Part shown: positions 1 through 64,000 of the stretch, piece after piece | How the letters are laid out: the number at the start of each line of letters is the position of its first letter | How positions within the stretch are numbered: the stretch's first letter is position 1 | NCBI GenBank assembly: GCA_021736255.1 | Contig: JAIPGG010000002.1 | Span: 8,154 to 72,153, forward strand | Direction: 5' to 3' | From: Spirochaetales bacterium | GTDB lineage: Bacteria > Spirochaetota > Spirochaetia > JAIPGG01 | Length of the DNA: 64,000 bases | Position numbers and translations under genes: made by a program | Notes under the pieces: model-generated | The model's database searches: none | Told to the model about the DNA's origin: nothing | What the model saw: only the letters and a program-made list of their open reading frames with translations

Positions 1-888
1 CCTAAAGGCGTGCTTTTTGCGTTTCAGAAGCTCGGCTGCGGCCTCAAGGGTATGAATGTCACCGTGTATAACGAAATTCCGACAGGAAAGGGATTTGCGG
101 CTTCGGCGGCCTTCGACATCGCCTCGGCCCTGGCGCTAAAAACCTTTTATAATTTCAAGCTGAGCAGGGTGCAGATCCTTGAGGCAGCCCGCCAGGCTGA
201 ACAGGGGTTTCTCGGAAGAAACCGAGGCATATTCGATCATATTATTTCTCTTTTTGCCAAACACGGACAGCTCATTCTGCTTGATACACGGAGTCTCGAG
301 TACCGCTACATATCTTTCCCGGCGAAATACGGGGCTTTTCTCATTACTGATTCCCGGGTCCCGCAGCAGTATGTCGAATCAGAATATGAACAACGCCGGA
401 AAGACAGCAAGCGATGCATAGAATCCTTGAACCATGGTAAAGAGGGGGATAGTCTCAGGGAATTTACCGTCCGGGATATCAATGAATCTCTCGGTTCGAT
501 TCCGGAACTGACCAGGCGGCGTTGTCTTCATGTTCTCAAGGAAAATCAGCGTGTGATGGATGCGGAAAATCTCATTCATAAACGAGATATCGAAGATTTC
601 GGCAGAGTGCTTACCCATTCCCATGACAGCCTGCGTGATCAGTACGAGGTTTCCTGTCCTGAGATCGATTGGCTGGTCAAGCGCTCGATAGAAATCCCGG
701 GAGTTTATGGTTCCCGCCTAACCGGTGCAGGTTTCGGCGGTTGTATGGTCTCACTCTTAGATGATGGAGCCATTGATAATTACAAGAGCCGGCTGGAGGA
801 GTATGAGCGGATATTCGGGTTCAAGCCCGAGATTTTCCGAGTTAAACCTTCGAGATCGGCACACATTTACACAGGGAAGAAATCATAA
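1..888 (+). CDS. galK: galactokinase (GHMP kinase), 5'-truncated by the window edge
   Basis: The frame is open from base 1. GHMP motif PTGKGFAASAAF, C-terminal RLTGAGFGGCMVSL and a GalK-like EYEQRRKD segment are present. Stop TAA at 886-888. Confidence 0.8.
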   Translation, partial: PKGVLFAFQKLGCGLKGMNVTVYNEIPTGKGFAASAAFDIASALALKTFYNFKLSRVQILEAARQAEQGFLGRNRGIFDHIISLFAKHGQLILLDTRSLEYRYISFPAKYGAFLITDSRVPQQYVESEYEQRRKDSKRCIESLNHGKEGDSLREFTVRDINESLGSIPELTRRRCLHVLKENQRVMDAENLIHKRDIEDFGRVLTHSHDSLRDQYEVSCPEIDWLVKRSIEIPGVYGSRLTGAGFGGCMVSLLDDGAIDNYKSRLEEYERIFGFKPEIFRVKPSRSAHIYTGKKS

Positions 889-889
889 T

Positions 890-1621
890 ATGAACATACT
901 CATTACAAATGATGATGGTCTCGGAAGCCCGGGACTGGAACGTCTTATAGAAGAATACCGAGATAAACACGACATCTGGGTCGTAGCTCCGGACGGAGAA
1001 CGGAGCGGAAGCTCCCATGCCATCACCCTCAAAGGGGCGGTCCGCTTCCAGCAATTCGAAGAACGGATTTTTTCCTGCAGCGGAACACCGGTGGACTGCG
1101 TGCTCATGTCGGTTTTGGGTGCTGTCCCCGAGAAGCCTGATCTCGTTCTTTCCGGCATCAATCTGGGACCGAACATTGGAACCGATATTTTGTATTCAGG
1201 CACCGCAGCAGCCGCCAGGCAGGCGGCCCTCATGGATATACCCGGTGTGGCGCTTTCTCTGAATGCCTTCCAACCTCCGTATTATTTTGAATCCGTGATT
1301 GATTTTCTCTCGGAGAGGCTCGAGAATATGGTGAACAACTGGTCGGGTGATCACTTTCTGAATGTTAATGCACCGAATATAAACACCAGCCGACTCGAAG
1401 CGGAAATTACCCGGCCGGCCAGGCGTATATACCGGGATTCCCTCGACAGTTTTCTCGCCCCGGACGGCAGTACCTATTACTTTCTCAAGGGCGGAACAAT
1501 AGAACACAAAGAGAAGGACGGCTCCGATTGGTCTGCTATCGAGCGGGGGATGATGTCGGTTACGCCGGTGTATCTCCATCCTCTCGATCATCAGCAAGAG
1601 GGCCTGACGGATGTACTCTAA
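890..1621 (+). CDS. surE: 5'/3'-nucleotidase SurE
   Basis: The SurE N-terminus MNILITNDDGLGSPG starts at ATG 890, 1 nt after the galK stop. The longer track ORF from 761 overlaps galK and is rejected. Confidence 0.9.
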   Translation: MNILITNDDGLGSPGLERLIEEYRDKHDIWVVAPDGERSGSSHAITLKGAVRFQQFEERIFSCSGTPVDCVLMSVLGAVPEKPDLVLSGINLGPNIGTDILYSGTAAAARQAALMDIPGVALSLNAFQPPYYFESVIDFLSERLENMVNNWSGDHFLNVNAPNINTSRLEAEITRPARRIYRDSLDSFLAPDGSTYYFLKGGTIEHKEKDGSDWSAIERGMMSVTPVYLHPLDHQQEGLTDVL

Positions 1622-2286
1622 TGGAAGACGGGATACTACTCTATAACCAGGGAAGCTATGAACAGGCACTCGATTTTTTCCTGTCGGCGGAAGTGGGCTC
1701 GGAAGATTATCCGCTTCTTGCCTATTATCTCGGATTAACCTATACCCAGCTCGAACGGTTCGACGAGGCAATGCTCTATCTTGAGCAGGTCGTTACCTCC
1801 CCGGAATCAGGTATCGTACAGGTCTACCAGGCCCGGATGATCCTGGCCTACATCTATTCGATCACCGAACGGTTCGACCTTGCTGTTTACGAGCTTAGTG
1901 AATTGGAACGCGGGGGCTCTGAATCGGTGCAGCTCTATGCTTTGCTCGGCTATGCCTATTTTCACGAGGGAAAGGTTGATGAAAGTATAGAGGTTCTAAA
2001 TCGGGCATTGGAACTTGAACCGGCAAATCCGAATGCCCTCAATTCCCTCGGTTATATCCTTGCCGTGACCGGAAAAGACAAGGTGAGCGGACTCGCCTAC
2101 TGCCGGAGGGCGGTTGATATTGATCCGGAAAATCCTGCGTATCTCGATTCTCTCGGTTGGGCATATTTCAAGAACCGGCGTTTTTCGGAAGCCGCTTCGT
2201 ATCTCAAGGCTGCTGCCGCCAAGTCCCCGGACAGTAAGGTCATCGCGTCCCATCTCAGACAGCTCGAGGACCTGAGCGGTAAATAG
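1621..2286 (+). CDS. TPR-repeat protein
   Basis: ATG 1621 overlaps the surE stop (TAATG). Repeated 34-aa TPR-like units are present (YNQGSYEQALDFF, ALLGYAYFHEGKVDESIEVLNRALELEPANPNALNSLGY, DSLGWAYFKNRRFSEA). Confidence 0.75.
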   Translation: MEDGILLYNQGSYEQALDFFLSAEVGSEDYPLLAYYLGLTYTQLERFDEAMLYLEQVVTSPESGIVQVYQARMILAYIYSITERFDLAVYELSELERGGSESVQLYALLGYAYFHEGKVDESIEVLNRALELEPANPNALNSLGYILAVTGKDKVSGLAYCRRAVDIDPENPAYLDSLGWAYFKNRRFSEAASYLKAAAAKSPDSKVIASHLRQLEDLSGK

Positions 2287-2545
2287 GCCGCTTAGATCCG
2301 GCAAAATGCTAAACTCAACCCCCCGCTGATCCGATAGTGAAAGCAGGAGTAGCATATGCGGGTTGAACAAAGTGTCATGCCGCCTATACAGAATATGGGA
2401 CATCGGGAAGCACCCCGATTCACCCTGATTGAAGCTCGGGACATGAAAGCTCTACTGTATGTTGGGATACGAGGAGAAATCAGTCTGCCTGTTGAAAAAC
2501 ATACGGTAGATACCTTCGCCTGAAGGTAGTATACTGTCCCACAAG

Positions 2546-4648
2546 GTGAAGCGGTCGAGACCAATCAAACGAATCGGTATCATCATATCTGTTCTATTCG
2601 CAGGCCTTATTCTCGGCGGTTCTGCGCTTTCCGCACAATCGGTGGATATGGATCGCCTGGAATCCTTCGAGGATTTCGAATGGGGTGTCCGTTCTTTTCA
2701 TCGCGGATACTACAATGAAGCCATACTTTCCTTCGAACGTGCTCTCAGTAAAAAACCGGAAAACACAATCGCCCGTTCCTGGCTCGGACGCAGCTATTAT
2801 CGGGCCGGCTTCGAGGCGGAAGCCGTCTCCCAGTGGCAATACCTCGTAAGAGAGGGGACCGCCTCTTCGCTGGTGAACAGCAGACTCGAAGAACTCCAGT
2901 CGGAACGCGGACCACAGCAGGTCAGCAGCCGCAGAGAGGATTTTGTCCAGGTGCAAACGATCGAAGCAATGAGCGGTGAATACCGCCGGTTTCATAAGCC
3001 GACTTCCATACGCTCTCTTCCGAATGCAGATTTTCTTGTAACAGCCTTTGGTTCGAACGAAATCGTGGAAATGGATATGAACGGGAGCATTGTCAATCGC
3101 TACCGTGGAGGCTTGGAGGGTTTCGATCATCCCTTTGATGTAGCGGTTTTGGACGATGGGAGCTTCTTTGTCAGTGAATATGAGGGGAACAGAATAGCTC
3201 GCTGCAACAGCCGCGGATTCAAGGAGTTAACCTTCGGAAAGGCAGGTCCGGAAGGCAAGGAGCGAGATGGTCTTTTGGGGCCGCAGTATCTTGAACTGCT
3301 GCCGGACGGCCGACTGCTTGTCAGTGACTGGGGAAACCGGCGGGTCTGTGTCTTCGATCATGAAGGGAAAAGGCTTTATTGTTTCGGAGGACGGAGTCCT
3401 CGTTTCGAGGGCCTGCGGGGTCCGAGCGGCATCTATTATGAAAACGGAATGGTTTTCGTGGGAGATCGAAAACGGGGTTATATAGCAGTCTTTGACGAGG
3501 CGGGGAATTATCTGAAAACCCTCGGTGCCGGCCGGCTCAAGGGGCCGGAGGGAATCAGTTCTTTTGCCCCGGGGAAGCTCCTGGTTGCCGACACCGACCG
3601 GCTGGTTGTGCTGGATATCGAGCAGGATGCCGTTGATACGGATGCGTTTGCCGCCGAGGGGCGACAGCTTCTCTTTGCCGAACCGGATTCCAATGGGAAT
3701 GTTCTTCTTGCCGATTTCGATAGTGATCAGATCCACGTATACAGTGACCTGTCCAGTTTGTACGGGGGGCTCTCGGTGGACCTGGTTTCCGTAAATTCCG
3801 CAAATTTTCCCCGGGTACAGCTTCTCGTCGATGTAAGGCGCCGCAGCGGCGAACCGTTGATCGGATTGAAAAAGGGTAATTTCCGATTGTCGGAATATTA
3901 TGGAGAAATCGACCGGGAACAGTACCGCTTTGTGTCTTCCTCCCTCACAGATGCGGCGGATGTTGATTTTTCTTATGCTGGGAACCAACTGAATGCTGCC
4001 GGTATGGTTATTGCCGTTCAGTCGGGGCTTGCTGATTCAAAACTCCGCCAGGCTGCCGAGGATCTGTCGTCTGTTCTCCCCGAAGCCCTGCCCACCGATG
4101 TTGTAACTGCGGGAGCAAAGCCGTCGCTCACAGGGGAGGCCCCTCTATCTAAAACCGGGCTGATAGGCGCAATACGGGAACAGTCACAGAGTGCCCGGAC
4201 AGAGAGTGATTGGAGCCTTGATCTCGGACTCCGATTTTCCGCCGACCGACTTATTACCAGAAACGGTAAACGGGCGGTAGTATTTTTAACCAACGGCAGA
4301 ATCGACGCTTCCAACTATACCACCTATCAGCTCACCGAATTGGCTTCATATCTCGAGAATAACGGGATTCGGTTCTATGTCGTCTATCTTGACAACGGTG
4401 CAGCAAACGAAGACCTCCGCTATCTGTCGGAGAAGACCGGAGGGATGGAGATCGATCTCTATCGAGCCGAAGGCCTGCGGCCGCTGGTGGAGCATTTTCA
4501 AACAGCCGGCAATGGACGGTATATGCTCAGTTACCGCAGTTACGCCAATCCCGCATTCGGCAAGGCCTATATTCCTCTTCGACTCGAGGTCTACTATATG
4601 AAGCGCAGCGGAAGGGACGAAATCGGTTTTTTTCCTCCGGTGGAATAA
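2546..4648 (+). CDS. exported multidomain protein: signal peptide + TPR + NHL-type beta-propeller repeats + vWA-like C-terminal domain
   Basis: GTG start. Hydrophobic N-terminus IGIIISVLFAGLILGGSALSAQS. TPR segment (YYNEAILSFERALSKKPEN). Four or more NHL-like blades (HPFDVAVLDDGSFFVSEYEGNRIARC; GPQYLELLPDGRLLVSDWGNRRVCVFD; GPSGIYYENGMVFVGDRKRGYIAVFD; GPEGISSFAPGKLLVAD). vWA-like segment AVVFLTNGRID...IRFYVVYL. Confidence 0.8.
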   Translation: MKRSRPIKRIGIIISVLFAGLILGGSALSAQSVDMDRLESFEDFEWGVRSFHRGYYNEAILSFERALSKKPENTIARSWLGRSYYRAGFEAEAVSQWQYLVREGTASSLVNSRLEELQSERGPQQVSSRREDFVQVQTIEAMSGEYRRFHKPTSIRSLPNADFLVTAFGSNEIVEMDMNGSIVNRYRGGLEGFDHPFDVAVLDDGSFFVSEYEGNRIARCNSRGFKELTFGKAGPEGKERDGLLGPQYLELLPDGRLLVSDWGNRRVCVFDHEGKRLYCFGGRSPRFEGLRGPSGIYYENGMVFVGDRKRGYIAVFDEAGNYLKTLGAGRLKGPEGISSFAPGKLLVADTDRLVVLDIEQDAVDTDAFAAEGRQLLFAEPDSNGNVLLADFDSDQIHVYSDLSSLYGGLSVDLVSVNSANFPRVQLLVDVRRRSGEPLIGLKKGNFRLSEYYGEIDREQYRFVSSSLTDAADVDFSYAGNQLNAAGMVIAVQSGLADSKLRQAAEDLSSVLPEALPTDVVTAGAKPSLTGEAPLSKTGLIGAIREQSQSARTESDWSLDLGLRFSADRLITRNGKRAVVFLTNGRIDASNYTTYQLTELASYLENNGIRFYVVYLDNGAANEDLRYLSEKTGGMEIDLYRAEGLRPLVEHFQTAGNGRYMLSYRSYANPAFGKAYIPLRLEVYYMKRSGRDEIGFFPPVE

Positions 4649-4687
4649 TCAACTCGCAACAAATAGGCTTGAAAGCGGGAGTGAATA

Positions 4688-5065
4688 ATGAACGGTCGGA
4701 AATGGGAGTCTCTGTGCAAGCGGTGTGGTCTGTGTTGTTACGAAAAGGACCGGACTCCAGACGGCAGATTTATCATTCGGCTGGATAAGCCCTGTTTCTG
4801 GCTGGACCAGGAAAAAAGGACCTGTACCGTCTATACCGAACGTTTTCGCACCTACGAGAACTGCAAAAAAATGACGATATTCCATGCCCTCTTTGCAGGA
4901 TATCTCCCCTCAACGTGCGGATATGTAGAACACTTCCGTCCCTTCAGATTGAGGAAGCAGCCGGTGTATTACCCCTTTGTCTCTCCCGTTTTCACAGGGA
5001 CTGAGTTTCAACGGAGCGAGCCCACAGAAACCAGTGTCCAATTTCCCTGTATGGAAGAAAAATAA
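4688..5065 (+). CDS. YkgJ-family (UPF0153) cysteine-cluster protein
   Basis: CKRCGLCCY...KPCFWLDQEKRTCTVY cysteine pattern typical of the YkgJ/Fe-S-or-zinc cluster family. Confidence 0.75.
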   Translation: MNGRKWESLCKRCGLCCYEKDRTPDGRFIIRLDKPCFWLDQEKRTCTVYTERFRTYENCKKMTIFHALFAGYLPSTCGYVEHFRPFRLRKQPVYYPFVSPVFTGTEFQRSEPTETSVQFPCMEEK

Positions 5066-5715
5066 AAGGTATGGGCCTGGGCTTCGTATTCAGGAAGGAG
5101 ACTGCTGAATTCTTCCGGTCGTTCCCCGGTCAGCGGGACAGTAACAAGCCAGTTCGATTCATCGATCTGTTCTGCTTGCATTTCTCTGATACGGTATACC
5201 CGTTGGGGAGGCACCCTGTCGAGCTTTTGGTTTTCGAAAAGATTCGACAAGATTTGCGAAAGTTCTCTTGCGGTATAGCTTTTGCCTGTATCGGAAACAA
5301 ATAGGTTTTCTCCGACAATGTTCAGGACACTTTCTATGTCCTCCCGAAAGACTGCCCGAATGACACTGGAACAGCGATACTTCACAATTGAAGGTTTTGG
5401 AGCTGTTTCCGGTTCCACCCGGATGGGGCTGGTATCAACTCCGCCCTCTTTTTGAGGTTCCGGTTTGTGTTGAGGCTCGGTAACTTGAGAATAGATAATC
5501 TTTGCCTGTCTGATGTACGAGTTGCCTTTTGCTTCTTTTCCTACGGAGATATATTGCTTGCCGACCAGATAGTAAGCCTCTGCTAAATCCCGTCTCCTGA
5601 TGAATTCGATCTCGTCAGTCAGATCGGCTGTACTTGCCGGAACAGCCGGCAAAAAGAGTATCGGTATCAGAAAAAGCAGAAAAAACCGGACATTCAGTTT
5701 TGTATATCCTCGCAT
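5008..5715 (-). CDS. hypothetical secreted protein
   Basis: Signal-peptide-like N-terminus FFLLFLIPILFLPAVPAS. No recognised catalytic motif. The 3' end overlaps the convergent ykgJ-like gene by 58 nt. Confidence 0.6.
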   Translation of the reverse strand: MRGYTKLNVRFFLLFLIPILFLPAVPASTADLTDEIEFIRRRDLAEAYYLVGKQYISVGKEAKGNSYIRQAKIIYSQVTEPQHKPEPQKEGGVDTSPIRVEPETAPKPSIVKYRCSSVIRAVFREDIESVLNIVGENLFVSDTGKSYTARELSQILSNLFENQKLDRVPPQRVYRIREMQAEQIDESNWLVTVPLTGERPEEFSSLLPEYEAQAHTFYFSSIQGNWTLVSVGSLR

Positions 5716-5866
5716 AGACTTTCCTCCATTTACTAAAAGTATACGGCAGAGATCGGCTGATGGAAAGTGTTGTAAGCCTTTTTCTTTTTCCTTCAGTGAA
5801 TTATATTATTCTAGGAACGGAATGAGATAATCAAACCATTGGAAATTTGCCGCAAGGAGCCATTTC

Positions 5867-6187
5867 ATGCCCTCTATGGATGATTGGGAATCCCCGGATG
5901 GAGAGGTGCTCAGTGAAGATGAGCAAAAAGTCGACGAGCCGGGGATGTATAAAGTTGTTCTCCACAATGATGACTACACAACCATGGATTTTGTGGTGGA
6001 GATCCTGACGAGTATTTTTAAAAAAAGCTTTGAAGAAGCTACAGAGATCATGTTTAATGTTCACACAAATGGGAAAGGGGTAGCTGGTGTTTATACCTAT
6101 GATATAGCCGCTACGAAGGCCCGCCAGGTCAGAGGCAAGGCCAGACAGAGCGATTTTCCGTTGAAATGCAGTCTCGAGGAGGCATAG
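5867..6187 (+). CDS. clpS: ATP-dependent Clp protease adaptor ClpS
   Basis: ClpS core YKVVLHNDDYTTMDFVVEIL...FNVHTNGKGVAG. AAGGAG Shine-Dalgarno sequence about 8 nt upstream. Confidence 0.9.
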   Translation: MPSMDDWESPDGEVLSEDEQKVDEPGMYKVVLHNDDYTTMDFVVEILTSIFKKSFEEATEIMFNVHTNGKGVAGVYTYDIAATKARQVRGKARQSDFPLKCSLEEA

Positions 6188-8539
6188 GTGTACGTTCAGG
6201 TCGATAAAGAACTCCAGGAAATTCTTCAATCAGCATATCAAAATGCGCGCGAGCGGAAACACGAGTATCTTACCCCGGAACATGTGTTGTTCTCGGCTAT
6301 GGATTTCGAGGGACCACGAGGGATTCTTTTTTCCTGTAGCGTTGATCCGGAAATGGTCCGGAGTGAATTGGAAGGGTTTTTTAAAGACAAACTCCCTGTT
6401 GATTCCAATGCAGAACCCGATGAAACGATCGGCTTGCAGGATGTTATTCAGCGTGCAATGGAGCATGTAGATTCTGCCCAGAAAAAAGCCGTGGATTTCG
6501 GTGATGTGCTGGTTTCGATCTTTAATCAGCCGCAAAGCTACGCGGCGTATGTTTTGAAGAAAAACGGTCTCAAGCGGCTGGAACTCCTCGAGGTTCTATC
6601 TCACGGTACGGAAGATCCCGCACAGCAGTTGTTTGGAGAGGATGAAACCGTCTCCGAACAGCCTGCCCGGACGGGGGAACCGGGTGAATCCGAACAGACC
6701 TCCGAGGGGGGGCGGCAGCGGAAGAAGACAATCCTCGAGCAATTTACCCGGAACCTCACCGAAGCAGCCGGAGAAGGCTGGCTCGAACCGTTTATAGGGC
6801 GGGATGAACTGATCGAGCGGACGGTTCAGGTCCTTTGCAGAAAACTCAAGAACAATCCTGTCCTAGTGGGGGATCCGGGTGTGGGGAAAACCGCAGTAGC
6901 AGAGGGTCTGGCACGAAGACTGGTGGATCATCAGGTGCCGAAGATCCTCCGGGGTTTTCAGCTCTATGCCCTCGATATGGGGGCAATTGTTGCCGGGACC
7001 CGTTATCGCGGGGATTTCGAGCAGCGGATGAAGGCGGTTATAGCCGAGTTGGAACAGAAAGAATCGGTTATCCTCTTTATTGATGAGATACACACGATTG
7101 TAGGTGCCGGCTCTGTATCCGGAAGTGCTATGGATGCATCGAACCTTTTGAAACCGGCTCTTGCCGCTGGAAGCATCCGGGTGATGGGATCTACCACCTA
7201 TGACGAGTACCGAAAGATTTTCGAAAAGGATCATGCCCTGTCCCGGCGCTTCCAGAAGGTGGAGGTGCCCGAAACGAACCGGGAGCAGACGCTGCAAATA
7301 CTGCAGGGACTTCGCCGCGGATATGAAGAACACCATCGGGTGCGCTACACCGATGAGGCCCTAGAAGAGGCTGTCACTCTCTCTTCACGCCATATCAGGG
7401 ATCGTTCCCTCCCGGATAAGGCGATTGACGTGATCGACGAAGCTGGAGCCTACGTCCATATTCGGCAGATGCGGAAAGCCGTGAGCGGGGAGGAGGAGCT
7501 TTCTGCAGACCAAGCGCCTGCGGAGGAACCGGTCACAATCGGTGTGGAGGATATCGAGACGGTAATTGCTTCCATTGCCGGAGTGCCCCGACGCAGCGTC
7601 AAGGGAACCGAGGCCCAGAGGCTCAAAGGGCTGGACGAGAGGATGAAAAAGCAGGTTTTCGGACAGGATCCGGCGGTCGATGCTGTGGTCTCTGCAGTCA
7701 AGCGGTCCCGGGCCGGGTTTCGGGAAGAGGGCAAACCGGTGGCCTCCTTTCTCTTTGTCGGTCCCACTGGTGTGGGGAAGACCGAACTTGCCCGCAGCCT
7801 TTCAAGTGAACTCGGAATTCCTCTTCACCGCTTCGATATGAGCGAATACCAGGAAAAGCATTCGGTGGCCCGGCTAATCGGGGCTCCTCCCGGGTATGTC
7901 GGATACGAGGAGGGCGGACTCTTGACCGAGGCCATGCGGAAAACCCCGCATGCCGTGTTGCTCCTCGACGAGGTCGAGAAGGCCCACCAGGATCTGTTCA
8001 ATGTATTGCTTCAGATTATGGATTACGCCACCCTAACCGATAACAACGGGCGCAAGGCGGATTTCTCCAATGCCGTTATTATTATGACTTCGAATGCAGG
8101 AGCCAGAGAGATAGGAAAGACCCAGATTGGTTTTGGTGAACGGGTTATCGACCGCGAGGCGATCGATGATGCGGTAGAGAGAATATTTTCTCCGGAATTC
8201 CGAAACCGGCTCGACCGGGTTGTTACCTTCGGACATCTCGACCGGGCAATTGTGTTGCAGATCGTGGAGAAGGAGATCCGGCTCTTTGCTGAAATGCTCG
8301 CCGAGAAGGGGGTAACCCTCGAAGTATCCGATGCCCTCAAGCAGTGGATCGCGGATAAGGGATACTCACGGGAATTCGGGGCAAGGAATATCGCCAGGAC
8401 CGTACAGGAACACATCAAAGAGTACTTTGTCGATCAGGTATTGTTCGGTTCTCTCAGAAACGGAGGGCGGGTTTATGTCGATGTCCAAAACGACGAGGTA
8501 ACCTTTCGGGAGAACGGAAGCAGCAACCGGCAGCAATGA
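6188..8539 (+). CDS. clpA: ATP-dependent Clp protease ATP-binding subunit ClpA
   Basis: GTG start directly after the clpS stop. Two AAA+ modules with Walker A motifs GDPGVGKTA and GPTGVGKTE. Clp N-domain (LTPEHVLFS). Confidence 0.93.
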   Translation: MYVQVDKELQEILQSAYQNARERKHEYLTPEHVLFSAMDFEGPRGILFSCSVDPEMVRSELEGFFKDKLPVDSNAEPDETIGLQDVIQRAMEHVDSAQKKAVDFGDVLVSIFNQPQSYAAYVLKKNGLKRLELLEVLSHGTEDPAQQLFGEDETVSEQPARTGEPGESEQTSEGGRQRKKTILEQFTRNLTEAAGEGWLEPFIGRDELIERTVQVLCRKLKNNPVLVGDPGVGKTAVAEGLARRLVDHQVPKILRGFQLYALDMGAIVAGTRYRGDFEQRMKAVIAELEQKESVILFIDEIHTIVGAGSVSGSAMDASNLLKPALAAGSIRVMGSTTYDEYRKIFEKDHALSRRFQKVEVPETNREQTLQILQGLRRGYEEHHRVRYTDEALEEAVTLSSRHIRDRSLPDKAIDVIDEAGAYVHIRQMRKAVSGEEELSADQAPAEEPVTIGVEDIETVIASIAGVPRRSVKGTEAQRLKGLDERMKKQVFGQDPAVDAVVSAVKRSRAGFREEGKPVASFLFVGPTGVGKTELARSLSSELGIPLHRFDMSEYQEKHSVARLIGAPPGYVGYEEGGLLTEAMRKTPHAVLLLDEVEKAHQDLFNVLLQIMDYATLTDNNGRKADFSNAVIIMTSNAGAREIGKTQIGFGERVIDREAIDDAVERIFSPEFRNRLDRVVTFGHLDRAIVLQIVEKEIRLFAEMLAEKGVTLEVSDALKQWIADKGYSREFGARNIARTVQEHIKEYFVDQVLFGSLRNGGRVYVDVQNDEVTFRENGSSNRQQ

Positions 8540-9276
8540 CTGACTTGGATCCGAGAGACCGGAAACTAATCCGAAACAGACCGCCGGGGACCGTGCTTTT
8601 GCAAACATCACCATTCGGAATTATCGTGGGCGGGGGAGATCTCGAACCCGAAACCCTCCTTCGTGCCTATCGGTATGGGTTTTTTCCCTGGTACGACCAG
8701 CCTCCGATTCTTTGGCACCACCCGAATGAACGTTTTATCCTCCCGCCCTCCCAGCTCCATGTTCCCAAACGGATCAGACGAAATCTGCGTAAGCAGCCTT
8801 TCCGATTAACTATGGATCAGGATTTTCCGGCTGTTATATCGGCGTGCAGCTCTATTCCCCGGGAAGATCAGAACGGGACATGGATTACTTCTGAGATGCA
8901 GGATGCCTATACCAGGCTGCATCGTCTCGGCTATGCTCATTCGGTGGAGGCCTGGGACGATGAGGGGCTGGCCGGCGGGTTATACGGGGTTTCGCTGGGA
9001 AGATGTTTTTTCGGGGAGTCGATGTTTACCTATCGCAGCGATGCCTCGAAGGCTGCCTTTGCACATTTTGCAAGTTATCTCGATCTTCGTGGCTTTGTTT
9101 GTATCGATGCTCAGGTCTATACCGAACATCTTGCCCGTTTCGGTGCCTACGAGATACCTCGGCTGGAATACCTGGACATCCTACGGCAGGGCTGTCGTGC
9201 TCGGACATGGCGAGGCCGGTGGTCCGAGATTTTTTCCGATTTTCCCGGCGCCGTTCAAGACCTTTATTTGGAGTAA
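8536..9276 (+). CDS. aat: leucyl/phenylalanyl-tRNA--protein transferase
   Basis: ATGA overlap with the clpA stop. Motifs YRYGFFPW and GGLYGVSLGRCFFGESMF. Confidence 0.9.
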   Translation: MTDLDPRDRKLIRNRPPGTVLLQTSPFGIIVGGGDLEPETLLRAYRYGFFPWYDQPPILWHHPNERFILPPSQLHVPKRIRRNLRKQPFRLTMDQDFPAVISACSSIPREDQNGTWITSEMQDAYTRLHRLGYAHSVEAWDDEGLAGGLYGVSLGRCFFGESMFTYRSDASKAAFAHFASYLDLRGFVCIDAQVYTEHLARFGAYEIPRLEYLDILRQGCRARTWRGRWSEIFSDFPGAVQDLYLE

Positions 9277-9277
9277 G

Positions 9278-10939
9278 TCAGTATTTGAAATAACTCCCGC
9301 CGATAAATTCGCGGAGTATCGATTGCCTTGGTATGAGGTCCGACGGGATCGGATAAAAGTTGTCCAGAAAACTCAGCAGGCGGACGGCCTCGCTGTATTC
9401 TTCATGGTGAGGCTTTACCGATTTCAACAAGGGATCGGCAAAAACCTTTAACACCGACAGTTCATAATCAAGGGCCGAATTGAAGGCGGAATCCGCCGTA
9501 TCCTGAAAGGGGAAGATGTATTTTCCCTCTCCCCGTTTGACCGACGGCCAGCCGTTGAGTGTGGACACTGCATTTCTGCCGCGGAACTGGTAATCCCTGA
9601 CCATCCGGCGGATGATTCGGTTGTCGGTAGTCGATATTCTGGTGTGGTCGTCGATATTCAACTGAGTGAGTGCCGACACATAGATTTTGTATTTCTGGTT
9701 TTTGGGAATACGGGGAGTGAGTTTTTCGTTCAATCCATGGATACCTTCGAGTATCAGGATGCTTCGTTCGGGAAGCCTGAGCTTCTTTTTCCCGGTAAAG
9801 GACCGGCTCCCGGACTTGAAATCAAAGGAAGGTACCTCAATTTCCTTCCCGTCGAGAAGTTCCAGCAGATGCTGGTTGAGAAGGTTGACATCGATAGCTT
9901 CGAGGGCTTCGAAATTGTACTCCCCGTTTTCATCGAGGGGGGTCTCTTCCCGTGGAACAAAATAATCATCGAGGGAAATAGCGACCGGCTCCCGGCCCAC
10001 GACGCGCAGCTGGGTGGACAGTTTCTTGGCAAACGTCGTCTTTCCGGATGAGGAGGGGCCTGCTATAAGAACGATCTTGAGGTTTTCCTTGTATTCGCAG
10101 ATCCGGTCGGCGATCTCTGCAATTTTCTTGTTGTGGAGGGTTTCTGCAATTTGGATGAAGTTTTTGATTTTATTTCCCGCCGCAAGAGCATTGAGTTCTC
10201 CAACGCAATTTACATGGAGGATCTTTCCCCAGTTGTTGTATTCCCGGTAAATCGAATAGAGGATAGGCCTGTCCTGAAAGGGGACCATATGCCGGGGGCT
10301 CTTTTGGGGGGGGTAGCGGAGCAGAAATCCCTCCTGGTACGGCATGACCTCGAAGACATCGAGCATGCCGGTAGAAGGAGCCAGAGGTTCGTGGGCCAGG
10401 TCGAGAAAATCTCCGCAGGCATAGGTGGCGATCGCCCCTTCGTTCCGGTTTCGCAGGCTCAGGGCGGTATCCGGCTGATTGTTTTCTTCGAAATAGTTAA
10501 GGGCCTCTTCGTAGGGAAGCAGGCGCCTTTGAATTGGTAGATTCTCCGACACGATCCGGCGCATCTCTGATTCGAGGGCCTTGATTTTTTCAATCGGCGG
10601 AGAAGGTTCGCAATCGAACTGATAGAAATAGCCGTGTCCGAGAGAGTGCCCGACGGTAAGCCGCTCGCCGGGAAAGAGTTTGCTCGCTGCCATGGTAAGC
10701 AGATAGCAAAGTGAGCGCCGGTACATAACAGCACCTTCTGTGTCGGCGATAGTTACCGGCTTGACTGCCGCGTTCATCTGCAGACGAGTACTCAAAGAAG
10801 CTAAGGCATTGTTGATTTTGACTCCGATTACAGGAAGGTCGTAACCTGTGAACTCATTTTCTACTGCCTGTTGAATTCGAGTGCCGAAGGGCAAATTCTC
10901 TGTCTTCCCCGAAGGGAATGTAATTGTCAAGGTATCCAT
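9278..10939 (-). CDS. TGS domain / ThrRS-SAD-like domain / uridine-kinase (PRK) family P-loop kinase fusion protein
   Basis: Start chosen at ATG 10939 (MDTLTITFPSGK), 20 nt after the upstream stop. ThrRS-N2-like segment RRSLCYLLTMAASKLFP...GHGYFYQFD. Walker A IAGPSSSGKTTFAKKL, with SLDDYF and ILEGIHGLN of the Udk/PRK family. Confidence 0.8.
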   Translation of the reverse strand: MDTLTITFPSGKTENLPFGTRIQQAVENEFTGYDLPVIGVKINNALASLSTRLQMNAAVKPVTIADTEGAVMYRRSLCYLLTMAASKLFPGERLTVGHSLGHGYFYQFDCEPSPPIEKIKALESEMRRIVSENLPIQRRLLPYEEALNYFEENNQPDTALSLRNRNEGAIATYACGDFLDLAHEPLAPSTGMLDVFEVMPYQEGFLLRYPPQKSPRHMVPFQDRPILYSIYREYNNWGKILHVNCVGELNALAAGNKIKNFIQIAETLHNKKIAEIADRICEYKENLKIVLIAGPSSSGKTTFAKKLSTQLRVVGREPVAISLDDYFVPREETPLDENGEYNFEALEAIDVNLLNQHLLELLDGKEIEVPSFDFKSGSRSFTGKKKLRLPERSILILEGIHGLNEKLTPRIPKNQKYKIYVSALTQLNIDDHTRISTTDNRIIRRMVRDYQFRGRNAVSTLNGWPSVKRGEGKYIFPFQDTADSAFNSALDYELSVLKVFADPLLKSVKPHHEEYSEAVRLLSFLDNFYPIPSDLIPRQSILREFIGGSYFKY

Positions 10940-10958
10940 GGTTTCTCGCTTTCTGTGG

Positions 10959-12131
10959 TTAATTGTTGAGAAGTTCCCGGAGATGTTCCTCTTCTTCTCC
11001 AGAGAGAACCCGGGACACATGTATTCCCTCTTCTCCTTGTGTCCGTATAACCGGCTCATCGTGAAAATGTTCATTTTCTCCGTTGATCAGTAATTTGACG
11101 ATGGGATTTCGGGGATCCTCGGTGTTCACGTCGACGACGATACCCTGGGCGCTGTTCGAAAGTTCTACGGCTGTCCCAATAGGGTAGATCGAGAGACTGA
11201 GCACGAGGGCCCGGAGGATTGATTCATCGAACTTGGTTTTCCCGTTTTTCAGCATATCCATGATGCTGGAATGACCGTCGCGTTTGTCCCGGTAAGGCCG
11301 GGAAGAGGTAAGAGCGTTGTATGTGTCTGCTACAGCGATGATCTTACCATAGTCTGAAATTTTGCTTTCGGTAAGCTGCCGGGGATAACCGGTTCCGTCT
11401 ATTCGTTCCTGGTGCTCGAGGGCGCTGAGGGCGATATTCATGGGAAAAGAGTGTTCCCGCAGGACCTGATACCCGACGATCGTATGAGCCATTAAACTCT
11501 TGCGTTCCTGGGGGGTGAGTTTCCTGTTTGCGGTATAGAGGGTTTTCGGAAGTCTGAACATGCCGATGTCGTGCAACAGACAGGCAATTCCGAGTTCGAT
11601 CATCTTGTGAGGTGGATATTTCAAGATATCCGCCAGGTTCAAAGAGAGGACAGTTGTTCTGACTGCCTTGTTGATCAGGGGGTCGGGGGATTGAATGTGC
11701 AGTTCGTCGAAATTAAGGAGGAAACGCCGGTATGCCCTGATGTTGGAGGCAACGGTTTTTACTGCTTCGGATATAGGTTGAATATTAAGGATATCGTTTT
11801 CCAGATATTCTTTGAAGGTTCGCTCGGCGAATTGGAGAAAATCGCTATAGATTTTTCTGGCCGTTTCCCATTCTTGTTTTTCGTGAATATCCTTCTGGAG
11901 GACCGCTGCGCCGTTGAGCGATTCAGATTTGGCAGGTGTTGGTTCTGTAACCATATTTTCGACTTGCCGGCCCTCCGTTTTTACTTTGTTGTAGGACCAT
12001 AAGATGAGTCGTTTTTTCAGAGCCTCGGTTACCGGGATCTCCGGAGCCAGAAGAATGTACTTACTATCGAGGTAAAGGGGCTCTGAGAAATAGGATCCCG
12101 GTGTAAGGTCTTTTACTTGGAAATCTTGCAT
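10959..12131 (-). CDS. HD-GYP domain phosphodiesterase (cyclic-di-nucleotide hydrolase family)
   Basis: LLHDIGMFRLP (HD), HTIVGY and HQERIDGTGYPRQL (GYP) motifs. Confidence 0.88.
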   Translation of the reverse strand: MQDFQVKDLTPGSYFSEPLYLDSKYILLAPEIPVTEALKKRLILWSYNKVKTEGRQVENMVTEPTPAKSESLNGAAVLQKDIHEKQEWETARKIYSDFLQFAERTFKEYLENDILNIQPISEAVKTVASNIRAYRRFLLNFDELHIQSPDPLINKAVRTTVLSLNLADILKYPPHKMIELGIACLLHDIGMFRLPKTLYTANRKLTPQERKSLMAHTIVGYQVLREHSFPMNIALSALEHQERIDGTGYPRQLTESKISDYGKIIAVADTYNALTSSRPYRDKRDGHSSIMDMLKNGKTKFDESILRALVLSLSIYPIGTAVELSNSAQGIVVDVNTEDPRNPIVKLLINGENEHFHDEPVIRTQGEEGIHVSRVLSGEEEEHLRELLNN

Positions 12132-12137
12132 GGTTCG

Positions 12138-12166
12138 TTGACCCCTTTTTTCAAATCATCTACACT
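12138..12166 (+). promoter_or_regulatory. sigma70-like promoter candidate (TTGACC-17-TACACT) for the 12193 gene
   Basis: -35 at 12138-12143, 17-nt spacer, -10 at 12161-12166. Start codon at 12193, preceded by TAGGAG. Confidence 0.4.
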
Positions 12167-12192
12167 CCTTATACATTATAGGAGTTTTTTCG

Positions 12193-12993
12193 ATGAAATT
12201 TAAAGCCATTTTCATCATTTTCAATGGCGTAATTGTTGCATCCTTTGCTTTTGTCTTTCTCATGCCCCTTTTTCTCCTTGGCAGTGATTATGCAGCGCTG
12301 TTCTGGGAACGCAACTGGTATATTGCCATCCTTTTTATTATCGTCATTGCAGGGTTAAATTTCTACTTTCTATCGAATTGGCGCATGTTTATGCTTCTGG
12401 AAAAGGAAGACTGGGATGCGCTGAAAGCCTTTCTCCATGAAAAAATTTTCCCAAAAGGGCGTTTCAGTAAACAACATGTCCGCCTCTACATTCACACCTG
12501 TCTTGTAAAATCAGATCTCGAGGCCTTAAAGGAGATCGAAGGCTATTTACGAAAGAAGCGTCCCGGTTATCTGTCGAGTTTTGCTCTATCGCTCGGGATA
12601 CCACACCTGGCGGCTAATGATGCCTTAGATATGCAGGAATACTTCGGCACCTTTCTCGACAAACCTCGGGTTCAGGAACCGGAATGGATTCGATGGAACT
12701 ATGCTTATTCTTTACTGATGCAGAAAAAACGGGATGAAGCCAAGGATCTACTGCTCGATTTGGAAAAGGACAGCAAAGATCCCGTGGTGCGGCTGCTGAG
12801 TCTGTATCTGCTCGATGCCTACGGGGCTTCGGACTCGGAAATCAGAGAGCGGGTTGATAATTCACGGAGCAAATTTATTCGAGCATACCCGAAATCCAAA
12901 TGGGAAAAGGAACTGAACAAGCGAAGCGACAATGTTCAGATTCTGGTGATGGGGTCTCTTATCCGTGACGCTGCCGAATGGATGTATTCCTAA
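12193..12993 (+). CDS. hypothetical membrane protein (two N-terminal TM helices, helical cytoplasmic domain)
   Basis: Hydrophobic segments IFIIFNGVIVASFAFVFLMPLFLL and WYIAILFIIVIAGLNFYFL. No catalytic motif recognised. Confidence 0.6.
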   Translation: MKFKAIFIIFNGVIVASFAFVFLMPLFLLGSDYAALFWERNWYIAILFIIVIAGLNFYFLSNWRMFMLLEKEDWDALKAFLHEKIFPKGRFSKQHVRLYIHTCLVKSDLEALKEIEGYLRKKRPGYLSSFALSLGIPHLAANDALDMQEYFGTFLDKPRVQEPEWIRWNYAYSLLMQKKRDEAKDLLLDLEKDSKDPVVRLLSLYLLDAYGASDSEIRERVDNSRSKFIRAYPKSKWEKELNKRSDNVQILVMGSLIRDAAEWMYS

Positions 12994-13003
12994 GGAGATA
13001 GTC

Positions 13004-14275
13004 ATGCGAGAAATCAAAAAATCTCATAAACTCGATAATGTCGGTTACGATATCAGGGGTCCGGTTATGGATGCAGCCAAGCGTCTGGAATCGGAAGGAT
13101 ACGACATTCTCAAGTTGAATATCGGGAATCCCGCCCCTTTCGGTTTCAAGACACCCGACGAGATGGTGCATGACGTCATTTTAAACCTCCCGAAGGCGGA
13201 GGGATATGCTGATTCGAAGGGGCTGTTTGCCGCCCGCAAGGCGGTGGTCCATGCAACCCAGCGCAAAGGTATCCCTGATGTCCATATCGAGGATGTTTAC
13301 ATCGGGAACGGGGTGAGTGAACTCATCATGATGTCTATGCAGGGATTGTTGAATACCGGAGATGAGGTGCTCATTCCCTCCCCGGATTATCCTCTTTGGA
13401 CTGCAGCCGTCACCCTCTCTGGAGGAAGGGCGGTACACTACCGGTGTGACGAATCTTCCGAATGGCTGCCTGATATCAACGATATCCGTTCTAAAATCAG
13501 CGACAGAACAACGGCAATGGTAATTATCAATCCGAACAATCCGACAGGCGCTGTCTACCCTCGGGAGATACTTCAACAGATGGTTGATCTTGCGGCCGAG
13601 AAAAACCTGGTGGTTCTGGCCGATGAAATCTACGACAGCATACTCTACGATGATTCGGTCCATTATCCGGTTTCAACCCTTACTGAGGACGCCCTCATCA
13701 TGAGTTTCGGGGGTCTTTCAAAGGTCTACCGTGCTGCCGGCTTCCGTTCCGGGTGGCTTGTTCTGAGCGGTGCAAAACATCTGGCTACGGATTTCCGGGA
13801 AGGCCTCGATATGCTGGCCAATATGCGGCTCTGCAGTAACGTTCCTGCGCAATATGCGATTCAAACCGCCCTCGGCGGATACCAGAGCATTCAGGAACTC
13901 GTCCGCCCCGATGGGCGGCTCAGTGTTCAGCGCGACATTGCCTTCCAGATGCTCAATGATATACCCGGAGTGCATTGTGTAAAACCAAGAGGGGCCCTTT
14001 ACTGTTTTCCCGGTTTGGACACCGAACGCTTCGGCATCGACGACGATCTCCGTTTCGTACTTGATCTCCTGGAAGAGAAGAAAATTCTTACCGTTCAAGG
14101 AACAGGATTCAACTGGCCCGACCCCGATCATTTCCGGGTGGTTTTCCTTCCGGACAACGAGAGTCTCCGGCAGGCTATGACGGAAATCGGAGATTTCCTT
14201 TCGACTTACCGCCAGCAGGAATATGTCCGGCCGGCCGAGAGGGAATCTGTGGAACAACACGAGCGGATAGAATAG
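13004..14275 (+). CDS. alaA: PLP-dependent aminotransferase, AlaA (glutamate-pyruvate) type
   Basis: N-terminus KLDNVGYDIRGPV...LKLNIGNPAPFGF closely follows my recollection of E. coli AlaA. PLP-lysine region SFGGLSKVYRAAGFRSGW. Start taken at ATG 13004 rather than 12965. Confidence 0.85.
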   Translation: MREIKKSHKLDNVGYDIRGPVMDAAKRLESEGYDILKLNIGNPAPFGFKTPDEMVHDVILNLPKAEGYADSKGLFAARKAVVHATQRKGIPDVHIEDVYIGNGVSELIMMSMQGLLNTGDEVLIPSPDYPLWTAAVTLSGGRAVHYRCDESSEWLPDINDIRSKISDRTTAMVIINPNNPTGAVYPREILQQMVDLAAEKNLVVLADEIYDSILYDDSVHYPVSTLTEDALIMSFGGLSKVYRAAGFRSGWLVLSGAKHLATDFREGLDMLANMRLCSNVPAQYAIQTALGGYQSIQELVRPDGRLSVQRDIAFQMLNDIPGVHCVKPRGALYCFPGLDTERFGIDDDLRFVLDLLEEKKILTVQGTGFNWPDPDHFRVVFLPDNESLRQAMTEIGDFLSTYRQQEYVRPAERESVEQHERIE

Positions 14276-14340
14276 AGCGGTCTGTCTGTCGGAGATGAAT
14301 CAGCGTCCGGGCAGATCAAAAGGCTGTGCTCCGGAATAGG

Positions 14341-14369
14341 TTGACCCGACAGAATAGGCTCCTTATAAT
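14341..14369 (+). promoter_or_regulatory. sigma70-type promoter TTGACC-17-TATAAT upstream of gltX
   Basis: Near-consensus hexamers at 14341-14346 and 14364-14369 with a 17-nt spacer, about 40 nt upstream of ATG 14409. GAAGAGG Shine-Dalgarno sequence. Confidence 0.6.
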
Positions 14370-14408
14370 CGGTAGACCGGTTACAACTGTATTCACGAAG
14401 AGGTATCC

Positions 14409-15896
14409 ATGAGCGTACGAGTACGTTATGCCCCGTCCCCAACGGGGCTGCAGCACATAGGGGGAGTACGCACCGCTCTCTTCAATTATTTTTTTGCTCG
14501 AGCGGCCGGCGGCAGCTTTATTCTCCGCATCGAGGACACGGACCGGGAGCGTTACAGCGATGAATCGCTGGATGATCTCTACCGGACCCTCGATTGGCTG
14601 GGCCTGAGTTGGGATGAAGGCCCGCAGGTAGGAGGGGAGTATGGCCCCTATGTACAGTCACAGCGGTTCGAGCTTTATCGGGAGCACGCTCACAGACTGG
14701 TGGAAGCCGGGCGGGCCTATCCCTGTTACTGCAGCAGCGAACGTTTGGAAGAAGTCCGCCGCAAACAAAAAGAGGAGAAGTCTTCGATTTTCGGCTACGA
14801 TCGTCATTGCAGAGACCTCACTCCCGAGCAGCGGGCCGAATACGAAGACCAAGGGATAAAACCGGTGATACGGTTCAAGGTTCCCATGGAAGGAGAGACC
14901 TCTTTCGAGGATGTACTCCTTGATAAGGTGAAACGGAAAAACCGTGATATCAGCCCCGATCCGGTGATACTGAAGTCCGACGGTTTTCCCACGTACCACC
15001 TGGCTAATGTGGTGGACGATCACTTGATGAAAATAAGCCATATACTGCGGGCCCAGGAATGGATTTCTTCCGGTCCTCTGCATGTCCTTCTCTACGAGGC
15101 TTTCGGCTGGGATCCGCCTGTCTACTGCCACCTTCCGATGGTTATGGGAAAAGACGGACAGAAACTCTCCAAACGCCACGGTTCGACTTCCGTGCGGGAT
15201 TTCCGTCTGCAGGGTTATCTGCCCGAGGCAATCATCAATTATGTTTCCCTGCTCGGCTGGTCATACGATGATTCCCGAGAGTTTTTTCGCAAGGAGGAGC
15301 TGGAAAAAGTATTCAGCCTCGAAAAGCTGAATAAAGCTCCGGCGGTTTTCGACTATAAGAAACTTGATTGGTTCAACGGAAACTACATCCGAGAACTCGA
15401 CGATGATGTCTTACAAAAGCAGATAAGGCCGTACCTGATAGAGGCCGGCTTCCTGTCCGATCCTCCGACGCCTGAACAGGAGGAGCTGATTTCGGAAATC
15501 ATTCCCCTTATTAAGGAACGGCTTTCACGCCTGGCAGAGGTTCCCGAACTTGTCCGGTTTCTTTTTCAGGATCCTGCTGAATATGATGCACAGCTGCTGG
15601 TTCCCAAAAAGACGGATCCGGCCAAAACCATGGAAATGCTCCGGGCGGTTCGTGGATTGATACAGAATTTTTCCGAAAACAGCGACGAAGAACTCGAGGA
15701 TGAATTCAGAAATCTTGCCGAGCAGCTCGAGGTAAAACTGGGGCAGCTCTTGATGCCGCTCCGTGTCAGTATTACCGGTTCTAAGGTATCACCCCCCCTC
15801 TTTGGCGCCATGAGAATCCTCGGCGAACAAGAGGTGACAAAGCGGATAGACCGAGGGATCGGATATCTCGAGCGGCTTGCAGAAACAAATAAATAG
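14409..15896 (+). CDS. gltX: glutamate--tRNA ligase
   Basis: RYAPSPTGLQHIGGVRTALFN (HIGH) and KLSKRHGS (KMSKS) motifs. Confidence 0.93.
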   Translation: MSVRVRYAPSPTGLQHIGGVRTALFNYFFARAAGGSFILRIEDTDRERYSDESLDDLYRTLDWLGLSWDEGPQVGGEYGPYVQSQRFELYREHAHRLVEAGRAYPCYCSSERLEEVRRKQKEEKSSIFGYDRHCRDLTPEQRAEYEDQGIKPVIRFKVPMEGETSFEDVLLDKVKRKNRDISPDPVILKSDGFPTYHLANVVDDHLMKISHILRAQEWISSGPLHVLLYEAFGWDPPVYCHLPMVMGKDGQKLSKRHGSTSVRDFRLQGYLPEAIINYVSLLGWSYDDSREFFRKEELEKVFSLEKLNKAPAVFDYKKLDWFNGNYIRELDDDVLQKQIRPYLIEAGFLSDPPTPEQEELISEIIPLIKERLSRLAEVPELVRFLFQDPAEYDAQLLVPKKTDPAKTMEMLRAVRGLIQNFSENSDEELEDEFRNLAEQLEVKLGQLLMPLRVSITGSKVSPPLFGAMRILGEQEVTKRIDRGIGYLERLAETNK

Positions 15897-15923
15897 GTCT
15901 AAGGAATAATAAAGAGGAAAACT

Positions 15924-17261
15924 ATGGCACAACGGCTCACAATGGAGGATCTTGTTTCTCTCTCGAAACGACGGGGTTTTGTGTATCAATCCAGCGAGAT
16001 ATATGGAGGGCTCACCTCGGCTTGGGATTACGGCCCTATGGGGGTGGAATTGAAGAACCGCCTTCAGCGCTTCTGGTGGAAGGAGATGACCCAGCTGCAC
16101 GACAATATTGTGGGTCTGGATGCCGCCATCCTCATGCATCCCCGGGTATGGGAGGCCTCCGGTCATGTGGAAAACTTTACCGATCCCCTGGTGGAGGATA
16201 AGGTAACCCACGAACGGTTTCGATGGGACCAGCTTCCGGAGGAAAATCAGAAAAATATGACCAGTCCGGCGGGAAACCCCCTCACCGAACCCCGGCAGTT
16301 CAACCTGATGTTCAAGACCCGTCTCGGTTCTACCGAGGATTCCGCTTCGGATGTGTTCCTGCGGCCGGAAACCGCTCAGGGAATCTACGTGAATTTCAAA
16401 AACGTCTCTCAGACTATGCGGGTGAAGCTTCCTTTTGGTATAGCCCAGATCGGGAAGGCGTTCCGCAACGAGATAACGACCAAGAACTTTATTTTCCGGA
16501 CCTGTGAATTCGAACAGATGGAGATGCAGTTTTTCGTTAAACCCGGTGATGACCAGCAGTGGTTTAATTACTGGAAGACCGAACGTATGGACTTCTATAA
16601 GAAGCTCGGTATACATCCCGAACGGCTGCGATTCCATCAGCACGGACCCGATGAGCTTGCCCATTATGCCCGGGAGGCCTATGACATCGAGTACGAATTT
16701 CCCTTTGGCTGGCAGGAGCTCGAGGGCGTTCATAACCGGACGGATTTTGACCTCTCCCGCCATTCCGAATACTCCGGCAAAGACCTGCGTTATCTCGATG
16801 AGGAGTCGAAGGAGCGCTACATTCCCTACGTTGTTGAAACCTCGGCGGGACTTACCAGAAGTGTGCTCATGGTACTGGCGGATGCTTTCGAAGAAGAAGA
16901 GGTAGGAGAAAACGACACCCGGTCCGTTATGCGTTTTCATCCGGATATCGCACCGATTACCATTGGGGTTTTCCCTCTGGTAAAGAAAGACGGACTTGCA
17001 GAGCTTGCCCGGGAAATTGAAAAGAATCTGCGTGAAGATTTTTCCACATTCTACGATCAGGGCGGGGCTATAGGCCGCAGATACCGGCGGCAGGATGAAA
17101 TAGGAACCCCCTACTGCATCACCATAGATTATCAGACAAAGGAAGACCGTACCGTTACACTTCGCTACCGGGATTCGATGGAACAGATACGAGTGCCCGT
17201 GGCCGAAATCGGAGAAGCCGTTCGCAAAGCAACCCGGGAGTACCGGAGGGTCGGTGCATGA
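15924..17261 (+). CDS. glyQS: glycine--tRNA ligase (single-chain, dimeric type)
   Basis: KRRGFVYQSSEIYGGL..WDYGPMG, FRNEITTKNFIFRTCEFEQMEMQFF, and C-terminal anticodon-binding domain GRRYRRQDEIGTPYCITID. Confidence 0.93.
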   Translation: MAQRLTMEDLVSLSKRRGFVYQSSEIYGGLTSAWDYGPMGVELKNRLQRFWWKEMTQLHDNIVGLDAAILMHPRVWEASGHVENFTDPLVEDKVTHERFRWDQLPEENQKNMTSPAGNPLTEPRQFNLMFKTRLGSTEDSASDVFLRPETAQGIYVNFKNVSQTMRVKLPFGIAQIGKAFRNEITTKNFIFRTCEFEQMEMQFFVKPGDDQQWFNYWKTERMDFYKKLGIHPERLRFHQHGPDELAHYAREAYDIEYEFPFGWQELEGVHNRTDFDLSRHSEYSGKDLRYLDEESKERYIPYVVETSAGLTRSVLMVLADAFEEEEVGENDTRSVMRFHPDIAPITIGVFPLVKKDGLAELAREIEKNLREDFSTFYDQGGAIGRRYRRQDEIGTPYCITIDYQTKEDRTVTLRYRDSMEQIRVPVAEIGEAVRKATREYRRVGA

Positions 17262-18622
17262 GCGGGAAAGAGAGCAACGGGAAAACAAGCATGAATGGGA
17301 AACAGAAAACCCCCGAAAAGCAGCCGCTCGAACGCAGCGGCGAGGGGACCCGGGTCACTCCGGATATGGATTTTTCCAGCCGGGCCCTGAAGGTCCTGGC
17401 CGAACGCGGTTTTCTCCGGCAATGCAGCGATATCGAGGCCCTCGACCGCTTGCTTTCCGAACAGAGTGTTTCTCTCTACTGTGGTTTTGATCCTACCGGA
17501 CCCAGCCTTCATGTCGGTCACCTCATTCCGCTCTTTGCAATGGCCCACATGCAGAGGGCAGGGCATCGTCCGATAGCCCTGGTAGGCGGCGGTACCGCCC
17601 GTATAGGCGACCCCTCGGGGAAAACGGAAATGCGCAAGATGCAGTCGGTGGAAACCATTACCGCCAATGCAGAACGGATCGGGGAGCAGATGACCCGGTT
17701 CCTCAATTTTTCGGCCGACCAGGCAGTGATGCGCAACAACGCAGATTGGCTTGCGGATCTGAACTACATTGATTTTCTCCGGGATATCGGCCGCCATTTT
17801 TCGGTGAATCGGATGCTCAGTTTCGAGACCTATAAGATGCGGCTCGAGACCGGTTTGTCCTTTATCGAGTTCAACTACCAGCTTCTGCAGTCCTACGATT
17901 TTCTGGTTCTTTTTCAGCGGGAAGGAGCCAGGCTCCAGATAGGCGGTGATGATCAGTGGGGGAACATTGTAGCCGGGGCCGACCTGATCCGCCGGATCGA
18001 AGGGGGCGAAGCCTATGGATTGACCTTTCCCCTGGTAACACGATCCGACGGCAAAAAGATGGGCAAGACCGAAAAGGGCGCCCTCTATCTCGATCCGGAG
18101 ATAACCAGTCCCTACGAGTTTTTCCAATACTGGAGAAACGTCGCCGATGCGGATGTCGAAAAATTCCTGTTTCTTTATACCTTTTTGCCGGCCGAGGAGG
18201 TACGCCGTCTCGGCGCTCTTGAAGGAAGTGCGATAAATACTGCAAAGGAGACGCTCGCTTTCGAGCTGACAAGGATTATTCACGGCGACGAGGAGGCCGG
18301 AAAGGCCTTGAAGAGCGCCCGCTCCGCCTTTGGAGCTGGTGGAGGGACCGGGGGACCGGCAGGCGGAATGGATGCTATCCCCTCTCTCGAAATCTCCGAA
18401 ACGGAAATTGCCGAGGGTATCGGGGCCCTCGATCTCTTTGCCCGAACCAGTCTTTGTTCTTCACGGGCAGAAGCCCGCCGATTGATAGATCAGGGGGGTG
18501 CCAGAGTCAACGACCGGAAAATCACCGACCAGTCCGAACTCATTGACTCCAACGAGGTCCAAGAGGGCGAGATACTGCTTCGAGCAGGAAAAAAGCGTTA
18601 TTTCCGAATCCTTGTAATCTGA
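17258..18622 (+). CDS. tyrS: tyrosine--tRNA ligase (with ~35-aa basic N-terminal extension if ATG 17258 is used)
   Basis: ATGA overlap with the glyQS stop. GFDPTGPSLHVGHL (HIGH), KMGKT (KMSKS), and C-terminal S4-like RRLIDQGGARVNDRKI. An alternative internal start (MDFSS..., about 17366) cannot be excluded. Confidence 0.9.
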   Translation: MSGKESNGKTSMNGKQKTPEKQPLERSGEGTRVTPDMDFSSRALKVLAERGFLRQCSDIEALDRLLSEQSVSLYCGFDPTGPSLHVGHLIPLFAMAHMQRAGHRPIALVGGGTARIGDPSGKTEMRKMQSVETITANAERIGEQMTRFLNFSADQAVMRNNADWLADLNYIDFLRDIGRHFSVNRMLSFETYKMRLETGLSFIEFNYQLLQSYDFLVLFQREGARLQIGGDDQWGNIVAGADLIRRIEGGEAYGLTFPLVTRSDGKKMGKTEKGALYLDPEITSPYEFFQYWRNVADADVEKFLFLYTFLPAEEVRRLGALEGSAINTAKETLAFELTRIIHGDEEAGKALKSARSAFGAGGGTGGPAGGMDAIPSLEISETEIAEGIGALDLFARTSLCSSRAEARRLIDQGGARVNDRKITDQSELIDSNEVQEGEILLRAGKKRYFRILVI

Positions 18623-18634
18623 GGAGGAATATAC

Positions 18635-19642
18635 ATGAATTATTATATTCGAAAGCGGTTTACCAAACCGTTTTTTATTCTTATTGCTGCAACGGCGATT
18701 TTGTTCGCATTCGTCTCGGTTGTCCCGGCCCAGGAGGATCACTCTTCCGGTTCTGTGGAGATACAGGTGGCCGGTCTCAAGGGACCGACTTCGGTAGGAA
18801 TGCTTCACCTTTTCGACAGCAAACCCGATTTCGGCCCTGGAGAAGAAGTGGAATATCAGATTGTGCCGACCCCCGAGCTTATGATTTCCCGGGTGCTCTC
18901 CGGAGAGGTTGATATGGCCGCCCTTCCGATGAATGCAGCCTCCATTCTCTACAATAAGGGTGTTCCCTACCGGCTCGGGGCGGTTACCGGGTACGGGCTT
19001 TTTTATCTCGTGACGACTCGGGATGATATCTCGGATTTCCGGGACCTGCGAAATAAGAAGGTGGCTTTTGTCGCACGAAACAGCACCCCCGACTATGTAA
19101 CGCAGTTTCTTATGGAGCATCATGGGGTTCTCGAAGATGTAGAACGGGATTACACCTTCAACCATGTAGAGCTCCCCCCGAACATGATTGCCGGAAGAGT
19201 GGATACGGCCGTTCTGCCGGAGCCCTTTGTTACTATTGTCACGATGAAGCAGCCTGAGGCCCGTATTGTCTTCGACCTGCAAAAGGAGTGGAAGAAAATC
19301 CACGAAACCGAAACCTCTTACCCGGTGTCCGCCTTTTTTATCAGCAACAAACTGATTGAGAACAGGCCCCGGCTTGTCGAACGGTTTCTTTCGGAGTATG
19401 AAAAATCGATTCAGTGGGCCATTAATAATCCCGAAAGGGCTGGAGCCCTGGCACAGGAATATATGGACCTGCCGGCGCCGGTTATTGCACAGGCAATGCC
19501 CCGACTGAATTTACGCTTTGTTCCTGCTCTCGAAGCCCGGACTGATATTGAGCGCTTTTTCAAGGTGCTCTATGATTTCCAGCCGAAATCGATCGGCGGA
19601 AGTATACCGGATGACCGGTTTTACTACCGGGCTCAAAAGTAG
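18635..19642 (+). CDS. ABC transporter substrate-binding protein, NMT1/THI5-SsuA/TauA-like
   Basis: Signal/TM N-terminus. Periplasmic-binding-protein-like sequence with the general look of the nitrate/sulfonate/HMP family. Followed by a cognate permease and ATPase. Confidence 0.8.
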   Translation: MNYYIRKRFTKPFFILIAATAILFAFVSVVPAQEDHSSGSVEIQVAGLKGPTSVGMLHLFDSKPDFGPGEEVEYQIVPTPELMISRVLSGEVDMAALPMNAASILYNKGVPYRLGAVTGYGLFYLVTTRDDISDFRDLRNKKVAFVARNSTPDYVTQFLMEHHGVLEDVERDYTFNHVELPPNMIAGRVDTAVLPEPFVTIVTMKQPEARIVFDLQKEWKKIHETETSYPVSAFFISNKLIENRPRLVERFLSEYEKSIQWAINNPERAGALAQEYMDLPAPVIAQAMPRLNLRFVPALEARTDIERFFKVLYDFQPKSIGGSIPDDRFYYRAQK

Positions 19643-20408
19643 TCTCTACACGCTGATCGGGGCGGCTGTTCTCTTTGCCGTCTGGAAGTTTGCCGCCTTC
19701 CTTATCGGTGCGGAAATTCTCCTGCCGGCTCCCGAACGGGTTGCTGCTGCTCTGTTTGATCTTGTTACTGCTTCGGATTTCCGCAGGGCCGTCGGGGCTA
19801 CCGTGATTCGTGGTATCTCCGGTTTTAGTTTGTCTGCTGTTCTCGGGTTGTTTGTCGGGGTCGTCTGCGGGCTGAGCCCGGTTGTCCTCCGGATTTTTCG
19901 CCCTCTGCTCGCTGTAATTCGTTCAACTCCGGTTATGTCGGTAATAATTCTTGCACTTATCTGGTTTTCTACCGACTCGGTCCCGGTTTTCGTCAGTTTT
20001 CTTACCGCCTTTCCCATCATTACCGGGAATGTAATCGAGGGAGTCGGCAGAACAGACAGCCGTTTGCTGGAAATGGCCCGGGTTTTTCAGGTTTCTCCCC
20101 GAGACATACTCATCCGGATTCATCTTCCCTCGCTTTTCCCTTATTTTCTTGCCGGAATGCGTACGGCACTCGGTATTACCTGGAAGGTCGTAGTAGCCGC
20201 TGAAGTGCTCAGTCAACCCGATCAGGCGGTTGGAACAGGACTGCAGATCGCCAGGATGCAGTTGGAGACGGCGGATGTCTTTGCCTGGACAGCGGTAGCG
20301 GTGCTGCTTAGCTTTGTTACGGAGTTCCTTTTCGAGCATCTGACAAGCCGGGCATCCTGGTTGAACCCCGACAAGCAGTCCATGCGGCAGGTGAGAAGAG
20401 ATGCGTGA
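19611..20408 (+). CDS. ABC transporter permease (SsuC/TauC/ThiX-like)
   Basis: Start taken at MTGFTTGLK (19611). Multiple TM helices and the EAA-loop-like segment LEMARVFQVSPRDILIRIHLPSLFPY. Confidence 0.82.
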   Translation: MTGFTTGLKSSLYTLIGAAVLFAVWKFAAFLIGAEILLPAPERVAAALFDLVTASDFRRAVGATVIRGISGFSLSAVLGLFVGVVCGLSPVVLRIFRPLLAVIRSTPVMSVIILALIWFSTDSVPVFVSFLTAFPIITGNVIEGVGRTDSRLLEMARVFQVSPRDILIRIHLPSLFPYFLAGMRTALGITWKVVVAAEVLSQPDQAVGTGLQIARMQLETADVFAWTAVAVLLSFVTEFLFEHLTSRASWLNPDKQSMRQVRRDA

Positions 20409-21207
20409 GAGAAAAGAAGATCAACGAGCAACCGACCTCCGGCAGGACCTTCGGCTTCGGTCGGTAGATCTCTCCTACGGAGAGCTCCGGGTATTCGAAG
20501 GGCTCGATATGAATTTTTCCCCCGGGAGTGTTCACGTTATAATGGGGCCTTCCGGCTGTGGAAAGACCAGTCTTTTACAACTGATCGCAGGACTTCTGCC
20601 TCCTGATACCGGCAGTATCGAGGGAACGGCAGGGTGTCGAGTCTCATATCTTTTCCAAGAGCCGCGGCTTCTCCCCTGGATGAGTGTGGAGGGGAACCTC
20701 GATCTGGTAATACGGAAGGTTTATCCCCACGAGGTCCGCCGAGAGAAGATAGATTCGATCCTTGAACTGGTGGGACTCAGTGAATTCCGCCGTTACTATC
20801 CCCATGCCTTGAGCGGGGGGATGAAACAACGGGTATCCCTGGCCCGGGCATTTATCTATCCGGGTTCCATCCTTCTCATGGATGAGCCGCTGAAAGCACT
20901 GGATTTGGATCTGCGGCTTTCGTTGGTCGATGTCTTTCGCCGCCTCTGGCTTTCGGCCCGCCAGCTTTGTGTTTTTGTAACCCATGATCTGCAAGAGGCG
21001 GTTCTTCTCGGTGATGTGATTACGATCTTTTCTCGAGCGCCGGCGCGGGTTACCGGCCGGCTGGAAAACCCTGTTAAAATGCAGGAGCGGTATCTCGGCC
21101 GATCGGAGCTTTTGGAGCTAGAAAAGAAGGTATACGAATATTTGGTACCGGCAAACCGGCCTCCGGGAGGCGGGGCGGCGGATAATAGATTTCCTGGTGA
21201 CCGGTGA
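20401..21207 (+). CDS. ABC transporter ATP-binding protein
   Basis: Walker A GPSGCGKTS, signature LSGGMKQRVSLARA, Walker B ILLMDEP. Overlaps the permease stop. Confidence 0.88.
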   Translation: MRERKEDQRATDLRQDLRLRSVDLSYGELRVFEGLDMNFSPGSVHVIMGPSGCGKTSLLQLIAGLLPPDTGSIEGTAGCRVSYLFQEPRLLPWMSVEGNLDLVIRKVYPHEVRREKIDSILELVGLSEFRRYYPHALSGGMKQRVSLARAFIYPGSILLMDEPLKALDLDLRLSLVDVFRRLWLSARQLCVFVTHDLQEAVLLGDVITIFSRAPARVTGRLENPVKMQERYLGRSELLELEKKVYEYLVPANRPPGGGAADNRFPGDR

Positions 21208-21342
21208 TCCTCCTCGCGTTGAATACACGTTGAAACGCTGAACATGAATAGTGAGCCCAAGTCTTTGATTTCCTCATTCCTTATTCGGGACTTTACCGCT
21301 GTTCTTTCGCGGTAGTATCTTAAGCGCAGGAAGGTGATATAT

Positions 21343-21864
21343 ATGGAACTTGAAGGGAAAAAGATTGCGGTCCTTCTCGGACCAGGATATGAAGAATTGG
21401 AATTTTGGTCGGTTGTTATTCGTTTAAGAGAGGCAGGAGCGGAGGTTATGGTGGTCGGGGACTCCGGAGGTACGGTTTTTGCGGGTAAGCACGGTTGTTT
21501 TCAGGAAAAAACTGAGTATCCTGCAGACGAAGTCGATCCCTCCGAGCTGGCGGGGATTCATATTCCCGGCGGATGGGCACCGGACAAGCTGCGGCGAAGT
21601 GAAGCTATTCTCGGATTAGTCCGGAGTCTCAACGATGCCGGAAAGCCGATCGGAATGATCTGCCATGCAGGACTGGTAGGGATCTCCGCCGGTATTGTGA
21701 GCGGCCGAAAGGCTACCGGATCGGAAGGTATAAAAGACGATTTGATCAATGCTGGAGCAGAATGGGTGAATGAACCTGCCTTAAGAGATGGAAATCTTGT
21801 CTGGGGCCGCGTTGTAGCAGATATTCCTGCATACCAGCGTGAACTTATTGCCGCTCTCAGGTGA
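21343..21864 (+). CDS. DJ-1/PfpI family protein (type-1 glutamine amidotransferase-like)
   Basis: Nucleophile elbow IGMICHAGLV and PGGWAPDKLR. ATG 21343 is preferred over GTG 21334 because of the AGGAAGG Shine-Dalgarno spacing. Confidence 0.85.
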   Translation: MELEGKKIAVLLGPGYEELEFWSVVIRLREAGAEVMVVGDSGGTVFAGKHGCFQEKTEYPADEVDPSELAGIHIPGGWAPDKLRRSEAILGLVRSLNDAGKPIGMICHAGLVGISAGIVSGRKATGSEGIKDDLINAGAEWVNEPALRDGNLVWGRVVADIPAYQRELIAALR

Positions 21865-21897
21865 CCATCTTTTCATAACCAACTGTTCAAAATAAAA

Positions 21898-21931
21898 GAA
21901 AGCCTTCAGGAGCAAAGTCCTGAAGGCTTTT
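21898..21931. terminator. bidirectional rho-independent terminator
   Basis: Perfect 11-bp stem AGCCTTCAGGA/TCCTGAAGGCT (21901-21911 / 21918-21928) with a 6-nt loop. An A-run lies upstream and TTT downstream. It sits between convergent pfpI and tRNA-Phe. Confidence 0.75.
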
Positions 21932-21934
21932 GAC

Positions 21935-22007
21935 TGCCGCCGATCAGAATCGAACTGATGACACGGGGATTTTCAGTCCCCTGCTCTACCGACTGAGCTA
22001 CAGCGGC
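21935..22007 (-). tRNA. tRNA-Phe (anticodon GAA), CCA not encoded
   Basis: Reverse complement GCCGCTGTAGCTCAGTCGGTAGAGCAGGGGACTGAAAATCCCCGTGTCATCAGTTCGATTCTGATCGGCGGCA. Cloverleaf with a 7-bp acceptor stem, GTTCGATTC T-loop and anticodon loop CTGAAAA. Confidence 0.92.
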
Positions 22008-22064
22008 ATCGAGACTATTTTTAGGAAATACTGAAAGAAATGTCAACACCCTCCGGTGAAGTTC

Positions 22065-22094
22065 TTGACCGGAGCGAATAGAGGGGAGTATCAT
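22065..22094 (+). promoter_or_regulatory. sigma70-like promoter candidate TTGACC-18-TATCAT in front of fliG
   Basis: -35 at 22065-22070 and -10 at 22089-22094. It lies inside the longest ORF (22056 start), which argues for a downstream start codon. Confidence 0.4.
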
Positions 22095-22100
22095 TCCCCC

Positions 22101-23351
22101 GTGAATAATAACAAACGCGCTTTCGACGCATATAAAAAGATGACTCGGCCATCGAAAGAGACCGGCGGATCGGATGATCCTGCCGAGCCCGCTGATCCCG
22201 GGAAAACCGCCAAATCCAGCGGGGAAAACAAAGCTGCCGGTTCCAAGAAGCCGGAGATGAATAAGCAGCCGGCTGCACCTCCTGCAGGCACCCAATCCGG
22301 GGACTCCGGGCTTTCAGGCAGCTCTGCGTTTTCGAAAGCAGTCGGGGGTTCCTCCGGCGCAGGTGCCTATGAGCGGGTGGCCAGATTTCTTCTGCTTCTT
22401 GGAAAAGAAGAGGCCTCCCAGGTTCTCAGTCAGCTGGATGAAGGAGATGTTCTCCGCATAGCGGAAGAAATTTCCAAAATCAAGAAGATTTCGCACGATG
22501 AAGCTCAACAGATACTGAACGATTTCGGACGCCGGATCGATGAGGAGTCAACCCGTGTGCGAGGAGGGGTGGATACCGCTAGATCGATGCTCCAGGCGGC
22601 AATGGGAGAGGAAAAAGCTCAGGAGATTCTAAAGCGTGCGGTTCCTGAATCGAGTAAGCGTCCTCCCTTCGAATTTCTCAACGATCTGAGTAAGTACCAG
22701 CTGCAGTTTCTGCTTCGAAACGAATCACCCTCGGCCCTTTCGGTTATTCTGTCATACATAAAAGCGGAGCAGGCCTCGAAGGTCATAGAAGGTCTCGAAG
22801 CAGGCGAACAGTTGGTCTTAGTCAAGAATATCGCCAGGAAGAGACAGATACAGCCCGAGATACTCGAAAAGATGGAGGTTGTTCTGAAAGAGAAGCTCCG
22901 GCGGTTAGGGAAGGACGATACGGAACAGGTCGACGGGACCGGACGGCTGGCTCAGATCTTGCGCCACATGAATTATTCGGTTGAACAGAAAATTCTCGAT
23001 GAACTCCAAACCGACAGCCCCGATCTATCCGACCAGGTCCGTGAGAAACTCTTTACCGTAGACAGGATTCTGCGGATATACGACAAGCATCTCCAGCAGA
23101 TTCTGCGCGACTTCGAAAATCGGGAGCTCGCTCTCTTTCTGAAGGACAAAAAAGAGACCCTCCGTGCGAAGATATTCGGAAATGTTTCTTCCCGGCGCCG
23201 GATGCTCATCAAAGAGGACATGGAGGACCTGGGAGAGGTCCGAAAGTCGGATGTTGATGCTGCCACGAATGACTTCCTTTCGTATCTGCGGGAACAGGAA
23301 GAGGACGGAGAGCTTATTATCGAAGGCGAAGAGGATACCTACGTAGAATAA
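22101..23351 (+). CDS. fliG: flagellar motor switch protein FliG homologue with ~110-aa low-complexity N-terminal extension
   Basis: FliG N/M/C pattern: LLLLGKEEASQVLSQLDEGDV, SALSVILSYIKAEQASKV, and C-terminal torque-helix region NRELALFLKDKKETLRAKIFGNVSSRRRMLIKEDMEDLGEVRKSDV. The start is ambiguous (GTG 22056, GTG 22101 or ATG 22140). Confidence 0.85.
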   Translation: MNNNKRAFDAYKKMTRPSKETGGSDDPAEPADPGKTAKSSGENKAAGSKKPEMNKQPAAPPAGTQSGDSGLSGSSAFSKAVGGSSGAGAYERVARFLLLLGKEEASQVLSQLDEGDVLRIAEEISKIKKISHDEAQQILNDFGRRIDEESTRVRGGVDTARSMLQAAMGEEKAQEILKRAVPESSKRPPFEFLNDLSKYQLQFLLRNESPSALSVILSYIKAEQASKVIEGLEAGEQLVLVKNIARKRQIQPEILEKMEVVLKEKLRRLGKDDTEQVDGTGRLAQILRHMNYSVEQKILDELQTDSPDLSDQVREKLFTVDRILRIYDKHLQQILRDFENRELALFLKDKKETLRAKIFGNVSSRRRMLIKEDMEDLGEVRKSDVDAATNDFLSYLREQEEDGELIIEGEEDTYVE

Positions 23352-23369
23352 CGGTTTCAATGCGCCCGG

Positions 23370-23398
23370 TTGACAGGTTCACCCTCGGCCCATACTAT
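23370..23398 (+). promoter_or_regulatory. sigma70-type promoter TTGACA-17-TACTAT immediately upstream of alaS
   Basis: -35 at 23370-23375 and -10 at 23393-23398. Only 8 nt separate the -10 from ATG 23407, and no Shine-Dalgarno sequence is present. Confidence 0.5.
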
Positions 23399-23406
23399 CC
23401 AATGCT

Positions 23407-25221
23407 ATGAAATCAACGAACGCGCCAAAGACAGGAAAAGAGCTGAGGAAGCTCTATCTCCGTTTTTTCTCCGAACGGAATCATCGGGTCATTCCCGGAA
23501 AATCCCTCATACCTGAAAATGATCCGACTGTGTTGTTTACTACAGCCGGAATGCATCCGCTGGTTCCTTTTCTCTTAGGTGAGCCGCATCCTGAAGGAAA
23601 GCGGCTTGTAAATGTACAAAAGTGTATTCGTACCGGCGATATCGATGAAGTCGGCGATCCGAGCCATCTGACCTTTTTCGAGATGCTGGGGAATTGGTCT
23701 CTTGGAGACTACTTCAAAGAAGAAGCAATTCGGATGAGCTATGATTTCCTTACTTCTCCGGACTGGCTCGGGCTGGACCCGGATACCCTCTCGGTCACTG
23801 TTTTTGCAGGTGATGAGGAGGTCCCGGCGGACAATGAGTCTGCTGCGATCTGGAACTCAGTGGGTATCCCCAAAGAGCGCATCTATTTTCTCGACCGGTC
23901 GGAGAACTGGTGGGGCCCGGCCGGAGCTACCGGTCCCTGCGGTCCGGATACCGAGATGTTTGTCGATACCGGTAAAGAGACCTGCGGTCCCGAATGCAAG
24001 CCCGGTTGCTCCTGTGGAAAGTATTTCGAGGTCTGGAATGATGTTTTTATGGAATACAACAAGCAGGCCGACGGGACCTATGTTCCCCTCAGTCAGAAAA
24101 ATGTAGATACGGGGATGGGCGTTGAACGGACCATCGCTATGCTCCTGGGAAAAAAGACCGTCTATGAGACGGAGTTTTTTCAGCCGATTCTCCGTTCTCT
24201 CGAAGAACACACCGGGAAACCATACGGTGAATCCGAGGAGACCACCAATTCTCTCCGGATCATTTCCGATCATATCAAGGCCTCGGTTTTTATTCTTGGC
24301 GACCCGCGCGGGGTCAGCCCCTCAAACCTCGGTCAGGGGTATATTCTCCGCAGGCTTCTGCGCCGGGCGATACGTCACGGCCGCAAGCTGGGTGTTGAGG
24401 GAGGTCTGCTCACCAAACCGGCCGGAATCGTCATTGAGATGTACCGGGATGTGTACCCCGAGCTTGCCGAGCGGGAGGCATTCATTCTCGAGGAGCTCCA
24501 AAGCGAGGAGGTCCGCTTTCTCGAAACCCTGAAGAAGGGGGAACACGAGTTCGAAAAACTTCTGCCGAATCTCTTGAAAAACAAGACTGCCGTTATACCC
24601 GGGCGCCTTGCGTTCAAGCTCTACGATACCTACGGTTTTCCTGTAGAGATCACCGAGGAACTGGCCTCCGAGCATGGCCTGAGTGTGGACCGGGAGGGAT
24701 TTCAGAAGGCTTTCGAGAAACATCAACAGATGTCGAAGAAGGGCGCTGAAAAGTCATTCAAGGGGGGGCTGGCCGACAATACTACACAAACGACTCGGCT
24801 TCATACGGCGACCCATCTGCTCCATAAGGCTCTTCGTATGGTGCTCGGTGACCACGTCGAACAGAAAGGGAGCAACATAACACCCGAGCGCCTCCGTTTT
24901 GATTTTTCCCATCCGGAAAAGATGTCTCCCGAACAAATCGAAGAAGTGGAACGGATTGTCAATGAACAGATCGAACGGGATCTCCCGGTCTCTGTGGAGG
25001 TTATGTCCCAGGATGAAGCGAAGGAATCCGGAGCCATTGCCCTGTTCGGGGAAAAATACGAAGAACAGGTAAAGGTTTATACCATCGGCGATTTCTCAAA
25101 AGAGGTCTGCGGCGGACCGCATGTAGAGCGCACCGGTGAGTTGGGGAGATTTAGAATCAAAAAGGAACAGTCTTCATCTTCCGGGATTCGGCGGATACGT
25201 GCTGTTCTGGAAGAACGGTAG
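23407..25221 (+). CDS. alaS: alanine--tRNA ligase, short form (catalytic + tRNA-recognition + editing domains, no C-Ala domain)
   Basis: FTTAGMHPLVPF, CIRTGDIDEVG..HLTFFEMLGNWS, editing HTATHLLHKAL and CGGPHVERTGELG. The ORF ends about 270 aa earlier than canonical bacterial AlaRS. Confidence 0.92.
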   Translation: MKSTNAPKTGKELRKLYLRFFSERNHRVIPGKSLIPENDPTVLFTTAGMHPLVPFLLGEPHPEGKRLVNVQKCIRTGDIDEVGDPSHLTFFEMLGNWSLGDYFKEEAIRMSYDFLTSPDWLGLDPDTLSVTVFAGDEEVPADNESAAIWNSVGIPKERIYFLDRSENWWGPAGATGPCGPDTEMFVDTGKETCGPECKPGCSCGKYFEVWNDVFMEYNKQADGTYVPLSQKNVDTGMGVERTIAMLLGKKTVYETEFFQPILRSLEEHTGKPYGESEETTNSLRIISDHIKASVFILGDPRGVSPSNLGQGYILRRLLRRAIRHGRKLGVEGGLLTKPAGIVIEMYRDVYPELAEREAFILEELQSEEVRFLETLKKGEHEFEKLLPNLLKNKTAVIPGRLAFKLYDTYGFPVEITEELASEHGLSVDREGFQKAFEKHQQMSKKGAEKSFKGGLADNTTQTTRLHTATHLLHKALRMVLGDHVEQKGSNITPERLRFDFSHPEKMSPEQIEEVERIVNEQIERDLPVSVEVMSQDEAKESGAIALFGEKYEEQVKVYTIGDFSKEVCGGPHVERTGELGRFRIKKEQSSSSGIRRIRAVLEER

Positions 25222-25241
25222 CAAAAAAGTGACAGGGAAAC

Positions 25242-26513
25242 TCAGAGCCTGATAGTCCAGCGGTAGCGTTTGCCGCTCTCGGCGGAGCCGGATTCCGCTG
25301 TTTCGTCCCGGCCCTCAGGCGGGGAAGCGGCGGTCTCTCCGGCACTCCCGCCAGCCCCTCCGGCTGTATCCGTTGGGCCTGCCCCGAGCTGGCCGCAAGC
25401 AGCATTGACCCCGCGCCCCCGGGATCTGCGGGTTGCGGTGGTGATGCCGGCCTGTTCGAGGTTCGATAGATAGCTCTGGAGTCTGTCCCGGGAAGGGCTG
25501 GTAAACGGAAGCCCCGAAACCGGATTCCAGGGTATGACATTCACAAAGGCGTTCAACGGCTCGAGAAACTCAACAAGCGCTTGTATTTCGTCTTTTCCAT
25601 CATTGATACCCTGTAAGAGAACGATTTCCAAGGTGATCCGTTTGTTGACCAGTTTTTGATACTCGATTAATACAGATTGGAGCTGCACAAGAGACTGGCC
25701 GGAGAGGGCAGGCATGAGCTCATCGCGGGTACTCTGGACCGCTGAAACCAGGGAAACAGCAAGTTTTATCCCCCGAACGGATTTCCGGCTTTCAGCAGGG
25801 TCTTCCTGCTGCAGGGCTATCAGCTTCTCGATTTCCTGAACCAGTCCGGAAGTGGATACGGTTATTCGTCTCGGGCTGAGTCCCGCTCCTTTCGGGTGAG
25901 TCAAGATCCTGATCGCCTTTATTACTTCCTCGGTATTTGCCAGAGGCTCTCCCATTCCCATGAACACAATGTTGTCAATAAGGTGTTCCCCTGTTTCCGG
26001 GGTTTGCCTGTCGCCGGATGCCTCAACCGATTTACCCGAAGCCCGGTCGGCCCCCTCTTCGAGCCAACGGCGGGTAATCATATACTGTTCAACGATTTCT
26101 CCGGCATCGAGGTTCCGTTTGAGACCGAGTGTGCCGGTTTTGCAGAAGGTGCAGCCCATCGAACAGCCGAGCTGGCTCGAAAGGCACAGGGTTTTTCTGT
26201 CCTGTTCATCGTGCATCAAAACAGACTCGATGTACCCCCCGTCGGCCAAGCCAATTCTGAATTTGACCGATCCATCGGGGTCTTCAGCGATAAGGTCGAG
26301 ATCGGAGCTCCTGAGTGCCGGGTCCCCCTCTTCGAGGCGTTGCCTGAGTGTTTTGGGAAGGGTAGTCATCTCTTCGAAGGATTCGGCCCCCTTTTGTACC
26401 CACTCGAATAACTGACGGGCGCGGAAAGGGGGTTCGCCTTCGAGTATTGCAGAGAGCTCCTCTTCGAGCATGCCGGAAAGAGCCTTCATCTCTCTTCTCT
26501 GATTATGATTCAA
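25242..26513 (-). CDS. rlmN: 23S rRNA/tRNA (adenine-C2)-methyltransferase RlmN (radical SAM)
   Basis: FRARQLFEWV, radical-SAM cluster SSQLGCSMGCTFCKTG, NIVFMGMGEPLAN and AACGQL. About 50-aa Gly/Ala/Glu-rich C-terminal tail. Confidence 0.9.
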   Translation of the reverse strand: MNHNQRREMKALSGMLEEELSAILEGEPPFRARQLFEWVQKGAESFEEMTTLPKTLRQRLEEGDPALRSSDLDLIAEDPDGSVKFRIGLADGGYIESVLMHDEQDRKTLCLSSQLGCSMGCTFCKTGTLGLKRNLDAGEIVEQYMITRRWLEEGADRASGKSVEASGDRQTPETGEHLIDNIVFMGMGEPLANTEEVIKAIRILTHPKGAGLSPRRITVSTSGLVQEIEKLIALQQEDPAESRKSVRGIKLAVSLVSAVQSTRDELMPALSGQSLVQLQSVLIEYQKLVNKRITLEIVLLQGINDGKDEIQALVEFLEPLNAFVNVIPWNPVSGLPFTSPSRDRLQSYLSNLEQAGITTATRRSRGRGVNAACGQLGAGPTDTAGGAGGSAGETAASPPEGRDETAESGSAESGKRYRWTIRL

Positions 26514-27690
26514 AATTTAGCAGTCGATCGAGCAAATTGCTCACCTGTGAGTTCCGGAGCCCTGTCCGCTGAAACTGGTTGAGTGTTTCGATTGCCTTGT
26601 CCTTGTGATTCATAAGCAGGAAGCATTCCGCCGCTTCGATGTACAGCCGGTGATTACGGGGGTCGTTTTTCATAAGAGCCTGGAGAGATTCAACAGCGTC
26701 TTCGAGATTTCCCTTTTCCTTGTTGATCATCGCTAATCCCAGGATCGCGTACGTGTCGAACTCGATATTCAAAGCCTTGTGGTAGTATTCCTCAGCTTTC
26801 TCGTATTGTCCCATGTTCCGATAGGCATCTCCGGCACGGGTAAGGATAACCTTGTTGAAGGGGTCGATGTCGAGAATGATATTCCAGTATTTCAGTGATT
26901 CTTCCTGCTGATTGAGTCCCCGATAGCAGTCCGCAAGTCCGAAAAGCGCATAAAAATTCCGCGGTTCCTTTTCCAGAGCGCGCTGGAAAAAGGGTACTCC
27001 CTGATCGTAGGTCTTCAGTTTGCGGTGACAATTTCCGATCGAGGTAAGAACCCGAATATCTGTGTGGTTCCCGTTGATGTTGTGCATACGTTCCCAGTAC
27101 TTGAGAGCGCTGTAGTAATCCTTGAAGTCGTAGTGAAGATGGCCCAAACCGATAAGTGCATAGGGATTGTCCGGTTCCATCTCGAGGACCTTGTCGTAGA
27201 TTTCCTTCGAGCGTTTGTAATTTCGAACCTTGCGATAGGCATCCGCCACTCTGGTAAGAACCGTCACGTTGCTGTCATCGTGTTGCAGGTAGCGTTCCCA
27301 TATTTCAATGGCCTTTGCGTATTGTTTGAGTGCCTTGTAACAGTCTGCCAGACCGAACAGGGCATAGTTGTTATCCGGAAAGACCTCGAGGCACTTCTGA
27401 TAGTATTCCACGGATTCCTGGTATCTTCCGATTTTCCGGGATGCATCGCCCATTCCGACAAGGGCATAGTTATTGTATTCCTCTTCTTCGAGGATTTCCT
27501 GGAAGCAGGCCTGGGCCTCCTGAATCATATTCTGTTTCAGCAGGTTGTAGCCTTTTTTCGAGAGTTCGGATATACGGCTTTGCTGTTCTCTGCGTTCAGC
27601 GAGAAGCTCTTCCTTTCGTTCTGCTTCAGCATCTTCCGTGCCGTCTTGATTTTCAAGCCATTCCTGCTCGTTTTTTTCTTCATTCTCCAT
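26503..27690 (-). CDS. TPR-repeat protein
   Basis: About 9 tandem TPR units (e.g. YALFGLADCYKALKQYAKAIEIWERYL, repeated with variations). Start taken at MENEEKNEQ (27690), 1 nt after the upstream stop. Confidence 0.8.
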   Translation of the reverse strand: MENEEKNEQEWLENQDGTEDAEAERKEELLAERREQQSRISELSKKGYNLLKQNMIQEAQACFQEILEEEEYNNYALVGMGDASRKIGRYQESVEYYQKCLEVFPDNNYALFGLADCYKALKQYAKAIEIWERYLQHDDSNVTVLTRVADAYRKVRNYKRSKEIYDKVLEMEPDNPYALIGLGHLHYDFKDYYSALKYWERMHNINGNHTDIRVLTSIGNCHRKLKTYDQGVPFFQRALEKEPRNFYALFGLADCYRGLNQQEESLKYWNIILDIDPFNKVILTRAGDAYRNMGQYEKAEEYYHKALNIEFDTYAILGLAMINKEKGNLEDAVESLQALMKNDPRNHRLYIEAAECFLLMNHKDKAIETLNQFQRTGLRNSQVSNLLDRLLNFES

Positions 27691-27691
27691 T

Positions 27692-28069
27692 TTACTTCGT
27701 ACCTTCCTTTGTATTCCCCTCAACGGTGCTGTTTTCTTGTGTAAGCCAAGTCTGAATCACGCCGGCCATCCGCTGGATAATAGTTTCCGCTTTTCCGGGT
27801 GCCGGGGCTATCCAGTACAGTCGAAGGGCTTCAAGGTAATCATGATATTTATTAAAATAAATATCTCCGATCCTGACAATACCATCAGTATAGCCCGTAG
27901 TTAAGAAGATGCGTTTGGCCTCTTCTATCTTGCCGGCTTGATACAATTGATTCCCTTTCCGTATAAGCGCTGCTCTTTGTTCCGATGAAAGGTCAGGCTG
28001 TCTTGGCCTGGTAGTTTTTACAAACCCTTCTTTTGGTAGTTTACTGAGTATGTCTTTGTCCGCAGGCAC
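27692..28069 (-). CDS. hypothetical protein with TPR/Sel1-like helical repeat
   Basis: GNQLYQAGKIEEAKRIFLTTGYTDGIVRIGDIYFNKYHDYLEALRLY. Tightly coupled to the downstream TPR gene. Confidence 0.6.
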   Translation of the reverse strand: MPADKDILSKLPKEGFVKTTRPRQPDLSSEQRAALIRKGNQLYQAGKIEEAKRIFLTTGYTDGIVRIGDIYFNKYHDYLEALRLYWIAPAPGKAETIIQRMAGVIQTWLTQENSTVEGNTKEGTK

Positions 28070-28118
28070 TTCTTACTAACCTGTATTTATAATACAAAAT
28101 GTCAACAATTAGTACAAG

Positions 28119-28709
28119 TTACCGGTCACCCTTGGTAGATGGTATCCCTGTGTACCTCGTATCGGTTTCGAGCGCTTCTCCGAGAGCTCTTCCAAGGGCT
28201 TTGAACAAGGCTTCCGCCATGTGGTGCCCGTTTAGCCCGTATCGGCATTCTGCATGTATGTTGATTTCTCCACGATGTGCAAATGCATAGATAAATTCCC
28301 GTATCAACGATAGATCGAACTCTCCGGCCCATTGCTGAGGAAAGTTACACGTGTATTCCAGGTAAGGACGGCCCCCCAGATCCACCGTTACCTCGGCCAG
28401 TGAGTCATCCATAGGGATCACCGAGTGACCGAACCGGCGAATCGGATCCGCCGGAGAGTTCAGGGCTTCCTTGAGCGCTTCCCCCAGTACCAGGCCGACA
28501 TCTTCGACCAGGTGATGAGGATCAACCTCGACATCGCCTTTTGCTTGTATCTTTGCACCGAACCCCCCATGAAAGCTCATGGCATGCAGCATATGATTGA
28601 AGAAAGGAAGGCCTGTATCTATTTCCTTTTGTTCGCTTCGCGGAACAGACAGGTCGATGACTATTTGAGTCTCTGCGGTTTTTCGTTCTTTGTGCACGGT
28701 ACTGTTCAT
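28119..28709 (-). CDS. hisB: imidazoleglycerol-phosphate dehydratase
   Basis: RKTAETQIVIDL, FFNHMLHAMSFHGGF, DPHHLVEDVGLVLG and HHMAEALFKALGRAL. Confidence 0.92.
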   Translation of the reverse strand: MNSTVHKERKTAETQIVIDLSVPRSEQKEIDTGLPFFNHMLHAMSFHGGFGAKIQAKGDVEVDPHHLVEDVGLVLGEALKEALNSPADPIRRFGHSVIPMDDSLAEVTVDLGGRPYLEYTCNFPQQWAGEFDLSLIREFIYAFAHRGEINIHAECRYGLNGHHMAEALFKALGRALGEALETDTRYTGIPSTKGDR

Positions 28710-29326
28710 TTTGTTACACCTGCCTCCCCAAAGAGACCAAGAAAGTCCTGTATCTCCCGGTAATTAAGTTTATAATACGCCGGGTTTGCAATCAAGTGAA
28801 CACTGATTGTTTCGAGTTCTTCCAGGACCTCTAGATTATTTGCCTCGAGTGTTTTCCCGGTTTCAACAATGTCCACGATATAGTCGGTGAGCCCGAGTAC
28901 GGGGGCCAGTTCGACTGAGCCGTTGAGTTTAATAATTTCTACGGCTGTGCCTCGCCGATGAAAGTGTTTCCTGGTAAAAACCGGGAACTTAGTGGCAGCC
29001 TGGATACGCCTTTGACCTGAAGGGGTTTCAGCTCCGCGGTGGCCTGCCAGGCACATTTGGGTGCTTCCGAAAGGCAGGGTGAGCAGGCGAATAAATCGTC
29101 CTTTTGATTCCCATAGAACATCATCGCCGCAAATTCCCAATCCGGCTATTCCATGGTGGATATATGTGGGCAGGTCGCTGTTTTTCACCAAAAAAAATTT
29201 CATCCGCTCTGTGCTGTCGTAGGCTACGAGTTTTCGGCCGGAAAAATCGAAATCGATGCCTCCCTCGACAAACCATCTGCCGATATCTTCGAGCAATCGT
29301 CCTTTCGGAAGAGCAAAACTCAACAT
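28706..29326 (-). CDS. hisG: ATP phosphoribosyltransferase, short (HisZ-dependent) form
   Basis: ALPKGRLLED, DLPTYIHHGIAGLGICGDDVL and DIVETGKTLEANNL. About 200 aa long, which is the short form. 4-nt overlap with hisB. Confidence 0.92.
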   Translation of the reverse strand: MLSFALPKGRLLEDIGRWFVEGGIDFDFSGRKLVAYDSTERMKFFLVKNSDLPTYIHHGIAGLGICGDDVLWESKGRFIRLLTLPFGSTQMCLAGHRGAETPSGQRRIQAATKFPVFTRKHFHRRGTAVEIIKLNGSVELAPVLGLTDYIVDIVETGKTLEANNLEVLEELETISVHLIANPAYYKLNYREIQDFLGLFGEAGVTK

Positions 29327-29337
29327 TTACAACTCCT

Positions 29338-30480
29338 TTAACTCAGTTTGCAGATAATCGAGTTCTCGCGCCGTTTCTCGGCGGTGCGAAAGGTCTTAAT
29401 GAAGCTTTCCTGCTGTTCCACGGTAGTCATATCCGGGATCTCAGCCGCCGGCCCACCTGATTGGGTCTCGATTTTCCGCAGCAGCATGGAAAAACCTACA
29501 GAAGGGGCGTTGAAACCGAAGTGTGACAAGAGGCGGTCATAACGCCCTCCGGAAACTACCGCTGAGTCGACGCCGGGTACATAGGCTTGGAAAGCTATCC
29601 CCGTATGATACGGTTGTGACCCGATCTCCGAAAGATCGGCCCGGAAATAGTCGCCGAACCCGAGCTCTTCCATAGTAGAAAGATCTGTTTCGATTGATCC
29701 GATCAATTCCCCTATTGCTCCTGCAATGGGAAGCTCTTTCATCTTGGTTCCGGCTGTTTGTTTGTTAAATGCCTCCAGTTCTCTTCTGTTTCCGATAAAA
29801 CTGAAAAGTTCGCATAATGGGGCTGTTTCATCTTCGGTATATCCCCAGTTTCGAAGGCTTTCCGACAAAAGGCCCCAATCCCGGTCGCGGACGGCCGTCC
29901 TGGCCTGGACGCGTATGTTTGCTGTATCACTCTTAGAGCGTATCGATCCCTTTTCCCAAAAGCAGGTGTCGAAAAGAGCTCTCGAGCCGAGGTGAATGCG
30001 AGCCTGTTTCAAATCGAGCCGGTCGAGAACGGTAGACAGGAGCGAGAGTACTTCCAGATCTCCGAAGATTCCCGAACTTCCGATCAATTCTGCTCCGACC
30101 TGAAAAAATTCGTTATGAGAGATTTCCTCGATTTCCTGGTGTCTGAGGATAGAATCGGCATACCACAGACGGGCGGGCAGATTTTCACTCGTCAGTCCGG
30201 TTGCGGCCTGCCGGGCCAGAAAAAGTGTGGCATCCGAACGAAGCATGAGTAATTCGCCGTCCCGGTCAATCAGTCGATAGATTCTTGATATGTCCTCCTT
30301 TCGGAGAAGGGAGGAATAACTGTCGAAAAAGTCAAACACCGGGGTTTGTGTTGGCAGATAACCCCACAGGGTGAAAATTGAATCGAGGTGGTTCAATATC
30401 TCTCGGTGGTAATAGGCTTCTTCGAGGAAAAAACTTTCCGTAGCCTGTGGTGTTTTGTAAAGGGTGTCGCCGTTCACCAT
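29338..30480 (-). CDS. hisZ: ATP phosphoribosyltransferase regulatory subunit (HisRS paralogue)
   Basis: HisRS-like class II core (LRSDATLFLAR, FQVGAELIG, SGGRYDRLL) without an anticodon-binding domain. Directly upstream of short hisG. Confidence 0.85.
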   Translation of the reverse strand: MVNGDTLYKTPQATESFFLEEAYYHREILNHLDSIFTLWGYLPTQTPVFDFFDSYSSLLRKEDISRIYRLIDRDGELLMLRSDATLFLARQAATGLTSENLPARLWYADSILRHQEIEEISHNEFFQVGAELIGSSGIFGDLEVLSLLSTVLDRLDLKQARIHLGSRALFDTCFWEKGSIRSKSDTANIRVQARTAVRDRDWGLLSESLRNWGYTEDETAPLCELFSFIGNRRELEAFNKQTAGTKMKELPIAGAIGELIGSIETDLSTMEELGFGDYFRADLSEIGSQPYHTGIAFQAYVPGVDSAVVSGGRYDRLLSHFGFNAPSVGFSMLLRKIETQSGGPAAEIPDMTTVEQQESFIKTFRTAEKRRENSIICKLS

Positions 30481-30564
30481 GAACTCCTTACAGTGATTCC
30501 GGCCGGAAGACCCGCCGGTTTTCCTACTATACCAAAAAGGTGGTAATCAGCATAGGAGGGAAAA

Positions 30565-31122
30565 TCAGGGTGTTTCTTCCTGGTATCTAACCCCGTAGAA
30601 GGCGAGCATAGAACGGCCGTATTGTCTTTCATCGAATCGGGAAAGCGGTCCGATTGTTTCCGGCAGTTCGTTTTCACGGGGATAGTGGATCATGACGGTG
30701 CCGGCTTCTGTACAGCAGCCGGAAGAACCGACTTTCTCGAGCAGTTTCTCTTTGTTCGGATAGTTGAAGGGGGGGTCCAGAAAAACAAGGTCGAATGTTC
30801 CGTCGGGGTTTGACAGATACCGTTCGGCCGGTTTGAGGACGAGCCGCGCCGGTGCTTCCAGTTGCCGGATATTTGCAAGAATAGTCTGTCGCTTTTTCCT
30901 GTCGCCTTCAACCAATACCACCGGGGACGCTCCCCGCGAGGCGGCCTCGAAACCGATGATTCCCGAACCGGAAAAGAGATCGAGGAAACTCAAACCATAC
31001 AAATCCCCGAGGATGGAAAAGGCAGATTCCCGCATACGGTCCATAGCAGGACGTATAATTCCCGGTGGGCAGGTGATGCGCCGATTGAGATAGCTGCCGC
31101 CGGTGATTCTCAGAGGTTTCAT
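30565..31122 (-). CDS. rsmD: 16S rRNA (guanine966-N2)-methyltransferase
   Basis: RITGGSYLNRRI, DLFSGSGIIGFEAASRGA and VFLDPPF. Confidence 0.88.
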   Translation of the reverse strand: MKPLRITGGSYLNRRITCPPGIIRPAMDRMRESAFSILGDLYGLSFLDLFSGSGIIGFEAASRGASPVVLVEGDRKKRQTILANIRQLEAPARLVLKPAERYLSNPDGTFDLVFLDPPFNYPNKEKLLEKVGSSGCCTEAGTVMIHYPRENELPETIGPLSRFDERQYGRSMLAFYGVRYQEETP

Positions 31123-31123
31123 T

Positions 31124-33214
31124 TCAAGCTGTCCCCGCTGGTTCTTCCGGGAAGGGCGGCGCTTCTTTCATGAGCCGGCGGAGGAAGGCGCTGTCTTCCT
31201 GTTCGAGACCCGGATCTTTTTTCATCAGCGTTTCCACATCCTTTTTTGCCTGAACCAGGACTTCGGAATCACGGACGAGTTCTGCTATGGTAAAACGGAT
31301 GAAGCCGGACTGCCTGGTTCCCGAAAGATCGCCGGGTCCCCTGATTGCCAGGTCCTTTTCGGCGATCACGAAGCCGTCGTTGCTCTCTTTCATAACCCGC
31401 AGTCGTTCTTTCCCTGCGTCGGTCAGGTCCGGATGATAAACCAGAAAGGCGAAGGACTGATACCCGCTTCTCCCGACTCTTCCGCGGAGCTGGTGGAGGG
31501 CCGAGAGGCCGAATCGTTCGGCATGTTCAACAACCATGCAGGTGGCGTTGGCTACATCTACTCCCACCTCTACAACACTTGTGGCAACCAGAATATCCAC
31601 ATCGCCTTTTGCAAAGTCCGCCATGATCTTTTCTTTCTCTTCTTCCGTTTTTCGTGAGTGGACGAGTTCGACTCGATAATCGGGAAAGATTTCCCCGGCA
31701 AGGCGCTGGTGCATCTGTTGGGCATCCTTTAATTCCATCCGGTCGGACTTGTTTATAAGAGGGTAGACAAAATAGGCCTGATGCCCGGCCTGCAGCTCGC
31801 GCTCTACAAAGTCGTAGACCTTTTGTTCGTTGCCGATTTTCGCCAGATGTGTCTCGACCGGTTTTCGCCCGGGCGGCATGGTTTTGATTACCGAAACCCG
31901 CAGGTCGCCGAAGGCGGTCATTGTCAATGTTCGGGGGATTGGTGTGGCAGTCAGCAGCAGTGTGTCGGGCCGGTAGCCCTTGCCGGTGAGTTTTAGCCGC
32001 TGGAGCACTCCGAAGCGCTGTTGTTCATCGATGATAACGAAGGCAAGGTGTTTGAAGTGTACCTGTTCTGAAAAGAGGGCATGGGTACCGATAACAAGCT
32101 GAATTTCTCCGGTTTGCAGCTCCTGCTGGATCTTGTGTCGTTCGTGTTCCGGCAGGGAGCCGGAAAGAAAACCTGTTCTAACACCGAGGCCCTCCAGACT
32201 CTTGCGGGTGCGTTCTGCATGCTGTTTTGCCAGAAGTTCAGTGGGAGCGAGAAAGGCGGCCTGTCCCCCTGCTTCGATATAGTGGAGAGCCCCGGTCAGG
32301 GCGACAAGGGTTTTGCCGGAGCCCACATCTCCCTGTAGCAGGCGTGCTGCAGGTTCCGGAGATAAGGCGTCTTCAATGATTTCCTGATGCACGCGTTTCT
32401 GATCTGCAGTCGGTTCGAAGGGGAGTGATTCAAAAAAGGCACTGCAGAGGTTTCCTTCGCTTTGATAGGCTTTCCCGCCTTCCTGTTTTCGCCGTTCTGC
32501 TCTGAGGGCAACAGTTAACTGAAGTCCGAAGAGTTCCTCGTAGATCAGACTCTTGCGGGCAAGCTCCATGTTCTGCATTGTTTCCGGGAAATGGATCTCT
32601 CTCAGGGCTCGGTTTTTCGGAAGAAAGCCGTAGAATTCACGAAAGGTCGAAGGGATCTCATCCTCCACTGAGCGTACTACCCCTTGCAGGATCCTGCCGA
32701 CGGCATTTCGCAGGTGCTGCTGAGAGAGGCCGGTGGTAAGGGGGTAGAGGGGAAGAATGCGCCCGAATCTTTTTGAGCTTTCCCGGGCGGGCAAAGAATC
32801 CTCTTCCGTTGCGGCTTCGGTATCAAAGCTGCTGCTTTGCAGCTCTCCGTAGCGCATTTGGAAACTGCCGTAAAGGAAAAAAAACTTACCCGGCAGAAGA
32901 ACCCGCTCGAGGAAATTCCTGCCGAAGCATACCAGCGAGGCTGTATCCGTTTCATCGGAAACGGTGACCTTGAGTGTACGATCGCGTCCCCAGCCGAAGT
33001 ATTCCTGAGAAAGAACGCGGACGGTGGTGTTGGCATAGCCCTGCCTGTGTGCCTCTACGAGGGGCACAGGATCTTTCCGGTTTTCGTATGAACGGGGATA
33101 GTGGACCAAAAGATCGCCGATAGTTCGAATATCCAGCCGCTCGAGGGCGGAAGCTGTTTTCCGGCCAACACCCTTTACATCGAGAACCGGCTGGCGCATT
33201 TGGCGGAGAAACAT
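31124..33214 (-). CDS. recG: ATP-dependent DNA helicase RecG
   Basis: Wedge/OB N-terminus and helicase motifs LLQGDVGSGKT, IIDEQQRFGV, LTATPIPRT and QLRGRVGRS. Confidence 0.93.
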   Translation of the reverse strand: MFLRQMRQPVLDVKGVGRKTASALERLDIRTIGDLLVHYPRSYENRKDPVPLVEAHRQGYANTTVRVLSQEYFGWGRDRTLKVTVSDETDTASLVCFGRNFLERVLLPGKFFFLYGSFQMRYGELQSSSFDTEAATEEDSLPARESSKRFGRILPLYPLTTGLSQQHLRNAVGRILQGVVRSVEDEIPSTFREFYGFLPKNRALREIHFPETMQNMELARKSLIYEELFGLQLTVALRAERRKQEGGKAYQSEGNLCSAFFESLPFEPTADQKRVHQEIIEDALSPEPAARLLQGDVGSGKTLVALTGALHYIEAGGQAAFLAPTELLAKQHAERTRKSLEGLGVRTGFLSGSLPEHERHKIQQELQTGEIQLVIGTHALFSEQVHFKHLAFVIIDEQQRFGVLQRLKLTGKGYRPDTLLLTATPIPRTLTMTAFGDLRVSVIKTMPPGRKPVETHLAKIGNEQKVYDFVERELQAGHQAYFVYPLINKSDRMELKDAQQMHQRLAGEIFPDYRVELVHSRKTEEEKEKIMADFAKGDVDILVATSVVEVGVDVANATCMVVEHAERFGLSALHQLRGRVGRSGYQSFAFLVYHPDLTDAGKERLRVMKESNDGFVIAEKDLAIRGPGDLSGTRQSGFIRFTIAELVRDSEVLVQAKKDVETLMKKDPGLEQEDSAFLRRLMKEAPPFPEEPAGTA

Positions 33215-33224
33215 ATCCGGCGGT

Positions 33225-33833
33225 TCAGACCATTGTCTGGACTATTGGGCCCGAATTCAGCATCAAACGAATCAGCAAGGTGACCAGTAGTCCTCCGAGG
33301 ATGCGATATACGATAAAGAGAATAATGCCGATCAAAAGCCGTGTTTTGTGGTTGATCGGCCGGTTGCCGATTATCCAGGAAGTGGATGAGTAGAGGATGG
33401 GTTCGGTAATTGTATCGATAGTCGACCAGAACGGGTTGATCGTCCCTTTTCCGCTTGCAAGGACAATGAGCCGGATAACAAACAGAATAATAAAGAAAAC
33501 CAGAAAGAAAGCTGCACCGGCCCAGACGGCTTGGAGGATGATCGCCCCGAGTATCCCGGGGGTGATCGTTCCGAAGCGGGAGAGATTCTCGAATATGTTC
33601 TGGAGAATAACCAGTACAATAAAACCGAGAATAGGTGAAAAGTCTATAGTCCCCATGCGGAGGAACTTGAATTTCCTGAAATAGTTCAGGTAAGGGTCGG
33701 TGATGTTGGCCAATACCTGGTAGGCTTTTCCGAAATCGATTCCCCTGAACCAGCTGAGGATAATTCGTATAATGAGGATCAAAAGGTAAAGTGATACAAC
33801 GGCGCTCAATACTCTCATGGTGGTCTGAAACAT
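33225..33833 (-). CDS. YggT-family integral membrane protein (duplicated YggT unit)
   Basis: YLLILIIRIILSWF and PYLNYFR motifs. Four to five TM helices. Confidence 0.75.
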   Translation of the reverse strand: MFQTTMRVLSAVVSLYLLILIIRIILSWFRGIDFGKAYQVLANITDPYLNYFRKFKFLRMGTIDFSPILGFIVLVILQNIFENLSRFGTITPGILGAIILQAVWAGAAFFLVFFIILFVIRLIVLASGKGTINPFWSTIDTITEPILYSSTSWIIGNRPINHKTRLLIGIILFIVYRILGGLLVTLLIRLMLNSGPIVQTMV

Positions 33834-33872
33834 AGTTTGCTCCTTACTTGTGGTACGTTGTGGAAGTGCTTG

Positions 33873-36800
33873 TCATTCTTGCCATACTTCCTGAACCAGG
33901 GTGTTCTGCCGGATTCCCGCGATTGTTGTCTTTTCATCGGAGATCGTAATGTGCTGTGAAGCACGGATGATCACGTCGGATCCATTTTTCGGAATGTGAA
34001 AATAGAGGGGAGAGGCTCCCTGGTGTTCGAGAACATAGTCGTGTAACGATTGAAGGGCTTCGTGGTCGGTGCTGTTTTTGAGCCGGATGTGGACCTCCCG
34101 GACTTTGAGCTTTTCGAGTTCTTCGGGTGCCTTGATCTCTTCTACCGACAATTGGTGTTCACCTCGCTTGTCGGATATCTGTCCGCTCAAACCGAGGATT
34201 CGGTCCGTTTCCAGCAGGTGCTGATATTGTTGATATACTCTCGGGAACACCACAAAGGGGATCGTTCCACGGTAATCCTCGATAGCCCCGGCGGCCATCA
34301 TGTCCCCTTTTTTTGTATACAGCTGTTTGTACTCTTTGATGAGGGCTACGGCTGTGTAGCGTTTATCCTTCATAGCCCGCTCCGGATAGCGGAGATCGAT
34401 GCTGGAGGCGTTTTTCCAGATCTCCTTGTACTGGTCCAGGGGGTGGCCGGACAGGAAAAATCCAAGGTTCTCTTTTTCGTACCGGAGCCGTTCGAGTTCG
34501 GACCATTCGGGTACCTGTTCTATCTCGATATCCGGTGCGACTTCCTGATCCATTTGCTCGAAGAGGGAAGACTGACCGTATTCCCGGCTCTCCTTGATGC
34601 TGCCGACGATATCGATCAGCTTATCGAGGTTGGCAAAAAGGGTTGCACGGTTGGAATCAAGATTGTCGAAGGTTCCCGTTTGGATGAGGGTTTCGGTTAC
34701 CTTCCGGTTGACAGTTTTCATATCGATCCGTTCGAGAAAATCGATAAAAGAGGTGAATCTTCCATTTTCGCTGCGTTCGGAGAGGATACCGTCTACTGCA
34801 GCAGAGCCGACATTCTTGATTCCCAGCAGCCCGTAGACGATCTTGCCCTCGGATACGGTAAAGTATTTTTCGGATATGTTGATATCCGGTGGGAGGATCT
34901 CGATACCGAGCTGCCTCGTCTCATCGAGATAAACGGCGAATTTCTTCGTATCGTTGATTTCGTTGGTCAGGTTGGCAGCCATGAACTCGACCGGGTAGTT
35001 TGCCTTGAGATAGGCGGTTTTATAGGCCAGGACCGAGTAGGCGGCGGCATGAGATTTGTTGAACCCGTACCCGGCAAAGGGGATGAGGAGGTCGAAAATG
35101 GATTCGGCCTGCTGCCGGGTATATCCCTTTTCCAGGGCGCCGTCCACAAAATCTTTCTTGAGCTTCGGCATGACTTCGGCTTTTTTCTTGCCCATGGCTC
35201 TTCGGAGAATGTCTGCTTGACCGAGGCTGTATCCGCCTACGATCTGGGCAATCTCCATGACCTGTTCCTGATAAACGATAACCCCGTAGGTTTCTTTCAA
35301 AACCGGCTCGAGCTCGGGCAGGGGATAGCGGATAGACTCTTTGCCGTTTTTTGCATTTACGAACTGGTCGATATTATCCATCGGACCGGGACGATACAGG
35401 GCGTTCAAGGCTATCAGGTCTTCGATGGAATTCGGTTTTGCCTGTTTCAGGATCTGCTGCATTCCGCTGCTTTCGAACTGAAATACGCACATGCTGTTTC
35501 CATCGCCGAGGAGGCGGAAGGTTGCTTCATCGTTCTCCTCGATGGTATCCAGGTCAATCTCGATACCCTGTTTCTTGATGAGCCGGACGGTATTTTCGAT
35601 GAGGGTTAGGGTCTTGAGGCCGAGAAAGTCCATCTTTACCAGTCCGCACTCCTCGAGGAGATCCATGGTGTACTGGGTGGAGACGGCCCCGGTTTTCGGG
35701 TCCCGGTAGAGGGGAACGTATTCGGTAAGTGGTTCTTTTCCGATTACGATTCCTGCGGCGTGGGTGGATGCATGGCGGTTGAGGCCTTCGAGCCGTCTGC
35801 TTTCATTAATCAGGGCCTCGTAGACACCGCCGCGATCGGCAACCTCCTGCAGCCTTGGTTCCTGTTGAAGGGCTTTTTCGAGGGTCATTTTCGGCCCCTC
35901 CGGGACGAGTTTGGCGGTGCTGTCTGATTCAGCGTAGGGTATGTCCAGCACCCGTGCTACATCGCGGATCACCGCTCTGGCCTTGAGCGTTCCGAAGGTA
36001 ATAATCTGGGCCACTCGGTCGCTGCCGTATTTTTTTGTTACATAGTCGATAACCTCCTGCCGGCGTTCGAAACAGAAGTCGATATCGAAATCAGGCATAG
36101 AAACCCGTTCGGGATTAAGAAAGCGTTCAAACAAGAGGTTGTACTTGAGGGGCTCGATGTCGGTGATCTTGAGTGCATAGGCGACAACCGAACCCGCGCC
36201 TGATCCCCGACCCGGTCCTACCGGGATGTTGTTCACCCTGGCAAAGTGAATAAAATCCCAGACGATCAGAAAGTAGCCGGTAAAACCCATCGAGATAATG
36301 ATGTTCAGTTCGTAGTCCGCCCTGTCTTTCACCTCATCGTAACGCTGGGGATACCGTTCTTTCAGGCCCTGATAGGTCAGATCCCGGAGATAGGCATCGG
36401 GATTCTCGTAGCCTTCGGGTATCCGGTAGAAGGGGAGGATGGGACCCGGCAGTTCGATTTCGAGATCGCAGGCAGCCGCTACCTTCTTGGTGTTGGTAAG
36501 TGTTTCGGGGAGGTCGGCAAAGATTTGCCGCATCTCGGATTCGGATTTCAGATAGAACCCGTCTCCCTTGAATTGCATGCGCTTGGCTTCGTGCTGTTTT
36601 TTGTTGGTTCCGATGCACAGCAGGATGTCCTGGGCATTCGCATCGCTTTTATCGACATAATGGACATCGTTGCTTGCCACGATCGGGATGCCCGTTTTTC
36701 TCGATAGCTGGACAATGCCTTTTTTGACGGTCTCCTGTTCGGGTATGCCGTGGTCCTGGATTTCCAGGTAGAAATTCTCCTCACCGAAGAGGTTCCGATA

Positions 36801-37286
36801 CCAGAAGGCCCGTTTTTCGGCTTCCTCGTTTCGTCCATTCAGAATATCCTGGGGAATGTCGCCGGCAAGACAGGAAGTCAAGCAGATCAGCCCTTCATGA
36901 TATTTCTCGAGCAGTTCATCGTCGATTCGCGGTTTATAGTAAAACCCTTCGAGAAAGGAGAGAGAGCTCAGGATCATAAGGTTGCGGTACCCTGTCCGGT
37001 TTTTTGCCAGCAGAACCAGGTGAGAAAGGCGTTTGTGCTTTTCCTCGGGGGTTTTGGTGTGACGGGAGCCGGGGGTTCGGTAAAATTCACAGCCGATAAT
37101 CGGTTTGATGTTCCGTTTCCGGCAGGCTTTGTAAAAGTGAAGGGCCCCGAACATATTCCCGTGGTCGGTCAGGGCCAGTTCTTCGAAACCGTATTCCGCC
37201 GCTCGGTCTACGAGCTTTTCCACTGCGGCGGCTCCGTCGAGAAGGGAATAATCCGAATGTACGTGAAGATGGACGAAATCAGCCAT
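33873..37286 (-). CDS. dnaE: DNA polymerase III alpha subunit
   Basis: PHP domain FVHLHVHSDYSLLDGA, MPDFDIDF, GLLGIKNVG and length 1137 aa. Confidence 0.95.
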   Translation of the reverse strand: MADFVHLHVHSDYSLLDGAAAVEKLVDRAAEYGFEELALTDHGNMFGALHFYKACRKRNIKPIIGCEFYRTPGSRHTKTPEEKHKRLSHLVLLAKNRTGYRNLMILSSLSFLEGFYYKPRIDDELLEKYHEGLICLTSCLAGDIPQDILNGRNEEAEKRAFWYRNLFGEENFYLEIQDHGIPEQETVKKGIVQLSRKTGIPIVASNDVHYVDKSDANAQDILLCIGTNKKQHEAKRMQFKGDGFYLKSESEMRQIFADLPETLTNTKKVAAACDLEIELPGPILPFYRIPEGYENPDAYLRDLTYQGLKERYPQRYDEVKDRADYELNIIISMGFTGYFLIVWDFIHFARVNNIPVGPGRGSGAGSVVAYALKITDIEPLKYNLLFERFLNPERVSMPDFDIDFCFERRQEVIDYVTKKYGSDRVAQIITFGTLKARAVIRDVARVLDIPYAESDSTAKLVPEGPKMTLEKALQQEPRLQEVADRGGVYEALINESRRLEGLNRHASTHAAGIVIGKEPLTEYVPLYRDPKTGAVSTQYTMDLLEECGLVKMDFLGLKTLTLIENTVRLIKKQGIEIDLDTIEENDEATFRLLGDGNSMCVFQFESSGMQQILKQAKPNSIEDLIALNALYRPGPMDNIDQFVNAKNGKESIRYPLPELEPVLKETYGVIVYQEQVMEIAQIVGGYSLGQADILRRAMGKKKAEVMPKLKKDFVDGALEKGYTRQQAESIFDLLIPFAGYGFNKSHAAAYSVLAYKTAYLKANYPVEFMAANLTNEINDTKKFAVYLDETRQLGIEILPPDINISEKYFTVSEGKIVYGLLGIKNVGSAAVDGILSERSENGRFTSFIDFLERIDMKTVNRKVTETLIQTGTFDNLDSNRATLFANLDKLIDIVGSIKESREYGQSSLFEQMDQEVAPDIEIEQVPEWSELERLRYEKENLGFFLSGHPLDQYKEIWKNASSIDLRYPERAMKDKRYTAVALIKEYKQLYTKKGDMMAAGAIEDYRGTIPFVVFPRVYQQYQHLLETDRILGLSGQISDKRGEHQLSVEEIKAPEELEKLKVREVHIRLKNSTDHEALQSLHDYVLEHQGASPLYFHIPKNGSDVIIRASQHITISDEKTTIAGIRQNTLVQEVWQE

Positions 37287-37306
37287 CCGCTCTTGTCCTC
37301 CTGGAA

Positions 37307-37335
37307 TTCATAGCATGTATCCCGCCTTGTGTCAG
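37307..37335 (-). promoter_or_regulatory. promoter candidate CTGACA-17-(TGc)TATGAA for dnaE
   Basis: On the minus strand, the -35 is at 37335-37330 and the -10 at 37312-37307, preceded by TGc (extended -10). It overlaps the stop codon of the upstream FAD-subunit gene. AGGAGG Shine-Dalgarno sequence follows. Confidence 0.4.
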
Positions 37336-38219
37336 TATCGGCCCGGAACAGGAATTGTTGCTTCACTACCGAGGTTGCTCAGAAAGTCCAGGGCTTTGAG
37401 AATGAGCATTCTCCGGTCGAGTTCTCTGGGGATCGGTCCTGCAGCCTGGAAAAACGAATCGAGCTCTTGGTATAGATACTCGGTTTCCCGCTGGGAAAGA
37501 GGTGGAACACGGCCGACCAGCTCCGCTTCCAGTTCACGGTGCCGCATGACCAACCGGCGAAAGGCGCTGAATACCAGCCGTGCTTCGGAAATTGTTCCCT
37601 TTTCCATCCGGGCTACTGCGGTTACGGAGAGATGAGTTTCCGGCATCCAGAAATTGTGTTCATGCTTCCAATAGAGTTCCTCGGTAAAACTCTCGACGGG
37701 TATGAGTATTCGCTGGATGAGTTCACCCGGTTTGAGCCTGAGGTTGTTCTCTGAATCGATCAGTCTGGGGATCGGAAGCCTGCGGCTTCCTTCCGGACCA
37801 ATCAGTTCGACTTGAGCTTCGAGGGCGAAGAGAACGGGGAAGCTGTCCATCCGATATTCCGGGTTGGATAGGTTCCCGCCGAGACCGGCAAGATTCCGGA
37901 TTGCAGGGGTGCCGATGGAGGTCAGACAACGGTACAGACAGACGGGGAGAACCCTCTTGGCCTGCTCGAGCAAAAGGGATAAGGGGGCGGCTGCTCCGAT
38001 TTCGAGAAAGCGTTCGGTTCGGTGAATCCTCGTCAATTCATCGATTCCCCCGATATTGATTACCTGTTCTCCGAGGACGGGAATTTTCTTTTGTTCACGG
38101 CCCAGCAGCCATGTGCCGCCGGCAAAGAGAACGGCCGACGGGTGCCGGCTGTAGAGTTGAATGAGCTCGGTCAAATCAGCAGGCGAGAAAAAGCTAACCA
38201 TTCGCTGTTCAGCTGCCAT
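37332..38219 (-). CDS. XDH/CODH-family FAD-binding subunit homologue (CoxM/XdhB-like)
   Basis: FAD_binding_5-like LFAGGTWLL and AIRNLAGLGGNL. Start taken at MAAEQRMVSFF (38219), overlapping the upstream gene by 11 nt. Confidence 0.8.
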   Translation of the reverse strand: MAAEQRMVSFFSPADLTELIQLYSRHPSAVLFAGGTWLLGREQKKIPVLGEQVINIGGIDELTRIHRTERFLEIGAAAPLSLLLEQAKRVLPVCLYRCLTSIGTPAIRNLAGLGGNLSNPEYRMDSFPVLFALEAQVELIGPEGSRRLPIPRLIDSENNLRLKPGELIQRILIPVESFTEELYWKHEHNFWMPETHLSVTAVARMEKGTISEARLVFSAFRRLVMRHRELEAELVGRVPPLSQRETEYLYQELDSFFQAAGPIPRELDRRMLILKALDFLSNLGSEATIPVPGRY

Positions 38220-38685
38220 TTCTCGACCTCCTGAAGTATGCTGCCAGATGTATCGCCCGGAATAGAGTTGACTCTCCTCCGCAGCGGGTTTCGATACTCC
38301 GGAAAATATTGCGGATTTCGCTCTGCTCGGGGTTTTCCTCACGCTGAATAAGGTCATGAACCAGGAGAATGAGAGCAGGTTTGACAGGTTCACAGAGTTT
38401 CACCCCTGCTTCCTCGAATCCGCCTTCGATATCCCGGTATTCATCCGTGTTCCGGAACCCCTCGAGCGTCATGATCTCTTTATTTCTGATATTTGCGGCC
38501 AGCACCAAACATGAGGGCACCGGCCGTCCCTGCAGAAGCACCATGCAGTTCCCGCAGCTTCCTCGATAACAATCTCCGGTGATGCTTGAAATACTGTAAC
38601 GGTCACGGAGAATATCTACCAGTCTTCTTTCGGGCTTCGAGTTGAGACGAACCTTTTTCCCGTTTAGAACAAAGTCGATTATCAA
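38209..38685 (-). CDS. XDH/CODH-family [2Fe-2S] small-subunit homologue (CoxS-like) with degenerate second cluster motif
   Basis: Plant-type motif C-x4-C-x2-C-x11-C is intact (GDCYRGSCGNCMVLLQGRPVPSCL). In the region aligning to QCGFCTPG...NLCRCTGY it reads KLCEPVKPA...ETRCGGES. Confidence 0.8.
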   Translation of the reverse strand: MIIDFVLNGKKVRLNSKPERRLVDILRDRYSISSITGDCYRGSCGNCMVLLQGRPVPSCLVLAANIRNKEIMTLEGFRNTDEYRDIEGGFEEAGVKLCEPVKPALILLVHDLIQREENPEQSEIRNIFRSIETRCGGESTLFRAIHLAAYFRRSRNGS

Positions 38686-40745
38686 CTGCTTTCCTCCAGC
38701 TCTTTGAGCCGTTCGCTCGTAATCGGGAGACTGTCAAAGTCGAGGCCGGTAGCTTGACTTACAGCGACGGCGAATGCCGGTGGAATTGTAGAATAGGGAA
38801 GCTGGGAAATTCCCTTGATGGTTGACCGGTTGCCGTCTTCGAGGAAATCGATATAAACAGGAGGAGTTGCGGCGGGCGGTAACAGGTGATAACGGTGCCA
38901 GTCTCCCTCGTCGGGCGCCTTTCCCCGGGAGAGAATCTCATGGTAGGACCAACCGAGAGCGGAGCGGATTCCCTCCTCCAGGCTGCTTACCAGTCGCCTG
39001 CGGTTGATGACCACCCCGCCGCTTATCATCAACCATATTCCGCGAATCGTTAATTCGAAACTTATAGAATCTACTTCCACTTCCACAACGGAAGCTCCCC
39101 ACGCGGATTGAGGAAAGGGATAGCCTTCGAAGCTTTCATGGTTCCACGCGTGTTTCGGCGGCAGCCGGTAGCTTCTTTGGATTTCAATAGGAAGGGCTTC
39201 CCGGAAACGCCGCTTCTTGATTGCATCGAAGCACTGCTTGAGTAGCCGCGATGTAACGGTGAGGTTTCGCGCTAGTATCGATGGACCGGTATCCGGAACC
39301 GTCGAGGTTGCCGGAGAGGTGAAATGGACTTGTTCGGGGGATATATCGAGGGTTCTTGCCGCCATTTCCTTCCAGTATGATTGAAGAGCTTCGGAAATGC
39401 TGGAGGTTGAAATGGAAAGATTACCTGCGGTATCCATGGATACTCGCACGGTCTTCGACAGCTTTACCTCCTTGCGTCCGATAAAGCCGTTTCCCTGATA
39501 GCCGGTAGAAAGCCCGATTCCCCGGCTCATATCGATTGTTTTAGAAAGAGAACTGCGACGCTTTCTGCGCATCTCATAGGCCGCATGTTTCCGCCGATAA
39601 TCGGAGCGGTCCACTACCGACTCCAGAGCCGGCAGGACAGCCTCGGCTTCGCGGTAGAAGCGGGGAACTTCCTCTTCGATATCAGGTTTGATGTGACGTT
39701 TTTTCCACTCGTAAGGGTCCTGTTCACTCATATAAGCGGCCCTTCCTCCATGCACCTCGGAAATGAAAAGACCCTGGCTTGTTCCCAGGCCTTCGAAGGC
39801 GTTCATGGGGGGTTTGTTGGTAGTAACAATACGGCCTGTGAGGTTCATAGCAGGGCAGTAATGCTGCCCAACGGCGCCGAGACATATTCGTTCGAGCATC
39901 TCCTCTTCGAAAAGAGGGAAGGCGCCTGCATCACAGCTGATATCAATTTCCCGTGCCGTAATATACCCTTCGGCCGAAAGATGGGTACGCAGTTGTGCTG
40001 AAACAGGTGCACGCTTGGAGGTATAGAGGAAGTCCTCCTGCCGGTTGTACCGGAGGAGAACCGGTTTTCCGGTTAACCATGCGGCCAGGGCGGCATGGGC
40101 GGCAACCAGAGAACTGCTCCAGACCTTCCCGTCCAGTACCGTTTGTTCATCCTTGATTTGGATAGAGACCTGTTCAGGGTTGATACCCAGAACCTCGGCC
40201 ACTGTGGTCTTGACGTGATAGGGCCAGCGGGAATAGGTGTGCACCTCGATCTCCCGGCCCTTTCGTAGAGCAAAAGCGCTGTGGGGTTCAGGATAGTAGT
40301 GTTCCTGCGGCGGTGTGGATATCCGTTCTTCGAGGACCTGCACCGCCTGCTGCTTCTGGAAATCCATATCTCCGTAAGAGATTCGGTAGTCGCTTTCCTT
40401 CGTAGCCGGTCCGGGTGTTGCGGCAAGAAAGCGGGGTTCTGCCGGAACCGCATCGATATGAATCCTCTCTGCGGCCGTGCTCAGCTCTTCTTCATCATTG
40501 CCGACCAAAAGCCCGAGAGGCATTCCCCGATAGGACAGGATGTCCTTGGCCAAAACCGGCATATGTGACTGAAAAACCGTGAGCCTGTTTTTGCCGGGAA
40601 TGTCAGCGGCGGTAATTAGCCTGTATCCAGTCGGCAAAGAACCGCTGTCAATGCTGCGCAGCCGCCCACGGGCTACCGGCGAACGAACCGTCACCGCAGT
40701 GAAGAGCTTTTTCTTGTATTGTTTGCGATAAGCAATTTCATCCAT
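38682..40745 (-). CDS. XDH/aldehyde-oxidase-family molybdopterin-subunit homologue, apparently degenerate active site
   Basis: N-terminal a/b-hammerhead pattern (TVRSPVARGRLRSID...ITAADIPGKN...YRGMPLGLLVGNDEEEL). Core GKPVLLRYNRQEDFLYTSKRAP...DAGAF. C-terminal GGVVINRRRLVSSLEEGI and KGISQLPYSTIPPAFAVAV. Confidence 0.8.
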   Translation of the reverse strand: MDEIAYRKQYKKKLFTAVTVRSPVARGRLRSIDSGSLPTGYRLITAADIPGKNRLTVFQSHMPVLAKDILSYRGMPLGLLVGNDEEELSTAAERIHIDAVPAEPRFLAATPGPATKESDYRISYGDMDFQKQQAVQVLEERISTPPQEHYYPEPHSAFALRKGREIEVHTYSRWPYHVKTTVAEVLGINPEQVSIQIKDEQTVLDGKVWSSSLVAAHAALAAWLTGKPVLLRYNRQEDFLYTSKRAPVSAQLRTHLSAEGYITAREIDISCDAGAFPLFEEEMLERICLGAVGQHYCPAMNLTGRIVTTNKPPMNAFEGLGTSQGLFISEVHGGRAAYMSEQDPYEWKKRHIKPDIEEEVPRFYREAEAVLPALESVVDRSDYRRKHAAYEMRRKRRSSLSKTIDMSRGIGLSTGYQGNGFIGRKEVKLSKTVRVSMDTAGNLSISTSSISEALQSYWKEMAARTLDISPEQVHFTSPATSTVPDTGPSILARNLTVTSRLLKQCFDAIKKRRFREALPIEIQRSYRLPPKHAWNHESFEGYPFPQSAWGASVVEVEVDSISFELTIRGIWLMISGGVVINRRRLVSSLEEGIRSALGWSYHEILSRGKAPDEGDWHRYHLLPPAATPPVYIDFLEDGNRSTIKGISQLPYSTIPPAFAVAVSQATGLDFDSLPITSERLKELEESS

Positions 40746-40770
40746 GGGTATCTATATCTTCCGTGACGTC

Positions 40771-41976
40771 TCAGCTCAGCCTGAAATGGGATTTACCAAT
40801 GTGTATTACTGTTTCAATTATTCGATCAATCTGCCGATCGGTCAACTCCGGATAGAGGGGAAGACTGATGGTTCGGCTGAAAGAATCAAGGGCATTCGGG
40901 AAATCCCCGGGTTTCAGGCCGTAGCGGTCACGATAATACGGCATGAGATGAAGGGGGATATAGTGTACCGAAGTTCCGATTCCGGCCTCTGAGAGTGCAC
41001 GGATGTATTCATCGCGAGTGATCGTCAATTGCTCCGGACGTATCCTGAGCAGAAACAGGTGCCATGCATGGCTCGAAGGAGCAGGGGGCATCTCAAAAAA
41101 ACTGTACTCACCGAGTCTGCTCAGATATATCTTGGCTATCCGCTTCCTCTGTTGAGCAAGTTCCCAGGCTCTTTTCAGTTGTACTCGTCCCATTGCGGAG
41201 GCTGTGTCCGGCATGTTGTATTTGTAGCCGGCCTCGACGACATAATATTCCCAATCCGCCTCGTTGCCTTCATAACGGAACCACGCATCCCGGTCGATCC
41301 CGTGCAGACGCATAATTTGAATCCGTTCGGCGGTTTTCTTTGAATTGGTAACAACCATTCCCCCTTCCCCGGTGGTGAGCGGTTTCGTAGCATAAAAGGA
41401 AAACACCCCTGCATCCCCGACGGTTCCGGCAAAGGGGGCTGCTTTTCTGCTTTCCTCGGAAGTTTCTCCTTCTTCGATCCGGAGAGGAAAGGCATGGGCG
41501 GCATCCTCTATCAGCGGAATATGCCGGCGCTCCGCCAGGGATTTGAGGTGAGTTGCCGCGCATGGTGCCCCGCCGAGGTGCACCGGGAGCAGGCAGGCCG
41601 TCTTTTCCTTTTCCAACAGGGCTTCCACCCCGGAGGGGTCGATCTGGAAATCGTCCGGGTTGATGTCTACAAACCGGGGGTGGGCCCCCAGATGTCTGAT
41701 TGCCTCGGCGGTTGCAGTGAAGGTATAGGGAGTGGTAATAACCTGATCCCCTTCCCCGACGCCGAGGGCTTCAAGCGCCAGGTGGAGTCCGGCGGTTGCG
41801 GAATTTACAGCCAATGCATTCGGGCACCGGATGAACTCTGCAAATTCCTCTTCGAACCGGAGGGTCTCCCGGCCCGTTGTGAGCCATCTGCTGCGAAGCA
41901 CTCGGTCGACCGCTCGTCGTTCCGCCCTCCCGATCGACGGACGGTGAAAGGGAATAGGATCAGTACGGCGGTTCAT
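40771..41976 (-). CDS. DegT/DnrJ/EryC1/StrS-family sugar aminotransferase (PglE/WecE-like)
   Basis: PFHRPSIGRAERRAV, NSATAGLHLAL and PLP-lysine segment FSFYATKPLTTGEGGMV. Start at MNRRTDPIPF (41976), overlapping the upstream gene by 17 nt. Confidence 0.88.
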   Translation of the reverse strand: MNRRTDPIPFHRPSIGRAERRAVDRVLRSRWLTTGRETLRFEEEFAEFIRCPNALAVNSATAGLHLALEALGVGEGDQVITTPYTFTATAEAIRHLGAHPRFVDINPDDFQIDPSGVEALLEKEKTACLLPVHLGGAPCAATHLKSLAERRHIPLIEDAAHAFPLRIEEGETSEESRKAAPFAGTVGDAGVFSFYATKPLTTGEGGMVVTNSKKTAERIQIMRLHGIDRDAWFRYEGNEADWEYYVVEAGYKYNMPDTASAMGRVQLKRAWELAQQRKRIAKIYLSRLGEYSFFEMPPAPSSHAWHLFLLRIRPEQLTITRDEYIRALSEAGIGTSVHYIPLHLMPYYRDRYGLKPGDFPNALDSFSRTISLPLYPELTDRQIDRIIETVIHIGKSHFRLS

Positions 41977-43438
41977 CACGAGGAACCTCCAGGGAAGGAA
42001 TATGTTTTTGAAGTATGCTGCGCAGAAGGCGGCGGTTCCGATACGAGTCACTCCGATCTGAATCAAGGAAACAGATTGGAGCGAGCTTTTCCAGCAGTTC
42101 CGGTAGATTCAGAACATTCGGGCGGGACCTTTCGACCCGGAGAATTTTTTCGAAGCTTGTTTCCACACTGTTTTCATGAGAAGAAACGAGATGCTCGGAG
42201 ACCTTCTCTCCGGGCCGCATCCCGATCCAGGAGATGTCGATGTCCCGGTACGGTTCGAAACCGTAAAAGCGTATCATTTGCTCTGCCAGATCTCTGATCC
42301 GTACCGGTTCTCCCATATCCAGGAGGTAGAGGTTTCCTCCGCTTCCCAAGCCTGCGGTCTTTAGTACCAGCGAGGAGGCTTCCGGAATGGTCATAAAGAA
42401 ACGTGATGTTTCCGGGTGAGTAAGGGTAACCGGGCCTCCCTTGAGGATTTGTTTCCGGAAGAGGGGAAGAATGCTTCCCCGGGAGCCGAGCACGTTTCCG
42501 AAGCGCACCACCAGATAATCGCGGACATCCGCCGCCCGCCTTAGTACGAGTTCCTCGGCAATGAGTTTCGAAGCCCCGTAAACTGAAAGCGGATTGACGG
42601 CCTTGTCGGTGGAAATCAGAGTGAGCCGGGGAACCCCGCTTTCTTCTGCGGCATCCAGCAGGTTGAGTGTGCCGAAAACATTGTTTTTTATCCCGGCTAT
42701 GGGATTGGCCTCCATAAGCGGCACATGCTTGTAGGCTGCGCTGTGAAATATAACGTCCGCCTTCAATCGAGAGAAGATGAATCGGACAAAATCACGATCC
42801 TGGAGTTCGCCGATGACTGGAACGATGGTGGCTTTCTCTCCGACTCCTTCCTCCTGGAGTATTCTGAGTTCTCTGTCGATGTCGTATATGCTGTTTTCCC
42901 CGTGGCCGAGAAGATAGAGGCGCTCCGCCCCGCCGGAGAGCAATTGTCTGGCGAGTTCGCTGCCGATGCTCCCGCCTGCTCCGGTTATCAGAACACGTTT
43001 ACCCCGGAGATACGAGAGGCTCTCCTTGAGGTGTATGGCAACCGGTCCGCGGGAGAGGAGGTCTTCGGGGTTTATTTCCCGTGCCTGAATCAGGTGGGCT
43101 TCCCCGTCGACGATCTGGGCAATTCCCGGCAGGATGCGGATTCGCGAGAATTCGGCCTGCTTGAGTATGGAGTAGAGCTTGCTCAATTGGCGCCTGTCGG
43201 CGCTCGGAATTGCAATAATTGCTTCGTCGGTCGGGGTGGTGTCAACCAGGTTCATGACTGCATCTATCGGTCCGAGAACAGGGATCCCCTCGATACGGGT
43301 ACCGATTTTTTCGGAATCATCGTCGAGAAAAGCAACCACACTCCCGAGAATACCCTTTTTGTGGATTTCCGAGGCAATGGACCTTCCGGCAAAACCGGCG
43401 CCGATAATGTAGATCCGTGTTTCTCTTATACTCGGCAT
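41960..43438 (-). CDS. CapD/PglF/WbpM-family nucleotide-sugar 4,6-dehydratase, soluble form (no N-terminal TM segment)
   Basis: N-terminal Rossmann IYIIGAGFAGRSIA, SDR core VLITGAGGSIGSELARQL and catalytic AAYKHVPLME. Confidence 0.88.
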   Translation of the reverse strand: MPSIRETRIYIIGAGFAGRSIASEIHKKGILGSVVAFLDDDSEKIGTRIEGIPVLGPIDAVMNLVDTTPTDEAIIAIPSADRRQLSKLYSILKQAEFSRIRILPGIAQIVDGEAHLIQAREINPEDLLSRGPVAIHLKESLSYLRGKRVLITGAGGSIGSELARQLLSGGAERLYLLGHGENSIYDIDRELRILQEEGVGEKATIVPVIGELQDRDFVRFIFSRLKADVIFHSAAYKHVPLMEANPIAGIKNNVFGTLNLLDAAEESGVPRLTLISTDKAVNPLSVYGASKLIAEELVLRRAADVRDYLVVRFGNVLGSRGSILPLFRKQILKGGPVTLTHPETSRFFMTIPEASSLVLKTAGLGSGGNLYLLDMGEPVRIRDLAEQMIRFYGFEPYRDIDISWIGMRPGEKVSEHLVSSHENSVETSFEKILRVERSRPNVLNLPELLEKLAPICFLDSDRSDSYRNRRLLRSILQKHIPSLEVPRDEPPY

Positions 43439-43444
43439 ATGCTC

Positions 43445-43996
43445 TCAGCGATGATTAGATTCCGGGAGCTCTTCCCGGTCGTTTTTCATGGCTTCCATGT
43501 CTTCGAAGCCGAAATCTATCAAAAACGCGTCGTCGTAAAGGCTCAGTTTGACCTTGGCACGCTTTTTCCTTTTATCCACCTTGACTATTCTGCCCTCTAG
43601 GCCCTTGAGTGGCCCGTCGAGAACCTGTATGCGCTGGTTTTCATCGAAGACAACCTGAGATTTCTCCGCTATTTCCCCGTACGATTGAAAGTGAAGCACC
43701 AGTCGTTTATCATCACCTTCGAGTGGTACAATGTCGTAGTTGCTTTTGAGAAAGCGATAAAAATCCGGCATTCGCTTTAAGAGCCAGTAGATGTCTGCGC
43801 TCACCTCTTCGGTTTCCAGAAAAAGGTAGCCGGGAAAGATCGGTTTCAGGGTTTCCTTGGGTTTTCCCTGTTTCCATATAGTAAGACTCCGCCGGGGCCA
43901 AAAGAATTTAAGACGAAGCTCAGGATTGTTATAGGCTATCATCTTGAGAAATTTGTCTTCATTCCGTGATTTAACCTGAACAACATAGAAGTTCAT
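43445..43996 (-). CDS. specialised NusG-family paralogue (NGN + KOW), putative operon-specific antiterminator
   Basis: NGN pattern FYVVQVKSRNEDK...IFPGYLFLETE. KOW pattern RIQVLDGPLKGLEGRIVKVDKRKKRAKVKLSLY. No adjacent secE/rplK context, and it lies 6 nt upstream of the capD-like gene. Confidence 0.8.
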   Translation of the reverse strand: MNFYVVQVKSRNEDKFLKMIAYNNPELRLKFFWPRRSLTIWKQGKPKETLKPIFPGYLFLETEEVSADIYWLLKRMPDFYRFLKSNYDIVPLEGDDKRLVLHFQSYGEIAEKSQVVFDENQRIQVLDGPLKGLEGRIVKVDKRKKRAKVKLSLYDDAFLIDFGFEDMEAMKNDREELPESNHR

Positions 43997-44044
43997 GGTC
44001 GGTTCTTTTCAGATTTCATCCTGACTCCGTCTGATTGTATGCCA

Positions 44045-44073
44045 AAAATAGCATGGAAGTGCGGGAGCTTCAA
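44045..44073 (-). promoter_or_regulatory. promoter candidate TTGAAG-17-(TGc)TATTTT for the NusG-paralogue operon
   Basis: On the minus strand, the -35 is at 44073-44068 and the -10 at 44050-44045, with a TGc extended -10. About 45-nt leader before ATG 43996. Confidence 0.45.
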
Positions 44074-44156
44074 GCAGGATGGGAAGGAAGGCCCCGGGAG
44101 TAATACTCAGGAAATTTTTCAAGATTCCGATATTTTAGAATAAGGAGTACTCTGCT

Positions 44157-44666
44157 ATGCAACGGAACATTATTTTTCTCTTGGTTTTACTCTTCCTTGC
44201 ATCAAGCTTGGCCGCCGAAACGGTTATGGTGAGTCTTCATACCGGTGAACAGCCTTCCCGGACACCGACTTCATATCTAATCGCGCTCGAAGAGGGGATC
44301 ATGGAGGTGTTCTTCCAGGAAGGGCATATTGTCTTTAATTCGGTACCTGATTCAGGTTCGATGCCGAAAGGAGAGGTGGAAGGCGAACTCTACAGCGTTG
44401 CAGGTGGGGGCGGAGCAGGTTTTTTGATAACCGCAGAGCTACAAGTGAAAACGCCTTCTCCGGAAGAAAGAGAAAAATCCGATGAAGAAAACCGACCCCT
44501 GCCGGTTTCCGCTCGATTTCAGCTGGCTCGGGTGTTACCCCGTCGCTTAATCGAAACGGGAATAATCGAGTTCGATCGACAGGAAAAGTCGGAACAATTA
44601 ACTCCCCGGGATATGTGTTTTCAATTGGGAAACGAGATAGCTTATCGAGCTATTCAGAAATGGTGA
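44157..44666 (+). CDS. hypothetical secreted protein
   Basis: Signal peptide IIFLLVLLFLASSLAAE. No recognised domain. Confidence 0.6.
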   Translation: MQRNIIFLLVLLFLASSLAAETVMVSLHTGEQPSRTPTSYLIALEEGIMEVFFQEGHIVFNSVPDSGSMPKGEVEGELYSVAGGGGAGFLITAELQVKTPSPEEREKSDEENRPLPVSARFQLARVLPRRLIETGIIEFDRQEKSEQLTPRDMCFQLGNEIAYRAIQKW

Positions 44667-44700
44667 AAGAGGTTTTTTTACGATACAAGGAGTAGGAACG

Positions 44701-46356
44701 ATGAAGGGCAAGAGAGTATTTCTCCTGTTGATACTGGCAGGTATGCTTACTTCGGGAGTGACGGCTGCCTCGCTTTGGGAGGGGAATGCTGCAATGAGCA
44801 GATACGGGGAGTTCCCTATGAGCGGACTCTTCGGGGCGTCGAACTCATTCCCGAGGAATACCACGGTGAAAGTCGAAAATCTTGATACCGGCAAGAGTGT
44901 AGAGGTAGTCATTACCAAACGGCTCGATGATCCGGGATTATTCATGCTGCTTTCCCGTCAGGCTGCAGAAAAACTCAGCATACCCCCGAATGATGTCGTC
45001 CGGGTCAGTGTTTCCCTCGCCGAAGGTGAAGCGGTCGAGGAATACACAGGACTTCCCGATGATCAGCCCTATCATCCCGATCCGGACATCAATCCGGCGG
45101 CCGGCGTTGAGTCGACAACCCCGGAGGCTGTTGAATCAGCAGAAGAGATTGCGGAAGCCGCGCAGCCGGAAGCTGCACAGCCGGAAGCTGCACAGCCGGA
45201 AGCCGCACAGCCGGAAGCTGCACAGCCGGAAGCTGCACAGCCGGAAGCTGCACAGCCGGAAGCCGCGCAGCCGGAAACGCCGCAGCCGGCGGAAAAAGAA
45301 ACCGCCGAGCCGGCTCTGCAGGACGAGCCTGTCGTGTCTGCGGAACCTGCTGAGCCGGAAGAACCTGCTGAGCCGGCGGAGGACAGTGTTCTGCCGGAAG
45401 AGCCGATGGAAGAGCCGACCGACCTAACGGAGGTCACCCCGGCACCGGTCGTAATACCGATTATTCCTGAAGAAGAAAAAGAAACAGAACCCGAAGAGGA
45501 ACCCGATCTCGAGGCCGAACTCGATGCACTCGCAAACCGGGAGCCCTCGAAAGAGGTGGAACGGGAATCCTTTGCCGATCTGGACCCGGAGCTTTACGAA
45601 CGGCCTGCTTTAACCGAAAGGCCGGAAGAACTCGAGGAGCTGCCCCTGACTGTTGCCGAACCGGCCGAAAAAGAAGAAATAGTACAATCCGAAACCCCCG
45701 AGCCCTTGCCCGAAGGGCCCACGGTAACCGAATCCGTGAAAGAGCCGGAGGCTACCGAAGAGGTTTTTCCCGCAGAGCAGCCGGAAGTGACCGAGCAGCC
45801 GGAAGCGGCAGAGCAGCCGGAAGCGGCAGAGCAGCCGGAAGCGGCGGATAAACCGGAGGCAACGGACATGCCCGAGCCTGACGAAGAGGGGGAAGTCGAA
45901 CTCACACTTGAACCTGCAGGACCGAAACCTCCGGAACCCTCTGCGGCAACAGCTCCTGCTGAACTTGCCGAGGCGAAAGAAGAAGGAGTGGCGGAAGGAG
46001 AAGGCGAGGCAGCAGAGGCGGCCGAACCGGCCGAGCCGGCCGAACCGGCAACGGAACGCCCAGAACCGCAGCCCGAAATCACAAAGGCCCGGGACGAAGG
46101 CAAGCTGCTGGTCGATACCCTCGAATCCGGTTCTTATTATCTGCAGCTCGGAGTGTATTCCTCGAGGAACTCGGCTGTACGGGTTGCCGGGGGCCATACG
46201 GACACCTATCCTGTAGCGGTTTTGCCGGTAAGCGGCGAAAAGGGAACCAGGTATAAGGTCATGGTAGGTCCGCTGAACAATGATGAAAGCGGAACACTGT
46301 TGTACTGGTTTCGGTCACGGGGATATCCTGATGCCTTCCTGAGAAAGGGTAATTAG
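44701..46356 (+). CDS. RlpA-like DPBB domain / acidic Pro-Glu-Ala repeat linker / C-terminal SPOR domain protein
   Basis: Signal peptide. DPBB-like NTTVKVENLDTGKSVEVVITKRLDDPGLFMLLSRQAAEKL. About 330-aa PEA-rich linker. SPOR-like YYLQLGVYSSRNSA...RYKVMVGPLNNDESGTLLYWFRSRGYPDAFLRK. Confidence 0.8.
   Translation: MKGKRVFLLLILAGMLTSGVTAASLWEGNAAMSRYGEFPMSGLFGASNSFPRNTTVKVENLDTGKSVEVVITKRLDDPGLFMLLSRQAAEKLSIPPNDVVRVSVSLAEGEAVEEYTGLPDDQPYHPDPDINPAAGVESTTPEAVESAEEIAEAAQPEAAQPEAAQPEAAQPEAAQPEAAQPEAAQPEAAQPETPQPAEKETAEPALQDEPVVSAEPAEPEEPAEPAEDSVLPEEPMEEPTDLTEVTPAPVVIPIIPEEEKETEPEEEPDLEAELDALANREPSKEVERESFADLDPELYERPALTERPEELEELPLTVAEPAEKEEIVQSETPEPLPEGPTVTESVKEPEATEEVFPAEQPEVTEQPEAAEQPEAAEQPEAADKPEATDMPEPDEEGEVELTLEPAGPKPPEPSAATAPAELAEAKEEGVAEGEGEAAEAAEPAEPAEPATERPEPQPEITKARDEGKLLVDTLESGSYYLQLGVYSSRNSAVRVAGGHTDTYPVAVLPVSGEKGTRYKVMVGPLNNDESGTLLYWFRSRGYPDAFLRKGN
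45160..45279 (+). repeat. in-frame 15-bp tandem repeat x8 (gcNcagccggaagcN; peptide AQPEA)
   Basis: Eight head-to-tail units counted at 45160, 45175, 45190, 45205, 45220, 45235, 45250 and 45265. Only third-position differences, and the last unit is diverged. Confidence 0.9.
45775..45864 (+). repeat. in-frame 18-bp tandem repeat x4-5 (gagcagccggaagcggca; peptide EQPEAA)
   Basis: Units at 45775, 45793, 45811 and 45829, plus a degenerate fifth at 45847. It shares the cagccggaagc core with the 15-bp array. Confidence 0.85.
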
Positions 46357-46377
46357 AAAACGGCGGGGTAAAGATCC

Positions 46378-48507
46378 ATGAAGAATTCCCAGGGAGGCGC
46401 TGATGCTGCCGATCGCAACAGCAATCGGCACCCGAAAGAAGAGATGGACCGCCTTGCCGGTCTTCTGCGCCGGTACCAACACGAGTACTACGTGCTCAGT
46501 GCCCCCTCGGTATCCGACGAAGAGTATGACCGTTTGTTCGAGCGGCTGAAATATCTGGAATCAGAATATCCCGAATATGCCCGGCCGGACTCTCCCTCTC
46601 AACGGGTGGGTTCCGATTTGATGCATGAACTGCCGGAGGTGGAACACAGCATTCCTGTGCTCAGCTTGGATAAGGCCTACACCGACGAAGGGGTTTTGAG
46701 TTGGATGGAGAAGACCGCCGGAGCGGCAGGTGAACCGGTTACCTTTCTTGCCGAGGAGAAGATAGACGGTGTCTCGATCGTGCTCTATTATGAAGACGGG
46801 GTGCTGCAGCGAGCTGTGACCAGGGGCAACGGGTATGTGGGAAACGATGTTACCCCGAATGTAAAGACTATCGGAGCCGTGCCGCTTTCCCTGCACAAGG
46901 TGTCGGATCTCACTGTTCGCGGCGAGATATATCTGCCGAAAGACAGGTTTCAGGATATAAACAGCCGCATGCCCGAGCCCTTTGCCAACCCGAGAAATCT
47001 GGCATCCGGAACACTGCGCCGAGTTCGCAGTGTGGAGACCGCACGAGTACCGCTTACCATGTTCGCCTATGAGGGAATTTTCCCCGACCAGGAAGAAACC
47101 CATGACCGGGTTCTGACCAGGCTCGAGGAACTCGGATTCAGGGTAAATCCCCGTTTTCGACTGTTCAGAATTGATCCTGCCGACCCGAGCGCTTCCGGCA
47201 GTGACTGGGAAGAGTTCAAAGCCTTTCTCAAGCAGGAGAATGAAGAGCGGGATAGCCTTACCTATGAAATCGACGGACTCGTAATCAAGGTAAACGAATT
47301 GGCCCCCCGCGAGCGGCTTGGTTATACGAGCCATCATCCCAGATGGGCTGTTGCCTACAAATTCGAATCGCCCCAGGGGATAACCCGGGTTCGTGATATC
47401 GAGGTGCAAATCGGTCGAACCGGCAGGGCAACACCGGTAGCCCGGGTCGAACCGGTCTCCATAGGAGGCTCGACCATTACGAATGTAACGCTCCACAACC
47501 AGGAATATATATCAGCACTCGAGCTCTCCATCGGCGACCAGGTCGCTGTTTCTCGAAGGGGCGATGTGATACCGGCGGTGGAAAGGGTTATCGAAAAGGA
47601 TGCCGGCAGTCCGCCGGTCTGGAAAATGCCCGAAAACTGCCCTTCCTGCGGCCGAAAGCTGCAGCAAAAGGGTGCTCATCATTTCTGCGTCAATCCGGAT
47701 TGTCCGGCGATCCGATTCGGCAGACTCCGTTTTTTTGCGGCCAAGGGGCAGATGGATATAGATAATCTCGGTCCGGAGACGGTGAATACACTTTTCGAAA
47801 TGGGTCTGGTAGAGGACATTGCCGATTTTTATCGGGCTGATTATTCACAGCTTTTAGGTCAGGAAGGATTCGGGCCGAAGAAGGTAGAGCTGATAAAGCG
47901 CGGGGTGGAAAAGAGTAAGCAGCGCTCCTTTCGTACGGTATTGACCGCTCTTGGTATTTCGGATTTGGGTGAAAATGTTGCGGACTTGCTTATCTCAGGC
48001 GGTTTCTCATCGATGGAAGGGCTTCTCGAGGCGGCCGACCGGGACGACCGGGATGCTCTCTCGGCGATAGCGGGGATCGGGCCGAAGATGGCCGAAGGGA
48101 TTCTCTCTTCTTTGCGGGACCGGCGGCTGCGGGAACAGATCTCCGCCCTCGCTGAGGCCGGCATTTCCATGTCTGCGGAGGAGGACAGGCGCAAGGCTGC
48201 CGGAGAGGCTTCCGGTGGAGAGGAATCCGGACAGGATCTCCCCCGGATTTTCGAAGGTCAGACATGGTGTGTCACCGGCAGTTTCGAGTCCTTCACTCCG
48301 AGGGAGGAGGCGATGGAAGAGGTGAAAAAGCGCGGGGGCAGGGTAGTCTCTTCGGTCACCGGTAAAACCACCCATCTCCTCGCCGGCAGCGGAGCGGGTT
48401 CGAAGCTGGAAAAGGCGCGCAGTCTGGGGGTTTCGGTTGTCGACGAGGCGGAATTTCTCCGGCTGCTCGGCCGAGGCGAATCAGAGAACAAAGCGGAACG
48501 GCAGTGA
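46378..48507 (+). CDS. ligA: NAD-dependent DNA ligase
   Basis: Adenylation motif EEKIDGVSI, Zn-finger CPSCGRKLQQKGAHHFCVNPDC, HhH region and C-terminal BRCT (WCVTGSFESFTREEA). Confidence 0.95.
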   Translation: MKNSQGGADAADRNSNRHPKEEMDRLAGLLRRYQHEYYVLSAPSVSDEEYDRLFERLKYLESEYPEYARPDSPSQRVGSDLMHELPEVEHSIPVLSLDKAYTDEGVLSWMEKTAGAAGEPVTFLAEEKIDGVSIVLYYEDGVLQRAVTRGNGYVGNDVTPNVKTIGAVPLSLHKVSDLTVRGEIYLPKDRFQDINSRMPEPFANPRNLASGTLRRVRSVETARVPLTMFAYEGIFPDQEETHDRVLTRLEELGFRVNPRFRLFRIDPADPSASGSDWEEFKAFLKQENEERDSLTYEIDGLVIKVNELAPRERLGYTSHHPRWAVAYKFESPQGITRVRDIEVQIGRTGRATPVARVEPVSIGGSTITNVTLHNQEYISALELSIGDQVAVSRRGDVIPAVERVIEKDAGSPPVWKMPENCPSCGRKLQQKGAHHFCVNPDCPAIRFGRLRFFAAKGQMDIDNLGPETVNTLFEMGLVEDIADFYRADYSQLLGQEGFGPKKVELIKRGVEKSKQRSFRTVLTALGISDLGENVADLLISGGFSSMEGLLEAADRDDRDALSAIAGIGPKMAEGILSSLRDRRLREQISALAEAGISMSAEEDRRKAAGEASGGEESGQDLPRIFEGQTWCVTGSFESFTPREEAMEEVKKRGGRVVSSVTGKTTHLLAGSGAGSKLEKARSLGVSVVDEAEFLRLLGRGESENKAERQ

Positions 48508-49319
48508 ATACTCACCGGAAAACAAAAAGCAAGCGTCAACTACGGAAGGAACAGAAGGCTGCAGCCCTGCTCGAGGGACAGGGGTGGGGAGTAATTCCGC
48601 CGAATCAGTATCTGATCGATATGGAATCCGAATTCCTAGAGATCTGGAGGCAGGTGAGTCCCTATACCATGACCAGTGTAGAGCGGGGATATGCCCTCTA
48701 TCAGGCGGTGTTTTCCGTTCTCGACAGGAATATTGCCGGAGATTTTGTAGAGTGCGGGGTCTGGAAGGGAGGGTCGGCAGCATTAATGGCTTTAAGCCTT
48801 TTCCGAGCGCGGCACTCCAATCAAGAGATCCGGTCTTCTGCGGCCCGAGAGAGGCGAATCTGGTGCTACGATACCTTTTCGGGGATGACCGAACCCGGAG
48901 AGGAAGACAGGATTGCAGCAACCGGTCAGTCTGCAGCAAAGCGGCTGCAGAAAGATGCATCGTTTTCCTCCTGGGCAGTAGGTATGGAAGAGGTGAAAAA
49001 CAACCTTTCCCGGGTCGGACTCGATTCGAGGGGCTTTAGGTTTATTCCCGGTCCTGTGGAACAGACGCTCGATCAGCAGATGCCGGATCGGGTTGCGCTG
49101 CTTCGCCTTGATACCGATTGGTACGAATCGACCCGCGTCGAACTGGAACGGCTCTATCCGCTGTTATCCCCCGGCGGGGTTTTGATCATTGATGATTACG
49201 GCCACTTTACCGGGGCCCGCAAGGCGGTGGACGAGTACTTTTCTTCTCGGGCAGACTCGATGCCGGTACTGCTTCAGCGTATCGATTACACCGGCCGGCT
49301 CGTCCTCAAGCCGGGATAA
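48504..49319 (+). CDS. TylF/MycF (macrocin-O-methyltransferase) family SAM-dependent methyltransferase
   Basis: DFVECGVWKGGSAALMAL and LRLDTDWYESTRVELERLYPLLSPGGVLIIDDYGHF. GTGA overlap with the ligA stop. The alternative start ATG 48621 (MESEFLEIW) is possible. Confidence 0.8.
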   Translation: MNTHRKTKSKRQLRKEQKAAALLEGQGWGVIPPNQYLIDMESEFLEIWRQVSPYTMTSVERGYALYQAVFSVLDRNIAGDFVECGVWKGGSAALMALSLFRARHSNQEIRSSAARERRIWCYDTFSGMTEPGEEDRIAATGQSAAKRLQKDASFSSWAVGMEEVKNNLSRVGLDSRGFRFIPGPVEQTLDQQMPDRVALLRLDTDWYESTRVELERLYPLLSPGGVLIIDDYGHFTGARKAVDEYFSSRADSMPVLLQRIDYTGRLVLKPG

Positions 49320-49354
49320 GCATCAATACAGAGAGACTTTCTGTTTTATTGTCC

Positions 49355-49702
49355 TTATTGTTCTTCCGATCTCCGCCGGCTGATCGGCTTGAGATAGCTT
49401 TTCATGCCGCCGCCGGGAGAGGCCCGCCCGAGTTCGGACAGAACAATATCTAAGGCCAGGCGGTATTGGGCATAGGTGATTCGCAGGTGCTCCTGGAACC
49501 CGAGTTCCTCCCGTACCCTGGTTTGTTTGCTTTTCCCGAGTTTTGAAAAAAGCAGTTCGCGGTCGGTTTTTTGCAGGTACAGCATGGAAAGGGCGAGAGA
49601 GCGGTCCTGAATACGCATCAGACGGTTCTGCAGTGTTGCCGAATCCATCGAGTGGAGGAGCCGAATCAATTTTTCTTCTCCTGACTGTGAGGGTGCAGAC
49701 AC
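49355..49702 (-). CDS. small hypothetical protein with FliG_C/MgtE_N-like helical domain
   Basis: LQNRLMRIQDRSLALSMLYLQKTDRELLFSKLGKSKQTRVREELG parallels LQQILRDFENRELALFLKDKKETLRAKIFGNVSSRRRMLIKEDME of the FliG in this window. Confidence 0.55.
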   Translation of the reverse strand: MSAPSQSGEEKLIRLLHSMDSATLQNRLMRIQDRSLALSMLYLQKTDRELLFSKLGKSKQTRVREELGFQEHLRITYAQYRLALDIVLSELGRASPGGGMKSYLKPISRRRSEEQ

Positions 49703-49733
49703 TTTGTGAACCTCCTTCGCTGGTACAAAGATA

Positions 49734-50939
49734 TCAGTTTACGACCGGCGGTGAAACCGGAAAATCGAAGGCAAACCTGTGCCGGAAAAGGAGGAGTGTA
49801 TCCACAAACCGGCGATTGTTCCGGGGGTCCGAATCGAAAAACAGAAGATGTGAACTGCACGAGCAATCACTGGACCCGAAGTTCGTCACCTCCCCGTCAG
49901 CGGCCGCCCGGACATGCGAGGCAAGAGAACATTCGAGGTCGAAGCGGCTTCGGATGGGAAAGGACTTTACAAGGCTGCCCTCCTGAAGGAGGTAATCAAT
50001 GTGCCAGTGCATCCGCTTCCTCTGCCGTTTGTGGCGGGCCACCCGCGCTGTAAGCCCGCGCCGGGCTGAGCCGGCGTAGACATACCATCCCCTCGGAAAC
50101 TCGAGAGGGCCGAGAGAGCCGATTCGAATCACTTTTCGAGTTTCTATCCGGACTAACAACAGGTAGGCCCCGCCGTCCGGAAGTTCTCGTATGGGGTCCA
50201 GATTTACCGGCAGCTCGGGCTCGGCTATCCGCATCAGACCGGAGGCGTCAGTTTCCACGGACACAGCTCGGATATCTATCGTGTCGGAAAACTGGAGCAG
50301 AGCACGGGAAAAAGCGGGATCAGTATGCGGGTTCGGCAGAAACCGCTCTGCCCGGCCGGAGGCAACCAGGAAAAGGACCATCGGCTTGATCAATTTTCCC
50401 TCCCATCGGCTTCCCGCCAGGGCAGCCAGTTCTTCCAGGTGTCTTTTGCCGCGCTCGGTTGGGGCGTCCGGAAACATGGCCGTCCCTTCTTCGATCAGCG
50501 TGCAGGATTTTACTTCCAGCAAGACAGCATCTTTGCCCGCCGGTCCCTCGGCGGTAAAGGCAAAATCAAAACGGGATCGGCCGAACCGGACCTCGCTGCG
50601 GAGGTTGTACATCCATGGAAAAAGGCGGGGCAGAACCAGATCGGAAACGAGCTGGTTTGCTCGGGAGGAATGGAGAGGAAGCACGCCTTTCCGGTAAAAG
50701 ATTCCGACAAGGGTGAAATCTGTTTTTCTCCCTTGAGGGCTGGCTGTCTTTCCGGCCTTTTCGAAAATCAACCGGGCACCCGGCAGCAGGAGTTCTTCCA
50801 TACGCCCCGGATTCGGACAGTGGGCCCTGACTGCCTCTCCGTTTATATCGGCAAGGACCGTAAACCGGTTGGGGCGTCCTAAAAACAAACCGATATGATC
50901 GGGAGAAAAATGTCGGTAGGAACCATCCGGCTGGATCAT
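49734..50939 (-). CDS. sfsA: SfsA (sugar fermentation stimulation / nuclease-like) fused to a C-terminal DUF123 (GIY-YIG-superfamily) domain
   Basis: SfsA part: RPNRFTVLADINGEAVRAHCPNPGRM, LLEVKSCTL and FPDAPTERGKRHLEEL. DUF123 part: GAYLLLVRI..IRIGSLG..FPRGWYVYAGSA...RHKRQRKRMHWHIDYLL...ECSLA...FGSSDCSCSSHLLFF. Confidence 0.85.
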   Translation of the reverse strand: MIQPDGSYRHFSPDHIGLFLGRPNRFTVLADINGEAVRAHCPNPGRMEELLLPGARLIFEKAGKTASPQGRKTDFTLVGIFYRKGVLPLHSSRANQLVSDLVLPRLFPWMYNLRSEVRFGRSRFDFAFTAEGPAGKDAVLLEVKSCTLIEEGTAMFPDAPTERGKRHLEELAALAGSRWEGKLIKPMVLFLVASGRAERFLPNPHTDPAFSRALLQFSDTIDIRAVSVETDASGLMRIAEPELPVNLDPIRELPDGGAYLLLVRIETRKVIRIGSLGPLEFPRGWYVYAGSARRGLTARVARHKRQRKRMHWHIDYLLQEGSLVKSFPIRSRFDLECSLASHVRAAADGEVTNFGSSDCSCSSHLLFFDSDPRNNRRFVDTLLLFRHRFAFDFPVSPPVVN

Positions 50940-50947
50940 AGACCCTG

Positions 50948-52852
50948 TTAGTGATAGAGCGATTCGATTTCCTGTTTGTAGATATCAGCTATTACATTTC
51001 TTCGGAGCTTGAGGCTCGGAGTCAGTTCTTTGCCTACTTCGAAGGGACGTGCCAGCAAAGTGGTGCGGAACACCTGTTCGTAGAGCTTGAAACCTGTTTT
51101 CTGGTTGACCAGAGCCAGAATTTCTTCACGAATCAGTTCCTGGATTTCTTCGTGTTCGAGGAGTTCCTCCGCCTCGATGTAGGAAATATGCTGTTCCACG
51201 GCATATTCTTCGAGGAGTTCCATGTTGGGAACCACGAGGGCGCCGAGGTATTTCTTGTCTTGTCCGACCACCATGACCTGGTCTATGTATGAAGACTGAG
51301 TGATCATTTCCTCAATGGGTGCCGGTTCGATATTTTCTCCGCCGAGTAGTACAATCGTTTCCTTTACCCTTCCGATGATTGTGAATTCTCCGGTATGGGT
51401 AAAGACAGCCAGGTCTCCGGTGTTCAGCCAGCCGTCTTCCGACAGAACCTTCTTGGTCTCTTCGGGCATCTTGTAGTAACCCTTCATTACTTGCGGGCTT
51501 CGAACATACAGAACGCCCTTTTCCCCGGGAGAAACGGAATTCCCCTCGGAATCGAGCAGCCGGTATTCCACATCCCTCAAGAGGGGGCCGACTGTACCGT
51601 AGACCGGATTCAGTTGTTCGCGTACCGAGAGAATGGGTGCCGTTTCGGTAAGCCCGTACCCTTCGAGGAGCAGGATCCCCGCCGCTTGAAAGAATCGGTC
51701 GACGTAGGCCGGCAGGGCGCCGCCTCCGGATACCCCGACCTTAAACCTGCCGCCGATTTTTGCCTTGATCTTACGAAAAACCAGGGCGTTGCCCAAAAGC
51801 TTCAGGGGTGTAAGGACGGCAAAGGGAAGAACGCTCAGAACAATGTCGATTACCCGGTTTCTGACGGTAAACTGGGCCTGCCTGCCGAACAGAATATTGA
51901 AAAACCCGGCATGCAGTTCACCAATGTTTACAAAAAAGTAGAAAAGGGTTTTCTTTATGCCCCCGTCCTTGTTGATGTTCCTGTATACTGCACTGCGGAT
52001 TCCTTCCCAGATCCGTGGTACTGAAGTCATCCAGGTCGGGCGTATGGCTTGCATATCATCGAGCATGATCCGGCCAATGGGTTTTGAATAAGCGATGGAA
52101 GCCCCGTTGTTCAGAACGACGTACTCTACCGCCCGCTCGAAGGAGTGCCAGATAGGCAGCACACTCAGAAAGATGTCGGCAGGCCCGAGGTAAAGAACGC
52201 CCTTGACCCGATCGAGCTGGAAAAGAAAGCTGATGTGGGTGAGCATGACGCCTTTGGGTTTGCCTGTTGTGCCGGATGTATAGATAATGGTCGCTAGGTC
52301 ATCGCCGTCGCCCTTCTCGATTTCGGATTCAAAAGCCTGCGGTGCCTGTTCCAGATATTTCGCGCCCCGCTGTTTGATTTCTGAAAAGGTATAAACAGGC
52401 AAATCGCCATGACCGCCGGGATCTTCTCCTTCGAAGAGGATAATGCCTTTGAGCTCGGGATATTCTCCAACTGCATCCTTGTCCGGCAGAATACGGTGCA
52501 GCTGCTTGATGTTTTCTGCAACGAAGTAACGGCAGTCACCGTGGTGGAGAATGTACTGTATCTCTTCGGTAGTGGAATCATTCCCGCGGGGAATATCAAC
52601 AGCCCCGATGGAAAGAATTGCAAGATCGAGGTGAAGCCATTCTGCCCGGTTGTCCGAAATCAGCCCGAGATGGTCCCCCCGCTCGACACCGATGTCCAAA
52701 AGCCCGCCGGCTGTCTGTTCCACCAGGCTGTACATCTGTCCATAGGTGATTGACTGGAAGTCGCCGTTTTCATCTTTGAAGTACTGAACCGGGACGGAGG
52801 AGTACTCATCAACGAGGGCTTTGAACCTGCGTGGAAGCGTCTCGGTCGCCAC
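50948..52852 (-). CDS. long-chain fatty acid--CoA ligase (AMP-forming, FadD-like)
   Basis: AMP-binding motif IIYTSGTTGKPKGVMLTH, with GYGLTETAP and WLNTGDLA. Confidence 0.88.
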   Translation of the reverse strand: MATETLPRRFKALVDEYSSVPVQYFKDENGDFQSITYGQMYSLVEQTAGGLLDIGVERGDHLGLISDNRAEWLHLDLAILSIGAVDIPRGNDSTTEEIQYILHHGDCRYFVAENIKQLHRILPDKDAVGEYPELKGIILFEGEDPGGHGDLPVYTFSEIKQRGAKYLEQAPQAFESEIEKGDGDDLATIIYTSGTTGKPKGVMLTHISFLFQLDRVKGVLYLGPADIFLSVLPIWHSFERAVEYVVLNNGASIAYSKPIGRIMLDDMQAIRPTWMTSVPRIWEGIRSAVYRNINKDGGIKKTLFYFFVNIGELHAGFFNILFGRQAQFTVRNRVIDIVLSVLPFAVLTPLKLLGNALVFRKIKAKIGGRFKVGVSGGGALPAYVDRFFQAAGILLLEGYGLTETAPILSVREQLNPVYGTVGPLLRDVEYRLLDSEGNSVSPGEKGVLYVRSPQVMKGYYKMPEETKKVLSEDGWLNTGDLAVFTHTGEFTIIGRVKETIVLLGGENIEPAPIEEMITQSSYIDQVMVVGQDKKYLGALVVPNMELLEEYAVEQHISYIEAEELLEHEEIQELIREEILALVNQKTGFKLYEQVFRTTLLARPFEVGKELTPSLKLRRNVIADIYKQEIESLYH

Positions 52853-52863
52853 GATTCTGCCGC

Positions 52864-53289
52864 TTACTCGGTGGGGGCCTCACCCACCAAACAGAGCCAG
52901 GTGGCCTCAGCCGCGACCTCATCGCCGATATAGGCCTTTCCCGACTGCTTGAGAGACCGTTTTGTGATCCGGTCATTGGTGATAACCAGCTTAACCCGGT
53001 CTCCCGGGCGAACCTGTTTGCGGAATTTTGCCTTTTCGACACTGGCCAGAAAAAAGAGTGCGTCCCCGAGGGTTCCGTTCTGGCTGATTCCGGCACCGCC
53101 GCACTGGGCCATGGTTTCTACCAGGATTACTCCTGGAACCACCGGATATTGAGGAAAGTGGCCTGGAAAGAAAAACTCGTCTTCACCGAAGGTCTTGTAT
53201 CCGATTATTTGCTCATCATCGACCGATTCCAGGGTGTCAACAAAAAGAAAGGGTTTTCTATGGGGTAACAGTTCGGTAATTTCCTTCAT
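52864..53289 (-). CDS. fabZ: 3-hydroxyacyl-ACP dehydratase FabZ-like (hot-dog fold)
   Basis: LLPHRKPFLFVD, FFFPGHFPQYPVVPGVILVETMAQCGG and KFRKQVRPGD. Confidence 0.85.
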   Translation of the reverse strand: MKEITELLPHRKPFLFVDTLESVDDEQIIGYKTFGEDEFFFPGHFPQYPVVPGVILVETMAQCGGAGISQNGTLGDALFFLASVEKAKFRKQVRPGDRVKLVITNDRITKRSLKQSGKAYIGDEVAAEATWLCLVGEAPTE

Positions 53290-53323
53290 TAAAGTATCCT
53301 TTCAATCCGTAATTGTAGTTTTC

Positions 53324-53352
53324 AGTATATTCACAGATTTACGACTTCGCAA
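53324..53352 (-). promoter_or_regulatory. sigma70-type promoter TTGCGA-17-TATACT upstream of fabZ
   Basis: On the minus strand, the -35 is at 53352-53347 and the -10 at 53329-53324. About 28-nt leader with GAAAGGA before ATG 53289. Confidence 0.5.
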
Positions 53353-53379
53353 GTCTTCATTTCCGCCTGGACAGGCTGT

Positions 53380-54345
53380 TTAAATGCCCTGATAGAGAAA
53401 CCAGGAGCTGATAACCTTGATCAGATCGATTGCTCCGGCAAACTCCATGACTGCCAAAGCAATAAACAGGACCCCGTAGACTGTTCTCGCCGGTGCAAAG
53501 AAGGTACGCTTCGGCTGCCGGTCCCGTCGGAGTTTTCTGATGATCCAGGGGAGGTAAACCAGACTCGCTGCAATCAAGGTCCAAATTCCCGTTATTATCC
53601 TCGCGCGCACCGGATCAGCCTGGTTCCATTCTTGAAGAGAGTAGGCGGTGGAAAACAATGTCCGGTTGATCTGGGCAAGCTGCCCGAAAGCAATAAACAG
53701 GCCGATTATAATCAGGAAAACACCGCTTATCCGCTGAATAGTAGGAAGATGTTTCTTGAGTTTGTTCAACTGCTTGATAAAAGAGCCGAAAAAGATGCTT
53801 GCCGCCAGAAAGGGGAGGCCGAGTCCAAAGGAATAAACCAGCAGATAGACGATTCCTGTAGTAATCTGACCGGATTGACTTGCCATAAACAAGATTCCGG
53901 CAAGAATCGGGCCTACACAGGGACTCCATCCGCCACCGAAGGCCATGCCCATCACCCCGGCGCCTATAATACCGGCGGGTTTCTTGTCCACATGGATCTT
54001 CTGTTCGTAGTTCAAGAAACTCCAGAAATCGAAGATTATGTTGACCCCCAGCAGTATCACTACACTGCCTGCAATAATATTCACCCAATTCGATACCCCG
54101 GCCATGAGCAGGCCGGACCCGCTGAATGCAACCCCGAGAACCACGAAAACTATGGCGAAACCGAAAACAAAGGCCAGGGATTTGAAAAAGACCTGGGTTT
54201 TGTTGAATTCGTTCGCCCGCAGTTCCTGGAGGCTTGCTCCTCCGATGAAGGAAATATACGAGGGGATCAGCGGAAATACGCATGGGGAGAGAAATGAGAG
54301 GAGACCGGCTGCAAAGGCAATAGCAAGATTCGGTACCTCGCTCAT
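53380..54345 (-). CDS. ccdA: cytochrome c biogenesis / thiol-disulfide transporter CcdA (DsbD-beta family) with extra C-terminal TM segments
   Basis: LSFLSPCVFPLIPSY and GGGWSPCVGPILAGIL. Start at MSEVPNL (54345) forms an ATGA overlap with the upstream tlpA-like stop. Confidence 0.85.
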   Translation of the reverse strand: MSEVPNLAIAFAAGLLSFLSPCVFPLIPSYISFIGGASLQELRANEFNKTQVFFKSLAFVFGFAIVFVVLGVAFSGSGLLMAGVSNWVNIIAGSVVILLGVNIIFDFWSFLNYEQKIHVDKKPAGIIGAGVMGMAFGGGWSPCVGPILAGILFMASQSGQITTGIVYLLVYSFGLGLPFLAASIFFGSFIKQLNKLKKHLPTIQRISGVFLIIIGLFIAFGQLAQINRTLFSTAYSLQEWNQADPVRARIITGIWTLIAASLVYLPWIIRKLRRDRQPKRTFFAPARTVYGVLFIALAVMEFAGAIDLIKVISSWFLYQGI

Positions 54346-54893
54346 AGCCGAGACAGGCTCCTGATAATCTTCACGATCTCCTTTGAATCCCATTCCCTGC
54401 CGCCGACGGTCCCGGCAATAACATAGCCGTTCGGGCCGATCAGATAGCTGGTCGGGATGCTCCGAACGCCGTACATTCCGCCTACCGACCCCTTCGAATC
54501 AATCCCTATCGGATAGGTATAGCCGCCGTCGGATACAAAGCTTTTAACATCCTCGGGTTTCTCACGAAGATCCACCGCAAGGATTTCGAACTCTTCTCCC
54601 TTCAAGGTCTGGTAGAGCCGTTCCATGGAAGGCATTTCTTTACGGCAGGGGGGACACCAGGTTGCCCAGAAATTGAGAAACAGGACTTTCCCACGGAAGG
54701 AGGAGAGGCTGATCTGTCCACCGTCGAGATTTGAAACAGTAAAGGCCGGAGCCTCTACCTCATCCTCTATTATCTGCAAGCCTGCGGATTTCATTTTTCC
54801 CGCAAGGTCTTCGGGGATTGTTACCCGCTGCGCGCCGGCAACGGCGGTCAGGGCAACTACGAGAGCGACTACCAACAGAATTCGTTTACTCAC
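54342..54893 (-). CDS. TlpA/ResA-family thiol:disulfide oxidoreductase (thioredoxin fold), exported
   Basis: Signal peptide. VLFLNFWATWCPPCRKEMP (CxxC). GTG start with AGGAGG Shine-Dalgarno sequence. Confidence 0.88.
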   Translation of the reverse strand: MSKRILLVVALVVALTAVAGAQRVTIPEDLAGKMKSAGLQIIEDEVEAPAFTVSNLDGGQISLSSFRGKVLFLNFWATWCPPCRKEMPSMERLYQTLKGEEFEILAVDLREKPEDVKSFVSDGGYTYPIGIDSKGSVGGMYGVRSIPTSYLIGPNGYVIAGTVGGREWDSKEIVKIIRSLSRL

Positions 54894-55005
54894 CTGTTCC
54901 TCCTCTTTGGCTGGGTCAGTTCGACCAATAACTATATTGTTTTTCTAATATACAAAAAGGAGCTTGTTCGTGCAAGGAGGAATGGCAATCACATTCCCTT
55001 TGTTC

Positions 55006-55698
55006 TCACAGATCGGGACTGAGATTCAACATCTGCAAAAGGAGAACCACAATGTTGTATCCTGCATGCCCGATGGCAATCGGATGAACGGAACGGTAGC
55101 GGGTGAACATAAAACCGAGAAAGAGGCCGAGCATCAGGGTTACGATGAAGCCGGGGAGGCCCTGATAGAGATGACCGGAGGCGAAGAGCAAGGCCCCCGC
55201 GGCAAGGGCGCCGACGGGAGTTAGCCCGAAGCGTTCGAATCGGGTAATCAGGTAGGCCCGGAAGAAGCTTTCCTCGTAATACCCGGTAACAAGGGCGGAT
55301 ACGATAAGCAGCGGCACCAGTTCCGGACGGTCGAATTGCCAGGAGAAATCCGGCTGGAGGTTCCGAATGACTTCTTCGGGTAAAAAAGCCGATACAATTC
55401 CGAGAATGATGAGGATTCCCAAGATGCCTGCAACAACAATAAGAGTTTGGGGAAAGGTTTTTTTTCTCGGCAGGTCGAAGCCGAACTCGGTAAGGGTGGG
55501 GCTGCGGCGCAGAGAAATAATATACAGCAAAAGCAGTACCGCCGGGATACCGGTTACAATAATCATCAGGTGATAGGTTGCCGAATTAAAGAATTCTCCC
55601 CCTCCGCTGGGCATTCCGAAGAGATAGCCGGGTAAAAAGAAGACACTGAACAAGAGAATAAGCTCAAAAAGGCTCTGAGAGCGGTTTTTTTCCCACAT
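55006..55698 (-). CDS. CPBP-family intramembrane metalloprotease (CAAX protease/Abi)
   Basis: Motifs YYEESFFRAYL, LFASGHLYQG and GHAGYN within a polytopic membrane protein. Confidence 0.8.
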   Translation of the reverse strand: MWEKNRSQSLFELILLFSVFFLPGYLFGMPSGGGEFFNSATYHLMIIVTGIPAVLLLLYIISLRRSPTLTEFGFDLPRKKTFPQTLIVVAGILGILIILGIVSAFLPEEVIRNLQPDFSWQFDRPELVPLLIVSALVTGYYEESFFRAYLITRFERFGLTPVGALAAGALLFASGHLYQGLPGFIVTLMLGLFLGFMFTRYRSVHPIAIGHAGYNIVVLLLQMLNLSPDL

Positions 55699-55782
55699 CA
55701 GACGAAAAACTCCGTTACAAAAATGATTGATTTGCGTATAATAGGAGTTGAGAATAAAAGGTGTTGCCGAAAAAGTAAACGT

Positions 55783-56940
55783 ATGGGTTGGTTGTATTTA
55801 TCACTTGTAGGAATCCTCGTTGCCTCGGTTGTTTTTTTGCGGAAAGCCGGAGGCGGGAAGTTTCCGTGGATACAGTTTTATACTCGCGGAAAAGAGGCCG
55901 GATTCTCCTTCCGGGAAGTGAACCTCCTCCGGAAGATTGCCGTAAACAGCAGGCTCAAAGACCCGACTTCCCTCTTCTGGTCGGTCAAGGCGCTCGACCG
56001 CTCTATTCGTGATATCATCATTCAGACCCGCTCGAAAGGGACGGAGAATGATCCGGACCAGGACGCCTTCATCGCAAAACTCTTTCAGTTTAGAAAACAG
56101 GTAGAATTCAGTCAGCCGAAATATCGTCTCGGCTTGAAGTCCACCCGGAATATCGTCCCCCGGCAGCGTATCAAGATTGTTATTCCGGGGGTTGGTGTTT
56201 ATCAGTCGATGGTAGTTGAAAATTTGAGGAAGTACATCGCTGTATCCTATCCGCAGGGCAAGCCCCTCCCGGAGGGGTATGCCTGGAAGGGACAGGAGAT
56301 CAGTGTGTATTTCTGGCGTGCAGAGGATGCAGGATACTATTTTGAATCGAAGGTAATCGAGGATTATTATAACCGGGACTATCCGATATTGCATATTTCC
56401 CATTCGGACAACCTGATTCGGAACCAGAAACGACGTTCCGTCCGAGTTGATGTGAACCTCCCTGCTCGGGTGTACCCTTTGAAAAACCTGCAGGAGGCTA
56501 CCGAATTACCGGAAAAGAGTCCTGGGCTGCGGGCCCGGCTGATTAATATTTCCGAAGACGGGGCGGCGTTAATTATCGGAGGAAAGGGTAAAGTGGGCAT
56601 CTCCCTGAAATTTCAGTTCCCCCTTTCAGATCACACTATTGTAATGATCGGGACAGTCAAACAAATCCGGTTTGATCAGAAAAAAAACCAGTCCAGTCTT
56701 CATCTCGAGGCAAAGCCTCCCTCTCCGAATATTCGAAATCGAATTCTCACCTATGTCTATGACATTTTCGATGAACAAAAGGTGATTTCAAAAACCCCTA
56801 CACAAAGAATTGCAAGCAGCAATGCAGGGAAGAAAGCCTCCGGGAACCAATATTCATCGGGTGGCAAATCTACCGTTTCCGGGCAGTCCGGCCGGGCTCC
56901 CGGGCATAAAACAAAAGCAAAATCGGATTCAGCCGGTTAA
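55783..56940 (+). CDS. membrane-anchored YcgR-like PilZ-domain protein (c-di-GMP receptor candidate)
   Basis: N-terminal TM WLYLSLVGILVASVVFL. PilZ signature QKRRSVRV (RxxxR) ... NISEDGAAL (D/NxSxxG). Low-complexity C-terminal tail. Start taken at 55783. Confidence 0.8.
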   Translation: MGWLYLSLVGILVASVVFLRKAGGGKFPWIQFYTRGKEAGFSFREVNLLRKIAVNSRLKDPTSLFWSVKALDRSIRDIIIQTRSKGTENDPDQDAFIAKLFQFRKQVEFSQPKYRLGLKSTRNIVPRQRIKIVIPGVGVYQSMVVENLRKYIAVSYPQGKPLPEGYAWKGQEISVYFWRAEDAGYYFESKVIEDYYNRDYPILHISHSDNLIRNQKRRSVRVDVNLPARVYPLKNLQEATELPEKSPGLRARLINISEDGAALIIGGKGKVGISLKFQFPLSDHTIVMIGTVKQIRFDQKKNQSSLHLEAKPPSPNIRNRILTYVYDIFDEQKVISKTPTQRIASSNAGKKASGNQYSSGGKSTVSGQSGRAPGHKTKAKSDSAG

Positions 56941-56972
56941 GTATGAGTAGGATTGCGAGGAAGGAGTGTAGA

Positions 56973-58178
56973 ATGAAGAGGTGTCGTTTCCTCGGTATGG
57001 GCGCGGCTGTATTAGTATTCGGTTTCGTTTCGTTGGTTTTGCCTGCTCAAGAGGGTCAGGATCCACGGGTAGAGGCTTACCAGCGCAACTTTGTTCAGGC
57101 CGGGATGAGCGTGAAATTACAGGTCCTTCAGGATGCTTCTCAGGAAGAATCCGTAAACATGGGACCACTCTATCAACAGGCAGTGGATTTCTTGATCAAC
57201 AACTCCTTTTTGCTGGAGAATGATACAACCGCCGGAGATATCGCGATTTTTGCCGTCCGTTTGATCGGCGACCAGGGGTATAAACCCGCCCGTTATTCGG
57301 TATGGGAACTCTTTTCGATGTACAAGAATACGAATTTTCGGGTTGCATCAATGAACACCCTGGGGGGGATTGCCGAAGGGGACGAGAAACTGATTCAGGC
57401 AATGAACAACTGGCTCGACCGGCGGAATTCCATCTATCGAACCGGGCAGACGGTTGATCAACAGGTTGTTAGAAGCTGTGTGAATAATCTCGGAGAGCTC
57501 GGGAATCCCGACTCTTTTTCTCCAATCTTTACTACGATGGTTCTCCGGTATTCCGACGCGGTAACCCGTGCTGCTCGGCAGGCGCTTGCCAGGCTCGACG
57601 GGGATTATACCGAACACCTGATTCAGGTCATCAAAAACGGCTCCATTCAGGAACGACATACCGCTCTGGTAATCGGACTGGAGAGTGAAGAGGTTTCCGG
57701 TGAAGACCAGCGGGGAAGGGTGGCCGCTGCCGCTTTAGAGGCAGCCCTCGATCTGGATACCACCCAAGCCGAGAATTACCGCAAACTACAAGAGATGCGT
57801 TTCACTGCAGCACGCGTTCTTACCGAACTCGAGTGGTCGGCTTCTTCCGATGAAGCGGTCGAGCACTTGAACCGTACGATCTCGGAGTACGATCGTGGGG
57901 ATGCAACCCTCTCGAACCTGCTCGAGGCGGTAGCACTTCTCGGTACCATGGGTACCAAGGAAGCAGCTGTCCGGCTGACCTCTTACCTGGAGCTGCTGAA
58001 TTCCTATGTAGAAAACGGGGAACAATACAATGCGCAGCTTGTGCTCGCGATAATACGGAATCTGGGTATTCTCGGGGATCAAGCGGCTTATAATGATCTT
58101 CTCTATGCTACCTATCTCGATTATCCTTCTTCGGTCAAGAAAGCCGCCAGGGAAGCTATCGACTCTATACAATGGTAA
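56973..58178 (+). CDS. hypothetical exported protein with HEAT/armadillo-like helical repeats
   Basis: Signal peptide MKRCRFLGMGAAVLVFGFVSLVLPAQ. Repeated helical units (NNLGELGNPDS, RNLGILGDQAA). The domain call is weak. Confidence 0.55.
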   Translation: MKRCRFLGMGAAVLVFGFVSLVLPAQEGQDPRVEAYQRNFVQAGMSVKLQVLQDASQEESVNMGPLYQQAVDFLINNSFLLENDTTAGDIAIFAVRLIGDQGYKPARYSVWELFSMYKNTNFRVASMNTLGGIAEGDEKLIQAMNNWLDRRNSIYRTGQTVDQQVVRSCVNNLGELGNPDSFSPIFTTMVLRYSDAVTRAARQALARLDGDYTEHLIQVIKNGSIQERHTALVIGLESEEVSGEDQRGRVAAAALEAALDLDTTQAENYRKLQEMRFTAARVLTELEWSASSDEAVEHLNRTISEYDRGDATLSNLLEAVALLGTMGTKEAAVRLTSYLELLNSYVENGEQYNAQLVLAIIRNLGILGDQAAYNDLLYATYLDYPSSVKKAAREAIDSIQW

Positions 58179-59824
58179 AATTTCCTTCTTCGCCGGATGT
58201 TCACGCAGAAACCCTTGGGAAAAACCGGTGCAAACAGGAGCGGTCCCACATCTGGTTTGTTCCCCTCCTCTTTGTGCCGGTTGCTCTGGTCCTCTATCTT
58301 CCTGTGCGTGTACCTCCGGTAGTCCCGGGGGCTGTTGTCCTCGTCTCGGCGGTGCTGTTGGGTTTCGGTGCCTTCAGGGAGAGGAGTTCGCGGGCGCTGG
58401 GGAAAAACGAAGGTTCCTGCTCCGGATCACTGCCCGCCGGCAGGAACAAGGGGCGGCGCACCCTCCTTATTGCCCTGGCTGCCGGATCAGTACTTGCCGT
58501 TGTGGTCTCTCCCCGGCCGGCAGTTAGCGGGACAGGCTTTCCTTCGTACAAGATCGAGTCGGTTCGAGTTCGGACAACGGAGGATTTTTCGAAAACAGGG
58601 CGGGGAGATTTTGTCGGAACGGCGGAGCTCGAACGAAGCTATGCACACGATGGATCTTCGGCTTCTGCTTCCGGTCGACTGTTGGTGTTTCTCGAAGCGA
58701 AGGAGGACAGCGGCTCAGTTCCTGGGGGCAAACGGATCGAGCTGAACGGAAGACCCGCACCGGCGCCGGAGGATATGGAAGCGGATTACCTGGTATATGC
58801 GGGAGCCGCCGACCCGCCTCGCGATGCTGAAGAATGGCCCGTCCGAGCTGCTGCTCTGCGTTCTGCTTTTCTCGAGCAGATGTATATGCGGGCTGATTTG
58901 AGCGGGGGGAGGGCAGCCCCCCTGATAACGGCGCTTTTAACGGGGGATCGCAGTGATTTGTCTCCGGCCGCGCTCCGGCGGTATCGCGAAGCGGGGGTGA
59001 TGCACCTTTTTGCTCTTTCCGGGATGCACCTCGGAATCGTAGCGGCGATTATTCTTCTTATCGCTGCACCGTTTACCGGAAGAGCGCGGGCAGTCTATCC
59101 GGTCGCTGCGATACTGGGGATTTACGTGTTCCTCACTGGAATGAGGGCTTCAATGCTCCGGGCCTGGTCGATGTACGGCATGTATGTTTTTGCCAGGGCC
59201 GCCGGCAGGCGGCCGGGAGGGCTTCGGGTACTCTTGCTTACGGCTTTAGTTCTGGCCCTTTTTCTTCCGCAGGCAGCAGGATCGTTGTCGTTTCAACTCT
59301 CTGCGATGGCTCTGCTGGGGATCCTCTCTCTCGGAATGATTATCGATGAGCTGCTGCGTCCCTGGCTGCCGGTCCTTGTCAGGGTGCCCTTGGCCCTGTC
59401 GCTTGGGGCTGTGACGGCAAATGCTCCTCTCCTTGCATATGCATTTGGAGAGTTCTACCCGGCAGGGGTGCTCGCTTCTCTGGTACTCACCCCGCTGGTT
59501 ACTCTGTTTATCTGGACAGCCCTGCCTGCTGTTGTTCTTGCTCCGGTGGAAGATGCGGCAGCCTTGAGCCGGCCCTTTTTGGAATTGGCGGCTCGGCTTA
59601 TCGAGAGAGGAGCCGGGTTGTTCGGAAGATTCCCGGGGATAAACGGGATCGAGCAGCCGTGGCCGTTTTTTGTCCTGCCTTTTTTTGCGGTGGGCATTAC
59701 TGTGGCGGGAACACGGATGATCAGAAAACGTAAAGGGAACCGGCTGGCTGCAATGAAAGTACAGAATGAACGTGAGTTCAGGATTATACCGCTCGGAGAA
59801 CGAGAAGAAGAAAAAGCTGCATGA
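58172..59824 (+). CDS. comEC: ComEC/Rec2-family membrane protein (competence domain only, no metallo-beta-lactamase domain)
   Basis: LLTGDRSDLSPAALRRYREAGVMHLFALSGMHLGIV followed by multiple TM helices. The ORF ends without an HxHxDH region. Confidence 0.8.
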   Translation: MVKFPSSPDVHAETLGKNRCKQERSHIWFVPLLFVPVALVLYLPVRVPPVVPGAVVLVSAVLLGFGAFRERSSRALGKNEGSCSGSLPAGRNKGRRTLLIALAAGSVLAVVVSPRPAVSGTGFPSYKIESVRVRTTEDFSKTGRGDFVGTAELERSYAHDGSSASASGRLLVFLEAKEDSGSVPGGKRIELNGRPAPAPEDMEADYLVYAGAADPPRDAEEWPVRAAALRSAFLEQMYMRADLSGGRAAPLITALLTGDRSDLSPAALRRYREAGVMHLFALSGMHLGIVAAIILLIAAPFTGRARAVYPVAAILGIYVFLTGMRASMLRAWSMYGMYVFARAAGRRPGGLRVLLLTALVLALFLPQAAGSLSFQLSAMALLGILSLGMIIDELLRPWLPVLVRVPLALSLGAVTANAPLLAYAFGEFYPAGVLASLVLTPLVTLFIWTALPAVVLAPVEDAAALSRPFLELAARLIERGAGLFGRFPGINGIEQPWPFFVLPFFAVGITVAGTRMIRKRKGNRLAAMKVQNEREFRIIPLGEREEEKAA

Positions 59825-60723
59825 GCGGTGTTGATCCTCCCGATTTCAATTCACCTTCACAGATCCGAAGCTTTCTGACCGCCCGGGGTTTTAATCCACA
59901 AAAGCGTTTCGGCCAGAACTTTCTGATCCAGCCGAACGCGCGGGCGGAGATTATTAATGAACTCGAGCTCACCGGCGGCGAATCGGTGTGGGAAATCGGA
60001 CCGGGAATTGGTCAAATGACCTTTGAATTATTGAAACGGGCCGGAGAAGTCACCGTTTTCGAGATCGATCGGGGTTTTATCGCGATTCTCCGGGAGCTTT
60101 TTTCGGAGCATCCCCGCTTGCGGATTGTAGAAGGGGATGTGCTCAAGACCTGGCCTTCCGAAGCGGAGAGGTTCGGTTCTAATGAGGGGGAAGAGGCTGC
60201 CTCCGCTCGTCCTTTTTTGGTGGGAAACCTGCCCTATAATGCAGCCTCGGCAATTCTCCGGTCCCTGGTGGAACACAATTATCTGCCCCGCAGGACGGTC
60301 ATCACCGTTCAGAAAGAGCTGGCGGACCGTATCGTCGCGGAACCCGGATCGACTGCTTATTCATCTTTTTCCCTTCTGTGCCGGCTTGCTTGGGATGTTC
60401 GGGCCGGTATGGTTTTAAAGCCCGGCAATTTTTACCCGCGTCCCGAGGTCGATTCCAGGGTAGTTGTCCTGAAGCCTCGAGGCGACCAGCCGGAAGAAGC
60501 CGTACGGGTGGAGGCCCTGCATCTGCTTCGCTGTTTGTTTGCCTCCAGGAGAAAAACGATTCGCAACAACCTGCAATCCTGCCTGCCCGGCGGCCGGCAA
60601 GCCGCGGAAACCTGCTGCCGGAGTGCCGGAATCGATCCCGGCGGCAGGCCGGGGGAAATCTCAGTTGATTTACTGATCTCTCTTGCTTCTCAGGTTCTCG
60701 ATTACCGGCGCAGGGATAGTTGA
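59821..60723 (+). CDS. rsmA: 16S rRNA (adenine1518/1519-N6)-dimethyltransferase
   Basis: FGQNFLIQPN, EIGPGIGQMT and VGNLPYN. ATGA overlap with the comEC stop. Confidence 0.9.
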   Translation: MSGVDPPDFNSPSQIRSFLTARGFNPQKRFGQNFLIQPNARAEIINELELTGGESVWEIGPGIGQMTFELLKRAGEVTVFEIDRGFIAILRELFSEHPRLRIVEGDVLKTWPSEAERFGSNEGEEAASARPFLVGNLPYNAASAILRSLVEHNYLPRRTVITVQKELADRIVAEPGSTAYSSFSLLCRLAWDVRAGMVLKPGNFYPRPEVDSRVVVLKPRGDQPEEAVRVEALHLLRCLFASRRKTIRNNLQSCLPGGRQAAETCCRSAGIDPGGRPGEISVDLLISLASQVLDYRRRDS

Positions 60724-60758
60724 CGGTCCGGATCTCAGACTACCGATCCCCGGACCGT
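60723..60758. terminator. possible stem-loop between convergent rsmA and dapA
   Basis: 9-bp stem ACGGTCCGG/CCGGACCGT (60723-60731 / 60750-60758), but an 18-nt loop and only a TTT tail. Weak as an intrinsic terminator. Confidence 0.3.
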
Positions 60759-60780
60759 TTAACGCTCACCCGTCAGCCTC

Positions 60781-61659
60781 TCAGAGCAGGCCGAGGTCCC
60801 GAAGAATATCATCGACTTTGCCCTTGTTCTCGTCGTTCATCGAGCAGAGAGGAAGCCGGTAGGATTCATTCATCATTCCCATAGCCGAGACGGCATATTT
60901 TACCGGAATCGGATTCGTATCGAAAAACATGGCCCGAAATAGCGGAAGGAGATGGTAGAATTCCTTTCGTGCTCCCTCGAGATCTCCCTCCAAAAGAGAA
61001 GCGGCAAAACGGCTCATCCGGCCCGGGATGATGTTGCTGGCAACCGAAACGATTCCTTTCCCTCCGAGGCACATGATCGGGAATCCGAGGTTGTCGTCTC
61101 CCGATAGGACGGCAAACCCTTCAGGTTTTTCGGCAATCAGGTTCATAATCTGGGGAATGCTCCCACTGGCCTCTTTTACGGCCTGTATATTGGTATGTTC
61201 TGCCATACGGACCATGGTAGGGTTTTCAATATTCTTTCCGGTTCGCCCGGGAATGTTGTAGATCATCATCGGCAAATCTACTGCATCGGCGATAGCGGTA
61301 AAGTGTCGGTAAAAGCCCTCCTGGCTCGGTTTATTGTAGTAGGGGGCTACCTGCAGGCTGGCATCGATTCCCGCCTTTTGGGCACGACGGGTCAGGTTGA
61401 TGGCCTCGCGGGTACTGTTTGATCCTGCGCCGGCAACAACCGGAACCCTTCCCGCCGCCTGTTCTACGACGATCTCGATAACCCGGATATGTTCATCGTG
61501 ATCGAGGGTAGGGCTTTCTCCGGTAGTACCCATGGGCAGAAGACCGTCGATACCCTCGTCGATCTGAAAATCCACCAGAGCACGGAGGGCTTTTTCATCA
61601 ATCTCTCCGTCTGTGGAAAGGGGGGTAACCATGGCCGTATAGACACCTTCAAACTTCAT
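60781..61659 (-). CDS. dapA: 4-hydroxy-tetrahydrodipicolinate synthase
   Basis: GVYTAMVTP, GLLPMGTTGESPTL, YYNKPSQEG and IQAVKEASG (active-site Lys context). Confidence 0.93.
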   Translation of the reverse strand: MKFEGVYTAMVTPLSTDGEIDEKALRALVDFQIDEGIDGLLPMGTTGESPTLDHDEHIRVIEIVVEQAAGRVPVVAGAGSNSTREAINLTRRAQKAGIDASLQVAPYYNKPSQEGFYRHFTAIADAVDLPMMIYNIPGRTGKNIENPTMVRMAEHTNIQAVKEASGSIPQIMNLIAEKPEGFAVLSGDDNLGFPIMCLGGKGIVSVASNIIPGRMSRFAASLLEGDLEGARKEFYHLLPLFRAMFFDTNPIPVKYAVSAMGMMNESYRLPLCSMNDENKGKVDDILRDLGLL

Positions 61660-61697
61660 TTCGGTCTCCTTTGTTTTTTGGTACTGGGTTACTGTTC

Positions 61698-62444
61698 TTA
61701 TTTCAGAAAATCACTGATAAATTCATCAACCGTATAAAAACCGGTTTTTCCCTGCAGCCACTCTGCGGCCAGAACCGCACCGAGAGCAAAACCGGCGCGT
61801 CCTCTGGCGATATGGCTGACCTCGACCGAATCAGCCGGCGAATCGAGAAGAAGCCGGTGAGTTCCGGGAACTGCACCGCCTCGAAGAGAAGCGATATGAA
61901 ACTCTTCCGGTTCCGGCGGCCGGTGAAGGGTCTCGGTAACAAGCTTGGTTTTCCGGTCGAGTTGCTCGAGAACGCGCCGGCCGAGGGCCATGGCCGTACC
62001 GGAGGGAGAATCCTTTTTATTCTTGTGATGAATCTCCATCGCCATGGCGTCATAATCGGATATCTCGTTCACCAGTCGTGCGGCTGTCTCGGAAAGGGCA
62101 AGAAAGATGTGGGCCCCGATGGAGAAGTTTGCCCCATGGAGATAGGCGCCTCTTTTTTCTTGAAAGAGTTCTTTGACCTCTTCCATCCGGTCCGTCCAGC
62201 CGGTGGTGCCTACTACCGCAGCAGTACCGCTTGCTGCATAAGCCTTCGCATTCTCTACGGCGCCCTCGGCAAGGGAAAACTCGATTGCCGCATCGCTTTT
62301 GTTCAGCACTGATTCATCGAGTTTGTCTAGGTCGCCTACCCCCGCAGCGGTGTCGTAGCGGCCGGTTATCTCGTGTCCCCGCCGCTCGAGGACCGCCTCG
62401 ACTTCATGGCCCATTCGGCCGTATCCGACAATAAGTACCCTCAT
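61698..62444 (-). CDS. dapB: 4-hydroxy-tetrahydrodipicolinate reductase
   Basis: [28 protein letters not shown] and AEWL..KTGFY. 1-nt overlap with the pta stop. Confidence 0.9.
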   Translation of the reverse strand: MRVLIVGYGRMGHEVEAVLERRGHEITGRYDTAAGVGDLDKLDESVLNKSDAAIEFSLAEGAVENAKAYAASGTAAVVGTTGWTDRMEEVKELFQEKRGAYLHGANFSIGAHIFLALSETAARLVNEISDYDAMAMEIHHKNKKDSPSGTAMALGRRVLEQLDRKTKLVTETLHRPPEPEEFHIASLRGGAVPGTHRLLLDSPADSVEVSHIARGRAGFALGAVLAAEWLQGKTGFYTVDEFISDFLK

Positions 62445-63439
62445 CAGCCTGCCTGCACGAGCGTGACTGCCGATGTGTTGACGATGTCTTCGACCGAGCA
62501 GCCCCGGGAGAGATCACTCACCGGTTTCGCAAAGCCCTGGAGGAAGGGGCCGTAGGCCTCGGCTCCCGCCAGCCGCTGCACGAGTTTGTAGCCGATGTTC
62601 CCCGCCCCCAGATCGGGAAAGACGAGGACATTGGCATTTCCCGCTACCGAAGAATCAGGGGCCTTTTTCTTGCCCACTTTGGGAACAAGGGCCGCATCCG
62701 CCTGCATTTCCCCGTCGACCTTGAGTGCCGGTTCCCGTTCTGAGGCGATTGCAGCCGCATCCGTGACCTTCTGGGCATTGGGATGCTGTGCAGATCCCCT
62801 GGTGGAAAAGGAGAGCATTGCCACCTGTGGTTCGGCCTCCAGGAAGTCCCGGCAGGACTGGGCAGAAGAGATAGCGATCTCGGCAAGCTGCTGCGGATCA
62901 GGGTCCGGTATGATAGCACAATCGGCGAAGATCAGATGACCGTCCACTCCCCACCCGCTGTCGGGCATCTTCATGACAAAGCAGGAAGATGCATACTTCG
63001 TATCCGGCTTAGTCTTGATAATTGTCAGGGCGGCCTTGAGAACGTTGGCAGTCGCGTTTTCCGCTCCGGCTACCATTCCGTCACTTTCGCCCTGGTGGAC
63101 CATCATGGCGCCCCATTTCAAAGGATCAGTAATCTCTTTGCGGGCCTGTTCGGGGGTCATTCCCTTGTGCTTGCGCAGTTCATAGTACTGCTGAGCGTAA
63201 TCATCGAGCCGGCTGGACTTTTCAGGTTCGATGATTGTTACCTGACTCAAGTCTGCTCCGGCTTTCTTTGCCGCAGCTTTTACCTCTTCTTCAACTCCCA
63301 CCAGCACGACCTGAGCGGCCAGTTTCTCGCTCATCAGTTTCGCTGCCGCCTGTACTGTCCGTTCCTCCGTACCCTCGGGGAGGACGAGCCGGTTTTCTAG
63401 GGACCGGGCCTTTTCTTTCATTCGTTCAATAAATGCCAT
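62444..63439 (-). CDS. pta: phosphate acetyltransferase (short form)
   Basis: [50 protein letters not shown] and [11 protein letters not shown]. Confidence 0.92.
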
Positions 63440-63554
63440 ATTCGATTCCTTTCGGTGATTTTATGGAAATCTCTATCAGTTTTATCCTAACAGATTCAGG
63501 ATATTTTTCAACTCCACCTAATTTCCCGCAGCGGCTCTTCCTCCGGCACAATCC

Positions 63555-63583
63555 TTGTGTTCCGCCGGAGAACCCTCTATTAT
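63555..63583 (+). promoter_or_regulatory. sigma70-type promoter TTGTGT-17-TATTAT immediately upstream of tyrA-like gene
   Basis: -35 at 63555-63560 and -10 at 63578-63583. Only 7 nt (agcccct) separate it from ATG 63591, and no Shine-Dalgarno sequence is present. Confidence 0.45.
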
Positions 63584-63590
63584 AGCCCCT

Positions 63591-64000
63591 ATGAAAACTA
63601 TCGGTGTTTACGGGCTCGGCCGCTTCGGATCCTTCTGGGCGGGGGCCCTTTCACGCTATTTCCCTGTTCGAGCCTGGTCCCGAAGCCCCGACCGCGAAAC
63701 ACCCGAGGGGGTCGAGCGCTGCAGCGAGGATACGGTCCTTCAATCGGATACGCTCTTTCTTTGTGTTTCCATTTCGGCTATGGAGTCTGTCCTCGAGCGC
63801 ATATCGGCAAGGCTCGGCCGTCGGACCCTGGTTTTCGACACGTGTTCGGTAAAGGTCGATCCGGTAGAAAAGATGAAGGCGCTTCTGCCTGCCGATACGG
63901 CGATCATCGGCAGTCACCCCATGTTCGGTCCTGATTCAGCAGGCGGAGGGCTGGAAGGGCTGCCGGTAGTACTCAGCCGAGTACGCGGGAAAGAAGAGTG
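63591..64000 (+). CDS. tyrA: prephenate/arogenate dehydrogenase (TyrA family), 3'-truncated by the window edge
   Basis: My own translation of the frame left open to the window end (it is not in the ORF track): MKTIGVYGLGRFGSFWAGAL...LFLCVSISAMESVL...VFDTCSVK...IIGSHPMFGP. Confidence 0.75.
   Translation, partial: MKTIGVYGLGRFGSFWAGALSRYFPVRAWSRSPDRETPEGVERCSEDTVLQSDTLFLCVSISAMESVLERISARLGRRTLVFDTCSVKVDPVEKMKALLPADTAIIGSHPMFGPDSAGGGLEGLPVVLSRVRGKEE

Follow-up and report, generated by a model that had tools for sequence, protein, structure and literature searches.

Pseudaminic acid, legionaminic acid and bacillosamine-type sugars share a branch-point precursor, UDP-2-acetamido-4-amino-2,4,6-trideoxyhexose. 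In the E1/E3 system of CDP-3,6-dideoxyhexose synthesis (AscC/AscD, RfbH), a [2Fe-2S] flavoprotein serves a DegT-family sugar enzyme; in E1 the PLP Lys is replaced by His and the enzyme has its own iron–sulfur cluster, and E3 is a ferredoxin–NADP-reductase-type protein. To our knowledge, this is the sole established nucleotide-sugar pathway in which a 4,6-dehydratase and a DegT-family enzyme act together with a [2Fe-2S] flavoprotein that donates electrons. LoaP genes have been reported in Spirochaetota, adjoining polysaccharide or secondary-metabolite operons. In the LoaP systems described so far, a long 5′ leader that contains a UNCG hairpin and a NusA-dependent terminator is required (PMC12691694), and UpxY paralogues are encoded at the head of their operons (PMC11685472).

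The window analysed here, a 64,000-nucleotide stretch of a Spirochaetales contig (JAIPGG010000002.1), holds a unit of about 6.7 kb in which six genes overlap or almost abut. The open reading frames and their translations lie where the first-pass annotation had placed them, as do the two promoter candidates it proposed, one ahead of the first gene and one on the dnaE side:

44045..44073, minus strand: sigma-70-type promoter candidate TTGAAG-17-TGCTATTTT, upstream of loaP
43445..43996, minus strand: loaP, 183 aa, with NGN and KOW domains
41960..43438, minus strand: soluble CapD/PglF/PseB-like nucleotide-sugar 4,6-dehydratase, 492 aa
40771..41976, minus strand: DegT/PseC-like PLP-dependent sugar 4-aminotransferase, 401 aa counted from the ATG at 41976
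38682..40745, minus strand: divergent homologue of the XO/XDH-family large ('Mo-binding') subunit, 687 aa
38209..38685, minus strand: [2Fe-2S] small-subunit homologue, 158 aa, TTG start
37332..38219, minus strand: FAD-binding medium-subunit homologue, 295 aa counted from the ATG at 38219
37307..37335, minus strand: promoter candidate CTGACA-17-TGCTATGAA (TGcTATGAA), spanning the stop codon of the FAD-subunit gene

The unit is placed in a housekeeping region of the chromosome. Its junctions, also as first described, are a 6-nt gap, a 17-nt overlap of the degT start with the capD stop, a 25-nt gap, a 4-nt overlap between the large-subunit and FeS genes and an 11-nt overlap; they agree with the clade medians, which from loaP to the FAD gene are +11, −17, +9, −4 (range −4 to +24) and −17 nt. 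Profile-HMM searches of all six proteins returned Pfam and NCBIfam matches that fit the assigned families. Among the roughly 50 window reading frames scanned there was no glycosyltransferase, acetyltransferase or flippase, as had been stated, and no Moco-biosynthesis gene.

The first protein had been called a NusG-like paralogue, which can be refined to the LoaP family: it scored 149.9 bits against NCBIfam LoaP (NF033641; cut-off 125), fell below the NusG, RfaH and UpxY cut-offs (UpxY 47 bits, RfaH 23 bits) and matched Pfam NusG and KOW, and NCBI labels the identical protein 'antiterminator LoaP'. Profile matches and the PLP lysine place the amino-sugar enzymes with the PseB/PseC or PglF/PglE pairs, the latter being the type originally proposed. 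The CapD-like protein, about 64% identical across the clade, consists of an N-terminal Rossmann-like domain followed by an SDR domain in which STDK and YGASK motifs can be read; it scored 349.7 bits against Polysacc_synt_2, and its top NCBIfam match was PseB (164 bits, below the cut-off of 408). The DegT-like protein (DegT_DnrJ_EryC1, 382.6 bits; PseC, 335 bits with a cut-off of 423.5; ArnB, 314 bits) has its catalytic Lys in SFYATKPLTTGEGG and departs from the clade at only 2 of 117 conserved columns. By family membership, the pair would convert UDP-GlcNAc through a 4-keto-6-deoxy intermediate into UDP-2-acetamido-4-amino-2,4,6-trideoxyhexose.

The remaining three genes had been described as an XDH/CODH-like trio, a description that holds for the fold and the subunit types and fails for a normal XDH/CODH, as the Moco-binding loops are lost across the clade. 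The large subunit matches Pfam MoCoBD_1, MoCoBD_2 and, weakly, Ald_Xan_dh_C, and no NCBIfam equivalog score exceeds 165 bits, where the cut-offs are about 800. Its AF2 model (pLDDT 85.8) aligned in Foldseek to XO, AOR and XDH with TM scores of 0.83–0.87 at about 20% identity, and the clade's large subunits are only about 35–40% identical to that of the window. The FeS subunit matches Fer2_2 and Fer2, and the FAD subunit matches FAD_binding_5 (111.5 bits) and carries AGGT and GGN motifs. We compared clade columns with eight canonical outgroups and with PDB alignments. Four of the six Moco-contacting segments are replaced or unconserved. GGGFGGK has become G-x-H-L-D-G-K, the Arg of FRGFG is never Arg, and neither of the pterin loops EIGQG and GQIEGG is conserved. 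The pterin-contacting Gln beside the first Cys of FeS cluster I is likewise never Gln, being P, T or N. Retained are the eight [2Fe-2S] cysteines (77–78 of 78 sequences), the FAD motifs, the SR of the ASR segment, the Mo=O Gln in 75 of 81 sequences and a Glu or Asp at the catalytic position in 79 of 81; a distant member, P0045, has lost the Mo-site Gln and Glu and keeps the eight Cys and the FAD motifs. Judged by these residues, the trio is not a canonical molybdenum hydroxylase across the clade and, because the family's usual molybdenum-cofactor signatures are missing, its chemistry is probably new. Since the Mo-site Gln and Glu/Asp are mostly kept, chemistry resembling that of a Mo centre, or a differently bound cofactor, may remain.

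We favour, with low confidence and a probability of about one half, the reading that the trio is a Moco-independent flavo–iron–sulfur partner in a Pse-type glycan pathway, perhaps that of flagellin. The complex would most likely work independently of the molybdenum cofactor, its large subunit may have been turned to substrate binding or scaffolding, and it probably partners the amino-sugar pathway. Gene adjacency alone suggests this biochemical link, and the literature searched describes none between amino-sugar chemistry and an XDH-like trio, in agreement with the first-pass annotation. In T. pallidum, cap5D–spsC presumably adjoins the trio. The XDH-like TPASS_0079 and TPASS_0081 are listed for that species (PMC4403809; correction PMC5951579). 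The most plausible role of the trio would be in making or tailoring the unusual glycan on spirochaete flagellins; in T. denticola this is a Pse-type sugar with a 2-methoxy-4,5,6-trihydroxyhexanoyl group (PMC13439194), and the N7 acyl group of this Pse-configured nonulosonic acid would sit on the amine created by the DegT step. In at least 15 of 35 loci, the divergent neighbour is preceded by a sigma-28-like promoter, which matches the T. denticola flaB2 promoter, TTAA/CCGATAA (PMC9481697). We counted against this reading one locus in which the trio occurs without neighbouring sugar genes (L084) and two in which no DegT gene separates CapD from the trio (L070 and L077), the scores of CapD and DegT under the PseB and PseC cut-offs with no acyl- or glycosyltransferase nearby, and the lack of a LoaP hairpin, leader or terminators.

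Conservation was assessed in 80 related spirochaete genome loci. LoaP–CapD–DegT lies directly 5′ of the large subunit in 56 of the 62 assessable loci and FeS–FAD lies 3′ of it in 66 of 67, and look-ups anchored on LoaP returned the same six genes. The six-gene order recurs in dozens of species, and the adjacency of the trio to the NusG-like, CapD and DegT genes, on which the first-pass annotation had staked their association, is decisively borne out. This confirms that the six genes are one conserved unit, arranged far beyond chance. The operon belongs specifically to the Treponema/Breznakiella/Rectinema part of Spirochaetota. Loci that depart from the order include some with inserted mobile or defence genes (Wadjet JetC/JetD, Uma2, BrnT). 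Flanking genes vary while the six remain together: of the 80 loci, only 15 continue from the trio into dnaE, and 18 others into an aroB-like gene.

The promoter candidate ahead of loaP consists of TTGAAG (44073–44068), a 17-nt spacer and an extended −10 element, TGcTATTTT (44053–44045), and would yield a leader of about 40–48 nt to the loaP ATG. Of 59 orthologous loci, 25 have the motif TTGnnn-N16-18-TGnTAnnnT ahead of loaP (0.3 expected from shuffles); no locus has it ahead of any of the other five genes, and a single sigma-70-type promoter just 5′ of loaP appears to transcribe the unit. The second candidate, followed by an AGGAGG ribosome-binding site and the dnaE ATG (37286), is a boundary feature outside the unit; the terminator scan found no terminator between the unit and dnaE. 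Inside the block, terminator-like matches on the minus strand were at chance level (16 compared with 14 expected), and a convincing hairpin plus T-tract was as absent as first reported. LoaP, encoded first, presumably keeps RNA polymerase processive over the 6.7-kb unit or over other glycan operons. The earlier proposal that the genes are under processive antitermination control is unproven, as is LoaP control in cis: no UNCG hairpin of the LoaP type was found at the window and none was enriched across orthologous loci, the window leader is unstructured, internal terminators are lacking, and many orthologous loci have next to no leader ahead of loaP. In six loci, a Wzz/KpsE-like co-polymerase gene overlaps the loaP start, which provides a link to polysaccharide.

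These data bear on a possible, though rather unlikely, alternative in which two unrelated modules share one promoter and the trio, a redox enzyme in its own right, is biochemically unconnected with the sugar, acting for example on a small-molecule substrate or in electron disposal and kept in place by ancestral order or co-regulation. Under this alternative it is the order in 56 of 62 loci that is hard to accommodate, held as it is at a divergence at which downstream neighbours have already changed, together with the tight DegT–large-subunit junction (clade median 9 nt, frequently overlapping) and the lack of a promoter motif ahead of the trio in 79 loci. It would readily account for the distant relative with P0045, L084, in which the trio stands alone beside prfB, for the persistence of the trio where defence islands split it from the sugar genes (L029, L040), and for its much faster evolution (mean identity about 36–50%, compared with 56–67% for the sugar enzymes). 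Conservation extends nearly as far for the divergent SPOR-domain neighbour as for the six genes, so part of it is plain synteny.

The copy in the window is unusual within the clade. Its large subunit has R173 (40227–40229) in place of the Mo=O Gln, Q648 (38802–38804) in place of the catalytic Glu, the only Gln at this position among 81 sequences, and E318 in place of the FRGFG Arg, and its GGGFGGK and EIGQG loops are unrecognizable. Alignments to 3hrd_D, 8uem_C and 4zoh_C showed the N-terminal plant-type site of the FeS subunit to be intact (C39, C44, C47 and C59); the C-terminal, Mo-proximal site retains only C98 and C135, with V101 (38383–38385) and T133 (38287–38289) replacing two cysteines that are present in 77 of 78 clade sequences, the window being the sole exception. 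On these residues, the window complex is incapable of XO-type catalysis or of electron transfer along the usual chain; it would serve as a structural partner or else be in the course of being lost. The first-pass annotation had offered a redox or tailoring step or a non-catalytic partner; the losses of Moco loops, FeS ligands and Mo-site residues favour a non-catalytic or non-canonical partner over a standard hydroxylase. That the window trio is instead a functionless, decaying relic on a working loaP–capD–degT operon seems improbable. Its deviation from clade-conserved columns does rank 3 of 81 for the large subunit, 2 of 78 for FeS and 1 of 68 for FAD, the most divergent of the orthologues, with DegT average at 30 of 67; against decay, the three reading frames are full length without frameshift or stop, their overlapping, translationally coupled junctions are kept, the large-subunit model is confident, and the N-terminal FeS site and FAD motifs are intact.

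Least probable, and very doubtful, is a genuine but highly divergent Moco-dependent hydroxylase or aldehyde oxidoreductase with the window copy as an inactivated exception, which might for example oxidize a sugar aldehyde to the acid for the acyl group of the glycan: the retained Mo-site residues and cysteines, the intact fold and the existence of XO-family glyceraldehyde-acting aldehyde oxidoreductases (trio matches include 4zoh and NF041018) speak for it, and the altered pterin contacts, the retention of FeS and FAD subunits by members that have replaced both Gln and Glu (the window and P0045) and the persistence of XDH-like genes in T. pallidum, for which we know of no Moco biosynthesis pathway, speak against it.

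E1/E3 is a partial precedent absent from the first-pass annotation. The window DegT has the Lys and reaches only 146 bits against RfbH (cut-off 423), and its redox partner is an XDH-type trio rather than a ferredoxin–NADP reductase; as an ordinary Lys-type aminotransferase it rules out a direct E1/E3 mechanism. The heterotrimeric XO/XDH/CODH family (nicotinate dehydrogenase 3HRD, CODH 1FFV/8UEM, Qor 1T3Q and 4-HBCR 1RM6) shares with the trio the three subunit types, the large-subunit fold and, across the clade, the FeS cysteines and FAD motifs, and differs from it in the L-S-M gene order, the low identity and the changed Moco contacts. PseB/PseC and PglF/PglE likewise pair a Polysacc_synt_2-type 4,6-dehydratase with a DegT-family 4-aminotransferase with a PLP lysine, although both window enzymes score under the PseB/PseC equivalog cut-offs, and where an N-acetyltransferase, PseG, PseI, PseF or a glycosyltransferase gene would usually follow, the XDH-like trio takes their place. 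Operons headed by RfaH or UpxY also associate a specialized NusG paralogue with surface-glycan genes, whereas the window unit is short and carries no transferase or export genes. The Bacillota LoaP systems (the B. velezensis dfn and mln operons; PMC12691694) have in common with it a LoaP-family protein above the NCBIfam cut-off; by comparison, the window leader is short and unstructured, UNCG hairpins are not enriched, no internal terminators stand out, and loaP is the first gene inside the operon rather than a gene beside its target.

The six minus-strand ORFs called by the first-pass annotation were recovered at exactly the same coordinates in an ORF and translation check, and profile-HMM searches assigned all six to named families:

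43996-43445, minus strand: LoaP, a NusG/KOW protein, 149.9 bits to the LoaP model NF033641 (cut-off 125) and far below the cut-offs for NusG (62 of 135.7), UpxY (47 of 100) and RfaH (23 of 144.5)
43438-41960, minus strand: CapD, a Polysacc_synt_2 4,6-dehydratase (SDR domain, 349.7 bits), best NCBIfam match PseB, below cut-off (164 of 408 bits)
41976-40771, minus strand: DegT-family aminotransferase (DegT_DnrJ_EryC1, 382.6 bits), best match PseC, 335 bits (cut-off 423.5)
40745-38682, minus strand: large subunit of the XO/XDH family, scoring no higher than 165 bits where equivalog cut-offs are near 800
38685-38209, minus strand: [2Fe-2S] subunit, Fer2_2 and Fer2
38219-37332, minus strand: FAD_binding_5 subunit (111.5 bits) that carries AGGT and GGN motifs

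The source of the window is a 'Spirochaetales bacterium' MAG, and proteins identical to those of the window are present in NCBI and Logan. G+C content is flat along the block, which therefore belongs to the core genome and not to an island. About 50 ORFs were scanned across the window, and they include the housekeeping genes dnaE, yggT, recG, his genes, ligA, tRNA synthetases and fliG, among others. No glycosyltransferase, acetyltransferase or flippase gene was found among them, in agreement with the first-pass annotation, and no Moco-biosynthesis gene either. In the public annotation the FeS subunit (locus L001:6629-6964, equal to window 38209-38544) is called at only 111 amino acids, which omits the TTG start at 38685 and all of the N-terminal [2Fe-2S] domain; the 158-amino-acid form is favoured by alignment to homologues in the PDB. 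Elsewhere in the window, SfsA (OB and nuclease domains) is fused to DUF123 (GIY-YIG-like) in one ORF (49734-50939, minus strand). A stand-alone fliG whose product is extended at its N-terminus by about 100 amino acids (22056-23351, plus strand) lies beside a tRNA (21935-22007, minus strand) amid tRNA-synthetase genes, outside any flagellar cluster of the window.

We searched one-genome-per-species bacterial and archaeal contigs with a large-subunit profile and obtained 365 loci, of which the best 80 were analysed. These 80 are all from Spirochaetota (Treponema, Treponemataceae, Breznakiellaceae, Rectinemataceae and unclassified Spirochaetales); among the Breznakiellaceae is Breznakiella homolactica RmG30, whose genome is complete. 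When the window proteins were used as tblastn queries, the order LoaP-CapD-DegT-large-FeS-FAD was found in nearly all of the best 80 of the 365 loci. LoaP-CapD-DegT lay upstream of the large subunit in 56 of the 62 loci with enough flank, FeS-FAD lay downstream of it in 66/67, and two look-ups anchored on LoaP homologues recovered the same six genes. Median junctions in the clade were +11, -17, +9, -4 and -17 nt, and the 4-nt overlap between large and FeS subunits in the window equals the -4 median. The neighbour downstream of the block varies among the best 80 loci (dnaE in 15, an aroB-like gene in 18), and because it changes between loci, conservation of the six genes exceeds general synteny. 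The wider neighbours in the window (ligA, a TylF-like methyltransferase and an AMP-ligase) are common to only 3-11 close relatives, and a divergent SPOR-domain gene upstream is nearly as conserved as the block itself. The linkage proposed from the window alone is thus real and widely kept.

Several features of the surrounding loci were recorded along the way. Defence or mobile inserts lie just ahead of either the trio or degT at L029:4673-9748, L040:4382-9959 and L019:8048-8434, and in some Treponema MAGs these inserts (Wadjet JetC/JetD, Uma2 nuclease, BrnT toxin) split the otherwise conserved operon. The DHQS-like gene that follows the trio in 18 loci was considered as a clue to a sugar-phosphate cyclase and rejected; it scores as a near-equivalog of aroB (269.6 of 305 bits) and is therefore a housekeeping neighbour. 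A conserved gene of about 506-533 amino acids follows the aroB-like gene in 17-18 loci (L007:15062-16582, plus strand, and 16 other loci) and has no Pfam or NCBIfam match. The neighbour gene up169 likewise gave no Pfam or NCBIfam match, and no homologue by word-index search.

Transcription of the six genes appears to begin at the unit head. Both promoter candidates noted earlier, before loaP and at dnaE, are present as described. The motif TTGnnn-N16-18-TGnTAnnnT precedes loaP in 25/59 loci (0.3 expected). It was absent ahead of each of the remaining five genes, for which 63-81 loci apiece were covered, a pattern that backs the earlier loaP promoter call and supports a single promoter at the unit head. 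The best sigma-70-like match inside the block (TTGACC-17-AATAAT, 40845-40817, within degT) was rejected as an internal promoter because promoter-like matches occurred at chance frequency (6 against 6.9 expected) and an extended -10 preceded the trio in 0/79 loci. Terminator-like sites were also at chance (16 against 14.0±4.3), and those in the minus-strand block had weak stems and poor T-tracts; the earlier remark that the block contains no hairpin plus T-tract stands. The alternative, that two modules share one transcript, is to be set beside an order that is kept while the downstream neighbour changes; we consider it less likely than not.

The large subunit has the expected fold, with Pfam matches to an a/b hammerhead and two MoCoBD domains. 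Its AF2 model, a confident one (pLDDT 85.8), superposed in Foldseek on xanthine oxidase, Desulfovibrio gigas aldehyde oxidoreductase and Rhodobacter capsulatus XDH (3AX7, 1SIJ and 1JRO; TM 0.83-0.87) at about 20% identity. From an alignment of 81 clade sequences to eight canonical outgroups and to PDB sequences, we compared the motifs that build the molybdenum site and the electron path. The Gln that precedes the first Cys of FeS cluster I is a pterin contact in canonical enzymes.

Table. Cofactor motifs in the clade and in the window (Q767 and E1261 are bovine residue numbers).
GGGFGGKE: clade G-[VIL]-H-[LM]-D-G-K-[LI]; window DEQTVLDGKV
FRGFG Arg: clade A, G or S, never Arg; window Glu (E318)
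(S/T)TE[IF]GQG loop: clade columns unconserved; window not recognisable
GQIEGG segment: clade columns unconserved; window not recognisable
Gln before first Cys of FeS cluster I: clade P, T or N, never Gln; window Leu
Mo=O Gln (Q767): clade Gln 75/81; window Arg (R173)
Catalytic Glu (E1261): clade Glu 68/81, Asp 11/81; window Gln (Q648), seen in no other sequence of the set
Eight FeS Cys: kept in 77-78/78 of the clade; window six (C101V, C133T)
FAD motifs: kept in the clade; kept in the window

Only SR of the ASR segment is kept across the clade. The Mo-site Gln and the Glu or Asp are present in most clade relatives (75/81 and 79/81) and absent in the window. The FAD subunit gave no Pfam match to a C-terminal CO_deh_flav_C domain. 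In P0045, a distant member at locus L084 where the trio stands alone beside prfB, Asp takes the place of the Gln and Ser that of the Glu, and the eight Cys and the FAD motifs are intact. Taken together, these patterns show that the Mo site is less constrained than the flavin and FeS parts. Assignment as a canonical XDH, CODH or aldehyde oxidoreductase was rejected on the loss of Moco motifs, and we infer that the large subunit is Moco-independent, or at least non-canonical. The description that fits the trio best is a new XO-family variant, apparently independent of Moco, that is encoded within an amino-sugar operon headed by loaP.

The copy in the window departs further. Alone among 78 sequences, it lacks two Cys of the Mo-proximal cluster; the N-terminal site of its FeS subunit is intact, and the C-terminal site retains 2/4 Cys. 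No other of the 81 sequences has Gln in place of the catalytic Glu, and in the window Arg also replaces the Mo=O Gln and Glu the FRGFG Arg. Ranked by departures from clade-conserved columns, the trio proteins stand at 3/81, 2/78 and 1/68, and DegT at 30/67. Loss of these Cys and Mo-site residues makes XO-type catalysis and the usual electron path impossible in this copy. The ORFs are intact and keep their overlapping junctions, and the complex in the window is either a structural partner or decaying.

The sugar enzymes encoded ahead of the trio keep the catalytic motifs of their families. CapD carries the catalytic motifs STDKAV (STDK) and YGASK in its translation, and DegT has its PLP-binding Lys in SFYATKPLTTGEGG (segment SFYATKPL), conserved across the clade. 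By family, we take the pair to make UDP-2-acetamido-4-amino-2,4,6-trideoxyhexose, a precursor of Pse, Leg and bacillosamine-type sugars. C-3 deoxygenation of the E1/E3 type was rejected, as DegT scores poorly against RfbH and has the PLP Lys, whereas E1/ColD dehydrases have His instead. In six related loci (L002:5448-6749, plus strand, and five others) a Wzz/KpsE-like co-polymerase gene with a GNVR domain lies directly upstream of loaP and overlaps its start by 4 nt. This gene makes the unit one of seven genes in those genomes and is absent from the window; its position supports a glycan context independently. A TylF-family (macrocin-type) O-methyltransferase gene (48504-49319, plus strand) overlaps the ligA stop and is syntenic in three close relatives. 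It was considered together with the AMP-ligase as a pathway partner, and both were set aside as unsupported, being syntenic in only 3-6 close relatives; a connection with the 2-methoxy group on the flagellin glycan of treponemes is tempting and equally unsupported.

A possible destination for the sugar is flagellin. The N7 of Pse derives from the amine added by the PseC-type step, and the gene for such a step, degT, directly precedes the trio in the operon. The flagellin glycan of Treponema denticola is a Pse-configured nonulosonic acid that bears a 2-methoxy-4,5,6-trihydroxyhexanoyl group at N7 (PMC13439194), and that paper, citing Kurniyati 2017, gives flagellin glycosylation as essential for filament assembly. 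A sigma-28-like promoter (CTAAGG or TAAAGG, 15 nt, GCCGATA[AG]) precedes the divergent neighbours, the gene for a 169-amino-acid secreted protein and the SPOR-domain gene, in at least 15 of 35 related loci. The window has such a sigma-28 (FliA)-type element, TCCGATAT, at 44126-44133 (plus strand), and the other loci include L014, L020, L024, L030, L039, L046, L050, L056, L061, L067, L071, L072 and L077. The motif matches the T. denticola flaB2 promoter, mapped as TTAA/CCGATAA (PMC9481697), and on this resemblance the divergent operon may belong to the flagellar regulon. The evidence for a role of the six-gene operon itself in the flagellin glycan is circumstantial, and we hold such a role doubtful.

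The treponemal pathogens bear on the same question. In T. pallidum we take TP0077 to be cap5D and TP0078 to be spsC, and to our knowledge this organism is without Moco synthesis. If those gene names and the lack of Moco hold, T. pallidum would have the same block without the cofactor. XDH-like 'hypothetical proteins', TPASS_0079 and TPASS_0081, are listed for T. pallidum SS14 (PMC4403809), and the listing is retained in a corrected table (PMC5951579). In the fullest form of our proposal, a Moco-free offshoot of the XO family was repurposed in treponemes, including T. pallidum, as a flavo-FeS or scaffold partner of PseB/PseC-type enzymes. The trio would work with these enzymes in building the N7-acylated pseudaminic-acid flagellar glycan, would be required for it, and without that glycan filaments would fail to assemble. 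We put the probability of this reading at roughly 0.2. If the link between trio and sugar enzymes is functional, a conserved gene set with probably new chemistry would be present in an important group, the treponemes of syphilis and periodontal disease and termite-gut symbionts, and the trio would be the first XO-family complex working without its defining cofactor. The set would also provide concrete targets for the long-standing gap of how spirochaetes make their motility-essential flagellin glycan, and a possible reason why the reduced T. pallidum genome retains 'xanthine dehydrogenase' genes.

The first gene of the unit exceeds only the LoaP cut-off among the four specialised and general NusG-family models, with Pfam NusG at residues 1-95 and KOW at residues 121-149. 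LoaP genes in Spirochaetota adjoin polysaccharide or secondary-metabolite operons, and LoaP action has been shown to depend on a long 5' leader that contains a UNCG hairpin and a NusA-dependent terminator (PMC12691694). UNCG hairpins upstream of loaP were found in 7/55 regions against 3.7±1.9 in shuffles, at inconsistent positions and without enrichment, in a search that covered loaP upstream regions only. A raw CTNCGG search proved uninformative as evidence of a cis-element: the motif occurs 300 times in the window against 171±14 in dinucleotide-preserving shuffles, an excess that is probably an effect of codon or amino-acid usage. An Rfam scan of the window returned tRNA only. Within the 110 nt examined upstream of loaP, the -10 element ends about 8-15 nt (typically 13) before the ATG in most orthologous loci, and the loaP mRNA is thus leaderless or nearly so in most of them; the 48-nt spacing in the window is unusually long by comparison. 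LoaP could plausibly regulate the operon that encodes it; its target may instead lie elsewhere in the genome, or its mode of recruitment may differ. In Bacillus, LoaP acts through a hairpin and leader, whereas the loaP leader in the window is about 48 nt long and unstructured (it folds no better than shuffles, z = 0.28) and shows no UNCG enrichment; LoaP here seems to work without the architecture established in Bacillus.

Follow-up and report, generated by a model that had tools for sequence, protein, structure and literature searches.

The large subunit, L, of a xanthine dehydrogenase (XDH)-like gene trio in the 64,000-nucleotide stretch of Spirochaetales DNA analysed here (the window) is best read, with a probability of about 60%, as a pseudo-enzyme subunit free of molybdenum cofactor (Moco) in a flavo-iron-sulfur complex linked to the synthesis of amino sugars. 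The trio of L, S and M is probably a heterotrimer descended from a molybdenum hydroxylase of the XDH/CO dehydrogenase (CODH) type, with L as the large, S as the [2Fe-2S] and M as the FAD subunit. In the mechanism proposed, L of the window would neither bind Moco nor carry out a hydroxylation, and would persist as a non-catalytic subunit of the flavin/[2Fe-2S] complex. The role of this complex would be tied to the making or use of a UDP-4-amino-4,6-dideoxy-hexose produced by CapD and DegT, which are encoded in the same operon. L may hold CapD/DegT or their product, and FAD and the remaining distal cluster would supply whatever redox step is left. Membership of the XDH/CODH family has been taken to indicate molybdenum use, but the clade described here, a large one, has retained the whole three-subunit architecture and shed the cofactor contacts.

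The large subunit and its cofactor site

L, a homologue of XDH-family large subunits without the Moco signature, is encoded on the minus strand (38682..40745, 687 amino acids) and was identified by its open reading frame, Pfam, AlphaFold2 (AF2) and Foldseek. For the region of L, an independent Logan assembly was identical at 100% across 11,080 nt. Matches were obtained to the Pfam families MoCoBD_1 (PF02738, 1.7e-43) and MoCoBD_2 (PF20256, 1e-23), and the a/b hammerhead (PF01315) scored 30.5 bits, slightly below the cut-off of 31.3. A structure prediction had been suggested as a check in a preliminary description of this DNA; the AF2 model obtained is confident (pLDDT 88.1, pTM 0.89), the sole segment with a pLDDT below 50 being residues 201-204, inside the former Gly loop. 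In Foldseek, the model matched the aldehyde oxidoreductase (AOR) and XDH structures 1sij, 3b9j_C and 1jro_B with TMq values of 0.85-0.88. The XDH large-subunit fold, consisting of the hammerhead and two Moco-binding domains, was thus confirmed, and the family membership claimed before holds, with a marginally sub-threshold hammerhead. Comparison to the NCBIfam family equivalogs (XdhB, PucD, Se-dependent XDH, PaoC, 4-HBCR and CODH) gave 12 matches, all far under their cut-offs, the best being TIGR02965 with 165 bits compared to a cut-off of 849.5.

The preliminary description had suggested from a hand alignment that L lacks a canonical Mo-pterin site, since the Gly-rich loop is replaced, the catalytic Glu is Gln with Ser for the preceding Gly, and the Q-ieG-G region reads SLEEGI. 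Every one of these substitutions was reproduced by HMM and multiple alignments. When phmmer was used with bovine and human XDH, QIKDEQTVLDGKVWSSSL was paired with RVKRMGGGFGGKETRSTL, by which the Gly loop is gone and Glu802 is replaced by Val, and GKPVLLRYNRQEDFLYTSKRAP was paired with a 22-residue XDH segment. QTVLDGKV was placed at GGGFGGKE by both phmmer and MAFFT; the segment QTVLDGKVW (residues 201-209, 40119..40145, minus strand) stands in place of the Moco Gly loop GGGFGGKE(D/E), and the usual form of the clade of L at this site is G-x-H-L-D-G-K-(L/I)-W. In the same phmmer comparison NAFEGLGTSQ of L stands opposite TAFRGFGGPQ, with Arg912 replaced by Glu and Phe914 by Leu; the equivalent residues are Glu318 and Leu320 in PPMNAFEGLGTSQG (residues 312-325, 39771..39812, minus strand). 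A MAFFT alignment with eight canonical sequences placed SSLEEGI opposite GQIEGGV, so that Gln1194 of the GQIEGG motif corresponds to Ser588 in RRLVSSLEEGIRSALGW (residues 583-599, 38949..38999, minus strand). For the C-terminal 174 amino acids of L, phmmer set KGISQLP opposite GVGE869LP of D. gigas AOR and KGVGEP of NDH. It follows from this pairing, with which MAFFT agrees, that L has Gln648 in place of the catalytic Glu (bovine E1261, D. gigas E869) and Ser in place of the Gly before it (GISQLP, residues 645-650, 38796..38813, minus strand).

The HMM and multiple alignments also revealed substitutions beyond those described earlier, at Arg912, in the Met1038-Gly-Gln1040 segment and at Ser492. 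At Met1038-Gly-Gln1040, L has a gap and a variable segment, and the pterin-contacting Gln1040 (MGQ) is not present. The equivalents of Gln767 (PPQEHYYPEP, residues 145-154, 40284..40313, minus strand) and Arg880 (SKRAP) are kept. The clade also keeps a G-P-x-x-x-S-R loop, which we take to be the cofactor phosphate loop of the bovine structure; in place of its otherwise invariant Ser, L of the window has Ala.

The probability that the losses only result from misalignment is negligible. Three independent alignments concur, namely phmmer against PDB chains, MAFFT with canonical sequences, and phmmer of the C-terminal part against AOR and NDH, and the register is anchored by PVxxxxxRxEDxxxxxKRxP, YPS, PP.GAF.G.G and KG..LP. 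A shift of the hand alignment, which had been named in advance as one way in which the claim might fail, was ruled out by this agreement, and no alternative register restores the Gly loop or the Glu. The other way named was a Mo-enzyme orthologue; among close orthologues none has been demonstrated as a Mo enzyme, the family being uncharacterised. Judged by these alignments, a canonical Mo-pterin site in L is very unlikely.

Partner subunits and gene neighbourhood

The [2Fe-2S] small subunit S (38209..38685, minus strand, 158 amino acids) starts with a TTG that overlaps the stop codon of L (AGTTGA) and has a GGAGGA ribosome-binding site. Its N-terminal, FAD-proximal ferredoxin-type cluster (residues 39-59, 38509..38571, minus strand) has 4/4 Cys present. 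In the Moco-proximal cluster, one Cys ligand is lost by replacement of C-G-(Y/F)-C with CEPV (residues 98-101, 38383..38394, minus strand) and a second by replacement of CRC with TRC (residues 133-135, 38281..38289, minus strand). The cluster thus reads C-V-T-C in the window, compared to C-C-C-C in 74 of the 76 S subunits examined; all 8 Cys are likewise kept in 74/76. This cluster normally provides the electronic connection from the Mo site to FAD. The equivalent of Gln112, located just before CEPV, is Leu in the window, and it is Gln in none of the S subunits examined (0/76), a loss on the partner subunit that is correlated with that on L. At one further locus, L081, all four proximal-cluster Cys are gone from S; a common sublineage of the window and L081 that lost the proximal cluster was supported neither by an NJ tree nor by nearest-neighbour distances. 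The FAD-binding medium subunit M (37332..38219, minus strand, 295 amino acids) starts with an ATG at 38219, has an AGGAGG ribosome-binding site and carries the FAD motifs AGGT and GLGGN.

The gene order in the window is LoaP-CapD-DegT-L-S-M on a single strand, with the same layout in relatives. The first gene of the operon encodes a LoaP-type NusG paralogue (43445..43996, minus strand; NCBIfam NF033641, 149.9 bits compared to a cut-off of 125). It is followed by genes for a CapD/PglF-like nucleotide-sugar 4,6-dehydratase (Polysacc_synt_2, 41960..43438, minus strand, 492 amino acids) and for a DegT/PseC-like PLP aminotransferase (40771..41976, minus strand, 401 amino acids), in which the catalytic Lys (SFYATKP) is kept. 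A gap of 25 nt separates DegT from L, whereas there are overlaps between L and S (4 nt) and between S and M (11 nt); L, S and M are translationally coupled. DnaE (33873..37286, minus strand) is a syntenic neighbour directly downstream on the same strand, outside of the system. A promoter and terminator scan of positions 33500-44800 gave nothing exceeding shuffled controls.

Across the loci compared, S directly follows L in 74/74 cases and M follows S in 69/69. DegT is found upstream of L in 64/70 loci, CapD in 56/64 and LoaP in 53/61, and the trio occurs without an adjoining DegT in 6/70. Downstream genes for an HTH protein, a DHQ-synthase-like protein, a protein of ~510 amino acids and UGDH were identified in about 24/80 loci; these are lineage-specific and lie outside the core operon. 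The catalytic motifs of CapD and DegT are kept in 58-66 of 60-66 sequences. As a direct model, a role of the trio as reductase of a DegT-family dehydrase (3-deoxygenation of the E1/E3 type) was rejected, because the PLP Lys of DegT is kept in 66/66 sequences and DegT scores best as PseC/ArnB-like, not RfbH-like. The putative link of the trio to CapD and DegT is by synteny only.

The spirochaete clade and its relatives

L belongs to a spirochaete-specific clade that comprises over 150 clusters (50% identity) and 287 species genomes; it is monophyletic with a long stem in the tree and includes L of the window. Against the clade profile, this L scores 851.6 bits. Its root-to-tip length is 0.66, compared to a median of 0.65, and it holds 24/28 of the clade-specific positions; these are 28 near-invariant positions of L, including D-G-K-(L/I/V)-W, DYxRK(W/H)AxYE and RFRxxLPI. 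No close relative was found among 5.8 billion proteins, the best match being 40% identical.

Residue counts were obtained on an unbiased sample of 130 full-length clade representatives. The canonical Gly loop and Glu802 are each found in 3/130, Arg912 in 10/130 and Gln1194 in 7/130, and the Met-Gly-Gln segment is hypervariable across the clade. The position of the catalytic Glu is acidic in 89/130 representatives and in 77/80 species loci. Glu1261, Gln767 and Arg880 are retained in about two thirds of the sampled members. Gln767 was counted in 82/130, D205 in 75/130, W209 in 88/130 and His203 in 31/130. By these comparisons, most substitutions of L are common to a large spirochaete clade and not a private decay. 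The fold and the FAD site are kept in the clade overall, and both [2Fe-2S] sites in nearly all sampled species. The window genome is an extreme case, which has also lost the catalytic Glu and two proximal-cluster Cys.

A further set of 80 species loci was retrieved via two clade motifs, so that the conservation of motifs in this set is inflated. Here, the new motif at the Gly-loop site has D in 77, K in 77 and W in 80 species, and G-P-x-x-x-S-R has G in 80/80, S in 80/80 and R in 79/80. The (H)-L-D-G-K-(L/I)-W motif at the old Gly loop is fairly conserved and might have become a new active site. Both [2Fe-2S] sites, kept in most of the sampled clade, and Glu1261, Gln767 and Arg880, kept in about two thirds, fit a site in L that is still redox-active better than a pure scaffold.

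A possible alternative, clearly less probable than the reading preferred here, is that L is a neo-functionalised enzyme in which the Moco pocket has been rebuilt as an active site from the His/Asp/Lys/Trp motif and the kept Glu, Gln and Arg. Such an enzyme may hold another metal, or a nucleotide-sugar at the old place of the dinucleotide cofactor, and would act on the product of CapD/DegT and send electrons via two [2Fe-2S] clusters to FAD. The 8 Cys in 74/76 S subunits, the kept FAD motifs, the conservation of the G-P-x-x-x-S-R loop and the new D/K/W motif in the 80-species set, and the tight coupling of the genes to DegT are consistent with this. However, the residues of the putative site are 58-68% conserved in the unbiased sample, with His203 in 31/130; moreover, the window has kept the trio although His, catalytic Glu and proximal cluster are all missing, and L081 lacks all four proximal Cys.

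The same departures of the window might reflect relaxed selection in its lineage, in which the trio would be degenerating into pseudogenes and its substitutions would have no functional significance. Of the conserved columns (>=90%), the window keeps 86% in L, 79% in S and 77% in M, a lower share than in all, or nearly all, other members, whereas LoaP, CapD and DegT of the same genome keep a normal 91-97%; the trio of the window has also lost a catalytic residue and ligands of a cluster. Nevertheless, this explanation is unlikely, given intact open reading frames of 687, 158 and 295 codons, clear ribosome-binding sites for S and M, overlapping junctions, 24/28 clade positions kept, an ordinary branch length and a confident AF2 model.

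Outside the Moco-less members, the closest canonical relatives P0233, P0239 and P0252 and the transitional member P0213 score at least 522 bits against the clade profile. The P0233 group retains the full Moco signature, and P0233 is the closest fully canonical relative, located beside XdhC, MoCF_biosynth, MOSC and amidohydrolases of purine/pyrimidine catabolism. P0213, a basal clade member, keeps GGGLGGK, Arg912, MGQG, Gln1194 and the catalytic Glu, with Q-C-G-L-C in its S subunit, and by these motifs probably binds Moco. The clade motifs DFQRKHAAYE and LRDILPIEARR are present in P0213, which already occupies the position L-S-M-DnaE-YggT-RecG. Near-full Mo motifs at this fixed locus show a stepwise loss within it. 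The resulting series leads from canonical to transitional (P0213), to Moco-less, and to members with the proximal cluster lost (the window and L081), and is a well-resolved case of a complex redox enzyme becoming a pseudo-enzyme or gaining a new job.

A basal member that probably binds Moco, an intact fold, the kept Gln767 and Arg880, and a partly kept loop that we assume to bind the phosphate would also suit an L that is still a hydroxylase or reductase and binds Mo/W pterin in some non-canonical manner. This is highly improbable, since the pterin side-chain contacts are replaced on two polypeptides (Gln112 of S, and Arg912, Gln1040 and Gln1194 of L), the Gly loop and, in the window, the catalytic Glu are replaced too, and the Met-Gly-Gln segment is hypervariable. 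Unlike at the P0233 locus, no XdhC or Moco genes are nearby: Moco genes for maturation or insertion, such as XdhC or MoeA/MogA, were not found in the 64-kb window, and homologues of XdhC, MoCF and MOSC were found neither in the window nor in 88 other loci. In addition, Treponema pallidum has the operon without an annotated Moco pathway.

In T. pallidum, the genes capD-degT-coxL-coxS-coxM adjoin one another and all are transcribed; in the same complete gene table (PMC8525777 S2 Table), no entry starts with molybd, moa, moe, mob or mog. The trio corresponds to TPANIC_0079-0081, with clade membership assigned by gene order and annotation only. Annotations of the trio genes as coxLSM or as xanthine dehydrogenase occur in T. 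pallidum and among MAGs; for T. pallidum, the 'cox' name reflects nothing more than similarity. To deduce the use of molybdenum, the oxidation of CO or the breakdown of purines from these spirochaete genes would be wrong. A literature search revealed no functional paper on TP0079-0081, Treponema coxL or the LoaP-CapD-DegT-L-S-M operon. The fixed place of the trio in an amino-sugar operon, and its retention and transcription in the minimal genome of T. pallidum, point to an unrecognised component of treponemal glycan biology. Quite tentatively, spirochaetes including T. pallidum might depend on a Mo-free descendant of the XDH/CODH trio that serves as a dedicated flavo-iron-sulfur component of an amino-sugar (envelope/flagellin glycan) pathway, with the former dinucleotide-cofactor pocket of L re-used for a nucleotide-sugar or as a new active site. 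Were this so, the trio would represent a type of enzyme not described before, built on the scaffold of a Mo enzyme, and a possible treponeme-specific target.

Comparison to known systems

XDH (bovine 1fo4, R. capsulatus 1jro, XdhABC/PucCDE) shares its fold with L (TMq 0.87) at about 20% identity, and the two systems have in common three components with [2Fe-2S] and FAD partners, and the equivalents of Gln767 and Arg880. In contrast to XDH, L lacks the Gly loop, Glu802, Arg912, Phe914, Met1038-Gln1040, Gln1194 and Glu1261, and S lacks the Gln112 equivalent and two proximal-cluster Cys. Further, the context of the trio is amino-sugar synthesis without XdhC, not purine catabolism. The best Foldseek match of L was D. 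gigas AOR (MOP, 1sij; E 1.4e-52, TMq 0.85), which among the whole-protein matches listed is the only chain of solved structure aligning over the full length including the catalytic-Glu segment. However, Glu869 of AOR is Gln in L, and AOR bears MCD and has no FAD subunit. For aerobic CODH, the L/S/M trio of CoxLSM and its subunit sizes match those of the window, but the sole match of L to a CODH model, NF040766, has 33 bits compared to a cut-off of 950.

In NuoG/Nqo3 of complex I, a molybdopterin-enzyme fold has been kept in a flavin/iron-sulfur complex after loss of the cofactor, as is proposed here for L. In contrast to L, NuoG/Nqo3 belongs to the DMSO reductase/formate dehydrogenase-type family, without sequence kinship to L, and its function is known. 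The E1/E3 system (AscC/AscD) of 3,6-dideoxyhexose synthesis combines a DegT-family sugar enzyme with a flavin and [2Fe-2S] donor. There, E1 has a His in place of the PLP-binding Lys and a cluster of its own, and E3 derives from another fold family, whereas DegT of the type found in the window keeps the PLP Lys.

Large, small and medium subunits in the window

The open reading frame at 38682-40745 on the minus strand codes for a protein of 687 amino acids (L), which the preliminary description had assigned to the XDH family as a large-subunit homologue that appears to lack the Mo-site signatures. The region was identified with 100% identity across 11,080 nt in an independent Logan assembly of run SRR12088347. 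Family membership was borne out by Pfam, with matches to MoCoBD_1 (1.7e-43) and MoCoBD_2 (1e-23) and an a/b hammerhead scoring slightly below the cut-off, and by a phmmer search against solved structures, in which residues 9-512 aligned with bovine and human XDH (E ~1e-33). The NCBIfam matches were all to XDH-family models (12 of 12), and each of them stayed far under its curated cut-off, the top one with 165 bits versus 849.5.

The phmmer register against XDH is anchored by GKPVLLRYNRQEDFLYTSKRAP, which lies opposite a 22-letter XDH segment. Here, the XDH glycine loop MGGGFGGKE is replaced by DEQTVLDGKV, and AFRGFGGPQ reads AFEGLGTSQ. In a phmmer search with the C-terminal 174 residues, KGISQLP was aligned with GVGE869LP of D. 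gigas AOR and KGVGEP of nicotinate dehydrogenase. A MAFFT alignment with eight canonical sequences gave the same columns and placed SSLEEGI under GQIEGGV. Since the alignments agree, the substitutions earlier proposed by eye for the glycine loop, the catalytic-Glu segment and the Q-ieG-G motif are all confirmed, and the reading that L is not a canonical Mo enzyme is supported. Further losses were identified: Arg912 is changed to Glu, Phe914 to Leu and Ser492 to Ala, the last in the elsewhere invariant GPxxxSR loop, and the Met-Gly-Gln1040 segment is lost. Gln767 and Arg880 are retained. The AlphaFold2 model of L, for which 40 clade sequences served as input, is confident (pLDDT 88.1, pTM 0.89), with pLDDT values below 50 confined to residues 201-204, inside the replaced loop.

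Directly downstream of L, the [2Fe-2S] subunit S (158 amino acids; 38209-38685, minus strand) begins with a TTG codon that overlaps the L stop and is preceded by a GGAGGA ribosome binding site. It is followed by the FAD subunit M (295 amino acids; 37332-38219, minus strand), with AGGAGG upstream. All three reading frames are intact, and S and M each overlap their upstream neighbour. The TTG-started S aligns with solved small subunits from residue 3; an automated call on the identical Logan contig begins at an internal ATG, giving 111 amino acids without the N-terminal ferredoxin domain. In the N-terminal ferredoxin-type cluster, all four Cys are present. In the second cluster, which adjoins the Mo cofactor in this family, the canonical Q-C-G-Y-C...C-R-C reads L-C-E-P-V...T-R-C, with two of the four ligands and the pterin-contacting Gln lost. 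M retains the AGGT and GGN flavin motifs. The alignments show a loss of Moco contacts on two subunits, L and S.

The operon and its surroundings

Gene order was counted in 80 non-redundant species loci. S follows L in 74/74 and M follows S in 69/69; upstream, the gene directly before L is a DegT aminotransferase in 64 of 70, a CapD-like Polysacc_synt_2 dehydratase precedes DegT in 56 of 64 and a NusG paralogue precedes CapD in 53 of 61 loci, frequently with overlapping start and stop codons. The NusG paralogue in the window passes the NCBI LoaP model (149.9 bits versus 125), and LoaP is known from Spirochaetota beside polysaccharide or secondary-metabolite operons (PMC12691694). Because the NAD and YxxxK motifs of CapD and the PLP lysine of DegT are kept in essentially all species, both enzymes look active. 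Judging by their families, their product would be a UDP-4-amino-4,6-dideoxy-hexose.

The trio is often but not invariably linked to the sugar genes, since in four termite-gut Treponema MAGs (L028, L038, L079 and L083) none of LoaP, CapD and DegT lies upstream of it; L028 and L038 have an SMC-like gene at that place. In Treponema-type loci (L003:11447-16111, L002:11709-14464, L056 and about 20 others), the trio is followed by four extra genes absent from the window, coding for a small HTH protein, a 3-dehydroquinate-synthase-like protein, a protein of about 510 amino acids (possibly an outer-membrane barrel) that has a signal peptide but matches no Pfam family, and a UDP-glucose dehydrogenase.

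Within the 64-kb window, no Moco, XdhC or purine-catabolic genes were found, the remaining genes being housekeeping ones (tRNA synthetases, ClpB-like, his genes, FliG, RecG, DnaE, LigA). The order LigA, SPOR protein, LoaP ... M, DnaE, YggT, RecG recurs in distant relatives, and the operon is therefore part of the core chromosome. A window protein of 551 amino acids (44701-46356, plus strand) is transcribed divergently from loaP and contains a Pro/Glu/Ala-rich region with tandem repeats, a 15-nt unit encoding AAQPE present 8.3 times at 45152-45276 and 18/36-nt units at 45772-45857; a SPOR domain was identified in its homologues in relatives. Together with a 169-amino-acid reading frame (44157-44666), it is a conserved operon neighbour. 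A TylF-like O-methyltransferase (48504-49319, plus) overlaps the end of LigA, an SfsA and DUF123 fusion is encoded at 49734-50939 (minus), and the FliG reading frame (22056-23351, plus), taken from its first possible start, exceeds the Pfam FliG domains N-terminally by about 100 amino acids. No Pfam match at E<=1e-5 was obtained for 5008-5715 (minus, 235 amino acids) and 12193-12993 (plus, 266 amino acids).

For Treponema pallidum Nichols, a complete RNA-seq gene table (PMC8525777, S2 Table) contains the contiguous genes TPANIC_0077 (capD, 84263-85879), TPANIC_0078 (DegT family, 85884-87122), TPANIC_0079 ('coxL', 87050-89272), TPANIC_0080 ('coxS', 89269-89736) and TPANIC_0081 ('coxM', 89743-90591), all transcribed in culture and in rabbits, and no entry starting with molybd, moa, moe, mob or mog. 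TPASS_0079 and TPASS_0081 were designated XDH-like hypothetical proteins in an older re-annotation (PMC4403809). The gene order agrees with that of the 80 genomes; it is from this order and the annotation that the signature state in T. pallidum may be inferred.

The spirochaete clade and its relatives

Among 5.8 billion proteins, an L protein identical to that of the window was found in a Spirochaetales MAG; beyond it, no relative exceeded 40% identity. About 44 proteins follow at 32-40%, and every named one comes from a Spirochaetota or Treponema MAG; there is then a sharp fall to canonical enzymes at 26-30%. When one genome per species was scanned for motifs, 287 genomes proved to contain a relative, and the best 80 of them are all or nearly all Spirochaetota and span Treponema, Treponemataceae, Breznakiellaceae, Rectinemataceae and Spirochaetaceae, including the complete genome of Breznakiella homolactica. 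Selection of these 80 by two clade motifs biases their motif conservation upward; therefore, as an unbiased sample, 1.84 billion cluster representatives were searched with a clade profile without a word index. The best 150 all scored at least 522 bits, and residues were counted on 130 full-length representatives. The canonical Gly loop and Glu802 were each found in 3/130, Gln1194 in 7/130 and Arg912 in 10/130; an acidic residue at the catalytic Glu occurs in 89/130, Gln767 in 82/130 and Arg880 in 81/130. The Met-Gly-Gln segment is hypervariable across the clade.

The pterin-contacting position of S is Gln in none of 76 species. The full set of eight Cys is present in 74 of the 76, the exceptions being the window and L081, the Spirochaetales MAG RS_13_41, whose S (L081:6439-7059) has lost all four proximal Cys, reading P-V-W-P. 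In the NJ tree, L081 and the window sequence are not sisters, and L081 represents a second lineage without the proximal cluster. In its L (L081:4562-6574), the loop is scrambled (LSPSWKKLW) and Gln767 is changed to Lys. The FAD motifs of M are conserved in the clade, which is monophyletic against canonical sequences, its stem measuring 0.52 substitutions per site. The clade was shown to be large and monophyletic, with an obligate, operon-tied trio.

Window L keeps 24 of 28 clade-specific near-invariant positions. At the columns conserved to at least 90% in the clade, retention is 86% for window L, 79% for S and 77% for M (clade median, 97%), against 91% for LoaP, 94% for CapD and 97% for DegT of the same genome; only the trio shows extra divergence. 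Window L, at a root-to-tip length of 0.66 versus a median of 0.65, does not sit on a long branch. The window genome, having additionally lost the catalytic Glu of L and the proximal cluster of S, carries an unusually degenerate clade member.

The full canonical signature is present in three of the 130 representatives, P0233, P0239 and P0252, the nearest canonical relatives. The P0233 trio lies in a large catabolic cluster (L086:1-16058) with a PALP enzyme, an M20 peptidase, three amidohydrolases, a dihydroorotate-dehydrogenase-like gene with Fe-S, MOSC, MoCF_biosynth, XdhC and, as the second of two XDH-family enzymes, a fused XDH. Such surroundings are classic for a working Mo hydroxylase, and the cluster resembles an island for anaerobic purine/pyrimidine degradation. 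Homologues of its XdhC, MoCF and MOSC were absent by tblastn from the window and 88 other loci (~1.2 Mb). In a tree rooted on the three canonical representatives, P0213 is the first clade branch. Its L bears the clade motifs and retains GGGLGGK, Arg912, MGQG, Gln1194 and the catalytic Glu, with only Glu802 lost; its S retains Q-C-G-L-C and CRCTGY, and the position is L-S-M-DnaE-YggT-RecG. On this TARA marine scaffold (L087:1241-4523), CapD and DegT are not directly upstream. P0213 is a transitional member that combines a near-full Moco signature with the clade locus, and degeneration was shown to be stepwise; the series runs from canonical through transitional and Moco-less to Moco-less with the proximal cluster lost, within one conserved locus.

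Function of the complex

L would no longer bind Moco and would not be a hydroxylase, and the complex may be kept for a role connected with the CapD/DegT amino-sugar. The chief alternative is that the active site was rebuilt from (H)-L-D-G-K-(L/I)-W plus Glu, a reading favoured by both clusters being retained almost universally among the species sampled; however, conservation of these residues reaches only 58-68% in the unbiased sample, and window L lacks them. In the window, L is most likely non-catalytic, because its former active site is no longer wired to FAD. With the L-S-M clade, the XDH/CODH family gains a Moco-less branch that had not been described before and that is fixed within an amino-sugar operon of spirochaetes. 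Foldseek matched the L model with AOR, with bovine XO and with R. capsulatus XDH at TM 0.85-0.88 and ~20% identity; the fold is intact, and the cofactor signature has been lost.
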